Shown here: positions 1 to 64,000 of the stretch, in pieces
Position numbering within the stretch: position 1 is the stretch's first letter
How the letters are laid out: each line of letters begins with the position of its first letter
Assembly: GCA_977020255.1 (NCBI GenBank)
Contig: CDROCS010003087.1
Coordinates: 124,001 to 188,000, forward strand
Direction: 5' to 3'
Source of the DNA: Obrimoposthia wandeli
Taxonomy: Eukaryota
Length of the DNA stretch: 64,000 nt
Notes under the pieces: model-generated
What the model was told of the DNA's origin: nothing
Seen by the model: the letters and a program-made list of their open reading frames with translations, nothing else
Databases searched by the model: none
Translations under genes and position numbers: made by a program

Positions 1-1
1 G

Positions 2-3000
2 AATCCATCTCTCTCAATCAACGTATTTACATTCAATAGGTTCTCTAATGTGCAAACAGATGGGGATATCTTCAAAAATCCCTATGTGGATGTCATTTAC
101 AGGACCACAAACCCGGACGCTAAGCCAATCAATCTTCTCATTTTAGAAAATAATGATAATTTTCATTATGTCGGTATTCCTAAACTCAATAGGCTGCTTA
201 ATTATAGGAACAGAGGTGTATCTAATCGCATCCAGTGTACTTGGTGCCATAAGTGTCTTCATGGCTTCCGGAGACCAATAAGTTACGCCAAACACGTTCC
301 ACTCTGTAGGATGAATTTAGATCATAAAACGCTTTATTCAATGCTTACAGAGAAGCATATTGAGTTTAAGGACTTTTCAGAAACGATTTCTCCGCCTTTT
401 GCTGTTTACGCGGACTTTGAGGCTGTGCTGCCGCCACATGGAATCCACCATCAGATTCAGCTTCCAATCTCGGCCGGTATGCTCATGTCTCCCGTTGCAG
501 CCACGAGAGGGTATACACATGATTACTCGGTCTTTATCGGAGAATCTTGTGTGGTATCCTTTTTGCAGAAATTAGAGGACTTGGCGAAAGAGGTTGTACT
601 CCCATGGTACAAAAAGCATGCGATCGAGGTGATCCGACAACTCACACAGGAACAGGTATCGAGTTTCAATGCAGCAAGAATCTGTTATCTGTGTAAGAAG
701 AAACTCGCAAACAAAGTTCGAGATCACGATCACATGACTGGCGAATACCTGGGAGCAGCGCATACGAAATGCAACTTATCAAGGAGAATCAATCGATCTT
801 TTCCCGACATTTTTCACAATCTTATGGGTTATGACATGCACCATATATTGAAGCACGCACTATGCAAGTTTCCCGACTGGAATGTATCTGTTATACCTCA
901 ATCAACAGAGAAATTCCAGGCTATGATGGTGTATATTGGAGGAGTCTGTATACGTTTCATCGATTCCCTTCAATTTTTGAACAGCAGCTTAGAAAAACTT
1001 GTGGAAAACCTGGGTGTGACTCCTCTTACACATTCGCTCTTCCCGCAACATCTGGTGAGCGCCAAGGGAATCTTCCCATACGATATGGCAGTATCAGAGA
1101 CTGCTCTTCGCGCAATCACCAGCTTACCGCCAAAGTGGGATGAGAAGATCAAGCCAGCACAATATGAAATGGCGAAGATGGTCTGGACTCAGAGCGGCTG
1201 CTCATCGCTCTGGGACTATATGCTGGTCTATATGAAGATGGACGTCTACCTTCTAGCAGAGGTGTTTACAGCATTCCGGACCAAGGCCATTGCTGACGAT
1301 GGATTGGAGCCACTCAATTTCTTCTCCATCCCTGGTTTGTATTTTACTAATTTTTTCTAATTTTAGACACTAACACATATATATATATATACATGTATAA
1401 GAATAAATGTAGTACTTGTTACTATTGATTGCATAAAGATGCAGGTTTTTGCAATATAGATGCAGCACGTCTTTGTAAGATATGATGATTGTCTTTGTTA
1501 GACACACACGTGACTGTCTTTGTAGGTATAGGTGACTGTCTTTGTTAGATACTCACACACATATATACATGTATAAGAATAAATGTTACTATTGATTACA
1601 TAAAGATGCAAGTATTTGCAATATAGATGCGTGACCGTCTTTGTTAGATAGATGATTTTCACAATGATTTTCACAATGATTTTCACAATGATTTTAATAA
1701 ATGATTTTATTTCCAGGACTGACTTTCGCGAGTGCTTTCAAATCCCTGCTTCGTCCGGCTTCTTCTTCTGCTCCCGTTGTGCGAGTCGAGCTAATACAGG
1801 ATCCAGAAATGTACCGACTCTTCCGGTCTGGGATTCGCGGGAGTATGACATTTGTTAATGAACACCGCGTTGACGCCATCAATGGTACAGAACTTTTGTA
1901 CATTGATGTAAATAATTTGTACGGGTGGGCTATGTCCCAGTGTTTACCTTGTGGTAACTTTTCCTGGGTGACTGATCGGTTAGAGTTGGGGAATATTATT
2001 TCCAGCTTAAAATCAGTAGATTTATCCTGTAGTCGCTTCGCTCATTTATTGGAAATAGATTTATCCATTCCTTTCGAGCTTCATAATAAATTCGACGATC
2101 TTCCCCTTGCTCCCATTAAACAGCGTCCACCAGGGTGTAAGACTGAAAAATTGTTATTAACGCATTACCCTAAGAAACATTATGTTGTGCATTCTAGATT
2201 GCTACAAATGTACGTTAGACTTGGTGCTAAGGTAGATTTTGTATATAGAGCAATACAGTTTGAACAAACTAATGTTTTTTCAAAATATATTGAGGATAAT
2301 TCTCTCAAAAGAGCTGCGGCTACAACAGATTTCGAGCGGGATTATTATAAACTGAAGGTGAATTCTTTATTTGGAAAACTCATTGAGAATCTGATGAAAA
2401 GAATTAACCTCCGGATTTGTAATACTCCACAGAAGCTGGTTACCTATTGCAGTAAAGCCCACTTTCGTAGGACAATCGAAATCGATATGGACCTTATTGC
2501 AGTTTTACTGGATAAGGAAAATATTGTTTTGGATCGTCCTAGTTACATGGGCCAGGCGGTATTAGATTTAAGCAAACATCGTATGTATGAGCTACAATAT
2601 GAGCAGTTGGAGAAATATCGAGTTCAATTTAACTGCGACATTAGAATTATAGCGGGTGACACTGATAGCTTTTTCTTGAAGTGTAATAATGTCAATGTTC
2701 AAGAATCACTGTTACCTGCTATGATTGCTGATGGACTGTTAGATACCTCGAAATTTCCAAAAACCCATCCGCTTTATACGACGTTTAATACAGCGATAGG
2801 AAAATTTAAGGGATTATTTAGTTATAGGCAAGGGATTTTTCTACGACCAAAATCATATAGCCTAGAGACTACAGAAGGTGAATCTCAGATGAGAGCGAAA
2901 GGTATTAGTCTCCGACAGACGAGTATTAGGCACTCTAATTACTTAGCCGTATATGAGAGTGGCGTTAGCGAGCGTGTACAACAACAACGTATAAGCTCGC

Positions 3001-3131
3001 TAAATCATCAACTTTTTACTGTAAGGTTAAGTAAAATTGCCTTAAGCAGTAGTGATGATAAGCGCAAGTGGGTGGAGAAAAACCGTTCTGTCGCCTATGG
3101 TCACTTTTTATACCCGGACGAGGTTGTATAA
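2..3131 (+). CDS. polB: Polinton/Maverick protein-primed family B DNA polymerase (copy 1). 5' end lies outside the window; spliced join(2..1334,1717..3131).
   Basis: Frame is open from position 2. ExoI YADFE, ExoII FHNLMGYD, ExoIII YMKMDV, endonuclease VII-like HDHMTG..AAHTKCN, and polymerase motifs YIDVNNLYG, KLKVNSLFGK and AGDTDS are all intact. The two ORFs join in frame (IPG/LTFASAFK) across a GT-AG intron. Confidence 0.93.
1335..1716 (+). other. Phase-1 spliceosomal intron (382 nt) in polB
   Basis: Donor CCTG|GTTTGT and acceptor TTTTATTTCCAG|GA. Removal gives ATC CCT GGA CTG ACT TTC, matching the uninterrupted paralog FFSIPGLSWASALK at about 8610-8650. Confidence 0.85.
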
Positions 3132-3532
3132 ACGTTTTATATGTGTTGTACATATTTTTATTCTCCTTTGTGATTTTAAGGAATATATGTGTTTGAAATA
3201 CTTGTCTTTATTATAAAATTATTTACATAAATTTGCAGGTTTTTGCAATATAGATGCGTGACTGTCTTTGTTAGATAGATATAGGAACGTTTAAACATGA
3301 TTATCAAATTATATAATACTTTATTTTATAAGTAGATAGTTTAATTTAGTTTAATTTAATTTAGTTTAAATAAATTTATCAAATTATATAATACTTTATT
3401 TTATAAGTAGATAATTTAAATTATAAAACACACACACACACACTAGATGTATTTTGTTGAATTGGTGTTAATACAGTCTTTAGATAAAAAGATATATAGA
3501 TTTAAAGAATGTTACTAAAAATAGAATATTTT

Positions 3533-3847
3533 TGACCTCACCGTGACCTTAAGTTGTCTTCATGACCTTAAGTTGACCTTAAAGTACATTGTCCTCATCA
3601 TGACCTTAACTTGACCTTAAAGTACATTGTCCTCATGACGTCATGACCTTAACTTGACCTTAAAGTACATTGACCTTAAAGTACATTGACCTTAACTTGA
3701 CCTTAACTTGACTTGACCTCATGAGGTCATGACCTACATCTTGTCCTCACCGTGACCTTAAGTTGACCTACATTTTTTGTCCTCAACTTGACCTTAAAAA
3801 AAATTTGTCCTCAAGTTGACCTTAAAAAAATTTGTCCTCAGGGGGGG
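3533..3847. repeat. Array of TGACCT hexamers ending in a G7 run
   Basis: About 17 TGACCT plus one AGGTCA in about 300 nt, many at 11-nt spacing. Confidence 0.9.
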
Positions 3848-4138
3848 CTTTGTTCCAGAAGTCACACATCTACCTACTCTATCATTAGAAATATGGGTAA
3901 TTTGGATAAGAATATAAACAATGGCGTATCACTGGATGAATTCAAAACCAAATATCAATTTTTCACGTTTGTTTTAGCCCCTGACTTTGATATCACGCAA
4001 AACCAATTAGCAAAACAGGGTAATTTACGCCTTGACATCCAGTTTCACAAGTCATTAACAGTCCCAACAAACGTACTGATTTACGGGATTTTTGATTCTG
4101 AGTTTGAAATAACTAAAGGCCGACGTGTGATTGTATGA
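3845..4138 (+). pseudogene. C-terminal fragment of Polinton double-jelly-roll major capsid protein
   Basis: NGVSLDEF..FFTFVLAPDFD..GNLRLDIQF..NVLIYGIFDSEFEI matches the Polinton/adintovirus MCP C-terminus and the MCP pseudogenes at about 15 and 25 kb. It is truncated at the repeat array. Confidence 0.82.
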
Positions 4139-4192
4139 AGTGAGTTTTTTAATTTATGTTTTAAGATTATATTAACAACAAGTACTGTTCAG

Positions 4193-4516
4193 GTGAATGA
4201 AATAACTAGTTTGCTGCTCGGACCACGATTTAAGGGTGTATACCCGTTGGAAAAAATCCCAACATTAACGCCTGGTGGATATATTGTCAATACCCATACC
4301 TCAAATCTTCCTGGAGAACACTGGATTGCGTTATTCGTGAGACGGAATTCTGTAAATGTGTATGACCCTCTTGGATTATACTATCCGGGAAAACCTATCA
4401 AGCATGTAGAGTCTCAAGGAAAACATGTATATTACAACAAAATTCGTTCTCAAAATTCACTGACTACTAATTGCGGTCCACTATGTAACTTATGGTTGTA
4501 TGATCAAACTATATAA
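4193..4516 (+). CDS. Adenain-like (clan CE) cysteine maturation protease of the Polinton
   Basis: Catalytic set GEHW / YDPLG / Q..TTNCG..C is intact. The gene follows the MCP, and a polyA-like AATAAA lies near 4548. The start codon is uncertain (GTG). Confidence 0.87.
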   Translation: MNEITSLLLGPRFKGVYPLEKIPTLTPGGYIVNTHTSNLPGEHWIALFVRRNSVNVYDPLGLYYPGKPIKHVESQGKHVYYNKIRSQNSLTTNCGPLCNLWLYDQTI

Positions 4517-4778
4517 ATGTCAAACCTTTTTATTTGTGTTAATTGGTAATAAAATTTGTATTCAAAAGCGTATTTGTTTTATAAATAGCTTCAACTACCC
4601 TATCGAAATTTTTAAAAAAATTTTTTTTAGAGTTTTGATAAATTAAAAAATTGATTTAAAATCTACTAGTTAAGAGAAAATTAATGGTGTGAATTATTTT
4701 TTAAAATTCAAAGTCTAACGGTGTGAGTATCAGTTATGAATAAATATCATAATTGATTGACCGTAATTAACCTTTATG

Positions 4779-4917
4779 ATCACGTGTGTAGCAACTAGGG
4801 AATAAAGGGTTTTTATTACACATTCCTAGTTTGTAAGTACACACGTGATGTGTGATGTGTGTGCATCTAGGGCAGCAACTACACTGATTGTGAACCATAT
4901 ATAAACAATCAGTGTAG
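4779..4917 (+). promoter_or_regulatory. Putative polB promoter of copy 2: two inverted repeats, the second with TATATAAA in its loop
   Basis: ATCACGTGTGTA/TACACACGTGAT (4779-4790 and 4838-4849); CTACACTGATTGT/ACAATCAGTGTAG (4879-4891 and 4905-4917); TATA at 4898-4905, about 100 nt upstream of ATG 5004. Confidence 0.6.
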
Positions 4918-4950
4918 ATTCATGCATCAATTTTATCACAATTATCAAAA

Positions 4951-5003
4951 GTAAGTATTTTGATTTTATTTTAATTTTATTTAATTTTTTTTTTTTTTTT
5001 TAG
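4951..5003 (+). other. 5'-UTR intron (53 nt)
   Basis: GTAAGT donor, long T tract, and TAG acceptor immediately before ATG 5004. Confidence 0.75.
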
Positions 5004-5109
5004 ATGTCGAAAATTATTTTTGCCTTCAATGGTAAGAAAAGATGGACGATGAAGCCTGTAGTCGATGTTGATGATGATATCGACTTGGATGCGACACCTG
5101 TTAAGAAAG

Positions 5110-5149
5110 GTAATTTTCGATTATTATTTTTAATTTAATTTTCATTTAG
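5110..5149 (+). other. Phase-1 intron (40 nt) in the polB polyprotein leader
   Basis: G|GTAATT...TTCATTTAG|CA joins the 35-codon exon from ATG 5004 in frame to ORF 5152..6402. Confidence 0.78.
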
Positions 5150-5187
5150 CAATGCCCAGTGTCACACCAATATCGATTTCGCCATGG

Positions 5188-5505
5188 NNNNNNNNNNNNN
5201 NNNNNNNNNNNNNNNNNNNNNNNNNNNNNNNNNNNNNNNNNNNNNNNNNNNNNNNNNNNNNNNNNNNNNNNNNNNNNNNNNNNNNNNNNNNNNNNNNNNN
5301 NNNNNNNNNNNNNNNNNNNNNNNNNNNNNNNNNNNNNNNNNNNNNNNNNNNNNNNNNNNNNNNNNNNNNNNNNNNNNNNNNNNNNNNNNNNNNNNNNNNN
5401 NNNNNNNNNNNNNNNNNNNNNNNNNNNNNNNNNNNNNNNNNNNNNNNNNNNNNNNNNNNNNNNNNNNNNNNNNNNNNNNNNNNNNNNNNNNNNNNNNNNN
5501 NNNNN
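5188..5505. other. Assembly gap (N run)
   Basis: Run of N bases. Confidence 0.98.
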
Positions 5506-5684
5506 AATCAGACAATTTCTGATGATGATGAAAAGAAGAAAATGTCAAAAGTTTTTTTATCTTCTGCTCAGTCTCTACTTCCTTCTTCTTCATCTTCTCA
5601 TTCTCATGTTGTTTTGTCTCCATATGATAATCATTTAAATAAACTTTTTGGGGACATAAGTGATATAAAATCTAATTCTCCCGA

Positions 5685-5739
5685 CTGCGATAGCTGCCCG
5701 GTAACTCGGGGCAGTCTAACTCCTGGTATGGGGTCGCAG
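5685..5739 (+). repeat. 55-nt GC-rich motif, copy A (copy B at 11053..11107); can fold as a three-way junction
   Basis: CTGCGA/TCGCAG closing stem plus two internal stems; 7 substitutions between the copies. Confidence 0.7.
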
Positions 5740-5994
5740 AACAAGTTAATTAAATCAAGAGGTTACCCCTTACTTTTTAAACCAGGGACACCTGTTATAT
5801 CACCTGTTAATTCGGTAGAAAATTTCGATGTAAATGAGATATACTCGGGTTTTGAAAATATCCCGTTTAAAAAATCTTTTAATCAGTTAAAGAAAGTTAA
5901 AAATCAAAATATTGATTTAAGTAAACTGAAAACAGAAGGTAGGAGGGGTAAACGATTTCGTCAGAAGCTGCGTAGATTGAGAAAACTACCAGCA

Positions 5995-6213
5995 GATATA
6001 ACAATATTTGCAAATTTATTAGGGTCTTGCAAACCCATTAATATTAGTCCAGGTCTGAAAATTACAGATCTGGCAAATAAATTATATGAAGTCTTCAGGA
6101 CTGACCAAATTTATTTTAACCGTAATGGCATGCCCTTTGAAAGGGAAGCTATTATCGGCGATGTTTTACATGAGGGGGCTATTATCCATGTATACCCTAA
6201 ACTTCGTGGAGGA
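5995..6213 (+). other. Ubiquitin-like domain ending in LRGG within the copy 2 polyprotein
   Basis: About 73 aa, DITIFANLLG...HEGAIIHVYPKLRGG, which parallels the ubiquitin C-terminus ESTLHLVLRLRGG in length and pattern. Confidence 0.72.
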
Positions 6214-8509
6214 AGTAACTTATGTACATTGTACAAGTATTGCACAAACGTTAATCATGGAATAGAATGTCATAGTGTAATGCTTAAATATTGTAAATTT
6301 AAAAGCGGTTTTATTTGTCCACATTGTGATGTGTTATATTGTATTGACTATCAAACATTTTATAATGATCATAAGGGTCATCTGACGTATTTTAAATCTT
6401 AAAAGTCAGCATACAAACGTAAAGTAATGATAGTACCAACAATAGACAACAATAAAATAGCAAAAACTGATAATTTTAATGAAGAGTTTGATGTGGTAGA
6501 CTCGTGGGAACCGGATAGTGTTGTAGAAATTGATACTTATCCTGAAGTTGTAGAAATTATTGAGCCTTTAACCCCTAATGAAATCTTAAATAATAATAAT
6601 ATTGATGAACTTATAGATCAGGACGAGTTTATAACAGAAAATGATATTTTCGACTCACTCCTAACTATTACGGATGATGACTTTGATAATATTGTTACAA
6701 TTAATTCAGATAATACATTAACTTTTAACAATCAAATAGGAGGTGGAATTCAATCAAACCTTGTTTTTGATGTTAGTGGATTAAACATGCTTAAACTATA
6801 CATTAACGATAATATGCTAACTGAACTTACTAGCAGTATAGATGTGTTTGGTCCCTGTAAAATACAGTTTGGTGTTGAAACCGAATTTGTCAATAACGAG
6901 GGTCAACATAAAACATGGCATGTAAGCTGTAAAGCAAATATTTTTGAACAAGATTTTATCACTACAAGAACAGTTGAGCTCAACAATAAAATTGAAATTT
7001 ATAAGGATATGAGTTCGGGATGGTCAGTATTTAAAATTCTGTTGGTATCCTTTAAATTTACTGCACTTTCAAACGTAGCAGGATCATCATTTATAAAAAC
7101 CCCGGTTGCGCTTGCTAAACATTATCTATAGTGAACGTAAATAATACTGATGATCAGTGTTTTAAATACGCTGTTCTCAGTATCCTACACTATAAAGATT
7201 TCAATCGAAACAGACAAAGAGTTGAAAACTATAAGGATTATTTAAATGAACTTATATGCGAGCCTGGTCCTATGAGGATAGACGGCATCAAGGCGTTTGA
7301 AAAATTCAATAATATTTCGATAACAGTATTATCCTATAAACCTACAAAGGTAGAGCCTCATAGTAGTCATCTAGTGTTTAAAAACCCAGATGTTAATGTT
7401 ATTTATAGAACGAGTCTTAAGCAGTGCGAAAAAGTAGTAAACTTGTTGCTGTTGGAACAGAGCAGTAATTATCACTATGCGGGGATTACAAACCTGAATA
7501 GACTTTTAAATACTCAAAAATATAATGTGCGTCTCTTTTGGTGTGATAAATGTTTTTTTTTCGTTTTCGAACCACGATTTCATATGACAAACACAGGGCA
7601 CATTGTAATATTAATACAGATTTAACAACCTTGTTTACAATGCCTAAAGAGATCAAGTGTCAGTTTTCCGACTGGTCTAAATCTATTGCGCCACCATTTG
7701 TTGTATTTGTTGACTTTGAGTCAATACTCGAGCTGCATAATACTTTCAAACACATTCATAAACCAATATATATATAGGGATGATTTTGAAAAACAACACT
7801 AATAATTCAATACAATATTTCAGTTATTACGGTCTGCAGTGTGCTAAAAACTTTGTAGATAAATTAACTGAGTTGATAAATGGTGAAGTGGCAGATTTTT
7901 GGGTAAATAGTATTAATGTTCCTATGGTTTTACTAAATAATAACATGTTGAACTTTAGAGATTGCACTAATTATATCTTTGTAAAAAATTAAACGATCGT
8001 ATGGTTAGAGATCATGATCATATCACGGGTAAATACTTGGGTGCGGCATGCAACAAATGCAATTTAAGTCGCAAGTTTGCAAAGAGACCGGTTTTACCTG
8101 TGGTGTTTCATAACCTTATGGGTTATGATATACATCATATTTTAAAATATGCCGACTTGAAAGGTAAATCCTTTTCAATTATCCCTAAATCAAGTGAAAA
8201 GTTCATGTCCCTCCGTATAGAGATGAAGAGGGGACATTGAAATTATTGATTCATACCTTTAAACGTCAAGTCTTGAATCCTTAGTTTCATACTTTGCCAG
8301 AGTTGTCCTTATACTACACAATACCTAAACCCTAATATTGCAACAAGTAAGGCGGTATTTCCATATGAATATATTAGTGGTGTTGATGGAGGCTTATGGA
8401 GAGGCAGTTACCCATAAATCTGTTTCTTCACTCCGAGTCACTGATCAACAATATAATGAAGCCCTAATGATCTGGACCGTATTAGGGTGTAATACTATTA
8501 AAGACTACA

Positions 8510-9500
8510 TGATTGAGTATATGAAACTTGACGTGTATCTGTTATGTGATGTTTTTGAGGCCTTCAGACAGAAAGTAACGGATGATGATAATCTAGAGGC
8601 GCTCAATTTCTTTAGTATCCCCGGTCTCAGTTGGGCTAGCGCATTAAAAACATTAGAGTATGATGTGGATTTATTGCATGATCCCGAAATGTATAACATG
8701 TTTGAGGCAGGGATACGGGAGGGATGACTTTCATCAATAAACATTACGTTAAAACAACAGATGAAACATTCCTCCTATACATTGACATAAATAACCTATA
8801 TGGCTGGGCCTTGAGTCAACCGTTACCACATACAGATTTTACATGGGTATATGACGGTTTGGAAGCGATAATTGAGCTTATAACTGAGAGGGATATTCAC
8901 AGTAATATGCAGGACTTAAGTCTTAAAGAACATGGATACTTGTTGGAAATTGATTTACGCATACCCATCAGTATTCATGATAAACTTGATGACTTACCGA
9001 TTGCGTGATTGAGTATATGAAACTTGACGTGTATCTGTTATGTGATGTTTTTGAGGCCTTCAGACAGAAAGTAACGGATGATGATAATCTAGAGGCGCTC
9101 AATTTCTTTAGTATCCCCGGTCTCAGTTGGGCTAGCGCATTAAAAACATTAGAGTATGATGTGGATTTATTGCATGATCCCGAAATGTATAACATGTTTG
9201 AGGTAGGATACGGGAGGGATGACTTTCATCAATAAACATTACGTTAAAACAACAGATGAAACATTCCTCCTATACATTGACATAAATAACCTATATGGCT
9301 GGGCCTTGAGTCAACCGTTACCACATACAGATTTTACATGGGTATATGACGGTTTGGAAGCGATAATTGAGCTTATAACTGAGAGGGATATTCACAGTAA
9401 TATGCAGGACTTAAGTCTTAAAGAACATGGATACTTGTTGGAAATTGCTTCGCGCATACCCACTAGTATTCATGATAAACTTGATGACTTACCGATTGCG
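8510..9500 (+). repeat. Tandem duplication (about 495 nt x2) inside polB copy 2
   Basis: 8510..9005 and 9006..9500 are near-identical with a few substitutions and a 1-nt indel. Confidence 0.95.
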
Positions 9501-11052
9501 CCTAATAGAGAAATCCCTCCCGGCTCAAAAGCTTCAAAGCTGATGATGACCCATGAGGATAAAAATAATTACTTCATACACTCACAACTACTACAATTTT
9601 ACTTGTTTCTGGGTGCAGAAATTAAACAAGTGCATATAGCAATAAAGTTTCATCAAGCTCCTATATTTAAAACATATATTGATATCAATAGCCGGAAACT
9701 GGCAGAGGGTACTACTACATTTGATAAAGAGTTTTATAAACTCAAAAATAACTCAAAATATGGTAAAACAGTGGAAAATCTTAAAACGTAAAGCAAGAAT
9801 GATCGTCAGTTTACTAAACTTGTTTCAAGCCCTTGATTTTAAGAAGCATACCCAAATAACCGACAATCTCAATCTTTTTATTTATAAAAGAAAGAAATTT
9901 GTCTGGATCGACCATCATATATTGGTCAAGCTGTGTTGGACTTATCTAAAACCCGCTGCATGTCAAATCACAGTATAGTTATTCTATCGGTAATGTAAGC
10001 AATATCATTGTGATATCAAATATGGAAGTTGCAATGGATACAGACTTTTTTTCTTAGAGTGCTATTAAGTAGATAAAAGATGTCTCTAAAAACAAATGAT
10101 TAAAGATCAGATGTTAGATACTAGTAATTACCTGCCCTGATGAGTTATTTACCATTCCCATCGAAATGTGATTGGCAAGTTTTGAAGACAGAAAGCAAGT
10201 GGGATAGTGCTTATGATGAATGGATATTTCTGAAAACCTGCTACTCATTGAAAACGATATGAGGGCTAAATCTCCTTAAAAACAAACCGAAATCAGACAT
10301 GAGCATTACATAAAGTGTTATGGCGTTGATGATGAAATTATAACTGCCGGTCAGACACGTATTTTATCTCGTAATCATCAATTATTTACAATGTATAATG
10401 ATAAAATTAGTGTTAAGGTGTTATGACGATAAAAGGTTTTGGATTGAGAAAACAAACTGTCGCATATGGACACTATAGTCTAAGATAGGTGTATATAAAA
10501 TCTGGGGGTAATCTCTGTTATTGACTAGTTCCTTCTTATTTTTAATGCGACAGTAGTGTATCATTTTAAACATAGTATGTATATATTTTTAATGCTATAG
10601 TATGTATATATTTTTATTGATGTTTATTTTTACCGCATTGTATGTATCATAAATTCATGTCTTGACTTCCTGCTACTAGCTATTCATTGATACTTCATTT
10701 GATAATTTCAACAAATTATCTATAAATATATACACACATTTCAACCAATTTCTGCTTATGCTTCAAATGACTACTTCTAAAAAGAAAAAATTGCAAGCTT
10801 CCTCTTATGATAACTCCTTGAGTCTACCTGATGGCTCAGTATACTGAAAAGTACTTTAACTTTATTTGTTGCAATGAACTTTTTGTCTCAAGGATTGAAG
10901 AACTTTATATGTATCACCTGTTTAATGGAGACTTTAAACCTAAAGTTGCAACAATCATTAAAATAGAAGAAGAAGAAAGCATGGATTGTGACAATGAATA
11001 TAACTTTTTACTAGACTCCTACTATAAACAATAACGTTTCTTAAGATAAAAA

Positions 11053-11107
11053 CTGCGATAGCTGTCCGGTTATGCGAGGCAGTCTAACTCCTGGAATGAG
11101 GTCGCAG
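11053..11107 (+). repeat. 55-nt GC-rich motif, copy B, just 3' of a small degenerate ORF (10831..11034)
   Basis: 48/55 identity to 5685..5739. Confidence 0.7.
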
Positions 11108-11363
11108 TACTAAGTAAATTAAATAGTTGCAAATAAAAACATGGGATTTGTCAATTGTAAGCTTAATTTCAAAATTTTATTTTTAGAATTTTAATTTGTA
11201 AATTTTTAAATTAATATTTAATTTCAATATTTAATATTTAATTTCCATATTTAATTTTTGAATTTCCATATTTAATTTTTGAATTTTGAATTAAAATTTT
11301 GAATTTTTGAATTAAATTTTGAATTTTTGAATTTTTGAACTATATGCTTAATGTTTACAGAAT

Positions 11364-13014
11364 TGTTAGGATTAGGTTTTAAATTTAATTAAAATAATTA
11401 AACTTTTTATATTAAAAAAATAAAAAATCCTGAAAGCAAAGGTTATGTAATTAGATAAATTAATTATAAGAATTAATTCATAAAATAAAAGTAGTGGGAA
11501 AATAAGTTACACTTCACGAAGGTCATGTGTACATGGTTATATATTTAAATTATTAAAAGGCCCAAAATTATAATTTACTAAAGAAGCCCAAGAAACAGGA
11601 ATATTATGAAGGTGCTGAAATTCACCAAGTGACTAATCAGTTGTGTCAAATAAGAAGAATTTATAAGTGACTCATCTAGCAGTGCTTAAGCCAAGTCGTT
11701 ATTTTAGCGGAACGCTTGATCCTAGAACCGGGGTAAGCACTTATATTATGTAAGTAAACAACATTGTTTACAGAGCCAACAAGCTGAATGACACTTGTGG
11801 ACAGAGCCGAATCGAATTCGCCGGATCCAAACCATAGTAAGTACACTTATATTAAGTGTAAGTAAAAAATATTGTTTACAGAGCCAACAAGCTTGGCCAA
11901 ATTTTGCAAACAGAGCCGAAAACCTGAGCGCGTCACATTACATTATTGACAAAGCTCAGCCTATTGGAAGAAGGTGAGCTATAAGTAAACCCAAGTAATT
12001 ACTGATTTGTTGCAAAGTTATTATTGTGCCGAAAGTTTGGAATCAGAAAGACCATGATCAAATCCGAGCGACGTTTAATTGTGGAAGAAAAGTCTCGGCG
12101 ATAGATTCCGGAGCACCCAAATCGAGAGAAGCAAACAAAGCGGAAACGAAGAAGCAAAGGCAGCACAACTTAAAAACGAGGAGAGACCGTCAGAATCACC
12201 ACCCAGAACGATAACCGTACAATGCGATCATCACAGCACGTCAAGAGTACTCCAGCAGAGGATTCTGATCGATGGTCTGAGGAGAGGCCAATCAAGACCG
12301 GACGCCAGATTATACGGAGGAGGTAAGGAACAAGCGCGGAAATAAAGTAGATTGATTTTAGAAGTAATTTTGAAGCCGATTGATTTTAGAAGTAATTTTG
12401 AAAACCAATTGATTAAATAGTAATTTTAAGAGTAATTTTGGAAACCGATTGATTAAATAGTAATTTTGAAGCCGAATGATTTTAAGAGTAATTTTGGAAA
12501 GCCGATTGATTAAATAGTAATTTTGAAAGCCGATTGATTAAATAGTGATTTTGATTGATTTGAAGCCTCTATAAATTAGAGCAAGTTTGTAATCGTTAAA
12601 TTACTAGAAAGACTCTATAAATTAGAGCAAGTTTTGATTTTGTGCAGTTACCAATATACTAGAAAGACTTTATAAACCTTCAACCCTAAAATTAAAATCG
12701 ATACGTGGATCATCCCTACTTGTGTAGAGACTTACAGGAATTTTATTGTAATTTTTAGAACGTACTTAGACGTGTCAATTTGTGTTAAATTAGTGTGCTT
12801 AATAAAAAAAGATTTCCTACAACTAGAAAGCGTTGTTATAAACCCTTCAGATTAAGACAAAACAACAAACCTTCAGATAAGAATTGAGACAGGCAAGCAT
12901 AACATTAAGTAGGCCACAACCATCTTTAAGTCCTGCTTCTATAGAACTCACGTTGGGGCCCTCCACAATCAGAGGATCTATATTAGAACACAGTTTCATA
13001 TAGAAACCCCAACA
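11364..13014 (+). mobile_element. Solo LTR (about 1.65 kb) of a Ty3/Gypsy family inserted in the Polinton
   Basis: Ends TGTT...AACA; 4-bp target-site duplication GAAT on both sides; 3' part homologous to the LTR at 44347..46743; internal tandem repeats at about 12345-12560. Confidence 0.85.
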
Positions 13015-13071
13015 GAATATTAACCTACATAATCGTAAATGACACATAAGACCAATCAGTTTCTCAGGGAC

Positions 13072-13224
13072 GTAAAGTGCTTTTAAAACAGCACACAGCT
13101 CCCGAGTAGGCACAAGGAAACGTTACATCTGTATGACTAAGCGAATTCCAGATGTGCTTTGTTCCTTGTGCCTTGTTCGGGGTGGGGGGCTTTGTGTGCT
13201 ATTGTTTTAGAACCGACACTTTAC
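13072..13224. repeat. Long imperfect inverted repeat (about 150-nt hairpin)
   Basis: Nested pairings GTAAAGTG/CACTTTAC, AGCACACA/TGTGTGCT, AGGCACAAGGAA/TTCCTTGTGCCT and ACATCTG/CAGATGT. Confidence 0.8.
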
Positions 13225-13639
13225 ACTTCTCCTGCATAATTACCCAAATTTGTAGCAAATCCCGTTGTTTATAACGAAAAACTGTTAATCAAAAATTTAT
13301 TAAAATAACGAGGTAGTCAGGATTCAGTCTTTCACGTTAAGATTGGTATATATTGTCAATTCTCCTATGAATATTAAAATTAATTATATTAAATGTAAAC
13401 ATACCTAAATATTTCGAAATTAAATTACATATTTTATATCCAATGGTATCCGTACTATCATTTTCTGAAAAGTAATTATTTTTATAATCTTCCATTAAAT
13501 CTGGAGATAATTTTATGTATAATTTATTCCAATTTTTATTATCCATTTTTATTATCCACAAAAAAACTTTATATTTAAATTTGTTTATATTTAGACAATT
13601 TTATAACATAATGAATAAAGACAAAGTAATCAATAAAAT

Positions 13640-13949
13640 TAATTTTTTTGTGGAAGGACCCTCTTCCGGTTTAATCTGGAGGGATTCGCTTTCTTGCTGC
13701 TCGTCGAACATCCTCCGTCTCTTCTCTTCGTTTTTCCTCCTCCTTCATTTTTTCCATTTCGATTTTCTTTTTCCACTCCACGACCCGATGTCGCTGCTAG
13801 CCGCCTGTCCTGAATCTCCACTCTGAGTCGCGACAGCAGTATAAGCTTCTGGGTTGAGGATCCTCTTTCGTAAGTCTCCTTTCTTCTCATTTATTCTTAT
13901 GTTTGGCTCGATCTTCGTCACTCAAACTTTGCAATTTAATAAATTCCAT
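13640..13949 (-). pseudogene. Degenerate charged accessory gene near the Polinton end
   Basis: MEFIKLQSLSDEDRAKHKNK*EERRL..., Glu/Lys/Arg-rich, with in-frame stops. Confidence 0.45.
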
Positions 13950-14244
13950 TTTTAATTATGAAGATGTTAATAAATTTGAACCTATATATATAATTTAAGA
14001 TATTTTAATCCAATCACAAGCAATTAAAATATATTTATCAAAATGAAAGTTTAATAAATATATAACTAATCATTGCATTTATATTTAATCCTAAAAAATT
14101 AAATTATTCCTTAATAATCCAATCACATTCGAATAAGTTAACTTTATTTTTTAATCTTGTTATTTTTAATAAACTTAAGGAGGATATTTTAATATTATTT
14201 AAATTCTAAAATAAATAATAAAAAAAAGACAACACAAGAAAGTT

Positions 14245-14673
14245 CTAATTTTTGTAAATTACATTTTTAAACATTTTTACGAAGTCATCATTGAGATCAT
14301 CCGGGTCCGTATTCCTCCGACTAAGTATAATTGGAGAAAGCGGTACTGGTTCCTTCTTCTTTGGCCGGCCCGGTTTCTTTTTCGGCTTCACCGGTTGCTG
14401 TACAGCAATTGTCCTTCCCTCAGGTTTTGGCAATAGTTGCCGCAACTTTTTGGGAGGAGGTGCAGCCGATGTTGATGGCCCCGACATAGAAGCAGTAGCC
14501 TTCCTCTTCCGCGGAGCTTTCTTCTGTTTCTCCTCCTTCTCACGCTGAAGCTGGCGTGAGACGGCATCCTGTTGCCCACGCGAATCTGGAAGCATTGCCG
14601 GTATATGTATTACTCGTTGATCCACCGCGGGCCCAGAGGGCACGCTTTGTCCAATTTTACGGCCTATAATCAA
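14245..14673 (-). CDS. Basic Pro-rich Polinton terminal protein with an AT-hook-like KKKPGRPKKK motif
   Basis: ORF adjacent to the terminus; homolog at about 30820-31050 in the same position relative to another terminus. Confidence 0.6.
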   Translation of the reverse strand: MIIGRKIGQSVPSGPAVDQRVIHIPAMLPDSRGQQDAVSRQLQREKEEKQKKAPRKRKATASMSGPSTSAAPPPKKLRQLLPKPEGRTIAVQQPVKPKKKPGRPKKKEPVPLSPIILSRRNTDPDDLNDDFVKMFKNVIYKN

Positions 14674-14789
14674 AATTTTGGGAGCATTATGAGATTTTTA
14701 AATTTAAAGGGTGTTATATGGAGTTAATTTTTTTTTTGAGTGTTTGGGAGGGGGGCTAGAAAATTTTTCTACACACCTGCACGAAATTT

Positions 14790-14875
14790 CACTCCACACA
14801 CATGCACGATTTTAAAGGACAGTAGGGGGGAGGGGGTGTAGATTAGACCGGACACATCCACCTACTACACTTACT
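14790..14875 (-). mobile_element. Polinton terminus (element lies to the left); reads AGTAAGTGTAGTAGG inward
   Basis: AGT-starting end typical of Polintons; homologous sequence at about 24740-24811, 27100-27141, 30461-30550 and 39855-39886. Confidence 0.8.
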
Positions 14876-16060
14876 TCATCCTAAAATTGCACGTTTGCTT
14901 TAAGTTACTTAAATTTCAGTATCAAAAACACCGAAAATTATAATGTTTAATGGATATTCTAATCCTGTGAGAAACTTTACGTCAAATCTCAGATTACATT
15001 GTCTCGGTAATTTTGTGTATTTACATCAAAGTCAGGGGCCAATGCGAATGTGAAAAATGGACAACGTTCCTATAAATCTTCAGATGTTATACCTATGTTT
15101 ATATTCTTATCCAATAATCCCATGTTTCTAACCAGTGATTGTATATACGCAAATATGTACTCATATTTTTAAAGATTGTAGTGTATGTTTCAACAAAATC
15201 AGTGTTTCTACTAATGGATTGAGCCGACATTATAATGATCAAATTATGAAGAGTCTGTTGCAGTTGACCTATACATTTTAGGATTATGTTGAAATGTAAC
15301 AAAAGTAAATTTAGGTAATTGTTCATCATCAAAAATAGGTGAATTATTAAATGTTGTAGCGCCTTTAGATAGTGAATAATGTACATTTTCCCCCGTCTAT
15401 AGGGATAAACCAAATTTTGAGTTTCCAAACCAACATTATGAGCCATCAATACTTATGGTTCAACTCTCAAACGTCTAACTTTCATTTTAGTATCTAAAAA
15501 CTTTATTCTACAATGATTTGCACCTGTTTTTAAAGACAACTTTGAATTGGAAATAATCAATTTTTTACCGACATTCATACAGGGATTCGTGTTAAACGAA
15601 GATTTACATTTACACTGGGAATTAATTATTTAATGTAAGATATTTAAGAGTCATCAAATTATTCGTGTTATGAATTCTGTGAAGCTATCAATAGTCAAAC
15701 ATGAATATTTAATTGAAATTTTAACAAAATCTGATTTTGATTAATTCAAAAGTATTTAAGAATTCTACATACCTGATTTGTATATGAAGGAAATTATTTT
15801 AAGATTGAAGCTGATCTTAGTCTTATTTTTAGAGATCATCTTAGTAATTTGATTGACGCACATTTAGAAGAAATATGTAAGATTTCAATAAGAATTCATA
15901 GAACTATGTTGCTGGCGATGAAACAGTACAACCTCTGGACTTTACATGAAGCTAATATGACATTTTAAATTTAATATTTGTGTTGATTTAATAAATGTAA
16001 TTAAAGTTCGAGTCAGGGTCACAGATGGTGGTTGGTAGAGATTGAGGATATATTTTTGAT
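14876..16060 (-). pseudogene. Polinton major capsid protein pseudogene
   Basis: VLMAHNVGLETQNLVYPYRR..QLPKFTFV..FDHYNV..IIIFGVFDTEI, with many stops and shifts. The stop TGA abuts the terminus at 14875. Confidence 0.75.
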
Positions 16061-16922
16061 ATTTATAGCTTGTTACAATTGACTTTCAATATTTTTATTT
16101 CGTTTATTGATTAAATTTTCAAGTACAAAGTACCAGTATTTTTAAAATTTTAAGTTTTAATATATTTTAAGTGATTTCTTGTTTTTAAATTTTAAAATAT
16201 TTATATTTCATACATATATATATATTTAATGAACATTAATTACTCACAAAGTGAAACAAATATATTTTCAAATTTTAGGAGAATAATAAACAAGCGTGTG
16301 TTTTTTTAAAGATCCAGATACTGATGAAGGTGGAGAGAGTATTCTATTTAACAGAAAGTATTGAAGAATACAATATTGTTTGCCCTAATTACCAATTATA
16401 GTGAGAAAAAGAAGATTTAGGGAATAGGTTTTAAAGGTTATATTAACAGCTAATCGGCGTAAATAACCAAAATTGAAAGTGACATTAAAAAATGTATTTT
16501 ATTTTACATTGCAGATAGTGCCAGATATGAAATTAGATTTGTGAGTACATGACGATGCCTAAAAAAAATATATATATATATATGATTGAAATGTAAAACG
16601 GTTACAAGAGAATGACAAATCAGAACAATATCTAGCTAAAATCCTACACAAAGTTTCGAAATAAAGGCAACACGAATATTGAACAAGCTGAACCTCATAC
16701 AGTGTACTATCAACAAGTCCTGTAAACCACAGGCTGTCACATATGATGTTAATTTCCTTTTGATAGCTTAAGCAGTTAGTTAATGTTTACTTAAAAATAT
16801 AACGACAGTCTTGTCAAAATTAAATAAAAAACTTTGACTGAACAGGATTCAGCCAATTTGACTAACTCAATAGTAAATATCAATCGTGTACTTTTCTTAT
16901 CCAAAATGTAATCAATTCACCA

Positions 16923-17849
16923 ATGAATGAATCTCAGACAAATACGTCGTGCAACATCACTAATCAATATTATAAATGGCTACTGAACATATGTATTCCA
17001 TCGATCCGGCTAACGGTAGCCTCATTGGGGATTTGCAGTTGTATTTTGTCACTGTTCCTGCTGGTTATTCTTCGAACGCCGCGAATGCATATATTCACTT
17101 TGTCACATCTTGTTACAGAATCGCTGGCAGATCTTTTCTATTGTTCCTTTGGAATTTTGTTTTCTATCAACAGACTATGTCAGATGAATCTACTAACAGA
17201 GTTACATAATTGCATCATGGACTCATATACACTGAATAGCTTACAGATGATCCGTAATTGGGCCATATTCGTAATGGCTGCCGAAAGATTCTTCATTGTT
17301 CGATTTCCAACTGCTTCGAGGATAAAGACCCTGAAACTAAAACAGGCTTTCTGGTCGCTGTCAATAATTATCATTTCCGGCTTTAGTGTAAATGTCTATT
17401 TTATAACGAGATTCAATGTTTGCTACAAAAATATCAGTAATCTAGCTTATCGGAATTTCTTTATAATGGATCTCATTATAGGTCTTCTAGTCATTCCTGT
17501 ACCGTTGCTGGCAATGTTTGGCTTCACTGTAGGTACAGTAATTGTTGTAAAGAAAATCCAACGCAAGGCATACTTAAACAAGACTAGTGGATCAAATAAC
17601 ATCAACTTCACGAGGCTGACAATGGTGCTCATAATTTCTTTCTTCTATTTTCTTGTTTCTGTGCCATTCATTTTCGGTTACCCCATAAATGCTGTGCAAT
17701 TGCTCAGTGAAGACGAAATCCATATTTTTAATAATGCAATTACAATATTTTACAATTCTTCCGGTATAGGAAAAGGATTTCTATATGTTTATTTTACTTG
17801 GAAATACAATAGAAATAAAATAACTACAAAAAATGACGCTCTATGCTAA
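16923..17849 (+). CDS. Intronless class A (rhodopsin-like) 7TM GPCR, peptide/chemoreceptor-like orphan
   Basis: 308 aa, about seven hydrophobic segments, N-glycosylation sites in the N-terminus, TM2 SLADL, and TM3 AERF..VRFP. Confidence 0.85.
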   Translation: MNESQTNTSCNITNQYYKWLLNICIPSIRLTVASLGICSCILSLFLLVILRTPRMHIFTLSHLVTESLADLFYCSFGILFSINRLCQMNLLTELHNCIMDSYTLNSLQMIRNWAIFVMAAERFFIVRFPTASRIKTLKLKQAFWSLSIIIISGFSVNVYFITRFNVCYKNISNLAYRNFFIMDLIIGLLVIPVPLLAMFGFTVGTVIVVKKIQRKAYLNKTSGSNNINFTRLTMVLIISFFYFLVSVPFIFGYPINAVQLLSEDEIHIFNNAITIFYNSSGIGKGFLYVYFTWKYNRNKITTKNDALC

Positions 17850-17900
17850 AACTCGATAATCTATAATAAATATTCTATACTTTCCTGTTATCAATGTTTT

Positions 17901-19051
17901 AATTAACAATGCTACTGTATTTATTTTCGTTCATCTTGTGAATTGATTAGTTATGTATGTATTTTATGACTATTATTTATTTAGATAAATAATTTAGAAT
18001 TCGACATAATTTTTATATTTATGTAATTAAATGAATCAATAAAATTAACTACAAAAAGAATATTTTTCGGTAAATTATAACTAAATAGACAATTTACATC
18101 TATATTATAAATTGTTTCATGTAAAATATAACGCAAATTATTGAAATTTTAACATAATGTACACTTAAATTAAATAAAAATAATCTAAATTGAATTCAGA
18201 AAATATTTGTGACTACTATTGCCACTGTAAAATATAAATATCAATTCCTTCAAAAACTGTGTAATAATGTAATAGTTTAACACAATTTATTGTATTATAT
18301 ATTTGTGAGATTAAATGAATTTTCCATATATTCTAAAAAATAGCCCAAGGTGTTTAGTAAGTTATTAGATTATTTGCAAGGTGCTTTGAATTCTTATTAG
18401 AGCTAGGAGGTATTTAATGGAAATACTTTTATGAGGATATTTGTTTATTTCTCATTTTTATATCACAAATGAGGTTTATATTAGAGAAATAAAAGTTAAA
18501 TTAAGTATTTAACCATTTATAGCTCAATCTAGCTTCGAATCAGCAATATACAGTATTATACAATAATTAACAATGCTACTGTATTTATTATCGTTCATCT
18601 TGTGAATTGATTAGTTATGTATGTATTTTTATAACTATTATTTATTTAGATAAATAATTTAGAATTCGACATAATTTCTATATTTGTGTAATTAAATGAA
18701 TCAATAAAATTAACTACAAAAAGAATATTTTTCGGTAAATTATAACTAAATAGACAATTTACATCTATATTATAAAATTGTTTCATGTAAAATATAAAGC
18801 AAATTATTGAAATTTAAACATAGCGTACATTTAAATTAAATAAAAATAATCTAAATTGAATTCAGAAAATATTTGTGACTACTATTGCCACTATAAAATA
18901 TAAATATCAATTCCTTCAAAAACTGTGTAATAATGTAATAGTTTAACACAATTTTTTGTATTATATATTTGTGAGATTAAATGCATTTACCATATATTCT
19001 AAAAAATAGCCCAAGGTGTTTAGTAAGTTATTAGATTATTTGCAAGGTGCT
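17901..19051 (+). repeat. Direct repeat of about 485 nt (17901..18385 and 18565..19051)
   Basis: Two near-identical AT-rich blocks separated by about 180 nt. Confidence 0.9.
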
Positions 19052-19089
19052 GATATGAATGGAGACACTGCATTGATATTTGGAATAAA

Positions 19090-21050
19090 CACAAGTCTAA
19101 AAAGAAACATGAATTAACTTGGTCTCATGATATAGAAGAAGCATTTAGTCATATAAAAAGACTTCTAACAACTGCACCCATTCTAGTTATACCTAATAAC
19201 AAAGATACATTTATTTTTGACACGGATGCTTGTGATGACACGATTGGAGCAGTGCTGTCACAATTTCAAGATGGAAATGAAAATTTTATTGCATACGCGT
19301 CTCATAAATTAACAAAAGCTGAACAGCATTACTGTGTAACAAGAAAATAATTGTTGAGTGTTTATAAATATACAAAAATGTTTCGGAATTATCTGTTTGG
19401 AAGACGATTTATTATTAGAACTGACCATAAATATCTTTAATGGATGATAAATGGAAATACACCGAGTACAAGTCAATTTCATGCATGGCTAAACGAATTA
19501 AGCGCTTTTGGTATGAATATTAAATATAGAAAAGGAGAGGACTATCTCAATGCAGACTCATTATCAAGAATCCCGGAAGAATGTCAACAATGCTCCATGA
19601 AACATGCAAACCCAAAAAAGAAACGAAACGTTAAAGTATATAATGAAAATGAAAAGAGAATCGGAGTCTATTGTCGAAATATAGTAGCAGAAAATGAAAA
19701 TAGCAAGCAAGAAAATGACAAAAACATCTCATTAATACTAAAATTAATGAAAGAAAATAAGGCAAATAATCCATATTCAAAATAATTACAAAATGGAAAT
19801 AAAGAAGCAAAAACTATATGGAGAAATCGTGAAAATTTAAGAATCAGAGGTGACTTACTACACATCATAAAAGAAGATGAGTACAAATTAATTCTACCTG
19901 AATCTAGACGATTAGAAGTAATAATACAAGCCCATATGATGTATTGGCATACAGACATATCAAAAACAAAAGAGGTCATAGCTCAAAATTATTACTGGCC
20001 GAACATGAATTTTGAAATTAAACTGGCTGTGACAAATTGCAAAGAATGTTTAAGGCGTAAAGTAGGTAGAACTCATATCAATCGAGAAAAAGGGTCATTG
20101 TGTACTGGATACCCATTTGAAACAATATCGATAGATATTACAGGACCATTCCAGGAATCAAGCAAAGGTAATATATAAATTTTAGGTATCATTGACAATT
20201 TCTCTAAATATCCTATGATGATTGCGATGAAAAATGCAACTGCAAAAACCGTGTGCAAATATCTCTTCGAAAGATGGATGAATTGTTTCGGTATCCCTGA
20301 TAAAATACACTCGGATCGAGGGAAATCATTTGAAAATGAATTAATATATGAATTGTGTCACATGTTTGAAATTAGAAAATCACTTAGCGCACCCTACTAT
20401 CCACAAGGTGATGGAATAATCGAAAGTATATTTGGTACAACTAAGGACATGATATTTGCTACGTCACAATCTAAAAGATGTGATTGGGAAGAAGCTATAC
20501 TAACAGTCGAATTGGGTTTGAGAATGACAGTTAACAGAGTTACGGATTTTTCTCCATTTGAAATAATATTTGAATGCAAAATGAAATCTGTATTCCAAAC
20601 AAAAAATGAGCAACTAAGGAAAATAAAAAACACTAATGAGTATATAAACGAACTTAGGAAGAGATTAAGTGAAATTCATAAAATGATTCGAGAAGAGACA
20701 AAGTTATTTGTACCAAAAAAATGAAATGTGCAAACGAATTAAAGAAAGGAGAAATGGTAATGATAACAATACTGCCTGGTATTAAAGGAATTGATCAACC
20801 CAGATATGAAGGGCCATATAAAGTATTATAAATGTTAGGGAAACACTTTTATCAGTTAGAAATAATTTGAGATACAAAAGTAGTGGAGAGAAATATGGTA
20901 CATATTAAAAAAATGAAGGGAGAAAATACACCAGAATCAGAAACACCCACTTCTATAATATTCCAATCCATGGAACTCCCGGATCTGATAACAGAAGATG
21001 AGATGGGACATTCGCAAAAGAAACATCTTAGAAGACAGAGATAGAAACCA
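19090..21050 (+). mobile_element. pol: Ty3/Gypsy pol remnant (RNase H, integrase zinc finger and core)
   Basis: FIFDTDACDDTIGAVLSQ, IAYASHKL, ADSLSR, YYWPNM..C..C, DITGP, IDNFSKY and HSDRG..F, with stops and frameshifts. Confidence 0.9.
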
Positions 21051-21190
21051 ATCTGATTCAGACAATAAAGAAGAAAAGGGTGAAAGTGAGGTAAAATAAT
21101 CCTTGTTTGTATATGTATTGATGTTTTAATATTAATATATTTAGTTGCATAGTTCAAACTCTTGTACTATCTTCTTAATTTTACCACAAC

Positions 21191-21545
21191 TTGTATGATG
21201 AAGCAAATAAAGAGTCGGGTTTTAATAACCTGTTTACTAAAATAGCCAAACATGAATGTAACAGTGATTTTTATCACTCAAAATCTCTTTCTTCAAGGCG
21301 CTCAACACCGTACTCGAAATTGAAATGTTCATTATCTAGTATTATTTAAGAATCCATGAGATCAAACGGTTATTGACTTTGTTGACCGTCAAGCTTTCCC
21401 TTGTAATAAGCAATATTTGATTGACGCATTTCAAAATGCTATGACAAACCCTCGCGGATACTTGTTTTTAGATTTTAAAAAGGAATATCCAGATGATTTA
21501 CGAATGAGAACCGATATTTTCAATAATGATTTTGTGTATAAACAA
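21191..21545 (+). pseudogene. Polinton packaging ATPase C-terminal half (copy 4)
   Basis: Homologous to 36935..37543: NVTVIFITQNLF, NVHYLVLFKNP, GYLFLDF; contains stops. Confidence 0.85.
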
Positions 21546-21759
21546 AAAAAACGCTTATCTACATGTTAATCATGTCATTTTTGAAAGAGACAATGCCCAG
21601 TGGAGTTGGACCTAAATGGAGACCGGGTGATACATTACACGATAATGATAACAAGTCGATGATAAAGAAGAATGCTCATATTAAACATCTTATTAAATCA
21701 GTGCTTCATCAACGTAAGTAGTCGATAAATCATTAAGAAAATCGGCCAAGACAGTAAAG

Positions 21760-21885
21760 ATGAAACTGGTAAAAAGGAAACCATTGAAGAAGAAAAAACC
21801 TGTTAAGAAAACAGTTAAGAAGTCGGTTAAGAAGTTAGGTAAAAAGCGTGTAAATAAACTAGTTTGTAAATGGATAAAACTATAA
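21760..21885 (+). CDS. Very small Lys-rich putative core protein (41 aa)
   Basis: MKLVKRKPLKKKKPVKKTVKKSVKKLGKKRVNKLVCKWIKL*; syntenic degenerate homolog at about 36750..36889. Confidence 0.5.
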   Translation: MKLVKRKPLKKKKPVKKTVKKSVKKLGKKRVNKLVCKWIKL

Positions 21886-21989
21886 ACAATAATGCTATGG
21901 TTTAATTCATTAAATATGATATCAAAATCTATACTTCCCTACTTTCAAGCTGTAATCAAGTCTCCAAGCACATATGGAACACGTATTTT

Positions 21990-22570
21990 AAGTCATTTTC
22001 ACCCTTAGTTTATTTAAGAAATTAGATTCTGAACATTATTCTGTAGTTTCACGATTCAAAACTGCAATAGTTGAAAGGTTTAATATAAAATTGAGAGATC
22101 AACTGAAAATATATTTTATTACAAGGCAATAAAAGATGGGTTGACATTTTACCAAAAGTAATGACTTCGTACAATCATAGTAAGCATAGATGCTTAGACG
22201 GATTGAGATCTGTTGATATTACCACCAAATATGCAATGGGAAATTGGTTGAGTGGTAATCACGTTGGTAAAGTTAAAAAACCTAAACATAAGACTGGTGA
22301 TTATCTTCGGATATCAAAGTTTAGTGGTAGCCCCTTCATTAAAAACTTTGATAAAAAATTGGAGTGATGAGGTGTTAAGGATAGAGAAAATAGACATTCG
22401 TGCAAATCCTGTAATGTACTCTATAGTTGATGATGACTGTAATATAATAACAGGGAATGTTTATGAACCTGAATTACAAGTAATTGATAAACGCAAAGTT
22501 TTTTAAATCCAAGAAGTCGTAAAATCTTAAGGCCGTGGTAAGAATAAATAATATATAATAAAGGGGCATG
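21990..22570 (+). pseudogene. Polinton integrase C-terminal remnant, fused to a pX-like fragment
   Basis: KTAIVERFN, TSYNHSKHR, ISKFSGSPFIKNFD, VYEPELQVI; homologous to 35346..36308. Confidence 0.85.
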
Positions 22571-22619
22571 GATATTCTAAATCAATATAAACCAAAGTAA
22601 ACCAAATATAGACTTATAT

Positions 22620-23150
22620 ATGATTTTACCGAGTAATAGTTGTCCGAAAACTCAACTTAATAATATGTCTTCATTATTCACTGTAGATTGGGAGAATCCA
22701 ATTACTTTAAATGGTAAATTGGAGGCGGCATTAACTGAATTTACGTATACAAACACTCCTGTTATTTTAAATAAGTTTAGTGAAATTAATTATTATAATA
22801 AATTAACCAATCAACAGATTGATCAAATATCTTTATCGGTTAATCTTACTCAAGTAGAAGTAGAAACGAAAAAACCACGATTGCATGGTGATAAATCAGA
22901 ACCAAAGGTTATTAAAAAGACAATTAATAAAATAGCAAGTCACATCTAAAGATAAGATTGCAAAGCGTTCTATCTCCTTAATCACAGTTGGTGTAGGTGT
23001 TGATAAAAAGGATAATGTTGTACTAATAAAATCCAAGATGAATGTTTACGCTAAACATGAATTAAGATACCTTTTCAATACATCAACTTCAGATATTTTC
23101 TAATCTAATGATAATTTACTTGAATATTATAGAAGGATGCCAGATATCCC
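22620..23150 (+). pseudogene. Polinton minor capsid (penton) remnant
   Basis: ILPSNSCP..FTVDWENPITLNGKLEAALTEF, the N-terminal penton motif. Confidence 0.8.
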
Positions 23151-24054
23151 AGTTGAGTCCCTGGCAACTCCTGGATGCATTGGCTGGCTATGATCTCCGG
23201 TTTCAGCGGTCTCTCCAATGAAGTCACCAAAGCTTCTATATAAAAATAAAAATAAAGGAATTAAATAATCCAACCTGATTCGTTGTCTTTATTCTCCTAT
23301 CTCGTCTCACGGGAGTCTGCGGCCTTTGGAATATTTCAGGCATTGTGTCGTCTACAGTTGAAGTAACATGAGGGGTAATACCGTCCCATTTATCTGTAAA
23401 GATACTCCACTCACCATCGTTCAACTTAGCGATAATTGAGTCGTTCATGGCTGGATTACTGCTGCTTACCGGGAGACTTGGGGTATCCCACTCGTCGAGG
23501 AAAGAAGTGAGATCCACGTCCTCGTCAAACTCTACCATAATACTGTCTCTGATTTGTCAGACTACAGTATCGCATTGGAGAGCAGGATTTAGGCCTGTCC
23601 CATTCGTTGATGAAAGGAGTCGACAGTATGAAACTCGTATCATTCGCGGTCGGTTCTTTGAAGAGGTCCTCGTCAGTCTGGAGCGAGGATTGTCTGCAGC
23701 TGAGACAACGGGATCAACTTCCACGGGCATTTGATGACAGCCGTAAAATTGTTGAAGATATTGGTCGGTTTCCTTGCTGCTTCAGCCAAAGTTGATGAAC
23801 GAGCTACTGTATTCTGTCGAGGAGTACAGTCTTCAATTGACTCCTTACTAATGAAGTCTATATGTTGGGATCCTCTTGGTTTTTTAGGAATCGAAGTGGC
23901 GAGAAGATCTTTCATGAGCTCACCTTGGCTGACCACCGTCGAGTCTTGACTAAGAAAGTCCATGCACTGTGACGGTAGTGGCATTCGCTTATTTACTGGA
24001 GAGAGATCTTCATACAGCTGCAACTCAATCTCTTCGTCTAGGTCAACATTGCTG
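23150..24054 (-). pseudogene. Degenerate acidic/low-complexity Polinton accessory gene
   Basis: Collinear ORFs 23673..24023 and 23236..23538 with stops; elevated GC; TATA-like and AG acceptor signals upstream. Confidence 0.5.
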
Positions 24055-24269
24055 TAAAAGGGAATTTTTGATTTATGTAAAATAATTATAAGAGATCTCC
24101 TTATATAAAGACTAACCCTCTTTCATCGTCCAATAAGAGCATGTTATTCAAATAATTAATTTAAAAATCTGTAGTTTTTTGACTATGTCTATGTTCAATT
24201 TATTTATTCAACAAATGAAGTGTGTATTGAATTAAAAAACACTTATACAATTATTAAAGTCGAATATAT

Positions 24270-24490
24270 GGATTTAGTGGCAGTGATATGATACGGTCAA
24301 ACACGTGCGGACAAATTGTTGAATTTCAGGAGCTAAATGGTAAGCCAAGAATCGTAGAGAACTGCTCAAAATCGCTGTTGATGGAATTCAAATATCATAT
24401 GTGCTTTGAATTTCAGTTTGCCAACTTTATCATAGTACCATCCACCACCAATAAACTGCTGTTGTGCAGTTGAAAAGTGTATGTATGTTT
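24270..24490 (-). pseudogene. Conserved unknown Polinton subterminal ORF, copy A
   Basis: FSTAQQQFIGGGWYYDKVGKLK..YLNSINSDFEQ; homolog at 26760..27097. Confidence 0.6.
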
Positions 24491-24739
24491 GAGTTACATG
24501 TATGTATTTTTATGTAGTTTGAGTAGTATAGGAAGGTGTGTGTGAGTGTAGTTGGATATATTTAAAGTAAATACTGTCACGCCTGAAGGGCGCAATTTTT
24601 TGTAGTTACTTTCGCGCCTGGAGAGCGCTAATTTGGGTCACTCGGAGGGGCGAGATCGGTTGGCCACATCCTCCCCTGTGACCGGGCAAAATGTTTGGTG
24701 GAGAGACCACCCCTTCGAGGGAGTTTAAGACAGGACAGA

Positions 24740-24811
24740 CATGCACGGTTTTAAAGGACAGTGGTGAGGGAGAGGGTGACGGGTGGATTAAACCAGACAT
24801 ATCTACCCACT
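24740..24811 (-). mobile_element. Polinton terminus (copy 4)
   Basis: ATGCACGGTTTTAAAGGACAGT..GATTAAACCAGACATATCTACCCACT is homologous to 14800-14866. Confidence 0.78.
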
Positions 24812-24814
24812 CAT

Positions 24815-24880
24815 ATTGCTACAGAACTCCCGTTGGAAGCCTCCGTATCAGGATTCTAAGTTTTAAAGAAAACCCTAACA
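24815..24880 (+). mobile_element. 3' end fragment of the same Gypsy LTR family
   Basis: GCTACAGAACTC.CGTTGG..GCCTCC...AGAAAACCCTAACA matches the LTR ends at 13014 and 44347. Confidence 0.7.
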
Positions 24881-25014
24881 ATAATGTAGCCCTCAGATTT
24901 TTTAAAAACACTTTCAATAGAATAAATTTCTTTAAATTTTTCTTCCCTTACCTTCTCCACTGATTCTTTTTCTTGCACTGCAGTAAATTAAAATTAATAA
25001 ACTTATTGAATTAA

Positions 25015-26025
25015 ACAACTTACTCCATGGTTTTTTTTATGTTTTTGTTTATTTGTATTTCCAAATCAAATACTCCGTAAATTAGCACTGTAGTAAAATT
25101 TTTAAGATGGGATTGAATTTAATTGCATGCCGTAAATTCCCATCCTTTGGTAGTTGACATTGGTTAATATCAAAGTCTGGTGCCAAAACAAATGTGGAGA
25201 ATGAACAGCGGCTGTTAAACAAATTAAAATAAATACCATTGTTGTATCTAGTTGACCAACATTTCGAAAAATGGGTTGCATATAAGCCAGTGCATAAGCG
25301 TTACTTTTAAAATCTGGTTAATAGGTTTTGTATGAATTTATATTTCTTGAAAGTATCACTGAACCCAGATTCAGTGTATCAAATTGTGTTACATCTGTTG
25401 TATAATTTTCTAGAAATTTTGCAGTTTTTAAAATTAAATAAAAACAAATTTAGGTAATCTTACATCACCAAACAGTTGATCCTTATTAAAAGCTTGCGTA
25501 CCCGTGCCCAAAGAGTATGTTATCAGTTTAGTTTCTCTAATAGGATAACAAGCATTGTTTTTTCATTACTATAATATGTGCAATTTATCAGATTTCTAAG
25601 TTTTAACTCTTCGGACATATAGTTTTGCATCCAATATATCAATTCTAGGTCTTAGAACGTCTGTGCTTAAAAAAGAAAAAATATATTTATTATATTTCAA
25701 ATGAAGGTGTACATTAACACCGGGAATTAAATATTTAGATTGTTCAAAAGAAATTAAGTCTTATAAACCCACACATTAAGTAAAATTGAGAACCTACAAT
25801 CCATTCTATGTGAATTTCAACGGTTTCATAAAAACATATCGTAGCCAAATTAGTATTTTGAGTATCAGTACTATAATTCAATATACTTTCAATCAAAGGT
25901 TTATGAGCATAGGCGGAATTCCAATCTTCAATTTTAAACTTTATTAAGAGAAACAACAGTATCATTAAATAAATAATTTTAAAAGTTATTAACAGGTGTT
26001 ACATCTGCATTTTCTGCTAAATTAA
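25015..26025 (-). pseudogene. Polinton major capsid protein pseudogene (copy 5); penton fragment upstream at about 26030-26220
   Basis: VTPVNNF, AYAHKPLIESILNYSTD, RLPKFVLF, TFVLAPDFDINQ, YGVFDLEI. Confidence 0.8.
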
Positions 26026-26759
26026 TACCATTTCGATTTGTTACTAATATTAAATTCTAAATCGGTTAAGGTGATTCCTAAAACTGAGTTAACTAGAAAT
26101 ATTTCTTCAAATAAAGTATTACCTACAACAACTTGGGTAAGTGGTTTATCAAAAATACACAATTCAGTTTTGGCACATCTCGTTTTTCAAATATTGTTCC
26201 TTCAATTTTCTTATGTTTGTTTATAGCAGTATTTTTCTTTTTTTAAGTTTAAATCCTTTATCTTCTTGACTGTTGGTTGCGGCTGTGGGAGTGGAGTCAC
26301 GAGCCAGACCCTCTTCAAATTTTAACACTAGCCTCAGACTAACCTTTTTTCATCGTCCCAGGATAGCGTGTTATTCAAATAATTGATTCAAACATTCGTA
26401 GCATTTTGTTAAGATTTTTGAATGTGTCGGAATGTATTTAGTTGGACAGGTAGATATTTTGTGTTAGAGGGTGGAAAAACATAAAAGCTTTGAGTGTAAA
26501 TGGATAAATAATAGTTACATAGAAATTTTATCCTACATATATCTCCTCGCAGAGAACCACCGTGAGTCTGTGGTGTTAGCGTTGGCTCTTATATGGCCTC
26601 TAGGGCATTTCAGCACTATATGGGTGTATTATGAGATTTTCTGTTATAGGTGTCTAAAATGTGGTTACAATTTATTTTGTGGTATTAAGTGGAGGGATTT
26701 AGTTTAAAAAAAACACATAAAGTTTACTTTTTGTATATAATTTACAAAATCCAATATAG

Positions 26760-27097
26760 TGATTAAGTGCCAGTGGTATGGTAAACTCGTGATGATATAT
26801 TGGGAATTTAAGAAGCTAACCTAAATGGTAGGCCAAAAATCATAGGTACTTGCTCAAACTCGCTCTCAATGGAATTCAAGTAACCTATGCGCTTAATTTT
26901 CTAATTTTCAGTTCGCCATCTTGACCACTGTACCATCCGCCGCCAGTAAACTGCTTGTGTGCAGTTGAAAATTGTTGGTATATCCCCGTTTGAAAGATTC
27001 TGGTCATATTTAGATTTTTATATATAGGCGTACTCCTTGCACATGTAGGAAATTTCACTTCATACACAGATGTACGTTTATAAAGGTTAGAGCTCAT
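26760..27097 (-). pseudogene. Conserved unknown Polinton subterminal ORF, copy B, next to a degenerate terminus at about 27100-27141
   Basis: FSTAHKQFTGGGWYSGQDGELK..YLNSIESEFEQ. Confidence 0.6.
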
Positions 27098-27965
27098 CTA
27101 GAGGAAGGGGGTTGATTTAGACCGGATATATTCACCTAATCTCGAAAATATGATTTTGATTGTGTTTGTTATTTGAAAGCAAAAAAGTCAATTGAAGGAA
27201 TAATGTTTTAATCCATGAATACTTGTTTTTTGTGTTTTCTATCAATTTCTGGCATTGATTGTATTTCATACTGGACATCATGCGATAAACTGTCCATTAG
27301 ATAATGTAATTTTGATCTATCCTCCGAAATATTATTATTTTTAAAAATTATTTCGATCTTCTGCAAAGGTCTAATGATATCTTCACCGATTTTGAATTTA
27401 TCCTGAATGATTGTTTTTCTTGAAAGTAATCAAGGAATGATTATTTATTAACCAAAATATCTAGAACAATATTTAACAATCCAATTGAATGGTTTGAAAG
27501 GTTTTCTAAACCAGGATTTGTAAAATTTAGAATTTTAATTATTTTGAAAAAGTGTTTATCACATACTACCTTTTAACTTCAATAGCTAATATTTACTCAT
27601 TTAGAATTTTGAGAGAAATCACATTTTTGTTTTTTAAAAACAAAATTGAATGCTATGTTATGTATTGTTAAAAGTATTATAGGTTAGAAATACTTAAATT
27701 CTCGATTTTGTATAATAATTAGTTATAATTATTTGAAAGTTTATCTTCAAAGGAAATTCGAGGATGAAGTGTGAGTTTCAAATATTTGATTAGCAAACGC
27801 CAGCAATATTTAAGCAATTGATGGATTAGCAAATTTGGACAGGACTGTTGACATTAGCACGCTTTATTCAAACAAATAACTCAAAGAATTGTACCCAGAA
27901 CTTCATTTAATTGAAATACTTTTCCAGTTTTAAAAATATTGCAAAAATCAATTAGCTACAATTCA

Positions 27966-28877
27966 ATGAATGAATCACGCTTCGTAAATGCGAAAGCAGA
28001 AAAAGTTACATTTATTCTGTCGTACATCCATTACATTCGTATAGTCATATTGTCGTTGGGAATATGCTGCGGCTTTCAGTCTCTTTTTCTGTTGATTGTT
28101 CTACGGATTCCGAAGATGCGGAAATTCACTATGGTGTTTCTAATTTCTGAATCCGTCGTTGACTTCATATACTGTATGATATCGCTAATAACAGAGATGT
28201 TGTACTATCAAAGAATCCCCAACACGGATATAACAGTGGTCTGTCTAGCTGACACGTACATAATGAATGGACTACAGGTGATCAGAAACTGGATGATGCT
28301 ATTGACGGCTATTGAGCGTTTCTGCATAATTCGATACCCAACCTCAAATCGGGTGCGCAACCTGCAGATGAAGCACGGTATCATTAGCTTGGTATCCATA
28401 ACTGTCTGTGCGTTCACATTGACTGTCTTCCATGTGACTGACTTCAATGTCTTATGTTACAGAACTAGTACGAAACAGGACGAGGAGCGATATCTGATGG
28501 TGGATCAGTTCATTGGACTATTCGTCATTCCGATTCCATTGCTGGCGATGTTTAGCTTCACTGTGGCCACGCTCGTGGTTGTGCACAGGATCCAGAAAAA
28601 GGTTATCCCCTCAGCAACTGCAACAGGAAGCTTCGGTTCGTCCTCGGTCGATTTCACAGCACTCAAGGTGGTTCTCATAATCTCGCTTTTCTACTTCCTC
28701 GTTTCTTTTCCTCTTTTGATGATATATTCTGTTAATTTCATATCTGTTCCTAATCGGTTTCGATTTCGTATCATCATTCTTTCTTGGATTTCCAGAATAC
28801 TATATGACTCTGCTGGATTGGGTAAAGGTATTCTATATGGATTCTTTGCATGGAAAGATCGCAGAATTAGAAATTAG
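27966..28877 (+). CDS. Intronless class A GPCR, paralog of 16923..17849
   Basis: Same MNES start, AIERFCIIRYP, GLFVIPIPLLAMFSFTV, VLIISLFYFLVSFP and GLGKGILY. Confidence 0.87.
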   Translation: MNESRFVNAKAEKVTFILSYIHYIRIVILSLGICCGFQSLFLLIVLRIPKMRKFTMVFLISESVVDFIYCMISLITEMLYYQRIPNTDITVVCLADTYIMNGLQVIRNWMMLLTAIERFCIIRYPTSNRVRNLQMKHGIISLVSITVCAFTLTVFHVTDFNVLCYRTSTKQDEERYLMVDQFIGLFVIPIPLLAMFSFTVATLVVVHRIQKKVIPSATATGSFGSSSVDFTALKVVLIISLFYFLVSFPLLMIYSVNFISVPNRFRFRIIILSWISRILYDSAGLGKGILYGFFAWKDRRIRN

Positions 28878-29299
28878 ATTATTTATTGATTTATTAAAAA
28901 CATTATTTATATTTACAAATAAAATACTTACTGCTTCAATTAATGATGAATTTAATTATTTGCATATCTCACTTCATGTCATCCAGCCCATATTCACATT
29001 CAGGCACACTCAAAATAAAAACACCATTTACAAATTATTCTGTACAATTGAAAATTTATAGCAACATATCTATGTATGGCAAAAACAGGTGTACTGTATT
29101 GTTGTAAAATGACATTGAAATTTTTTTAATATAAACACAATAAAGCCCAAAACGTGCTCCACCAAGAAATTTACAAAAATCCCAAATTACATTCAATAAA
29201 AAATTATTGAACCAAAATAATACATATAATAAAAATTATGCTTTGAAATCTGACTATGTTTCAAGCGACTACCGTTATTTTTAGGTACGGTCTAGCTCT

Positions 29300-29660
29300 T
29301 TTAATACACACTCAACTATATATTAAAACATAGAACAGTAAATAGAAACGAATGCTTCGAAAATCTCTGACATGTTCAATAACCGTTTTAAGTATTGGTA
29401 TAGCATAAACTGTATTTTGTAAATGATCGACTTCACTAAGAAATTTGCGAGTTATAAAAAGATTTCGTCAGCTTGCTTCTGAAACGGCATATCGTTCACT
29501 TTTTGGTAAATTAGTAATGATTCTATACAATTCAAACTTTGCAATTAACCGAAGAACTGAACTATCATGTGGACATAAGTACTTGCTATTGTGAAATCTA
29601 CTAAGAGCAGTTGCGCAACATTTGTTGTTATCATAGTACAACTTTACGAGAAAAAAACAA
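29300..29660 (-). mobile_element. Tc1/mariner transposase N-terminal (HTH) remnant
   Basis: PHDSSVLRLIAKFE....NLPKSER pattern; degenerate. Confidence 0.5.
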
Positions 29661-30819
29661 TCCCTTCAAATTCATAATTCAACGTTAATGACAAAATTTC
29701 AATTATTATACAATTAAATGATCCTTCTAAGTAGTTACATATATCCCTATTTTTACATGTAACTTACAACAAAGTAACAAGCGATGTTGTTGTAAAGAAA
29801 CTTTAATCTTTAAAACTATTTATTGAAATAGACTCTAGTAAAATGTTTGAAAAGTCTGAAAATTATGAAAGCGGGGATAAAAGAAAAGATTTTAAATAAA
29901 TTATCGAATAACTGTACATTTTCTGTCAGTAGCATTCTAAAATCTCAACGATTTGCAGTGATTGCTAAATATGATGATAGAAATGTAATTTAAAACTTTT
30001 CTACTAAGGTATATAATCCAGATTAAATTATAAGTTTCAGCCTTTGCAATTTGATATGTTTGTAGCCAACTTTGTAGTTCAATTTCAATTTATGTTTTGA
30101 TGTTAGTTTTATCACTTATTTTTGTAATTCTTTTGTGTTAGTACTGTAAAGGGGTTCAAACTCAATCGGAAATGGTCATATTAAGAATATCCTCAAACCG
30201 TTGATTGAAGTAAGAATAGAAATCCACAAAGTGTTAACAATGGTTAAGTAAAGTCTTAAAATAAATTTAAGCTACAAATTAAAAAACTGGTTGATTACCA
30301 TACGTACTAAATTTTGTCTATACTAAATAAGTTTCATCACAAATGCATAAATAACAACTTGTCGCTTTGAATCTGCAGAATTGTTTCATTGTATTTATTA
30401 ATCAAGTTTATCAAGTAATCGATGTTATTTTTGGAATCAATCAAGTTGACCCATTATGTAAGTAAGTGGATGTGTTCGGTCTAATCCAAACCCTACCCCG
30501 GGAGGGGGCTACCACTGTCCTTTAAAATCGTGCATGTGTGTAGAGTGAAATTTTCTGTGATTTTTTCGCTCCCACCCAAAAATATTTCGCCACTTTGGGA
30601 GTGGTTACATTTCGCACCCTCCAGGCGCTACAGTATTTTCATTAACTTTATCCATCTACATATACCCTACCTCTCACTATGACAAATACACATCTATATC
30701 TCGTGTCATCTATATCACTATAAATTACGAATTCATAAAGTCTATTTTTTAACTCATATTTTGAATAAATTATTGGGACATACTTAAACATAAACTATAA
30801 ATTATTTAAGAGGAAGGCT

Positions 30820-31050
30820 ACAACTTCTTCGTCTCCCAAAACGTTGCGGCAACTAATGCCAAAACCTCAGGGAAGGCCAATTACTGCACAGCAACCGGTG
30901 CAGCCGAAAAAGAAGCCAGGGCAACTAAAGAAGCATAAGGAGCCAGTGCCGCTTACTCCTATAACACTCAGTCGGAGGATGATTTCGATGAGGATGATCC
31001 CAATGAAGACTTTGTGAAATGTTTTGGAAAAAATATATCTCGTAAAAAAT
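30820..31050 (+). pseudogene. Degenerate copy of the AT-hook terminal gene
   Basis: LRQLMPKPQGRPITAQQPVQPKKKPGQLKKHKEPVPLTPI matches ORF 14245..14673. Confidence 0.8.
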
Positions 31051-31819
31051 AATTTTATGTGTTTTGTTTCATTTTTAATTTATTTTTTAAAAAAACTTAA
31101 ATATTAAATTTTTTTACAAATTTAGTAATATTAAAATACAATAATTTTTTTTTTTAATTTAAAATTAAAAAATAAAAAAATAGTTAACTTAATCGAATGT
31201 GATTGGATTTATTAGAAATAATATAATTCTACATGTCTTCACATTTTTTTACATTTTTTTAATTTCAAAAAGATAAGTTTAAAATTTATATAGAAATGCA
31301 ATGATTAGTTATAGATTTATTAAATTATAAATTCTCATTTGATAAATAAAAATATATAATTTAATTGAATGTGATTGGATAAAAATATTTTTAATAAATA
31401 TATATATATATATAGGTACAAATTTAGAGTTTAGATTAAAAGAAAAAATTTACTAATTTATATCTAACTAATTATTTTCATTTATTAAAATGGAAAGAAG
31501 GACATAAGGCTTTTTGTGAAATATGTATTTTTGATACAATTAAATCTAATTTTGATATTGAAAATAGAATTTTTTATGTTTTAGATGAAATGAATGGCAA
31601 AAAGTATAAGACTTTAAATAAATATTTTCCAAAATTGAGATTGAATACCTAAAATATTTCACGTGATCATATATTGAAAATTCCACGAAATATTTGCTGT
31701 CCATATCGTGATCATGGTGACCATTGCGCATATAAAAAAATTTAAGTCTTTCTTATTATTACTTGACATGTAGATAAAAAATTCTTCTAATTGGAGAAAT
31801 TCATTATTTACAAAATAAT

Positions 31820-32005
31820 ATTTTCAGCCAATAACAAAATACCTAAATACAAATGAACAATCATTTTAATTGGAGGAATAAAATATATTAAAAATAATAA
31901 TATCAACCAATAACAGATAAGCAATTCTTCGCAATGGAGGAATAAATTCAATATTTTCATCCAATAAGAAAAGAGCATGTGTGCATAAAATTTAGTATAT
32001 AAGCA
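31820..32005 (+). promoter_or_regulatory. Putative Pol II promoter of polB copy 6
   Basis: Repeated CCAAT/ATTGG boxes and TATATAAG about 45 nt upstream of ATG 32043. Confidence 0.55.
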
Positions 32006-32042
32006 AACACTTTTTACATTTCAATCCCCGATTTTTGAAATA

Positions 32043-32896
32043 ATGAATATGGTAAGAACCTTTATTTTATTATTCTTTATCAATATTTATTATTTCAGAT
32101 TACGTGTAACGTATTCCCTGTGTATTGTGGTGCATCGGCTCCAAATGGAGAAGATTCCTGCATAGCGATAATGTCCACCTACTATCGGACAAAGTCTCAA
32201 GGGAGGGTATTCTTCGTATGCCCCTTCTGCAGAACTATAGACGACAAGGAGTTTCGAGACTTCTTCAATGAACATCGAGATCACTTGTCCTGCTTCACGG
32301 CCAACAACAAGAAGAGGGCCTTCGTGCAATTAGTGCGCAATTTGCAAGTCGCTCCAGCTCTAGCTCCTGTCCCATTTGCTGCATTTCAAGCCGTCTACGG
32401 TCCTGTAATTGGTCCTTCTCTCCCGTCTCTCGATTCTGCAGCTGTCTCATCCACTCAAATGACTAACAATGAGTGGATGAACGGCATCTCTTAAGAAGAT
32501 TTTGAGGACTTGACGCCAACAACCCAACTCTCGAACAATGACTGGATGGAAAATATCACCCAGTCAGATTTCGAGATGGAGCAGCCTCAGTGGAGCGACA
32601 ACAGCTGGTTGGAGGACATCGAGGAATCCGATTTCGTTGAGTTAACATACGACAGCTGGATGGATTCCATCAATGAAGAGGACTTTCAACCAGCTACAGT
32701 TGATTCAGCTTCATCAGGTACTTTTTTATTATTATTTTTCTGATTATTTTTTAAAATTGTAATTAAAGATATTTTATTTTATTTTTTATTTTTTATTCGG
32801 GAAATACCTTGAGACAACCGATGCCGTCATCTGCTACGACAGCTATGCTTCCTCCATCGCGAGTGCCTAGATCGATGTTTGCACGCCTTATAGGTA

Positions 32897-32943
<47 letters not shown>

Positions 32944-34650
32944 ATATATTTATTTCAGCAGATGCATCCACAGCCTCTACAACAGCCGCTTCCTGTTCTT
33001 CCCCGTCAGCAATGTCATCTTCAACTACATCAGCTACTGGATACTCAAATACAGCATCTACAAGTGCCATCGCCTCAACATCTTCAACATCACTTTCTTC
33101 AGCAGCACCGTCTACATCAAACGCGATTGCTTCAACTTTAGCAGCACAGACATATTTAAATATAAATAGTTGTCTTCCCATTCAATTAGGGGAAGTTTGT
33201 CAGTGACTCTAGGAAGAAAGAGGCGAGGCCAATTTCTTAATAAGGTCCCACCAAAGAAACGTAGGGAAAACAGTGCTACTATAGAATATCACCTAAATTA
33301 AAAAATATATAGTTAAGGTGCCATTAGGAAATAAAATTTTATTAATCGTAGGTGTAGATTTAAATATTGAAAGTCTTTTAAAATCAGAAATGACTAAATT
33401 AGAACAGGCTAAGGTTCAATTTTGCGCAACAGTGCAGTTTAAAAATGTCAATGAAGAGTCTAAAACTTGGGTAATTTCACATAAAGCAACTGTTTTTTAT
33501 GATAATTTTGCAACTGAAATTGGAAGAAATCTCGATGAAACAATTGCTAAATATAGCGAGTTAAGTAGTGAATGGACTCTAGTTAGAATTCACGATGTTA
33601 GCTTTGTTTTAACAAAGTTCAATGTCATCATATATTTTTCGAGTAGTTCATACATTCCTTCACCTAGATCTCTTCAACTTTCACGTTCCATTGTTAACGT
33701 ACAAAACAGTGATAACCTTTGCTTTCTGTATAGCGTGTTGGCTATCCTCAAAAGGGATGTAATTACTGAGCATAGAGAGCGTGTCAGTAAATATACCCCT
33801 TTTAAATGAATTGCAGTATCATGGAATAGATTTTCCTGTTAAATTAACTGCGATATCAAGATTTGAACATCTTAATAACTTGAGTAATAATGTATACAAA
33901 TATAATACTGATATCCCAGTTAATGTATCAGATGAATAAATGTTTAAAAATCCTTTTGTAGATGTGATTTACAGGAGCAAAAATGAGGGGATTTCGGTCA
34001 ACTTAATTTTGCTCGAACATAATAAGAAATTATACTATGCTGCAATTCCTAATATAGATCGTCTTCTAAATTTAGATAATAGAGCCTTACCAGTTAGGAT
34101 AAGGTGTAAATGGTGTCATAGATGTTTGCATGGATTCCGATCCGAGTTCTCTTTCAGCAAACATCTGACATTATGTACACTGAATCCTGATGACAATACA
34201 CTATATAGCATGCTTAAGGATAAGGATTAAAATTCAGAGATTGGGCAAAATGCATACCCGTGGAATTCGGGATGTATGTTGATTTTGAGTCAATTTTAGC
34301 ATTGGACGACCAGTATGAGAGTATTCACCTACCGGCTTCGGCAGGACTATTATTCTTAGGCCCCAATATAACTCAGGATCATAAATATTTCTGTTCAAAT
34401 TGTATTTTAGATTTTATATTAAAATTAGAAGAATTTATGAACTGTAATTGTCAAACCGTGATATGATCTTAATGCTCATCAAGCAATGATCATAACAGGC
34501 ATAGATTGGGTTAATTTTAATTCTAGTATATCATGTTATTTGTGTGGTACCCATTCTAAGTTAGTCAGAGATCACGATCATGTTACGGGGCGATACTTGG
34601 GATCGGCATGCAACCTCTGTAACCTTGGCCGTCTAAAAAAAAACATGCAT
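32043..34650 (+). pseudogene. polB: Spliced, degenerate, 3'-truncated pPolB polyprotein (copy 6); introns 32052..32098, 32718..32800 and 32894..32958
   Basis: Each intron removal restores the frame to the next ORF. Downstream: SDNLCFLYSVLA, MYVDFES and HDHVTG..ACNLCN. Confidence 0.82.
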
Positions 34651-35349
34651 TCCCATTTAAACCGAGGTTTTTAGCGAGTTTATCATCAAATGAAACCCGT
34701 TTTCCATTGCTCTTTCCCGTAAACGTCAATTTACCATTTTTTAATGTTTCACATTTATCCAAATATTCACTACATTCCTTCTGTATTAATTTACAGAAAT
34801 TCACTTCACTATCTATTTTATAATCTTTTGAAAACATTTTCAGTTCCACTACAGTCTCGTTTCAACTAACTACACTCTTACTACTCTACTAGGAACATTT
34901 TTAAACATTTTATATGAGACAATATCAGATCTCTTCATACCTACTACATGTCCACTATCAAAACCGAATTGAAGAGCTTCTTTTCCAGATTCGAATATAA
35001 TTTGAATAGGTTGAAAATGTTTTGATCGATTTTTAAATCTGACTTTGTTTTTTTCATATATTACTTTCACTTCTTTATCTATACAATTGTAAAAGAATTT
35101 TCCTTTACTATCAAACCCGATCACAACTTTAGTTGTTTTTTCATGATCAACTTCTTTTGTAAACGAAATATGTGAGTTGTTTCTGATAGTAATTGAAGAA
35201 TAATAAAAAGAAAATTCGGTTAAAGCCGCTTCCCATTCTCCTTGGAGATTTATAGGATTTTCCCAATCAATAATAAAGCTACTAGCGTAATTATCTGGTT
35301 GAGTCTTCGGACATCCATTACTAGGTAAAACCATATACATAGACTTCAT
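34650..35349 (-). pseudogene. Polinton minor capsid (penton), truncated
   Basis: MYMVLPSNGCP..DWENPINLQGEWEAALTEF; stop and frameshift near 34860. Confidence 0.85.
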
Positions 35350-36308
35350 ATTATATTAGATGCTGATATCCAAGTTGGGTCTGAATAACCATGCCATTTA
35401 ACAAAGTATTGTTTATGCTTACCTGTACACTTAGATTTTAATATTTTTTGAATACGGAAAACGCTAGGTTTATTTGATATTACTTGTAGTTCTTGCTCGT
35501 AAAATTTACCGTGAACGATATTATTGTCAGCATCTTTAATAGTATACATTATTGGATTACTCTTTTGATCAATTTTACTTATACAAAATATTTCATCGCT
35601 CCAATTCTGATCAAAGTTTTTAATAAATGGAGTAGAGCTAATTTTCGAAATTCGAACATATTCGTTTTTCTTATATTTAGCTTTTTTAATTTTATCTTTT
35701 TTATTCCTGTTCATCCAAATGTCCATAGAGTTTTTATTAGTAACATCAACAGGTCTCATTCCCTTGAGACCTCTATGTTCAGAGTGATTATATGCATGTA
35801 TTATTTTAGGTAAAACTTGGATCCATTTTTTATTTCCTTCTTTTGTGAAATACTTTTTTATTCGATCTCTTAGAGTACGATTAAATCTTTCTACTACTGC
35901 TGCTTTGTATTGTGAAAACACAGAGTAATGATTTATATTATTTTGTTTAAATAATGATTGAACTTGCTTATTATAAAATTCTTTTCCTAAATCAGTTTGC
36001 ACATTTTGTGGAATGTCCTCTTTTAATATTTCTTTAATGGCTTCAAGCATAGCTATTGAAGACTTTGCTTTAACTGGAATTGCACGAGCAAACCTGCTAA
36101 ATACATCAATACATGTTAAAATATATCGATATCCCTTATTTATGGAAGAATATGGAAACCTTCTTATCATCGGCTTGTTCAGACGGTAGGCTAACTGATC
36201 GCTCAGCTATTTCTGTGTTTTCTTGGAATTCTATTTTATTCTTTTTGCCAATTTTGAAACTCCTGTGTAGCCAGTTGGATCCCTTGGATTGAACCATATC
36301 TTCTCCAT
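35346..36308 (-). pseudogene. Polinton retroviral-type integrase with C-terminal chromodomain
   Basis: MEKIWFNP start, YILTCIDVFSR, QTDLGKEF, VVERFNRT, YFVKWHGY. There are two in-frame stops, and the first catalytic Asp segment appears deleted. Confidence 0.9.
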
Positions 36309-36370
36309 TACAACAATTTGAATAGAAAGAAAATTTAAATTTAGGTAAAGAAGGGTTAGCACACATATCT

Positions 36371-36718
36371 TTAGCTGATTTTATAAATAATTGTGTTGCA
36401 ATAAATAATAATACTACTGATAATTGAAGCAACAACTGGAATAACAGCCCCTATGAAACCACCATTTTGTTTAAGAATAATATTTCGTTTCCTTTTTCTA
36501 CTTTTTACATTAGCAATATCTAGAAGAGTTTTTCTATATTTCTTTAATATATTTTTCCAATTTCCAACTTTTACTCGACCCAAAACTATGTTATACAAAA
36601 CTTCCAATAAATCATCTACAACAAAGGATGGAAATGCTTTAAGAATAATCATTCTCTTATGAGAAGAGGCTTTGACTAAAGCTTTAAAATAGGGTATGCT
36701 TCTTTGTATTTTCTTCAT
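36371..36718 (-). CDS. pX/mu-like basic core protein precursor
   Basis: Basic body followed by ILKQNGG/FIGAVIPVVASII, a protease-type site plus a hydrophobic tail typical of the adintovirus/Polinton pX-like gene between ATPase and integrase. Confidence 0.7.
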   Translation of the reverse strand: MKKIQRSIPYFKALVKASSHKRMIILKAFPSFVVDDLLEVLYNIVLGRVKVGNWKNILKKYRKTLLDIANVKSRKRKRNIILKQNGGFIGAVIPVVASIISSIIIYCNTIIYKIS

Positions 36719-36934
36719 TTTAATAAAAAAGGTTCAATTTAAATATTGTTTATATTCGAAACCATTTAAGTTTTTTTTTATTTCTAACTACAGATTTGAT
36801 TAATTTTTTCACTTCTTTTTTCTTAATGATTCTTTTTTTTATTTCTTAGGCTTTGCTTTACGTTTTACTATCAACTTCGTAAAAGGCATTGTAAATTTAT
36901 CTTTTATAATTGTTCTCTATTTGTTTATAAACAG

Positions 36935-37543
36935 TTAAACTCCCTTAGAATTAAATATGTCTGTTAAAACACGTAAATCATCTGGGCAAGCTTGTGTAAA
37001 GTCAATAAATATATACCCATGTTCTTGTTTAGCAGCATCGTGGAATGAATCAACTAGAAAGTTCTTATTTTGGGGAAACGCCTGTCTGGCCACAAAATCT
37101 ACAACTGTTTGATCTCTAGGATTTTTAAATAAAACTAAGTAATGTACATTAAGATTTCTAGTTCTATGGTGACCTCCTTGTTGGAAAAGATTTTGAGTGA
37201 TAAATATAACTGTTACTTCACGATGTCTTGCAATCTTTGTAAATAAATTTTTAAAGTCAGATTCCTTGTTAGCTTCCTGATACAAATCATCAATTATTAT
37301 TACATCTTCTTTTTTCAATCTTTTACACCAATTTGCATCAAATTCTTCAATAAATTGTATTCCCTTCAACTTGCAAACTTCTGTTTTGGTTAATCCGCTT
37401 TCCCCTCCACCATGATGCCAATAAATATTTTTGAAACTAGATTTGAAAATAGATTCATTTTGCAACAATTTACATACGAAATGTGTCTTTCCACTTCCAC
37501 TGGGACCAACTATTTGAAATACAGCATTATTATTTAGCTCCAT
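36935..37543 (-). CDS. Polinton A32/FtsK-like DNA packaging ATPase
   Basis: Walker A GPSGSGKT, Walker B IIIDD, FITQNLF, LVLFKNPRD; the ORF is intact (202 aa). Confidence 0.92.
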   Translation of the reverse strand: MELNNNAVFQIVGPSGSGKTHFVCKLLQNESIFKSSFKNIYWHHGGGESGLTKTEVCKLKGIQFIEEFDANWCKRLKKEDVIIIDDLYQEANKESDFKNLFTKIARHREVTVIFITQNLFQQGGHHRTRNLNVHYLVLFKNPRDQTVVDFVARQAFPQNKNFLVDSFHDAAKQEHGYIFIDFTQACPDDLRVLTDIFNSKGV

Positions 37544-38621
37544 TGCATATAATCTTTCATTTTTAATATTGTTTATATTATCATAGAAGTTTACTTATTG
37601 AAATGTACAATGTTAGAGCTATTCTAGATGAAATACAAAAATTAATTAATGAATATTTGGCTATAATTTTATTTATTTGCAATTGATTTCTAAATTCTCG
37701 AATAACGTATGATCTAACCAATATTTCAATGTTATCTCTTGTTATATCATTATTTTTTTAATTCGGATAAAATTTGTTTACTCCTCATTTTTCCAGAAAA
37801 TATTTTGTCGACAAGACGATCCACTTCATTGTTTGTATGTATAGTATTATTAATTTGAAACAATAAGTTTAAACGGGTTTTTTTATAGAAAAGATAACAA
37901 GATGTAATAAGATATATTTTCTAAAATCAAATCAACAATGTCTGGATAATCAATATTTTTCAATCCCAATAACTTTACATATTTACATATAGCGGTTTAA
38001 ACTTCAAATAACTGAGAGCAGGAAAAAATTTCCGGTTCAAACATTATTCTTTCATTTTCTCTGTAATTTTATAAAGATTTATTTGTTTCCCGAGATTAGC
38101 TGAAATTGTGTTTGATTGTATTGCAGTGATTCGAATTTCAAATGGTAATTCGAACTCAAGCAAAAGTATTTTGTATCCCATAACACGACAACTTCCTAAA
38201 AGTATTCAATATGAAAATAAAATAAAATAAAAAACTAATCTGTGGGAAAAATAACAACTGTGAAATCATTAAACATTTTCACATATTGTCTCAGCTTTCA
38301 TTCATTGAATGGTAAGTACGAAACATCATTTTCAATTCTAACTTTATAATTTATATTTACGAGTTTTATTAGACTAAAATTGTATTCTGTAAATTCTTCT
38401 TTATATATGCCTGAATCTGCTCTTTTAATGCACATTTCTTGTAATTATCTTGCAAACATATTATAATTGGATGATATATTTCTTCCAATCAATTTTTGAT
38501 TTTTTTAATATGGATTTAGTCCAATCAAATGCAATACTTTAGTTATATTAACCAATGCGATTCATATCTTTGTTACAAATTAGTATAAAAGCATGCGCCA
38601 TTGAAGGACAAATCACAATAA

Positions 38622-39065
38622 ATGCATTCATATCAAAGACAATTATCAATGATGGTCGATAGCCAACGGGTATTAAGCGATGACGAAGAAATGTTTGAAG
38701 AATCGGATAAGGATATATATGAAGAAGTGAAACAATATTTCAAATACAAAGTCAGATTCTTGAAGAAGCCTCAACTGATTGCTTTAGTAAATCCTGTGAC
38801 AATTGAAAGAAGAAAGTTCAGCTATTATCTATCAAATATTCAAAAACCAAATTTTCAATATCTTAAACAGAAAGTTGATAAGGCAGTTCCAAATTTTACT
38901 TTCAATAAGAACGAATTTTATATCCGAGGAGCCGATGCAGCATTTCTAGATGACTATGGAAGAGAAATAGATGTTGATGCGTTTCCGAAAAAGATGCAAT
39001 GGACTGTAACAATTCGACTTTATGGTTACAAGAAAGATGAAATTGGAACAAAGTTGACTATGTGA
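38622..39065 (+). CDS. Unknown Polinton protein, first of a tandem paralog pair (one premature stop near the end)
   Basis: Aligns with the next ORF: NPV, N.F, AF.DD.G, W.(V/I).IR..GY..D. Confidence 0.55.
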   Translation: MHSYQRQLSMMVDSQRVLSDDEEMFEESDKDIYEEVKQYFKYKVRFLKKPQLIALVNPVTIERRKFSYYLSNIQKPNFQYLKQKVDKAVPNFTFNKNEFYIRGADAAFLDDYGREIDVDAFPKKMQWTVTIRLYGYKKDEIGTKLTM

Positions 39066-39299
39066 AAAATTGATCGTGCTCATATCCCTATGTTTTAACT
39101 ATTTCCTTTCATTTTAATAAATTGTAATCGGTTTTATTCATTTTTACTATGTTTCTTTCATTTGGAAATTAATAATCAGTTTTATTTTTCATAATATTTG
39201 TATCTTATATGTATTTTTTAATAAACATTGGTTTTTTAGTCAGTTCCTTATTTTAGATTGGATAAGAGATGTGCAGCAAATTTTTATTATCCAGAAAGA

Positions 39300-39661
39300 A
39301 TTTCAAAAGGAAAACTATGTAATATATTAAAGAGGCATCAAATTATACGAGTTATGAATCCTGTGAAAATATCAAAGTGGAGAATAAATATCTCATCGAA
39401 ATTTTAACAACATCTGATATTGATCAATTGAAAAATATTTTGGGATTTGACATTCCTGATTATGTATATGAAGGAAATTCTTTCCAGCTTGAAACTGATC
39501 CCAGTCTGGCTTTTAGAGATGATCTAGGATATTTGATTGCTCCAATTTTAGATGAAGAACTATGGAATATTTCAATACGTATCAATGGATATTTTGCTGA
39601 TGACGGGAAAATGCAGCCTCTTTGGACTTTGAGTAAAGCCAATATGGTGTTTTATGTTTGA
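39300..39661 (+). pseudogene. Unknown Polinton protein, second paralog (frameshift near 39380)
   Basis: LKRHQIIRVMNPV upstream in a shifted frame; AFRDDLG..WNISIRINGY. Confidence 0.55.
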
Positions 39662-41702
39662 TTAAATAAACGTTTTGAAAAGAATTTTGACTAGTATTTT
39701 GTTTTTCTCCTCTAAATTATATAGATCTGACCTATTTTTTCTCTTATAAATCTGACCTAGATATTTAACAAAAACATGTAGTAATTTATTAATCTAAAAT
39801 CTTTCTTACAAATAGTAGTAATATATTCACATGAACATATTATTTGAAATCTCGGGAGGGGGAGGGGTGGAATATACTCACATACTCAGTGAATACATTT
39901 GTACCATTTTTGGTACGCTACAGTCGTACGCTACCAGTGCTGATGCATGTTTCATTCCCATGAACATTACTAACATCATCATCATAATTGTTGTGGACAT
40001 ATTTGGTTGATTATTTTTTTCTCTCGGACGATATTGTTAATTTTTTCTTTGGCGGTTCTCATGACATTGTTCGTAATCATCTTCATTCGCTTCCATAAAT
40101 GTTTTAGCGTAATCACTCAAATTTATCCAACATCCGTTTTCATCGATACGTCGTTGCAATACGTTCTCAATTAGATACATAGCTTCCTTTATTCCTTATT
40201 TGACTTCATTCGGTTGACTTGTCCTTTCTGTCAATTGAAAACATAAATATATAATTGCTGTAATTACCTTTTTACTAGTGGTCTGATTTCCCAACAATCT
40301 CGCTAAAACTTCACCATCATAGAATATGTCTACTGATACATGATATCCTTGATTCGTAGCCATTCATTTTACTGCTGACATTTGTGATCTACATTTTAGT
40401 CAAATTGTATGTTATATAGGTAATTTCGTCTTTGTACATTTAAACAATTTAGGCTTCACTTGTCTAAGAATACCTGTAATTTTTTCCTTACTACTTGGAA
40501 CTTCTGAATCTGTATCATCTCTGATATCTTCATTTTGCTCTGCGCTGTACTGCTCCAATGACGCTGCTAATTGTCCAATGCAGTGGTGTCTCTCCTCGTC
40601 AGTCTGAGGTGCAGTTAAAACATTTCTCAATATATTTTCATCTTTTCTATGTCTTCCACGTCCTCTTCGAAAGTACTGATTATCAGCTTGATAATCTGCT
40701 TGACTATACAGTTCATCGTTATATCGTATCTCTTGACTTTCTCTTGCTGTCTGATCAATCTCTACGCTTTGTCGTGCCGTCTGATCAGCTTGTCTGTTTC
40801 TGTATGCGGCATGCCAAATTGGTGAATCCAGATTTACAATTTTCGAGATTTCATCTTCTCTAACAGGTTCAACTGCGTTTGTGATTTGGTCCTGTCCGTG
40901 TCTGACTAATTACTTGTGCTGGTTTTACCTCATTTACTAAATTTGTCAACTCATTGTTCGGTACTACAATCTGTGGTTCATTTTCGTTCACTTCAGGTGT
41001 AAACGTCTTGTTCCAAACTTCAGTTATATCATTATTTCCTCTATCACTTTGTTCAGCCGAACTATCTAAGATTTCTACAGGTATTTTTATCATGTCTAGT
41101 GCAGAATTCAATATTTCTGACAAGTCCTTCGTTATCTACTAATTCCTGTTGTCCTATAGTAATCACATCAATTTTCTCTTCTGATTCGTTTTCTATCGGA
41201 TAACCGCACTGGACTGGTACATCCTCATCGTACAATGATCTTCGTTATAATGAAATAACACGTTCATTTCATCTATTCCCAGTTTCTCTGCTATTTTTCT
41301 TCGAATAGTTTTCATTGTTTGGAACAAGTTAAGTTTTTCAAGCATAATTTGTCCATTAATTAATCGGAACGAAATATTTATTGTCTCTTTTTGATTTGTC
41401 CTCTGTACATAACGACCATATCCTTTCAATAAACCCCACGCTACGTCTTTGTAGGTCAGGTTATCATGGCTGTGCTTAATCAGTTCTGCTCGCAATTCTT
41501 TCAATTTGTGCGCTTTAACTTTTTGTAGCTTTATTAAGACTTCTGGAATTTCACTTGCTTCATCTAGCGATTAATTCAATATTTCTTCAGCTTCACTAAT
41601 TATTTCGTTTACATTTTCGATACTCTTTGAATTTATTGCTGTTTCTACATGATCAGTCATAGGTTGTGGGTTACATTTTTTTCTATTGATGTCTCGTACA
41701 CT

Positions 41703-43560
41703 TTAGTACTCGTTCAGTAAATCATTAAGATCTTCTTTAGTGTGATGCTTTTTTCCTTTACATGACAGTGTAGATGAATTTGCCATCTTTTTATGTGGTG
41801 AATCTTTGATTATTCTCAACATTCGTTCAAATTTATTGTCATTATCTTCAAAATTTATTTCACATCTATGTTCAGTCTCGCGATTCCTATCGCTGTCATC
41901 ATTTATGTAACTGAAGTTTCCTTTTGATTTTGGTGAGCTCTCACGACTATTTGTCTTATTAACATTATTATTATATCTTCCTGAATTATTGTATCTCTTG
42001 GCTCCTTGCTGTCTGTCTGCATAATTATTATATATTCTTGATGACTCTTGTCTATTCAAGTATTGATTATTCGTTCTCCAGTGCGGCGGAGTATACCTGC
42101 CACCTCTATTCCATGGTGGGGGTGAATTATATCCTCTGTAATTATTTCCAAAATTGTTATAACTGAATCTACCTTTTCCGAATTTCTTACTTCTTGTACA
42201 GACTCTCAAGTAGTGACCCATTTATTTACACGTATAACATATTATTCTTCCTTGTATATCTATCTTCTTCTGTATATCTTCGAACTGCACTCGACGACTA
42301 TTCTGTCTATTGTCATAACGTCATCTAAAATCATATTTTCGAAAATTCGATTCAATACTGCTTCCTCGATTATTGAATCTTCCATCACTATCTCCTGCAT
42401 TGTTTCTGAATCTAGAGTCATTTCGCTCTCCTCTGTTCACATTATAATTTTGATCGTCTCCTTTCCAAGGTAGGCAATTTCCTGAATTGTCTATATTTGA
42501 ATTAAATCTATTTCTGGAATCATCTCTGTTTCTATTCCACGAATCAATACTATTTCTACCTCTCGAATCGTCTCGATTTCTACCTCTGAAATTATCTCTA
42601 TTTTCATTACTAGATTCATCTCTTTTTTCAAACTTATTTTGTCCATAATTCCGATTCTGAAAATTACTTGATTCTGTCTTATTCACAATTACTTTTGTCT
42701 TATCATCATCATTTGCCATTTCTGCGTAAATGGCTAATGCTGCATTATTCTTTATATTCTTCTCAATTTCTCTCGCTTTTTGCACGGCATAGTCAAAATC
42801 ATTTGTATCCGATACTGCCAATAATACTTTAATGTCTTTTTCAGTCCTCCTCTGAATATATATAGCAAAACTTCTGCCATTTCATTTTGGTTCCAATTAT
42901 CTTCCGCTAATTGTACATTTTCAGCTACAGGTTTACCTGCCTGATTTCTCAATATTTTTCTTGGATGCGCTCATACTGCCAAGGTTTTCAAAACATACGC
43001 GTATTCATTCACGCTCTCATCATGTTTTTGTTTCTGTTCTCTCAAAATTCGCTTATTCACTTTTGCTAAATTTGCCAATACCAATTTTCCTATAAAAGCA
43101 TTTTCTAATATTTTCCAATATGCACGTTCTGCTTCGGTCAAATGTTTATACACTTTGAGTGCTAGTCCGATCAAATGCGCCTGTACGCTGACACATTTTT
43201 CTCTATCGTTCCATCCTTGAACGTCTGCACAACTCTAATATTCCGCGAGGAAGTCACAAATACTTTCCTCATTTCCTTTAAACTTTGTAATATGTAATGA
43301 TCCCGAAAAATTGGGTCTTAACGTCGCATTTAAAGCTTGTGCCAACTGCTCTGCATTCATATTACCTACATTATTTCCTGCATTATTTCCTGGTTGAGCT
43401 CCTGTGTGAGCCCTGTTTTCAACAATTTCTTCAATATTATTCAATTCAATTTCCTCAATATCTTCTGGATTCACATCTTCAATAACTTCAATTACTTCAG
43501 CTTCTTCTTGGTTTACTTCACCAAACAAATCAGTCAATTCAAAACTGTCGGTTAAAACTG
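41703..43560 (-). pseudogene. gag: Gypsy gag
   Basis: Capsid-like motifs, RDxSR repeats and a CCHC knuckle remnant across four frameshifted ORFs. Confidence 0.78.
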
Positions 43561-43829
43561 CAGATTGATTAACGTCTCTTTTTGATACATTTTATTCGAT
43601 TCTAGCTTCTTCTATTACTTCTTTTTCTGCTCGAGGAACCTGTTCAACTCGGCTCAAACTATTATTATTTATATCTTCTTGTGGAATCTGACTTTGTCTT
43701 CTAGTATTAAACGCTGGTCCTCTTTGACTATATATCGTCTTATCAATTATGTGTTTGCTTATTCTTACGACTTTGATTTACTTATTACTTTTATCTCTTA
43801 TTTCTCAACTATTATTTTACGAATTTCTA

Positions 43830-44240
43830 TATCAATTATCAATTATCTATATCAATTCGAGGAACTTATCTACTCGATTTCTAAACCTTATTCAATTTAT
43901 CTCTTCGAGGAAATTATCTACTCGATTTATCAAACTTATTCAATTTATCTCTTCAAGGAACTTATCTACTCGATTCTACAATTCATATCAATTTACTTAC
44001 TTCGAGTAACTTATCAACTCAATTTACAAACTTATTCAAATTACTTGCTTCGAGGAACTTATCAACTCGATTCACAAATCTATTCAATGTACTTACTTCG
44101 AGGAACGTATCAACTCGATTCACAAATCTATTCAAATTACTTATTTCGAGGAACGTATCAACTTGATTCACAAATCTATTCAATTTACTTACTTCGAGGA
44201 ACTTATCAACTCTATTTTCAAACTTATTCAAATTACTTAT
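43830..44240. repeat. Tandem repeats (about 42-nt unit) in the retrotransposon leader
   Basis: Repeated ..CTTCGAGGAACTTATC(T/A)ACTCGATT... Confidence 0.85.
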
Positions 44241-44321
44241 CTCAATTTACTTATATCTTCTTATTCTTCTTCTATAACTTATTCTCAATTCGATGTGAAT
44301 TTGCTGTGTCTGACGAGCTTT

Positions 44322-44338
44322 CCTCACTCGGGGCACCA
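44322..44338 (-). promoter_or_regulatory. Primer-binding site, elongator tRNA-Met type
   Basis: TGGTGCCCCGAGTGAGG lies 8 nt from the LTR end; it differs at one position from the complement of the common eukaryotic elongator tRNA-Met 3' end (recalled, not searched). Confidence 0.7.
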
Positions 44339-44808
44339 ATTTAATATGTTGAGGTTTCTATTTGAAATACTTTGATTCAGATAGATCCTCTTATGGAGGC
44401 CCCCAACCTGAGTTCTGTAGCAATAGGGCTTACAGATGTATGTGGCCTATTTAGCTTTTGTCTTACTTAACTTAGTCTCAAATCTGAATGTTTTGTGATA
44501 TTGTGTTGTGAGGTAAGTAAAGAGTTTTGTTTACAAATATAACTAGTGGCATTCCCACTAATGTAGTGTGATGTGAAAATGGGTTGGTAGTACTATATGT
44601 CTATACGGTAGGTACCTGAAAGTAATTCTAATCGAACTGTATGAAAAACTATATTACTACACTGACTAAAAAGGTTTTCACAGATTGACAATAGGTTGTC
44701 CAACAACAAATTAATTCAACACACTATAACAAAGATGACCCTAGACTGATTTACGCTTTACAATCTTCTTAGTAAATTAATAGTCAAACTTCAATATACG
44801 ATTTAGAC

Positions 44809-45147
44809 CAGGGGTGCGCAACAAGCGGCCCGCGGGCCACATGCGGCCCTCTATGCAAGTTAGTGCGGCCCTCGCTAACAAAATTTATTTTTTACCTTCC
44901 GCAGGATTTGAATCTGTTTGGCCACAGTAAGGTAAATTTTACAGTTTTAAACTCTAAATTCCAAGTATCTCATTAAAACGATTTACCAAGATTTATTTCA
45001 TAGGTTAAATAAATGTTTTTCTGAATGCAAATATATTGTAAAATTTTTAATTTATTATGCATATGAATTCTAGATTTTCAGTGTGGCCCACTTAATATCT
45101 GAAGTGATGTTATATGGCCCGCCGACTAAAAATGTTGCACGCCCCTG
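44809..45147. mobile_element. hAT (Buster/Charlie-type) MITE inserted in the LTR
   Basis: TIRs CAGGGGTGCGCAAC / GTTGCACGCCCCTG; 8-bp TSD ATTTAGAC on both sides; subterminal CGGCCCGCGGGCC. Confidence 0.93.
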
Positions 45148-45189
45148 ATTTAGACAATTAAAATTACTATGATCTCGATAAATTTTTAT

Positions 45190-45890
45190 TCTCAACTTAT
45201 ATTCACGATTACAATATATGAACTATATATTCACAACTTTATTTTCATGATTACAATACGATAAACTTTATATTCACGACTTTATTTGCACAACTGTATA
45301 TTCACGATGACAATACGATAAACTTTATATTCACGACTTTATTTTCACACTTTATATTCACGATTACAATACGATAAAATTTATATTCACAACTTTATTT
45401 TCACGATTACAATACGATAAACTTTATATTCACGACTTTATTTTCACAATTGTATATTCACGATGACAATACGATAAACTTTATATTCACGACTTTATTT
45501 TCACACTGTATATTCACGATGACAATACGATGAACTTTATATTCACAGCTTTATTTTACGATTACAATATATTCACGACTCTATTTTTACGATTACAATA
45601 TATGATAAACTTTATATTCACAACTTTATTTTCACAACTGTATATTCACAATGACAATACGATGAACTTTATATTCACAACTTTATTTTATGATTACAAT
45701 ATATTCACGACTTTATTTTTACGATTACAATATATGATAAACTTTATATTCACAACTTTATTTTTACAACTGTATATTCACGATGACAATACGATTAACT
45801 TTATATTCACAACTTTATTTTCACAACTGTATATTCACGATGACAATACGAGGACAATACGAGGACAATACGATGACAATACGATAATAT
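45190..45890. repeat. Complex tandem array (TTATATTCAC(G/A)A-based subunits)
   Basis: Many copies of ACAATACGATAAACTTTATATTCAC and variants. Confidence 0.9.
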
Positions 45891-46749
45891 TACTATTTCG
45901 ATAACTTTCTATTTTTACCAAGTTCCAATTGTTGCTGTTCCGGTGCAATCCGATCCTAGATATTTTCGCCGCGATCTGATCTACGTGTTCTACGATTGAG
46001 ATCTGTATCTTCTTGTCAAATTCGAGTCCGCCGCACTGAGTTCGGGTCTCAATTAAAAATAATCAATTAAATATCACTTAGGTTAAGTGTTTCTTACCCG
46101 TAGGTGGATTGATGCCGGCTGGTCGGTTTCGCAGAAGACAGCACTTATTTCTGTCTCTGATTTGTGCCGGCTGGCTTGGCTCCCAGCGAGAGCAACTTTT
46201 CCTAAAATCTCCAATTCGAGCTAACTTACTTTTCTCTAATGGATCCATCAACTATTCCTCTCTGCTTTCCCTGGATTGTTTCTGAGATAATGGAGGCAGC
46301 TGGATTTTCTCAGACGGTAAGTGATTCTGAAATTGAGTGTTTATCAATTATTCCTCTTAATTTCAGGCTTACCTCAGGCTGGTGCTTCTCCCACGCGTCG
46401 AATTTGGCAATGCGAACTGTTTAGCCTCGATTTCTTAATTATAGTTTTCCCGTCGTATCTTAGTTTGTTTTCTTTGGGCTTCTCGTTCTTCTTTTTATAA
46501 TTGATTTTTAATTTCTTGGCTTTTTCGTAAGTTTATATTTTTTAGGCTTTTTTACTTAATTTTCTCCACAGCGCAACGCACACGACCTCTTCAAGGTCCT
46601 AAACAATTTTGATTTTATTATTTTTAATTAATTTTTTACTTTAAATATTCTTAATCTTGTCTAAATTTTATTTAATTTTTAATTTAAAGTTTACTTTTTC
46701 GATAAATAGTTAATTTTTATTTTATAAATTCCCAATCTCAACAAAATGA

Positions 46750-47729
46750 GCCATATATTCTTGAACTAATATCTTACGATAAAATAACTTAACAGTTTTT
46801 ATTATCCCAGCGTCCATCGGTTGTAAATATGCTGTAGTATTTATGGCAGCATGATAATTTCGAATTTTTAGTATGATTGTGTTGTTATATACGGAGGAGC
46901 ATTGTCAACTAAACGGATAAATTTTCTTTTATAAATGGATAATTCGTCGGTCAAATGTGATAAAAACTTGTCATTCATCACTGATGTCATTCATGCTTTG
47001 CTATTAGAATAATAATAAGCAAACTTATTAACATGAAATTTTTTAAAACATCTTGGTTTTTTGAGTGCCAATAATAAAGGGTTTGATTTTAATCGTTCCA
47101 CTTGTGTTTACACATATAGCTACAGTTATTGTTTTTTTATAAATTTTGATACCCTTTTTGTTTTTATCAGATATGGGATACGACCGGAATGCTTGATAGA
47201 ATAAACCCGATTGTGGTGTTTCCAACAAGCTGTCTATCAAATCACTAGTATATTATTCTTTGGAAAAAGATTTAGCCCTTTCAACGATAATTTCGTGATT
47301 TATAAAGCCATTGTTAGCATTCATTAATCCAATCCAACATGGGAGAGCAACTTCCAAACTTTCAAATTTCGGATTACCTACTCTTATAATCGTTTTTCTT
47401 TCGTAATTCAGCCATTTTTCAGAATTCTTTTTTAAGTTTTTCAATTTGAGTTTACATATTTCTGACTTGAAGTTCACTTCTGTTTTTTGGGTCATTATCT
47501 TTACTGGTTCTAAAATTAATGATTAAATTTATAATACAAAATTCAAAAATATTTATTAAATTTATAATCCGAAATTTTTATTTTTAGAAGGAAAATAAAT
47601 CAATTTTTTCTTTCGGATTACGGATTACTAGGTTTGGATTAATAAAACTGATTTGCATTGATTCTTAACAAATTATTTACTATTGTTTTTTTTCGGATTA
47701 TCGGGAATCAGATTATTGAAGGTTGACTG
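46750..47729 (-). mobile_element. pogo/Tigger transposon remnant
   Basis: CENP-B-like IIVERAKSF, CVNTSGTIKIKPFIIG, LQPMDAGII; end TA|CAGTCAACC at 47729. Confidence 0.82.
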
Positions 47730-48249
47730 TATACCAAACAATGAAACAAGAATAGCATAATAGTTCTGCTTTTTATGTAGAGAACTTGGATAATTTATGA
47801 GGTCAAAAATGAATCTATAAGAAAGTAACCATAAAATATATTTAGTTTTTTTATAATATACGATTTGAGTATTCCTCCAATAAATATTAACTATTGTCTA
47901 AATCACGACAATAATAATAAACTAAAAATAATACAAATTATCTGAGTCATATGAAACCAAATTATTATTCTTAAAACCCCGTCGATATCATTTTTAAATC
48001 AATTCAAATTTATCGATCTATGTAATTACTCACCTCCTACAATTCAAATTTATTTTCGTAATTATTTACCGATTACTTTGGAATCTACTGCTAATTAAAA
48101 TGTAGAGAACAAAACAATTTTTTATATATTAAAAATATATCAATTATAATTGCCAATAATAGCAGAATAAATCGATGAAACGATATACATATAAATCACA
48201 GAGAATGTACACGGTGCATGCTTCTTCAGAAACTCAAGATTCTTCCGGA

Positions 48250-48313
48250 TCAACTGGCAAAATCCATGGTCTCCCGGATGGAATCTCCGCGTCCTCGAGA
48301 TAAATTGATTTTC
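48250..48313 (-). other. Possible host exon
   Basis: GC-rich island after a TGCACAG acceptor; phase compatible with exon 56286..56482. Confidence 0.3.
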
Positions 48314-48899
48314 CTGTGCAATAATGTATAGGATTTAGAGCAATTTCTTTAATATACATCTAGCTATTTTTAGATTAAAAATATAACACAATCTAAGTAC
48401 ATTCTTGACACATATATTTCACATATAATTAGATATAATCCTAGGTACAGGTTTGGTCCAATGCTACTTAATCCTGATTAAGAAAATATAATTTCAACAA
48501 AAAGAGATACTGATTGGTATAAAAATAAACGGGTGCATCGTTGTAGAATTGAAAACGTATCCATGTTTGTTTCACAAAATTATACAAAGTCGTCAATGGT
48601 AAATCATTTTCTTTTAAGCCAGTGGTCTGAGACTCAAATCACACAAGAGTTGGGTCCATCATCTGACAGTAGACGGCGAGCCAGATTTTCGTTTTGGATT
48701 ATGATAACCTTGATTTAATTATTTTAACTATAGAAAGTTTTAAACAGCTCTTCGACTTAACCAGCTGGTGATGAAATTGTAATTGTGATGAAATATTTCT
48801 CTATTTTCACGCTCAGCTTCTTCAATCAGTGCTACGAATTCACGATGATTTTGTGCTCATCTATAGATAAAGTTTAATGTTTTAAATACTGTGTTTTCT

Positions 48900-49782
48900 A
48901 CAATAGCCTCTATGGGTTGTAATTTACCTTCAGACTCATTGTTTTTAAATTTTTTATTTAAAAATAAGTTTTTTCATTCATTGTTGAAGTTGTCAAAACT
49001 TGTATCGATAAAAAGTGGTTAGCTTTTCTGATCTACTTTTCGGATATTTTCGGGGAAATTAATTACCTAAGTTTAACATAGAAGCTTTTAAAACAAGTTG
49101 GCTTTAGGGCAAAATTAAATTACACGGGATAATTTTGAAATGTTTCGGCTCTATATGAGTTCATGTTTTTGAATAACCATACAGATTTCAATTAAATTAA
49201 GTCAATCGCATCTACTCATGTTTGAAATTTAGGAAATAATTTTTCTGGAAGATTTTAAAAAAACAGAAAAAAATTAGGTTGAGATTGTAACCTTTTTTCT
49301 TTTAATATTATCGATTCGTATAACACCTTCAAAGAAAAGAAAAAACTAATTGAATTAGCATCAGATAAATGTTGCATGCTAATTTTAAAACCAAAACCAT
49401 AGAAACGGTTTGGCTTTCAGTAAAAACAGAATATCTTGATTTGTCAAAAAAAGCTATGTGTTTGCTATCATTTGCTTCTAGTATTTACGCGAAATTGCTT
49501 TTACCAATCAGAAGGCAATGAAAACAAATCGTCGTTCAAGGCTTGAAGAGGAGCCAGATTTACGACTCGCATTATCCAATATTTTTCCTGATATTGATGC
49601 CATTATACCAACCATTCAGACCAAAATTTCAAACTGACTTAATAAAAAATCATAATAATAAATCATAATGCTTTCTAAGTTTAAAAAAGTAATATATTTG
49701 TTTTTAAATAGCACATGTAGGGGTCGCGAGTGGTTCAAATTCCAATAAAGGGGTCGACTGTTAAAAAGATTGCACATACCTG
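48900..49782 (+). mobile_element. hAT (Buster-like) transposon 3' remnant
   Basis: FWLSVKTEY..LSKKAM..KTNRRSRL..DLRLALSNI dimerization-domain pattern; end ..CATACCTG followed by CTATAGAC. Confidence 0.78.
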
Positions 49783-50045
49783 CTATAGACGACTGATAAA
49801 AAAAACGTATAAATAAAACCGTATATGAGGTTTAAAAGACCCCAAATCGCTTAAGGCTTATTCTAAATTTGACATTCCCGTTTATCTCTTTAAATATGAG
49901 TTTTGATTACCTTAAGATACGAGAAAAAAACGTGTACTTTTTGGTTAGCAATCTTTTTCTTTGTTTTTAAATATTAAATCAGGGTGTTAAACCTTCGGTT
50001 CTCCTCATTTCGACATACTGTATTGTTGAGTATGAGCAGTTATTA

Positions 50046-50530
50046 TTAAATAATCCAAAACGGTCGGGAATGAAACTCACTCGGGATCTCGGGATCCACA
50101 GTTGGGACATTGTCACTGTTGGCGATATTTCTGACTACCAAAACAGATTTTTCGGGTTCACCGGCTAACCTTGGCTGTTGTTTGTAATTGATTACGTCAT
50201 TGGTTCGAGGTCCCGTGTCACTATTGGTCCTCTGTTCCATCGACCTTGAGCCTGCATCTCCATTGGTTCTCTGATCCATTGACCTTGGTCTTGAATTATC
50301 ATTGGTTATCTGCTCCGTTAACCTTGACCCAGCCAAATTGCCAGCAGTGGTGCTTGGGTCCCCCCTAAGACCACTGTGATTAGTCCCCACTCCGGCACTG
50401 CTAACACGGTCTCCGGCTATCACAGATGCCCGTGTGTGCGGTCTATCAGTGTGCACTATCTTAGTTGATGCCGCTCTTTGGGCCGAGGAGGGTCGCTGTG
50501 TCTGGGGGCATTAGGAGTCCATCATTACGT
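50046..50530 (-). mobile_element. GC-rich island, possible LINE ORF1 fragment
   Basis: Low-complexity Ser/Arg/Thr ORF ending EPEKSVLVVRNI; sharp GC contrast with the flanks. Confidence 0.3.
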
Positions 50531-51226
50531 TACTTGTAAAAGTCAACGTCAGCGATTTTTAACCACTATCGATCATTTTCTAAACTTCGAATAGCTTGAT
50601 TAACTTATTTTTATAAAATATTAATGTAGGAATGCAATTATATTAACCCATTACTTCTGGGTTTTATTTTTTTCTAAAATTCTTCATTTTTTATTTATAA
50701 TAGCTATTCGTAGATACCCTTAAAAAATATATGTCAATCAATCTATATGTACAATATCGAGTATAAAACTAATAACACGATACAAAAAAGGAAAATAAAA
50801 ATAAATATTTAATGCTACTAAAATCGGATATAAATTTGATAATAGAACTAGTTGTAAAAAAGACGATATTTCAAAATTAATTGAACGCTAATTGATTTAA
50901 ATTAAATATATAATTTTACATAGGTTATCGCACTAGTTTCGTCAACAAAATTTACCTTTATAAATTTTGCGGATACTTTATCTTGTAAAATTTCCTTGAA
51001 TAATTATATAGTAGCCATTAAGAAATAATGGGTTAATTATAACATAACTTAAATAACACTTGAAATAACAAAAATTGCGTACACAGTCAATTATAAAATG
51101 TAGGCACATGTCTACATTTTCCCTAGACGCTCTACAGTCATTCTTTTCAGCATACAAGTGTGTATGTATAACAATGCATAAAACAGCATGAAAAATATTA
51201 CCTAACAACATAGATTTTCAAAGTTA

Positions 51227-52700
51227 TGTAATATACAAATCAGAAGCCGAAATATCATCCCGAAATAATTTGTTTAAAAATTCCTATGTAAATGATTAAA
51301 TCTGACTGTTTGCAGAATCTGACTGTTTTGAATTATTTCTACGAATGAAAACATTGTTGGCGACCACACCAAAATAAATGTATTAACAAGAATTCAATCA
51401 AGGAAGAATATTCTCGAATCTATGCCAAAAGAGACCAGAATGATGTCGTATTACAACATAAGAAGATATGATGGAACAAGTTCAGATGGAGGTGAGAATG
51501 GTTAAAATATATAGGAGAGTGAGTCGACACAAATTATATTAATATCGGAGATGCGTTTGATAAAGCTGCGTTATTATGCAAGGAAATCCATCAAGCGATA
51601 AATTCAGCAAATTAAGCCAAAAATTGTTTGAAAAAAAATCTTCAAAAAGAAATCCATTGTTGATAAAGTATGATAAAGTATGCAAACTCGCAAATGTGAA
51701 GCGAATGTTTTTCAGTATTCATCATTAGAGTTAGAAAACTCGTCGATGCCATGATGGAAAATAATGTTAGCAAAGATGAGCTGACTGATGCTTTTATTAA
51801 AGACAGAAGCAAAAAAAAAGAATATTATTTTTATTAAAACCAGATGTTTAAAGAAGAAGTAGAGGCATTGGGAAAGGTATATATCAAAATTGAGAAAAAG
51901 TAAACCGAGATCGCGCAAGTCCAGAATACATACGCTTAAATCAAGAACAGATCATAAAGCATTAGTGTTTTTAGGAACGACGAAAAAACCAATCAGTCCT
52001 AAATTTCAAACATGGCTGGCAAATTTATCAGAATTTAATTTTAAGTTAGAACATCTTAAATGTATTGACCATGGTAATGCTGATGGCATGTCAAGATTGA
52101 ATGAAACAGTATGTGCTCAGTGTGAAACTTAACATACAGATGCACAAGAGAAGAGATCTAAAATATGACATATTCACTCACTAAATGAAGACAACTTCAT
52201 AAATAAGATAAACAAAATACAACAAATTATTTACGTATAATAAATGAAAGTATTTCTTTAACTAGAAAGTAAGGGTTTATCAGAATGCAGAAAAAGTTCG
52301 ATAAAAGAAAAACTTAAACTAATCAACAAATCGAAGCTGAAAGATTAGAGAAGTTAGAAAGAAGAGGGTAAAGGATATTTGAAATTAATGAAAAGGTGCT
52401 TGTTAAAAAAGATCCAATTAAAAGATGCAAAAATAGTGACCAGTATGAAGGCCCACATAGAAAAATATGTATTTTGTTCACGACGGGTATTAATTCAATT
52501 TCCAAGAGGAATCCTCCCCATAAGAATCGAATGGCTGAAGAAGTGCAAGTTTGAAAAGTGAAGAGGCGAGTTTTGTAACATACAAATCAGAAACCGGAAA
52601 TATCATACCGATATAATCTGTTTAAAAAGTCCTATATAAATGAATAAATCTTCTGTTTGTAGAAACTGGCTCATGTAAATTATGTCTACAAAGTAAAATA
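51227..52700 (+). mobile_element. Heavily deleted Ty3/Gypsy element with short (about 125 nt) LTRs
   Basis: LTRs 51227..51353 and about 52574..52700; PBS-like TGGCGACC; purine tract before the 3' LTR; RTDHKAL..NADGMSRL RNase H tail. Confidence 0.78.
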
Positions 52701-53969
52701 TAATTTTCATAATTACTTATTTTTGTTCATATTCAAAAATATGAGTGCAGATCAACCTGAAAATATCGAGCTAGGTTGAAAGGGAACGACTGTACAGGTG
52801 TCAATTTCATATATATAATCATACATAACATTTGCATTTTTCATTGGTGACTTCATTTTTAGAAAGAGGGAGATTTTGCAACACGCCCACAGTCAATTGT
52901 GTAAACCAGAGTTTCCCAAAGAGAATTCCGCAAAACGAGAATTGGTGTTCCACAAAATAAATTCTAGTTTTAGTAAAAGTTCATAAGTTTTTGTAAAACC
53001 TTTGTTCATTTAATAATAAATTGTTGAAATTTAGTTTAATATTTTCACAGAGACGACTTTTGGAAATTAATTTACTGTTATATTGAATGTACGCTGATTT
53101 AACACTTAGTTTATTTTAATTAATTTAAAAATTGGTGGCTTCTACGCTGTATACTATTTTATAACATCACCATGAATTTGTGGCTTAAAAATGGAATTTT
53201 GAAAAAGAAACCAACAACTTTTACCACTTCATCTGTGACCAAAACAATCGAGGAAATTATTGATAAAATTCAAAAATAGGAAGAACACTTAACGCCTTTT
53301 GTTGAAATATCTGTTAGCATTAATGGACAATCTATGGAAAGACAAAGTAGATCAAAATTGGCAAGTATGTATGATGAAAGTTATACGTCTTACAGTTTCA
53401 CATGCACTGGAAATAAAGAATGTTCTGGTGCACGATGCGTGATAGTATATAGTAGAGTATTTACATATTATAAATATTTATATTGTACTAATGTACAGGT
53501 GCACAAAATTGTGGATTGCAACTCAAATGAGGTGCGAAAATTTCGGAAGTCGCAAATAATTTTAAGTACATTTTATAGGAACTGTATGGCAGTTTTAAAG
53601 TATGTTCAGAATTTAATAATAATTATAAATATCATGTAAAAATATGTTTTATTGTTTTCAGAAAGTAAATATATTTACATAAAACTCTGTTATAATACAC
53701 AGGGAAGCCTTAGTAGCAAAATAATTATATAAAGTATAAAATTTTGTAGCGAGCGGTTTCGATTTTATAAAAGGTAAAGCTTAAATTATAGTTTTAAATG
53801 TCAACAACAAAATCCGGTTTATCATAGTAAATGTTAGGCTAAATCTCAAAAGAAGAATGTATTAATTATAACGCAACTTCTAGCTTGATATGTTCTATCG
53901 GAAGATCTGCTGTGATTACGCAAACCTGAGGACTCAAACATGTCGGTATTTGTGCAACATACCAAAACA

Positions 53970-54383
53970 TTCTAATTCAAACAAACTAGCATACTGGTGA
54001 AACATTGAACACAAAACAGACATGAATCACACAACAGGTTCTAATTCAAACAAACTAGCATACTGGTGAAACATCGAACACAAAACAGACATGAATCACA
54101 CAACAGGTTCTAATTCAAACAAACTAGCATACTGGTGAAACATCGAACACAAAACAGACATGAATCACACAACAGGTTCTAATTCAAACAAACTAGCATA
54201 CTGGTGAAACATCGAACACAAAACAGACATGAATCACACAACAGGTTCTAATTCAAACAAACTAGCATACTGGTGAAACATCGAACACAAAACAGACATG
54301 AATCACACAACAGGTTCTAATTCAAACAAACTAGCATACTGGTGAAACATCGAACACAAAACAGACATGAATCACACAACAGG
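53970..54383. repeat. Minisatellite, 6 x 69 nt
   Basis: Six head-to-tail copies, only one substitution seen (in the first copy). Confidence 0.95.
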
Positions 54384-55051
54384 TTATTTTACCATTACGA
54401 TAAATAATGAGTATACCCACCCTTTGAGTTTTTATCTTCCTATCGTAGCTGGACAAGCGTCTGATAGATCCATTTCTTGAATCTGGACGACTAAATAAAC
54501 CAACAGAAATAAATGACTAAAACAACATATTACTTTGATCCTACTATAATTTACCAAATATCTGTATGTCGATCCGAGCTCAATTTTTCGTAAAGAAAAG
54601 ATGAGAATATTTTGATGAAACTTATTGGAGTTCTCGGAAGGATTCCGGGGTGGTTATAAAATAATAATGTTGCAAAAAAATTAATGAAAAAATGTTGAAA
54701 AACGACAGTTCAATTATCTAAACAATTAATCTGTACAATTTCTTAAAATACTTTTGCGATTTTAAAAGATTAATATTTTTGCAATGAAAAATAAGCAAAA
54801 GTTCAATCTGGGACATGTCTCAGAAAAACAAGCCAAGAAAAAATGAAAAGAGAATAACGTGAATACGCCAGGCGCACTGAAACTCAAGCAAAAGTCAGAA
54901 TTTGGTCCGTAGCGTGGGATTTTCCTAGCTTTAATGAACTATTTTTTTAAGTCTATATATTTTTGTCCAGACCTCATTTTATCTGATTATTATTTATTTT
55001 CATCGATGTTCAGAAAATCAGAAAGTACATGTGAAGAATAATTTGGTGTGC

Positions 55052-55941
55052 GGAAGTTTCAGACTTTAAACATTTTTTTTATTTTAAGATTTATAAGATA
55101 TTTTGTGTAAATTTACTTTAGTTGAGATGGTGTTCATTCTAACAGGTTTTTTGGGTCAATTTGTAAGATTTTAATTTTATATAATTTAGTTTGGTTAAAG
55201 ATGGTGTTAGTTATTTTTGGGAACAATTATGAAAAATTTAGAATTGAGCAAATTTATAGGTATTTTTGGTCAATTAATGAGTTTTTTGGGTCAATATTAT
55301 GTTTTTTTAAAAATAAATTTATAAGAAATAGTTAGTTTTTTCTATGTCAGAGCCAAGCAATCCTAATTATGAAAAGAGTCCAACAGAAATGGGACATTCC
55401 ACAGATTCCTGTCCACATAGATAATATCTTATTAATTTATAGACCAAAAACACACTTGTTGGATCAGATCATATTTCGCAACATGGAATCTACAGATCAA
55501 CCATGAGCAGTCAAAGTCAGTCCCTGTGTATAGAATTACATACTGCGGTATGTTCATCGACCTAGTTACGCAATAAACGGGCCTTTCGGAGGAAAAATGG
55601 CGCAAATGCGATGACATAACCCAACAAGATTTTTCAAAAGAGGCCATAGGATTTGTTAAAAAATAAAATTAATCTTCCTTTTTTCTCTAAATTGACTCAA
55701 CTTTATTTTTTTTAAAAAACTAACTATTTCGTATAAATTTATAAAAATTTGATTTTTTAATAATAATATTAACCCAAAAAAACTCATAAATTGACCAATA
55801 ACACTTATAAATTGGTTTAAATCTAAATTTTGCATACAAATTCTCAAAATAACGAAAACCATCTTCAACTAAACTAAATTGACATAAAATATCTTAAATC
55901 TTAAAAATAAAATAAAAATATCTTAAAAGTCTAAAACTTTC
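55052..55941. mobile_element. Long AT-rich inverted repeats (about 55052..55341 and 55714..55941) around a GC-richer decayed coding core
   Basis: The arms are reverse-complement homologs with indels; the core translates with three stops. Confidence 0.55.
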
Positions 55942-56285
55942 TAGATTAGAATAATTTGCATCCAAGAATAAGAAATGGCATAAAGGAATAAAATTACTAT
56001 TTAAACATTCATTAGAAACTACATAAAGGTTAAATTTTCATCAATAAATTTGAGTTTTTGTGCCTTAAATGAATATTTTTAATTGTTATTGGAAGGGTTT
56101 GACACTTTTGAAAACCCTTTAAAGGCGTTCAGTAAAGTTAAAATTAATAATCATATCCTATGTAAACTACAGGAAAATAAATAATCTGAACTAAATATTT
56201 TGTCATTTCTGTACTTTATTGTTTTACTTTGTATTCCACTGAGTAAACATTATGTGTATTTGTGTAATTTAGCAAGGTTACTCAC

Positions 56286-56482
56286 GCCAGCTTGACCTTG
56301 GCACCGTTGTTGACGTCGTTGTCGATGTAGTTGTTCCTGACGATATCGATTGGCCGGGGATCAGGACCCTTCCAGGGACGAGTGCCCATCTGCTGAGCGC
56401 GCTTCTGCTTCTCCCGCAGTCTGTGGATCCTTCGTTCTGACTCCTCGTGCTCTATGCGTTCCAGTTCCAGTGCAGTCAACTC
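56286..56482 (-). CDS. Probable host exon (coiled-coil protein, unidentified)
   Basis: CTCCAG acceptor, GTGAGT donor, GC-rich, open frame ELTALELERIEHEESERRIHRLREKQKRAQQMGTRPWKG. Confidence 0.55.
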
Positions 56483-57539
56483 CTGGAGAAGAAAATCATG
56501 AAGTAAATCTCGAAACATTCAGAAAATCTCCAGTTTTAACTTTTGTTTATATCAAAATATATTTCGATTATTATTATTAATTCCGAATTATTAGAAACCA
56601 GGAAAATACTGCAAAACCTGTTTATCTATTCAGCTTTTCGTTTCATTTCCTTGTTTTAACATATTTTCGAAGTGTTACGTTTTAAGAGATAACTTTAATT
56701 GTATCAAATATCGACATTTAAAAGATCCTGGAAAGTTAAATTTAAAATGAAGAAAGAATCAATATGAACCGATCAACCTGCATTACGATTGATTCTAGTT
56801 TTTAAAAGTGATTAATCGTGTCGAACAAGAAGATAGTTGGCTGAGTAAATGAATTATTATCACAGAACTGACAGATCCACTTCAAAAAATGGGAAGAGTT
56901 CAAAAATTGGGAGCAGAACAAAAATCAGATGGAAAGTTCTCGATCATCAGCTTTATTCACTGGTCCTCGTTTGATTTCACAAGTCAATCATTTCTCTAGT
57001 GATTGAAAAATTAGAAATTAATAATTGGCCAGTTAAGTGGTAACTGCAAAAGTTATCAAACTTTTTCAACAAGACATTGAAAAACTGCCGAAAGATAGAC
57101 AGCTGATTATGATTCATTATGGTTAAAGTGAGTTTCAAATAATTTTAAAATTTAAGCTTATAAGACAGCGTTAATAAGTTAAAATGTTTGATGCTACTGT
57201 CTGAAAGATCAGATATTAACTTTGTTTTACTGTATCACATATCAATTTTTAATAGAGTATATTTACTTTTAAAACTAATAAATATGGTACTTTTTAATGT
57301 ATGTAATTTTTATTAATTTTGATTTAAGTAGTGTTTAGCAGGGATTTTCCATTTTAGAAAAAGAGAATGCATTAATATTTCTGCTATATATGTGGTAATT
57401 ACTCTTTTCCTGATGATAGAAAAAGTACTGATACTTGTGCATTCAATAAATAATGAGACAAGGATTATTATAAAACAGAGAATATATATAAATAAAGATA
57501 CATAAGATATTATAGGTAGTCTCTTGATACTGCTAAAAC

Positions 57540-58155
57540 ACCATTCAAATCATCCAATAATTTATCATATTTATGAATAAAATCATTTTTGGTATTCCTT
57601 TAAAAGCCTGAAAAAGGAAAATTTTCAATTCCTCTGAATCATCAAAATTTATATGATTTCTTTTGGAATCTAATAAGCTAAAGATCCACCTATCCAATAA
57701 ATACAACATTATCTAAATTTTCAATTTATTCAGCCATTCTGTAGCACATTCTATTCTTTGTTCCTTTTGTTTTTCAGTTAAAGTATGAGGAATCCATTTC
57801 GAGCATAAACATTTCAAGCTTAACTCCTTGTGCAGGATGGAATAAATTATGCCAGTACTAAGATCTGTTTCAAAGATCAATTCACGAATTGATATACGAC
57901 TATTTTTCACAATTAATTCATTAACTTAGGCCACGTTACCTGGGATATTCGAAATTGGAGGTCTTCCTGATTGATGAGCATCATCAAAAGATTTCCGCTT
58001 GCCTTGTTCTAAAACCTTAAAGATACAAAAAACAGTAGCACGTGAGGTTCTTTTTCTTTCCACGACTCTATTAGCATATCATAAATTTCAGTTTTCCTTC
58101 TTCCTATTCTTCGCATGGTTTCAATAAAAAATCTATAATTTTCTTTCCCCATTTC
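57540..58155 (-). mobile_element. mariner transposase remnant
   Basis: SIRELIFETDLSTGIIYSILHKEL..KWIPHTLTEKQKEQRI. Confidence 0.85.
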
Positions 58156-59499
58156 ATTTCTTTTTTAAATATTATCTATAGTTATAAAAATGAACTTACC
58201 GGTTCAACGAAACTATTAATAATAATAATATTATATATTTAAATAGTTCGATATATATTTAATTTTATATCACCTTTAAAAAACAAATTCAAGGTTGTGA
58301 AAAATAAGTTATATCGATTGTATCAATATTTATTAAACACACTAAGTACAACAAAGAGTATTTTGGAAAATTATTTTGGCCTTCAACAAGGAGATCCAGA
58401 TAAGAATTTGGCATGTCCAGAGTGCTTTACACGTTTAAAATAAATTTCCATTCAACTGTTTGCACATAATATGAATTAATGTCGTACAACTGTTTAGTTG
58501 TTTTGTTTTAAACATAATTCAGTGTAATCTATGAATCTGAACACATTTTAAATCATTTTTTCAAGTATGAAACTATTCAAAAACTGAAACATTTATTATT
58601 ATGTAGAAATTAAAAAATAAAAAAAGTTAATAAAGATTTTTCATTTTCATTTAAAATGGCAAGTGTCTTCAATATCACCAAAGAAAAATTACAAGATATT
58701 TTGAATTAAGATAATACGATATTTTGATGGGCCTTGTTAAAGGACCATGACATGCCATCACAAATTACAAAAACTAAAATCGGAGATAAAAATGAACTGT
58801 TAAAAGTAACTCAATTTTTTAATATAAATATGAACATTTTTAAATGTACTTTCATTGCTCAAATCCTTAGAAACGGTAACGATTTCGTTACAAAATCAAA
58901 TTATCGGTATCTACGAGTAATATGCAGGATCACTTAAAATGCCTTTCAATTTTCCTGAAACTAAACAAACTTCCACAAAACCTGCATTGAATTAATTCAA
59001 GCATAAAGATAAAAACCGCAAGCATGAAGCCAAACAATTTTTCGGTATCAGACATATTTTTTGTGTGGTTAACGAGATATGCTTTAAATTGAGACAAAAA
59101 GCATTGAATTAATCGATTTTCTAAAAATTTACTACGTAATTGATTTTCTTAGCATAATTTGTAGCTTAATTTTATAGTACAATTTAAATTTTAAAATAAC
59201 TTTGAATTCTATCATATGAAAAAACATCCAGGTGGTAAATAATTAGTCACCGTGAACTCTATCATATCCTACAGTGGTTTAAAAATTTATGATAATTTAC
59301 TCAACATGAAACAACGCGTAGTAGCTAATATTAATAACATCGATTTAAAAATCTTTTGACAAAATAAATAAAGTTTATATTTTAATTTAAACAATCGAAA
59401 TAAGTAATGCTATGCTTTCGCAAAAGTTAAAAATATCTGACATAACCTCAACGTCATATCTAAATCTTCTAACAACCCTGTTTCTTTCCAAGTGTCATC

Positions 59500-60090
59500 T
59501 GAAATTTTCTCCAAATATGCTGAATACCTTATTTAGAAGCATTCACAACATTTTTGGAAACTCCAAACAAAAAGAAATCAGGTAGGAAAATATCAACTGA
59601 TCTGGCTGATCAGTCAATAAAGCCAATAAAGCTTCCAATCCAGTGCCCAGGGAATGCCCTGTTTCCATCTTGTTTAAAATGAAGTTCATCAAAATTGGGG
59701 TGCTCAAAAACAATAGGAAATAGTTGAATTTTCAGCATATCGAAGTAACGATAAACATTAACAGTTCCTTGCAAGAATGGGTCAATTAGGCCAATGCTGC
59801 ATATCTCTCTATGGGGTTGTGCTACGCGGAAGATTGACTTCATATTCGATAATGTGGTGAGGATTTTAATATTCTCAATAGACACAATTGTGTATATTTA
59901 CGTCAATTAAGTTTGAAGCAAGCTTCATCACTCCATTTATGGACCTTTTAACATAATGACCAATCACTCCTCCTGTTCATTCCTTTTTCTCGGGTGAACT
60001 TAAAACCATGTGTCGTACTTCCAGATGCGTTGAATTTTGATATAAGCTGGGACATTGTCAATGTACAAGGTGAAGACGAACTGCAGATTT
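59500..60090 (-). mobile_element. Tc1/mariner-type transposase remnant
   Basis: FLQGTVNVYRYFDMLK..LHFKQDG. Confidence 0.7.
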
Positions 60091-61049
60091 TTATCCATAA
60101 GATCTAATACAAGTTTGTATCTGTTCATAGCATAATACGTTTTAATAAAAAAAATTCAATACACTAAATAAAAACCAAGACTATTTTTAAAACTGGAAGA
60201 AAAAAATCAAAGAAACACGAATTTATTTAGAGGTTAGATTACTTTTGTGATACCTGTATGCTATTAAAAATATGCTATTGTGCTTTATTATGCATATAAT
60301 TTGTGATACATACGTAAAAAGGTCATATTTGACATGATAATTTGTGGAGCTAAAGGTTAAACAAAATAACAAAACCAAAATAACGGATAATTTCTTTCTA
60401 AAAACCATTACTAACCTTCTTTAAAGAATATACATGAATAATAAGATAAAAATAAATTTTATACAATATTATTTACCTAAACTAACTGATAAGCAATGTT
60501 CCACGTAATTTTTGAAGTACCTGTCCGGAGAAAAATTATCCTAAGCTAAGTTGTCAGCAATATGCGCTAAAACATAAAATTTTAATATTTACAATAGAAT
60601 AGATTTATTTAAACGTTAATTGAAACCTTAGTAAAATTCAGTAAAAATCGCATAACTTTAGGATTTAAGATAAAAGACTTATAAAATCGTTAGTCAATTT
60701 TAATAGCCGTATTATTTCTTTAATTATTAAATATTATTAAATATTGTTAAATTTTCGGTTATTATTACAAAATTCAATTACACTTTTATGCAATTTAAAA
60801 AAAATCTTATGGGGCTTATTATTTTTGATACCTTTAAAATCTATAAATTACTTAAATATTTGCTAAAATAGAACAGGGTCATTATATAAATAACATATGT
60901 AAATTTAACTTTGAAAGTAATTTTTATAAGTAGTTTTATTTCCTAATTAAAATTGAAATTAAATAATAATTACATATAAACTTTTCATTTATTTTATCCT
61001 CTTTTAGATTTAAATACAAAAAGACATACAAATAAATTATATATTCATT

Positions 61050-63250
61050 TAATATAATTTTTTTATTCAAATCTTTAAAGAAAACAGCTGGCATTTAAAG
61101 AATACAAAATAATTTAATTGAAGAAAAGATTTTATAACCAAAAAATTTTGAAAATCTCTTGAGTTGTCCAATAGTTATATAATACATCTAAATTGATGTT
61201 TTGCCTTGAAGATATGTAAAATTTTATTCTCAATAAATTCCAATATTTTGTTTTAATTGTGTTCATTAGACCAGATCCACCTGAAATGTTGCAAAAATAT
61301 ATGTGACTGATAAATCTTGATATTGGTCATATTTCAACACAAACTTTACAGATCAGAAAATGTTTTAATGGGGTCAGTTTTGTATTTTGAGCGATAACAA
61401 ATTTTAAATCGCACTATAGTTATGTTGTTTTCGTATCTTCATAATTTTTCAACAATGTAGAATATTGTTCGTTCGGTTTCTTTCCAAATTGAACATCACC
61501 TGTTTTTGAAATTGCATCTAAGTCGTAAACAATAACCTCCATTAATACCTTGTCTGGAAATCTGTCATTCAAATGATCACATAGTGATTCAATAAATTGT
61601 AAGATTGGTTTCGTGTTTACTTTGCTGTTTAAGGTATCCATAAAGCTTTTTACTTCGTTACAACAATATACATATTTTCCTAAATACTGGTTTCTTATCT
61701 TGTTAATCTTAGCTTTTGGAACCTACATTGATTCTACTGGTGTTAGACACTTTGTTGAGAGTACTTATACATTGATGCTAGTTCACTTAGAATTTGTTTA
61801 ATGCTATCAGTACTACGTACACTTGTAGATTCGTTAGCATTTTAAAATTATTGTTTATTATATTTTCTGTTAATTGCAGTATTCTATCAAGATATTATAG
61901 TTTCGCAATAGCGCACTTACTGCAAAGTACCTTGTTAGCCACATTACCTCATTTAAAGGTCGAAAGGTCAATTACATTCAGTAATTTTTGTCAATTCTTC
62001 CCTCTTTTCACAGATCGGCTAAACATTGTGTATACAGTACGTAGGAGCGTTTCAATGTCGCGCTTTATTGGAATCTTTTCTACGAATCGTCAATTGTTAA
62101 ATCTTCAGGATGTGCTTTCAGGATGTGGTCTTAAATTATTGTTTATTATATTTTCTGTTAATTGCAGTATTCTATCAAGATATTATAGTTTCGCAATAGC
62201 GCACTTACTGCAAAGTACCTTGTTAGCCACATTACCTCATTTAAAGGTCGAAAGGTCAATTACATTCAGTAAATTTTGTCAATTCTTCCCTCTTTTCACA
62301 GATCGGCTAAACATTGTGTATACAGTACGTAGGAGCGTTTCAATGTCGCGCTTTATTGGAATCTTTTCTACGAATCGTCAATTGTTAAATCTTCAAGATG
62401 TGCAGCCCAGTGTTGCTCGGATAAAGGTTTAATTCTACACAGTAAAACTGTGGCTACGCTATTTGCTTGTCAAGCATAGCCGAAGCATTATCATATGTAA
62501 ACATCACCATCTTCTGCATGTTAAGTCCATTTCTAATGTACAATTTTTTTGATCGCATTTACGATTGCTCAGTCACAGTTTTCTACTTTTAAAATTCCTG
62601 CAAATGTGGTTTTGTAAAAACGTTTTGATGTTTGACAATATTTAATATATATTATTAACATTTTTTGAACCGACATTTATCAACTATTAGTGTGTGTAAT
62701 TTTATTTGTGCAACTCTTAAATCATTTCTCTGTGTTGAAATACATAATTTTACTACGCCAGCTCTCAAGAATTGTCACATATTTTACAATGTTCCTATGA
62801 ATATCTTGCAAATAGAGCATGGAAACATTTATTTGTATAGCAAAAATCGCATTATTAAATGATTTTTTATATTATTGATATCAGTTTTTTGCGTTGTATA
62901 AGATCCAATCTCATCTTACTGTCCCCTTGTGCTTCGATAAGCATTTGAAAAAAATCCACCATTATTTATATTTCTTAGTTTAGTAACGTAATCTAAGTTC
63001 ACCTTTTGAATTAAATTACGTTTAAAATAATCTAATTTCTACTTGTTTCACTTTTCACCGGTACAAAATTCATCACCAGCTTTTATCTCAGACCATATTT
63101 TACATGAAATTTTATCTCCACCATCATTGGAATATTTATGAAGAATTACATCACAGAATTACACAGATTTGTACACAGAGATTGAAGAAGTTGTTATCAT
63201 CTAAAGTTTAGGTCCTAACAAAGGTGAACTTTACACAAACTGGAAATGAA
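61050..63250 (-). mobile_element. hAT transposase pseudogene (ZNF862-like) containing a tandem duplication
   Basis: YDNASAML, EVMWLTRYFAVSALLRNY; duplicate blocks 61845..62115 and 62133..62403. Confidence 0.65.
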
Positions 63251-63289
63251 GCTTTAGTTTTCATAGTATAAATAGACTCGTTTCCAATT

Positions 63290-63780
63290 TTCCGAATTGA
63301 ACAACAGACAAAAAAGCTGCTCGAGTACGTTCTGATCATAATTTTATTAGCGAATTTGATGATGATCTACATCGAAGAGGAATGGTTGTATCATACATCA
63401 ATTGGAACAAAGTCAACGAATCTTTCATGGTGTGCCTCACCAGAATAAAAAGGAAAGTTCTTCGAAGATCACAGAGCGATTCAAAATCGTATGTGGTAAG
63501 GGTAGCAACACTTGGAGGAGATAGATATTATGAGATTGTTCATGGTAAAAACATCAATGGTTCTTTCTACATTGAGTTTCTTCAAATGATGCATCAGAAA
63601 TGTGTTCACATCTCTCGGAGTATGATAAGAATTTTGACTTGATTCATAACAACTGAATTTCTTTCGTTAAAGTTACAAAATGTTGTCTACCGAGCACTAT
63701 ATTCACCTGAAGATTTCAGGTTAGTTTCTAATCTCGAACGCATGTGGCATTTTCAAGACAAAACTGAATTATAGGATTTT
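63290..63780 (+). mobile_element. Tc1-like transposase remnant
   Basis: NINGSFYIEFL and YSPEDF..NLERMW patterns. Confidence 0.5.
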
Positions 63781-64000
63781 CTTTTTGTTTCAATAGTTTC
63801 TATTTAATTGATGTATTATATTTAAATATATTAAAAATTATTTTGGAATTGCTGGTTTTCGTTGATGCGGAGTAAAATTTCGAAACTTTTTAAACAACCT
63901 AACAAGTAAACGTTTCACACGTCATAAAAAGAACTCAGTGAAATTTTAGTATATGATAAACATAATATATTGCAATATTAAAAATGTAGTTTTAGCTGCT

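Follow-up and report, generated by a model that had tools for sequence, protein, structure and literature searches.

The polymerase gene and its element

The window, the whole stretch of 64,000 nucleotides analysed here, is a nest of Polinton fragments in an AT-rich genome of 1.35 Gb. The Polinton load of this genome is very high: a 68-aa query from the polymerase gene pPolB returned 26,447 first-look candidates, and exact motif matches number at least 5,000 genome-wide.

At the start of the window lies pPolB, the last gene of a 12,017-bp Polinton (G000:C3087:115862-127878) with terminal inverted repeats of about 650-720 bp. The right repeat (3223..3878) ends in CT, and part of the intron unit described below recurs at its inner end (3218-3280). 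It is followed by a 6-bp target-site duplication (3879..3884), the element being inserted in the major capsid gene of another Polinton. A TGACCT-containing repeat array lies within the terminal repeat at 3530-3845; because array lengths differ, the left and right repeats of the window's copy align at only 79%.

Full-length relatives of the element measure 16.0-16.5 kb, and their gene content includes integrase, ATPase, protease and a TBP-like gene. The integrase (rve, 7e-13) and the packaging ATPase (Pox_A32, 4e-6) are recognized in family copy L050; the former is deleted from the window's copy and the latter is absent from it. The adenovirus-like protease matches Peptidase_C5 in L039 at 5e-4, just below the cut-off of that profile. 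Two ORFs of 410 and 359 aa have no informative Pfam match, and any names for them are our assumption from size, gene order and motifs. Both element ends were found in 9 of 28 copies, with a perfect 6-bp duplication in eight of these nine and the ninth cut by the locus end. L054 and L055 (C1517), 39 kb apart, have identical target duplications and differ little in length; they represent either a duplicated segment or redundancy in the assembly, which means that not all copies are independent.

Other genes of these elements were also seen. The Polinton-borne TBP-like gene (L031:4124-4519; window 37978-38199, reverse strand; Pfam TBP, 7.5e-13) holds a 38-nt GT-AG intron. A 175-aa ORF upstream of pPolB (L031:8242-8766; window 31440-31739) bears an IDFE motif and no informative Pfam match; it may be DEDD-exonuclease-like. 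Between ATPase and integrase lies a basic ORF on the reverse strand (L050:8223-8603) that is weakly similar to adenovirus mu/protein X (E 0.005, below cut-off).

The initial annotation described two halves of one pPolB split in the conserved FSIPGL motif, and this description is borne out. The upstream exon (1..1334 within the window) holds the exonuclease region with an inserted endonuclease-VII-like domain; placed by that annotation at position 50, its start is in fact 1,055 nt upstream of the window, after an ATG and a 42-nt GT-AG intron. The last exon (1717..3131) holds the polymerase motifs YIDVNNLYG and GDTDS. Both halves match Pfam DNA_pol_B_2 (PF03175) above the curated cut-off, over adjacent stretches of the profile (7-160 and 199-386).

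The predicted intron between them (1335..1716, forward strand, as are both exons) is 382 nt long, begins with GTTTGT, ends with TTTCCAG and interrupts the Gly codon of FSIPGL in phase 1. Its GC content is 28%, against 44% and 39% in the flanks. The two ends join the halves exactly in frame, as had been claimed: aligned separately to 120 outside homologues (34-55% identity, uninterrupted ORFs by design), the halves are separated by a single residue in 64 cases, and in 54 it is Gly. The remaining 56 alignments were uninformative, since local alignment started past a variable linker. If the segment were retained, the frame would stop at 1358-1360. The warning that ORF-based annotation would call this gene broken holds.

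Features of U2-type introns are present: a GT donor with G at +5, and a YAG acceptor after a pyrimidine-rich stretch that is free of AG from 1652 onwards. Branch-point words of the CTAAY type occur only near the 5' end; close to the acceptor there are only the weak TTAAT and ATGAT. Four sequencing runs of one sample cover coding and non-coding parts evenly and so behave as genomic DNA; the 1334/1717 joint is not among the 15 listed of 548 joints in these DNA-like runs. A self-splicing group I or group II intron was considered and rejected, with two weak and unrelated Rfam matches far below thresholds and sister introns down to 41 nt. Judged from its sequence, the segment 1335..1716 is very probably a spliced intron.

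To call the polymerase itself intact is too strong. The window's copy is not intact because integrase and ATPase are lost, a 12-nt in-frame deletion lies near 2815 (the longer form is seen in 33 of 38 copies) and one residue nearly invariant in homologues is changed, a difference from 36 of the 38 copies.

Distribution of the intron among copies and families

Forty copies of the family were chosen on last-exon sequence alone. Two have no upstream flank, and all 38 scorable ones carry a GTTTGT...CCAG segment of 216-497 nt, its lengths falling in all three frames (14/11/13). The segment is likewise present in 30 of 30 loci fetched with a segment-containing, hence biased, query, with GT-AG intact in 28. 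Across the whole genome an exact 21-mer was matched 1,160 times with A at -2 and 14 times with a different nucleotide there; all 14 have the segment, and no intron-less family copy was found among these 1,174 matches. Near-constant splice sites inside the family prove little, because its copies are 95-99% alike and 14 changes at -2 in 1,174 are about background.

Both pPolB exons are under purifying selection. For variants common to at least two copies, pN/pS (from plain site counts, uncorrected for transitions) lies at 0.19-0.21 for the upstream exon and at 0.03-0.25 for the last one (p 0.002 to 1e-6); for singleton variants the values are 0.81 and 0.51, respectively. In only 6 of 38 copies are both halves open throughout: most copies are decaying, but in the lineage that produced them both exons remained functional in the presence of the segment.

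The intron recurs at the same nucleotide in seven lineages of about 60-90% protein identity. Its position, phase and ends stay the same across them; its length (41-497 nt) and interior vary freely. In the other families it measures 41-163 nt, the sister mini-introns spanning 41-49 nt, one of them with GTAAGA. Donors across lineages read GTAAGA, GTAAGT, GTTAGA, GTTAGT, GTTCGA, GTTTGT and GTAATT. At this codon, a donor-side pattern gave 233 matches against 5 for its control, and an acceptor-side pattern 910 against 0. Among 65 loci picked by the acceptor side only (one place counted twice), nine have no findable upstream exon end; the segment starts with GT in 51 of the other 56, and G stands at +5 in 49 of these 51, with +3, +4 and +6 varying. 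Conserved GT and G+5 with other donor positions varying is the pattern expected of a spliceosomal donor. Retention would bring an in-frame stop in 21 of 21 representatives, with a possible restart ATG in six. Counted by exact patterns with slight overlap, at least about 2,000 copies bear the intron. For uninterrupted genes of this clade's own L[ST]FA type, the search pattern gave one chance-like match; the W/Y-type pattern gave 3,239 matches, in a few families.

In a midpoint-rooted maximum-likelihood tree of 55 rows, all 21 intron rows, from the seven lineages, fall on one side of a 100/100 branch, and one intron change suffices in 100% of bootstrap trees. The rows comprise 25 hand-picked genome representatives and, from outside, the 30 best homologues (197 input rows kept, 43 skipped); six are under half filled, and suspected frameshift stretches were masked. 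The sister of the intron clade is an intron-less family of the same genome, with the paralogue in the window further out; clade membership and the "intron-less outgroup" are biased here because the patterns demand GT or AG on one side and partly a Phe past the site, and because outside homologues are uninterrupted ORFs. The initial annotation had placed a gain or loss within this family; gain on the stem of the clade is most likely instead. One old gain on the stem of the whole clade of families is, on the sequences compared, a probable history. Taken as a whole, the GT-AG interruption at a fixed nucleotide would with high probability be a spliceosomal intron gained once in the ancestor of the clade and inherited since.

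Searches for the same intron in other hosts gave 0 matches for the donor pattern in viral contigs, and 7 and 50 for the acceptor pattern, with pPolB in none of these 57; a near-length protein search returned no relative above 58% and none clearly starting at the intron site. These negatives are weak because the collections searched hold little animal DNA. At one locus of the genome (L209) the intron at this site is 2,688 nt long with 39% GC, probably owing to a later insertion into the intron.

The paralogous pPolB in the window belongs to a family about 45% identical to that of the intron, outside the intron clade. Its FSIPGL motif is uninterrupted at about 8610 and 9110, and these two occurrences stem from one tandem duplication within a single broken, frameshifted copy (8510..9500, forward strand; 496 bp, 98.6%). 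The claim that this paralogue is intron-free holds for the FSIPGL site and fails at the start of the gene, where two short GT-AG introns lie on the forward strand (4951..5149): one at 4951-5003, ending just before an ATG, and one at 5110-5149, in phase 1 and in frame with the long ORF. They also occur in 4 of 7 loci listed, six of which are of the paralogue's family. In elements of the intron family, a GT-AG intron follows the pPolB ATG in 23 of 23 copies where it was found, and the TBP-like gene of the same element has one in 23 of 23 (28 examined in each case). With such introns at the pPolB start, in the TBP-like gene and in the paralogue, introns are a general trait of Polintons in this genome. 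Near-perfect tandem duplications are also frequent in Polinton copies: besides the one just described, we noted a spacing of about 660 bp at 17900-19051, a 69-bp array at 53970-54385 and a 775-bp triple in L032 (about 7260-9590).

Intron interior and alternative explanations

The intron of the window's family can be divided in three. Its donor GTTTGT and older 5' part (1335..1362) are common, by eye, to the 93-143-nt introns of the closest sister families (L217, L148, L168 and L205), and its older 3' part (1653..1716), with 12-nt tandem repeats, a pyrimidine tract and TTTCCAG, resembles the 3' ends of the same introns, again by eye. The extra 290 nt between them (1363..1652) were added later and consist of the element's own subterminal unit in two copies, both in the opposite orientation to the left end; each contains AATAAA (1402 and 1578) and the motif pair TTTGCAA...GTCTTTGT. 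From one to three units are present per intron, varying among near-identical copies. The intron matches the element's left end on the reverse strand in 24 of 28 copies, and unit cores in intron and left end are near-identical in all copies.

A 30-mer taken from the unit matches the genome at 2,754 places. Each of the 30 loci checked is Polinton: 12 left ends, 8 right ends, 7 instances of the same intron and 3 sites beside other Polinton parts. The unit is therefore not an independent MITE. Capture from the left end only is too narrow a source, the right-end unit accounting for those 8 of 30 loci. The intron of this family became longer as it took up copies of subterminal sequence from the element itself.

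In a second lineage (the L133 group) the same intron contains TTTGCAA repeats and GTCTTTGT, like the left intergenic region of its own elements. Exact GTCTTTGT matches adjoining TTTGCAA in the window's copy are all non-coding. Comparison of L191+L190 and L192+L193 with L039+L195 shows the L133 family to be 92-98% identical to the window's family over ATPase, integrase, capsid, protease and the pPolB start. In the polymerase core the identity of the two falls to 70-73%, the intron differs, and the terminal repeats do not match. The replication part of L133-family elements appears to have been swapped as a module.

We propose that the intron would have been gained once, in the ancestor of the clade, and passed on with the element. 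Nuclear transcription by Pol II would be followed by removal of the intron by the major spliceosome, so that with an intron fixed in the polymerase gene the pPolB mRNA would need host splicing; the dependence of replication on the host spliceosome, as put forward in the initial annotation, would follow in the same conditional sense. Absorption of one to three subterminal copies most likely would have occurred by template switching or ectopic conversion during strand-displacement replication, and captured units would be tolerated because the interior of the intron is free.

A disabling insertion, that is, a MITE or other transposable element mimicking splice sites in a family copied by the polymerase of intron-less families, is almost certainly the wrong account, even though the segment has a repetitive interior, and intron-less pPolB copies exist in the thousands (the 3,239 matches) and could act in trans. 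Neither terminal repeats nor a target duplication, 2-nt matches aside, are found at the segment ends; the interior unit is Polinton sequence at every locus checked and does not lie at unrelated host sites; sister families carry unrelated interiors of 41-163 nt at the same nucleotide; and purifying selection acts on both exons. The earlier preference for a spliceosomal intron over such an insertion thus holds. The gene could also have been split, with an exonuclease half running to 1360, a polymerase half starting from an ATG at 1701 and a spacer with a polyadenylation signal. That ATG is indeed in frame, AATAAA occurs at 1402, 1578 and 1696, and the segment's first 27 nt can be matched in register to the beginning of the last exon (15/25, p 0.00025). 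Yet only 6 of 21 representatives have an in-frame ATG close to the junction, and its place differs among them; gaps of 41-49 nt are too small for a terminator plus a promoter, and what is conserved is GT and G+5; the in-register match has p<0.05 in 5 of 6 rows of the family's own lineage and in 1 of 15 others. We regard a split gene as very improbable. There is a model of intron origin by tandem duplication of CCAG/GT codons; as an origin here it was set aside as unproven, the in-register match being found mostly in one lineage, with none on the 3' side, and probably due to chance.

The intron might be real and also serve as a regulatory switch: the captured units would provide sites for polyadenylation or factor binding within it and so govern how much truncated N-terminal protein is made relative to full polymerase. 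The units lie in sense orientation with their AATAAA, the unit at the left end follows the stop of the last gene, the L133 group has TTTGCAA repeats and GTCTTTGT in this intron as well, and the exact matches of the motif pair are non-coding. Against this, most lineages have plain AT-rich introns without these motifs, the number of units varies from 1 to 3 among near-identical copies, AATAAA is common in DNA of 28% GC, and most motif occurrences are duplicates of one another. We consider a switch unlikely. Equally doubtful is its extension to an active Polinton radiation dependent on host splicing, in which two lineages would have separately loaded the intron with their own cis-motifs as a polyadenylation or enhancer switch. 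Tissue-specific control, raised in the initial annotation, is without support, no evidence having been found either way. A different history, with the intron ancestral and lost in other families or gained several times at a favoured site, retains a small chance: interiors cannot be aligned between lineages, and outside homologues are biased to uninterrupted ORFs. It is countered by the single change in all bootstrap trees, by two separate intron-less lineages of the same genome outside the clade, by the lack of any intron-less L[ST]FA-type copy beyond one chance-like match, and by the core genes of published Polintons being intron-less. We read 1335..1716 as a constitutive intron, not a switch.

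Significance and relation to known systems

The Polinton intron corrects a working assumption that these elements are intron-free; spliced viral polymerases are already known elsewhere. An intron kept through long purifying selection implies nuclear transcription by host machinery throughout the Polinton cycle. Seven lineages and thousands of copies form a rare dense series in which to follow the splice sites and interior of one intron after its gain. These Polintons would need the host splicing machinery, and to intron-blind gene finders they look broken. As the field treats Polintons as intron-free, a clade of about 2,000 copies here would be scored dead or missed.

Intact vertebrate Mavericks are reported to have core genes without introns, and intact is taken to mean intron-less ORFs (PMC8097293); in nematode Polintons core genes are intron-less and only cargo genes have introns (bioRxiv 10.1101/2022.07.12.499685). 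A prokaryotic gene caller was used in one study because endogenous viruses 'do not contain introns' (PMC10120064), and another makes the same assumption (PMC9356565). Group I introns are reported in PLVs (PMC12220804). No report of an inherited spliceosomal intron in the core Polinton polymerase was found in the portions of the literature covered, where PMC10748475, PMC8502044, PMC12747079 and PMC5718144 hold nothing relevant on introns in this gene; Repbase entries and supplements may describe such introns.

The elements studied here resemble animal Polintons/Mavericks (eupolintoviruses/adintoviruses) in their terminal inverted repeats of the form AG...CT, 6-bp duplication and 16-kb full-length copies, and in their genes: pPolB, retroviral-like integrase, A32-like ATPase and adenain-like protease. 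They differ by inherited GT-AG introns in the core polymerase. Introners in dinoflagellate eupolintoviral elements, reported by Gozashti et al., are likewise spliceosomal introns inside Polinton-like elements; they are mobile, intron-generating transposable elements mostly thought to be acquired after integration (PMC12166617), whereas the intron described here is without TE ends. It also sits at one site across the clade and is inherited with the element.

Chlorovirus PBCV-1, whose polymerase is RNA-primed, is a giant lytic algal virus, in contrast to the integrated, protein-primed element of this study. Its DNA polymerase gene a185R nevertheless has an intron processed by the spliceosome and documented by junction reads; it is of spliceosomal type and lies in a viral family-B DNA polymerase, as here, with splicing demonstrated there and deduced in our case (PMC3946568).

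Adenovirus E2B offers a further comparison, different in that the intron here interrupts the conserved core, where the exonuclease region gives way to the polymerase region. In adenovirus, leader exons are spliced onto the polymerase ORF, and the polymerase has a tiny first coding exon, which the ATG-then-intron start of pPolB resembles. E2B (AdPol, pTP) is a case in which spliced mRNA encodes a protein-primed polymerase belonging to the same broad lineage, as we would expect for the Polinton pPolB (PMC9499273).

Follow-up and report, generated by a model that had tools for sequence, protein, structure and literature searches.

The locus raises the question of what a 73-residue domain ending in LRGG/S (the slash marking the domain boundary) is doing inside the PolB polyprotein of a mobile DNA element, and whether the chain is cut behind its two glycines. 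The window, i.e. the whole stretch of 64,000 nucleotides of Obrimoposthia wandeli DNA that was analysed, holds a damaged copy of this element, which a first-pass annotation described as a candidate self-processing system with a ubiquitin-like domain (Ubl) as a cleavable cap. On balance, and with little more than even confidence, we favour a reading of the sequences in which one Polinton lineage added to its PolB polyprotein a leader that ends in a Ubl and is likely cut after Gly-Gly. The features of the window copy are the following.

3878..11417, + strand: 3′ part of a family-A Polinton/adintovirus, 5′-truncated, with 88-96% blastn identity to natural copies.
3878..4135, + strand: 3′ fragment of the major capsid protein gene, 96.5% identical in amino acids to the capsid ORF of natural copy L023.
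4139..4516, + strand: adenain (vUlp1-type) maturation protease, an open frame with HW, YD and Q..C motifs in translation.
5004..5109, + strand: predicted first PolB coding exon (MSKIIFAF...), in phase with the Ubl frame of the window.
5110-5149, + strand: predicted GT-AG intron of 40 nt, directly after that exon.
5935..5991, + strand: basic patch directly 5′ of the Ubl, by its sequence probably NLS-like or DNA-binding.
5995..6213, + strand: predicted ubiquitin-fold (beta-grasp) domain of 73 aa (AF2 model), ending in LRGG/S, with LRGG at 6202-6213.
6214..6399, + strand: Cys/His module, likely zinc-binding (tblastn and motif rows).
6400..6402, + strand: premature stop TAA of the window copy.
6403..6732, + strand: acidic linker, poorly conserved (39% identity to family D).
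6733..6744, + strand: QIGG, by its pattern a likely adenain-type maturation site before the TP.
6748..7071, + strand: putative terminal-protein (TP) domain, with a candidate linking Ser (SGW) at 7015-7017, positioned like D1 in the accessible part of PMC11161782.
7072..7089, + strand: TP-vOTU linker NVAGSS, candidate vOTU cleavage region.
7090..7500, + strand: predicted vOTU-type cysteine protease domain, with Cys at 7158-7160, His at 7473-7475 and a frame change near its start in the window copy.
7501..10485, + strand: C2H2 finger, exonuclease with an endonuclease-VII insert and PolB palm, with many breaks in the window copy, among them a 495-bp tandem duplication.

The family-A element is a Polinton/adintovirus present in many copies in the genome, and the window copy is truncated. 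Complete copies carry TBP-like, IAP, A32 ATPase, pX-like core, integrase, penton, capsid, adenain and PolB genes in an element of ~14 kb, with inverted repeats of ~290 bp flanking the gene set, and Pfam matches on homologous ORFs of the window or the family comprise rve, Pox_A32, Adeno_PX and DNA_pol_B_2. The adenain ORF at 4139..4516 gave no Pfam match and is named from its position and from motifs that we take to be those of the family. In one copy (L039) the IAP (BIR + RING) lies at 5000-5902 and the TBP-like gene at 4632-4961; a TBP-like gene is also found in family D, introduced below. A search of the genome itself with the Ubl and Cys/His module as query yielded 11,415 first-look candidates, the best 150 of which are element copies of at least 97% identity, a figure that is a lower bound and not a copy number.

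The named motifs of the window copy lie where they had been placed, with the 73-residue domain ending in LRGG/S, the Cys/His module, the TAA, the acidic linker and QIGG all confirmed by translation, and, beyond a frame change at about 7095-7128, DDQCF at 7149-7163 and YHYAG at 7470-7484. That these parts belong to one polyprotein is borne out by the intact copies that were then sought: in 12/12 fetched family-A copies, picked for long frames, the Ubl, QIGG, protease motif and PolB share one frame of 1516-1559 codons, unbroken at the position of the TAA, the Cys/His dyad is present, and the order is leader, basic patch, Ubl ending in GG/S, Cys/His module, acidic linker, QIGG, TP-like region, Cys/His protease motif and PolB. 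The upstream exon is in phase with the PolB frame in all 12 and stop-free in 10 of them, given the predicted splice, and from the predicted ATG to the end of the GG there are 310-350 codons, so that the Ubl is not N-terminal. Coverage of the element is even in four contig runs from a single sample, and the rows listed for them include no joint at the predicted intron; both results are silent on expression. A 71-bp coding stretch of the PolB leader (5684-5754) repeats at 82% identity at 11052-11122, close to the 3′ terminus of the element; in complete copies it also occurs near the left end.

The nature of the domain at 5995..6213 was read from its predicted fold. Pfam gave no family at E<=0.1 for the window Ubl, and neither this Ubl nor six family-D Ubls matched the ubiquitin family (PF00240 and related) above the curated cut-off; a PDB sequence search with the Ubl returned chance matches alone and no ubiquitin; and profile-profile comparison with host ubiquitins (hhalign) reached a probability of 1.0% at E 0.054. 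Atlas leads were ubiquitin, YukD and TmoB clusters at 0.87-0.88. A single-sequence AlphaFold model (pLDDT 51.5, best Z 4.6), whose best matches were already mostly beta-grasp, was superseded by an AlphaFold2 model (pLDDT 87.3, pTM 0.73) built from 17 naturally occurring variants of two element families, aligned without any ubiquitin row. The 50 best VIA rows for this model have Z 10.4-12.3 and rmsd 1.2-2.9 and are nearly all ubiquitin-like by title, the top Z of 12.3 going with an rmsd of 1.5-1.9 over 71-73 residues, and Foldseek places it at TM 0.85-0.87 to ubiquitin, ISG15 and NEDD8 with 14-23% identity. The GG of the model is in register with G75-G76 of ubiquitin. Judged by the model, the segment is, beyond chance, a highly diverged ubiquitin-fold domain, and the beta-grasp fold that the first-pass annotation expected is thus what the check returned; its donor cannot be named, since ubiquitin, ISG15, NEDD8, SUMO and others are tied as matches. 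Outside the genome no Ubl relative was found among 4504 candidates of 854-2720 aa, among 7998 longer candidates searched with a joint A+D Ubl profile, among 1.84 billion representatives (three matches, one of them real and confined to the module) or among metagenome and viral contigs, all of which are weak blanks, with related animal genomes lying outside the search.

Two further PolB copies in the window lack the Ubl.

2..3128, + strand: copy 1, a family C PolB, whose 5′ part lies immediately upstream of the window and likewise opens with the Cys/His module, without a Ubl.
32072..34632, + strand: copy 6, a broken family B PolB, starting at the Cys/His module without a Ubl.

As had been noted, copy 1 retains NFHYVGI, and copy 6 has QLG (at ~33183, then a frame change) and NSDNLCFLYSVL. 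The Cys/His module (C..C..H..C..M..YY..CPxC..F...H..H), which matched no Pfam family over the cut-off, is common to all six PolB families, while the Ubl is present in families A and D and absent in B, C, E and F, in line with the earlier claim that it is lineage-specific. A Ubl profile matched 82 of 145 sequences, with a single match in the window, at the Ubl itself; it matched none of 19 family B/C loci and gave a best E of 0.28 on 12 loci of families E and F. In 16 outside relatives Pfam detected no ubiquitin, many of these sequences being short at the N-terminus and Pfam missing the window Ubl as well. In families B and C the PolB starts with an ATG, a short intron and the Cys/His module, in F with a Met directly before the module and in E with a Met before the module, possibly also with a short leader. 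The first module Cys is residue 3-8 in B, C and F; counted from behind the GG, it would be residue 4 in A and 5 in D. A cut after GG would therefore restore the ancestral start, since sister families B, C and F begin at the module. In a tree of the six families and P0005, A and D form a clade (98/97) with the four Ubl-less families outside, and the simplest reading of the sequences is one gain of the Ubl on the A+D stem; the inner order of the group is not fixed by the tree, so that loss in several lineages is possible.

Family D came to light when P0021, which carries three tandem repeats homologous to the Cys/His module, was used as a query. Its PolB is ~50-60% identical to that of family A, sits among Polinton genes and carries two tandem Ubls, an inner one (D1) and a module-adjacent one (D2), as in the di-Ubl at L117:1192-1653, preceded by a basic patch that is 39% identical between A and D. 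The module-adjacent Ubls end in LRGG/S (A) and VFGG/S (D2), and the diglycine is absent in D1: at the D2 end, 22 of the 27 readable loci (out of 30) have xFGG and 5 have one Gly changed, and at the D1 end the 11 readable loci have MFGV (9), MYGV (1) or MFDV (1). The presence of LRGG in 32/32 family-A loci was rejected as a sign of selection, these copies being 97% identical and chosen by likeness to the window. With VFGG in the sister family and MFGV in its inner Ubl, LRGG itself is not conserved; what is kept is GG/S. In pairwise Nei-Gojobori comparisons of single natural copies, the Ubls of A and D2 are 42% identical (dN 0.54, dS 2.3), as against 26% for the extension in front of the Ubl (dN 0.88), 60% for the module, 56% for the TP and 50% for the vOTU, and D1 and D2 differ with dN 0.38 and dS 2.7; because dS is near saturation the ratios are rough, and the safe reading is that dN is well below dS. 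On these comparisons the Ubl is under purifying selection. The retention of GG is seen in two independent lineages only, and two adjacent matches are not rare (~0.18) at a background identity of 42%. The pattern of ends in family D looks like that of a di-Ubl with a single processing end, and the conservation of D1 without GG suggests that the Ubl fold does something for which no cut is needed.

QIGG, the second candidate site, occurs in 32/32 family-A loci and in 8 of 14 D loci read; its equivalent is variable in B (QLGGG in 1 of 5 read), SLRGT in C, SIGG in F and devoid of Gly in E, so that a QxGG site is not shared by every family. The element's pX-like core protein has KQKGG/FIG inside its Adeno_PX match (E 3.5e-4). 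The adenovirus protease, according to the accessible part of PMC4246237, cuts between (M/I/L)xGG and the following residue x, also accepts Gln or Asn at P4 and carries out the maturation of pTP. QIGG and LRGG fit this pattern and VFGG does not, the pattern being that of the adenovirus enzyme, from which the Polinton enzyme may differ. Given the same pattern in the core QKGG site and the processing of adenovirus pTP, the best reading of QIGG is, by analogy, an adenain-type site at which the pre-TP is matured; the proposal that QxGG is the vOTU site was set aside, as QIGG resembles the adenain-type core site instead.

Between QIGG and the vOTU lies a putative TP domain that had gone unnamed: this region of ~110 residues can be aligned to the N-terminal domain in every relative, and the Ser of its S-G/N-W motif, mostly followed by Gly or Asn, is invariant in 20/20 alignment rows. 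In the vOTU motif the Cys is found in 20/20 rows and the His in all 18 rows that reach it; Pfam and Atlas searches of the vOTU region returned no named family. By sequence, the TP-like region and the Cys/His protease motif correspond to the D1 (TP) and D2 (vOTU) arrangement in the accessible part of PMC11161782. That part of the paper presents TP-vOTU-PolB, predicts the Polinton vOTU to be an active protease, gives no substrate or cleavage site, and offers as a hypothesis that the vOTU cuts between the TP and itself; an OTU-like domain in adintovirus PolB is also described in the accessible part of PMC8502044. Self-processing by the vOTU had thus already been proposed in print for the TP-vOTU linker. 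This linker, the third candidate site, has a Gly in 18/20 rows and V, L, Y or M two places earlier in 17/20, reads LRGG, MRGG or LRGS in three relatives, and in A and D (VAGS/S, VSGS/S or VLGS/S) shares hydrophobic-x-G-small/S with both Ubl ends; with His or Arg after the Gly in 5/20 rows, the Gly may be structural and the register of a cut is not fixed.

In the model that we favour, the basic patch and the Ubl would direct the precursor into the nucleus and restrict how long it lasts or how active it is, following which a cut at GG/S would release a pre-TP-polymerase with the ancestral start. The vOTU would also part the TP from the polymerase at the Gly-containing linker, as proposed in the accessible part of PMC11161782, and adenain would later trim the pre-TP at QIGG, as the adenovirus protease does with pTP. 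If GG/S is cut, the vOTU would be the leading candidate for the cutter at somewhat less than an even chance, with host deubiquitinases a lesser possibility and adenain a slightly lesser one still. The vOTU is slightly favoured because the P4 Val of family D fits the linker of that same family (VSGS/VLGS) and not the adenain pattern, and because Ser follows in all four sites; the Val-Phe that replaces Leu73-Arg74 of ubiquitin in family D would fit host deubiquitinases poorly. A predicted complex of vOTU and Ubl, made without alignments, scored 0.02, which favours neither answer. Of the first proposal, the cap reading is strengthened by the register of the Ubl end with the starts of the sister families, and the assignment of QIGG to the vOTU does not stand. 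Nor would a free 73-residue modifier be released, a product that was likewise discarded here: a cut after GG would free a leader of ~310-330 aa ending in Ubl-GG.

The most serious competitor to a cleaved leader is an integral, uncut Ubl that targets the protein to the proteasome, binds the ubiquitin system or inhibits the vOTU internally, its GG being a leftover or a hinge. We consider this possible, with a probability well below even. The inner Ubl of family D is selected without GG (the D1-D2 comparison above), and Leu8/Leu9 and the aromatics at 40 and 67, which are common to A, D1 and D2, lie in rough register with what we take to be the hydrophobic patch of ubiquitin. The N-terminal Ubls of nematode Maverick cargo proteins moreover appear to limit protein abundance, according to the accessible part of 10.1101/2022.07.12.499685. 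An uncut domain, however, accounts poorly for GG/S being retained precisely on the Ubl that borders the ancestral start and being lost elsewhere, in an element that encodes two GG-type proteases. A further reading, that the Ubl is a decayed passenger, a host ubiquitin exon once captured and now without a role, could appeal to the many mobile ubiquitin copies in this genome and to the lack of any sequence-level match between the Ubl and host ubiquitins, but dN far below dS, the intact predicted fold and the persistence of the domain in frame in two old families that were amplified separately largely refute it, and we hold it to be very improbable.

The leader released in the favoured model could itself have a function, as a modifier or decoy that host E1/E2, possibly together with the IAP RING ligase of the element, would activate and that the vOTU would take off again. 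The C-terminal GG that would be free after a cut, the ISG15/FAT10-like tandem form in family D and the BIR+RING protein of the same element speak for it. The Ubl is, however, only ~20% identical to ubiquitin, with Tyr/Phe-Pro-Lys in place of Val70-Leu71-Arg72, Gln/Lys in place of Arg42 and, in family D, Val-Phe in place of Leu73-Arg74, at positions that are presumably E1 determinants of ubiquitin; the product would carry ~240 further residues, and the ORFs of four stretches of the left arm included none recognisable as an E1 or E2 gene. With the residues matching ubiquitin's enzyme-contact surface changed, conjugation is unlikely and forms the least likely branch, so that we give a modifier or decoy little credence. 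The same slight probability attaches to a private Polinton Ubl circuit, in which the vOTU would be a co-evolved cutter, the leader would be conjugated via the IAP RING or act as a decoy, and the vOTU would reverse the conjugation.

Compared with known systems, the family-A polyprotein shares with the Polinton/adintovirus pPolB of PMC11161782 and PMC8502044, as far as their accessible parts describe it, the TP-like region, Cys/His protease motif, exonuclease and palm, and, around PolB, the integrase, A32 ATPase, adenain and capsid genes and terminal inverted repeats; it differs in a leader ending in Ubl GG/S, and family D in a tandem di-Ubl. Known is thus TP-vOTU-PolB, and new are the Ubl leader with GG/S and its tandem form in the sister family. 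The WASP proteases and KRMA kinases of nematode Mavericks (10.1101/2022.07.12.499685, accessible part) also carry a diverged Ubl that is recognisable mainly by fold, but on cargo genes, at the very N-terminus and without reported GG or cleavage, whereas the family-A Ubl is internal, ends in GG/S and sits on the core replication polyprotein. Adenovirus pTP (accessible part of PMC4246237) likewise has an (M/I/L/Q)xGG-type site ahead of the TP core, as does the pX-like core protein, whereas the Polinton TP is fused to the polymerase, its site has Gln at P4, and families C and E lack the site. The ISG15/FAT10/OASL tandem Ubls resemble family D in having two Ubls, with GG only on the second, and domains of ISG15 and OASL rank among the top structural matches, on a par with ubiquitin, with no sign of common descent or conjugation. 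Ribosomal-protein ubiquitin fusions, which were seen in this genome, similarly place a Ubl-GG directly before the N-terminus that the protein needs; they use near-canonical ubiquitin and host enzymes, in contrast to the ~20% identical family-A Ubl, which shares a chain with its candidate protease. Ubiquitin insertions of pestiviruses are ubiquitin-fusion processing signals cut by host enzymes. No Ubl on a Polinton polymerase was found in the literature searched, supplements, Repbase and most subscription journals lying outside the search, and the term "ubiquitin" does not occur in the accessible parts of PMC12721341 and 10.64898/2026.10.13.758929.

If the leader is indeed cut, it would be a natural case of a DNA element using the ubiquitin-fusion trick to set the start and the timing of a replication protein. 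Comparing the families tells apart the Ubl end, QxGG and the TP-vOTU linker as three candidate sites of processing. A folded ubiquitin-like candidate substrate here lies on the same chain as the vOTU, with LRGG/S, VFGG/S and MFGV as built-in controls, and these natural end variants allow the specificity of the vOTU to be probed on small fragments of the protein.

Another fusion of ubiquitin to a mobile-element protein in the genome is ubiquitin-Gag of BEL/Pao retrotransposons, elements whose presence also points to an animal host; several of their lineages (L081-L084, L135, L136, L138, L139, L141, L142 and L144) carry a near-canonical ubiquitin, 57-76% identical to host ubiquitin and often ending in LRGG or LKGG, directly before Gag (DUF1759); "ubiquitin fusion" was not found for BEL/Pao in the literature searched. 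Tandem arrays of Ubls at ~270 bp spacing, 37-51% identical to ubiquitin and without a terminal GG, occur at L137, L140 and L143, and a family-B Polinton contains, on the strand opposite to its own (L134:4462-6150), ubiquitin copies 82-88% identical to that of the host. The window itself also holds other Polinton fragments (2-3128, 14248-15600, 22581-26225 and 32039-37600). Near 19786-20721 and 40415-42881 it contains parts of retrotransposons, and two long ORFs, at 16866-17846 and 27915-28874, are hydrophobic and receptor-like.

Follow-up and report, generated by a model that had tools for sequence, protein, structure and literature searches.

Can the core replication gene of a Polinton be split by spliceosomal introns? 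In descriptions and searches alike, Polinton core genes are treated as single open frames. The window analysed here, a stretch of 64,000 nt from the AT-rich, 1.35-Gb genome of Obrimoposthia wandeli, holds a polB gene (copy 6) whose 5′ region reads as one frame once three AT-rich segments are taken out. This raises the questions of whether the segments are introns, whether the exons between them belong to polB and how they came to be there.

Judged by its ends and gene content, copy 6 is a decayed Polinton/Maverick. Its left terminal inverted repeat (TIR; 30461..30560, + strand, end approximate) matches the TIR at both ends of two other copies. On the − strand lie an rve integrase with a chromodomain (35349..36206; Pfam PF00665 E 7e-9, PF00385 E 1e-5), which is collinear in relatives and scores above the PF00665 cut-off in the window copy and in another copy, and an A32-like packaging ATPase (36938..37594; PF04665 E 3.7e-6, 27 bits against a cut-off of 22.8). 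Two of four extended copies carry inverted matches of 112–121 nt at their two ends, the TIRs starting with AGTAG; one copy with both ends gives an element length of about 19 kb, and a 6-bp target duplication is present in one of two copies with both ends. The polymerase of one family copy covers 996 of the 1156 residues of P0003 (PF03175) at 47% identity. Homologues of the genes adjoining copy-1 polB occur in all four extended copies; motifs suggest that these neighbours encode capsid proteins and an adenain-like protease, for which Pfam gave no match. Relative to ten collinear copies fetched with their flanks, the window copy is missing around 0.9 kb near 31425 and the polymerase core, around 4.4 kb at 34656.

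The family to which copy 6 belongs is numerous. Identity among its copies is about 88% in exon 2, and 292 genomic places match 24 flank letters exactly around a gap of 44–50 nt, the pattern of intron 1; a rough correction of these exact matches for decay would put the family at more than 1,000 copies. Counts of 7,300 or 23,088 search candidates were rejected as copy numbers. Elsewhere in the window, two related hydrophobic open reading frames (16866–17849 and 27915–28877, + strand) are 41% identical and look by eye like host seven-transmembrane receptors, with no Pfam match at E 0.01.

The three predicted introns, all on the + strand, lie exactly where the preliminary description had placed them, with the lengths and phases that it gave. 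Intron 1 (32052..32098, 47 nt, phase 0) reads ATG|GTAAGA..TTTCAG; intron 2 (32718..32800, 83 nt, phase 1) ends in the non-canonical acceptor GG in the window copy; and intron 3 (32894..32958, 65 nt, phase 1) has GT..AG edges and an (AT)n run inside. They separate four predicted exons: the coding part of exon 1 (32043..32051), an ATG-x-ATG of which both ATGs are retained in a sister subfamily; exon 2 (32099..32717); exon 3 (32801..32893), 93 nt long, symmetric in phase (1-1) and 87 nt in the sister subfamily; and exon 4 (32959..34656), a linker and the N-terminal part of pPolB, which ends at the core deletion. GC content is 0.17, 0.11 and 0.05 in introns 1–3 against 0.47, 0.51 and 0.44 in the flanking exons. 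The removal of the segments joins the only open frames into one, which has a single internal stop, the TAA at 32492–32494, between 32043 and 33204–33206.

The choice of edges is narrow. Within 20 nt of them, the edges given above are the one pair of GT and acceptor that joins frames for intron 1 (1/1) and for intron 2 (one of four pairs, with GG counted as a candidate). For intron 3, three of six pairs join frames, all from the donor given above; the first in-frame acceptor is kept by all sister copies, the second lost in 6 of 16.

Several lines of evidence from relatives bear on whether these segments are introns. We compared the window copy with its 29 best other copies, with a larger set of 51 copies and with the sister subfamily, a younger group found via a fragment at window 13290–14000, of which 16 of 20 fetched copies were used and four excluded for large deletions. 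First, the splice sites are family-wide. In the 29 other copies, 161 of the 174 dinucleotides at the six sites are canonical (intron 1, GT 27/29 and AG 28/29; intron 2, GT 27/29 and AG 25/29; intron 3, GT 25/29 and AG 29/29), and the sister subfamily retains all six sites, canonical in 91 of 96 cases (GT 15/16 and AG 16/16 for intron 1, GT 13/16 and AG 16/16 for intron 3). The suspicion that acceptor 2 had mutated from AG to GG is borne out by the relatives: AG stands at 32799–32800 in 25/29 of them, in 40 of the 44 copies with letters there in the set of 51, and in 15/16 sister copies. Because most other copies are canonical here, and because the TAA at 32492–32494 recurs in only 1/29, the GG acceptor and the stop are peculiar to the window copy. 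Apart from that acceptor, the edges are of U2 type, with a GT donor and a YAG acceptor behind a T-rich tract. Lengths vary around short modes, 47 and 46 nt for intron 1 and 46 nt for intron 3, which reaches 65 nt in the window copy through expansion of its (AT)n run. Within the family, the commonest letter at splice sites has a frequency of 0.96, against 0.94 at non-CpG exon sites; this constancy is near neutral decay, and so shows the ancestral state more than continuing selection.

Second, the open frames connect when the segments are removed. In the 29 copies, shared stops leave a single frame clear in exon 2 and a single one in exon 3, and it is these two that removal of the introns brings together. 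Within intron 2, no frame is clear of shared stops, and if a single intron is retained, just 2, 2 and 3 of 30 copies stay open and in frame for introns 1–3, respectively. Indels follow the same division: in the set of 51 copies, 89 of 108 indels in exon 3 and the exon-4 linker are multiples of three, compared with 13 of 147 in the introns, although the in-frame indels of the linker may partly stem from slippage in codon-periodic repeats. Exon 2 and the polB body have few indels, mostly private. Between the subfamilies, the interior of intron 2 is 74% identical and exon 2 is 84% identical.

Third, exon 2 bears the mark of selection. Among 46 copies, we compared synonymous and non-synonymous changes shared by at least five copies with those seen as singletons. 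The shared changes in exon 2 divide 34:40 (synonymous:non-synonymous) against 80:311 for singletons (p=1.2e-5), whereas the other two frames give p=0.53 and 1; the substitution pattern thus shows purifying selection on exon 2 in the predicted frame only. The same test was not significant for exon 3 alone (p=0.53) or for the first 24 codons of exon 2 (p=0.096), and the fixed differences between subfamilies in exon 2 (12 synonymous:29 non-synonymous) indicate weak constraint.

The segments could instead be AT-rich insertions, decay products or stretches that are simply read through. In favour of this, no intron-less genomic copy was seen: exact two-flank patterns for introns 1, 2 and 3 and for the copy-1 core intron described below found 0 intron-less genomic copies, in a search with a positive control for intron 1 only (292 with the intron, 0 without). 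Intron 3, moreover, has no shared stop in the frame of exon 3. We regard this explanation as barely credible, given that, in both subfamilies, all copies whose alignment spans the segments possess them, with GT..AG edges, that their lengths vary regardless of frame at a GC content of 5–17%, and that the flanking exons are selected in frames that only splicing joins. The segments also resemble introns of the host, in which six alpha-tubulin loci have inferred ATG|GT..AG first introns of 43–57 nt (counted by hand) in a similar style, from which it follows that sizes such as those of the copy-6 introns should be usable in this host. The tubulin family model itself has 152 genome-wide matches (G000), unusually many even allowing for exon-by-exon matching. 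Four read runs of unrecorded kind from one sample cover the copy-6 and young copy-1 regions evenly, in a DNA-like manner. Among the 15 rows listed for each region, beyond which 608 and 32 more exist, no joint falls at a predicted GT..AG edge, a result that with such DNA-like cover does not bear on splicing.

Are the predicted 5′ exons part of polB? Taken alone, the window copy could suggest a small separate gene upstream of a polB with its own start codon, since its spliced frame ends at 33206. The stop at 33204–33206, however, is common to only 3/29 copies and lies behind a copy-specific shift that puts the window copy out of frame from about 33190 to about 33300; the gene itself extends further. 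Six of the 29 copies preserve the net frame between exon 1 and position 33690 and so hold one frame into polB; with the introns taken out, these six have 1–7 stops in around 480 codons, compared with 25–34 when unspliced. In the copy-1 lineage, moreover, the domain homologous to exon 2 is continuous with polB for about 814 codons. A separate gene is therefore very unlikely, and on the evidence of these frames the predicted 5′ exons belong to polB. Downstream of them, the exon-4 frame matches P0002 (42% over 136 aa), and the polymerase core reads through: seven family copies have one continuous frame with no AT-rich dips, and alignment of a family copy to P0003 has no intron-sized gap over residues 144–433 and 435–1152. 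Introns in the copy-6 polB core were accordingly rejected. The window copy itself, with its stop, non-canonical acceptor, frame shift and core deletion, is dead.

The added N-terminal region has a distinct layout. Exon 2 begins with a Cys/His domain (approximately 32099–32300), followed by an Ala/Pro/Ser linker and acidic repeats; exon 4 continues with a Ser/Thr/Ala-rich linker to about 33180 and then the conserved N-terminal part of pPolB. Such polymerases carry N-terminal TP and vOTU domains, according to two reports (10.1101/2024.03.18.585575, PMC8502044). From this literature and from its motifs, the conserved part of exon 4 would be the terminal-protein/vOTU region, for which Pfam gave no match. 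In copy 6, acidic motifs of the approximate form hydrophobic-x-x-I-x-E-x-D-F precede the TP region (window 32460–32690), as they do at window ~6590–6690 and at residues 62–115 of P0002; a single comparison of the acidic repeats with P0002 gave a weak match (E 0.002). An LGG motif ahead of the TP region could be a vOTU cleavage site.

The Cys/His domain is probably zinc-binding: its eight Cys/His positions are kept in 42–45 of 46 copies, and its CxxC..HxxH motif occurs in three polB lineages. Its best Pfam match, zf-Sec23_Sec24, stays below the cut-off (E 0.006); a model of the domain reached pLDDT 70 (37 for a single-sequence fold), with a best Foldseek hit to Kaiso fingers at E 1.7 and a best VIA Z of 3.4. 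No longer proteins matching exon 2 or the 33297–33806 frame were found, in a search that is weak by the tool's own note; no relatives of the Cys/His alignment were found in metagenome contigs and none of P0002 in viral contigs, and a PDB sequence search with exon 2 and a copy-2 segment ending in LRGG returned nothing significant. That copy-2 segment (window 5920–6219, + strand) lies directly before the Cys/His domain and suggests a ubiquitin-like unit, which the vOTU of the element itself could cleave; it had no Pfam or PDB match.

How old are the introns? Each of the three polB lineages in or beside the window has intron-like GT..AG segments. These lineages are 44–49% identical in polB (copy 6 and the copy-1 lineage, about 49%), with support of only 51–54 at the tree nodes that would order them; a profile scan of the loci collected for analysis found no fourth. 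The earlier idea that splicing is a family-wide trait is supported by predicted introns, and for the lineages of one genome only.

Intron 1 has counterparts in both other lineages. A TATA-like box (31996..32003, + strand), for which we infer a promoter role, lies in a 14-letter word, TAGTATATAAGCAA, that is identical upstream of copy-1 polB. The copy-1 5′ end (L126), upstream of the window, reads ATG|GT with a 42-nt segment ending in AG, an ATG|GT..AG arrangement that is canonical in 27 of 30 copies of that lineage and precedes the homologous Cys/His domain (BLASTP 32% over 60 aa against exon 2, E 2e-11 in a single comparison). In copy 2, a predicted 5′-UTR intron (4951..5003, + strand; GT 27/29, AG 29/29) has its ATG directly after it and is followed by a 40-nt predicted phase-1 intron (5110..5149, + strand; GT 29/29, AG 26/29), and the Cys/His homologue is placed further in (6214..6399, + strand; E 1e-8 and 5e-6), by sequence comparison with no intron directly before it; part of this 5′ region reads N. 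A 495-nt tandem duplication lies inside copy-2 polB (window 8498–9500). The distance from the TATA box to the GT is 56 nt in copy 6, 57 nt in the copy-1 lineage and 53 nt in copy 2. The preliminary description had set the copy-6 introns apart from those of copy 2 by position; this holds for coding positions, whereas the distance of the first intron from the TATA box is equivalent (53 against 56 nt). Because this distance matches in three lineages, and because ATG|GT and the homologous domain recur in copy 1, intron 1 is probably an old promoter-proximal intron common to all three. The match could also be convergent, since this host often has an intron right behind the ATG.

Introns 2 and 3 have a different history. 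Their place is the interval from the acidic repeats to the TP region, which is only a short spacer in copy 2 and P0002 and an unrelated open linker in copy 1, and the linker that carries them has no alignable counterpart in the copy-1 or copy-2 lineages. Differing positions therefore cannot tell gain from loss, nor either of these from arrival within an inserted stretch. The probable source of both introns is a linker expansion peculiar to the copy-6 lineage, in which they arose or with which they came.

Arrival with captured DNA would mean that a piece of an intron-bearing host gene, comprising exon 3, the two introns and the Ser/Thr linker, was taken up in frame, an account that concerns origin only and is compatible with splicing. 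The 5′ exons are richer in GC than the polB body (0.44–0.51 against 0.32) and diverge faster between subfamilies (41/185 exon-2 codons against 4/97 polB-body codons), a contrast between window 32099–33180 and 33321–33690 that in itself suggests an exchange of modules or a fast-evolving N-terminus. Both introns, moreover, are of phase 1 and flank a symmetric exon, and one report describes intron-bearing, GC-rich cargo in nematode Mavericks (10.1101/2022.07.12.499685). Against this, no source was identified in the host, the linker of copy 1 has no introns in spite of its high GC, so that composition may follow amino-acid content, and the domain in exon 2 is common to other Polinton lineages. We consider such a capture unlikely.

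A further segment in the window bears on intron gain. In the polB core of the copy-1 lineage, at the SIPG motif, lies a phase-1 GT..AG segment with internal tandem repeats (1335..1716, + strand; 382 nt), which measures 204–493 nt in the 7 of 12 fetched copies in which both edge motifs matched. It is absent from the copy-6 and copy-2 lineages, being missing from three copy-6-family copies and copy 2, and nine database proteins are continuous at its site, although some may be spliced models, as proteins rather than DNA were compared. The copy-1 family is very young (the 150 copies listed are 99–100% identical in the N-terminal domain). From these comparisons, the copy-1 core intron is the best candidate for an intron gain that we have seen. 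Separately, in the copy-6 family, the gene upstream of polB, which is marked by an IDFEAF motif, contains one GT..AG segment of 40 nt and perhaps another (window 13360–13400, − strand, and family copies, for example L070 5150–5195); its copy-1 homologue starts at the motif and has no GT..AG segments.

The preliminary description had proposed repeated, independent acquisition. In that account all the introns are real and each was gained on its own, again and again, in the variable N-terminal region of each lineage. Introns 2 and 3 fit it in having no counterpart in copy 1, where the linker is one open frame, or in the sequenced part of copy 2; so do the phase-1 intron of copy 2, which has no counterpart in copy 6, and the core intron, found in the copy-1 lineage alone among the rows compared, so that lineage-specific gain does seem to occur. 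It accounts poorly for intron 1, with its counterparts in copies 1 and 2, whose TATA distance is alike in three lineages and whose codon position is alike in two; for introns 2 and 3, lineage specificity stands, but across unalignable linkers gain and loss are inseparable. As a general account we find it rather improbable, though less so than cargo capture.

We instead favour, with good confidence, the reading that the three segments are spliceosomal introns at the 5′ end of pPolB, carried along as the element multiplied, intron 1 being probably old and introns 2 and 3 lineage-specific. In this scheme, host Pol II would start around 25–30 nt behind the TATA box, in the nucleus, and the host spliceosome would remove the three introns from the polB transcript. 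The product would be one polyprotein, headed by the probably zinc-binding domain; behind it would come a flexible linker, acidic and rich in Ser/Thr, and then TP, vOTU and polymerase. A broader reading, which we hold tentatively and put a little short of an even chance, is that in an animal Polinton clade the core replication gene has come to depend on the host spliceosome, an ancestral promoter-proximal intron being kept across lineages of less than 50% identity while separate lineages go on gaining others: two in the copy-6 linker, one in the catalytic core of a young family and others in a neighbouring gene, amid amplification to hundreds of copies.

Should the introns indeed be spliced out, a highly successful family would express its replication gene in the nucleus by way of host splicing, and the real polB protein would begin around 400 codons ahead of the earliest polB motif that can be recognised, opening with a Cys/His domain not described before. 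‘Broken’ copies in other genomes may then be intact ones that are spliced. As the elements copy as DNA, introns cost them little. Lineages of differing intron content in one genome offer a rare chance to date intron gain, and if the broader reading is true, this genome holds a succession of intron gains that could be dated, in selfish elements that replicate as DNA, and surveys based on open reading frames would miss intact intron-bearing Polintons. The impact lies in annotation and in case studies of intron evolution; no new mechanism is involved.

Among known systems, the copy-6 family shares TIRs, pPolB, an rve integrase and an A32-like ATPase with animal Polintons/Mavericks (Alpha-type adintovirus/polintovirus PolB, PF03175). 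It differs from vertebrate and nematode Mavericks in its polB, for which three introns are predicted at the 5′ end and which extends 300 residues in front of the TP region. The core genes of intact vertebrate Mavericks are reported to be intronless (PMC8097293), and a nematode Maverick is described as having an intronless core with intron-bearing cargo (10.1101/2022.07.12.499685); an intronless core is a reported trait rather than part of the family definition, and copy-6 polB departs from it. The nematode cargo (wasp, KRMA) is likewise GC-rich, fast-changing, intron-containing and located in the left part of the element, but it consists of separate host-derived genes, whereas the copy-6 exons share the frame of a core replication gene and begin with a domain common to Polinton lineages. 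The PolB proteins P0006, P0007, P0009 and P0014, headed by C2H2 fingers, likewise have an N-terminal Cys/His domain; their heads match Pfam C2H2 families, whereas the copy-6 domain has no Pfam match above the cut-off and has extra conserved cysteines. Titles and abstract starts in the full-text literature yielded no spliceosomal introns in animal Polinton polB, although Repbase and subscription papers could already annotate exons. The introners of dinoflagellates are also spliceosomal introns inside Maverick/Polinton-like elements, and the report on them judges them mostly to be transposon-derived insertions made after integration (PMC11957031). The copy-6 introns, by contrast, predate the copy bursts and resemble the minimal AT-rich introns of the host: an ordinary type of intron in an unusual place.
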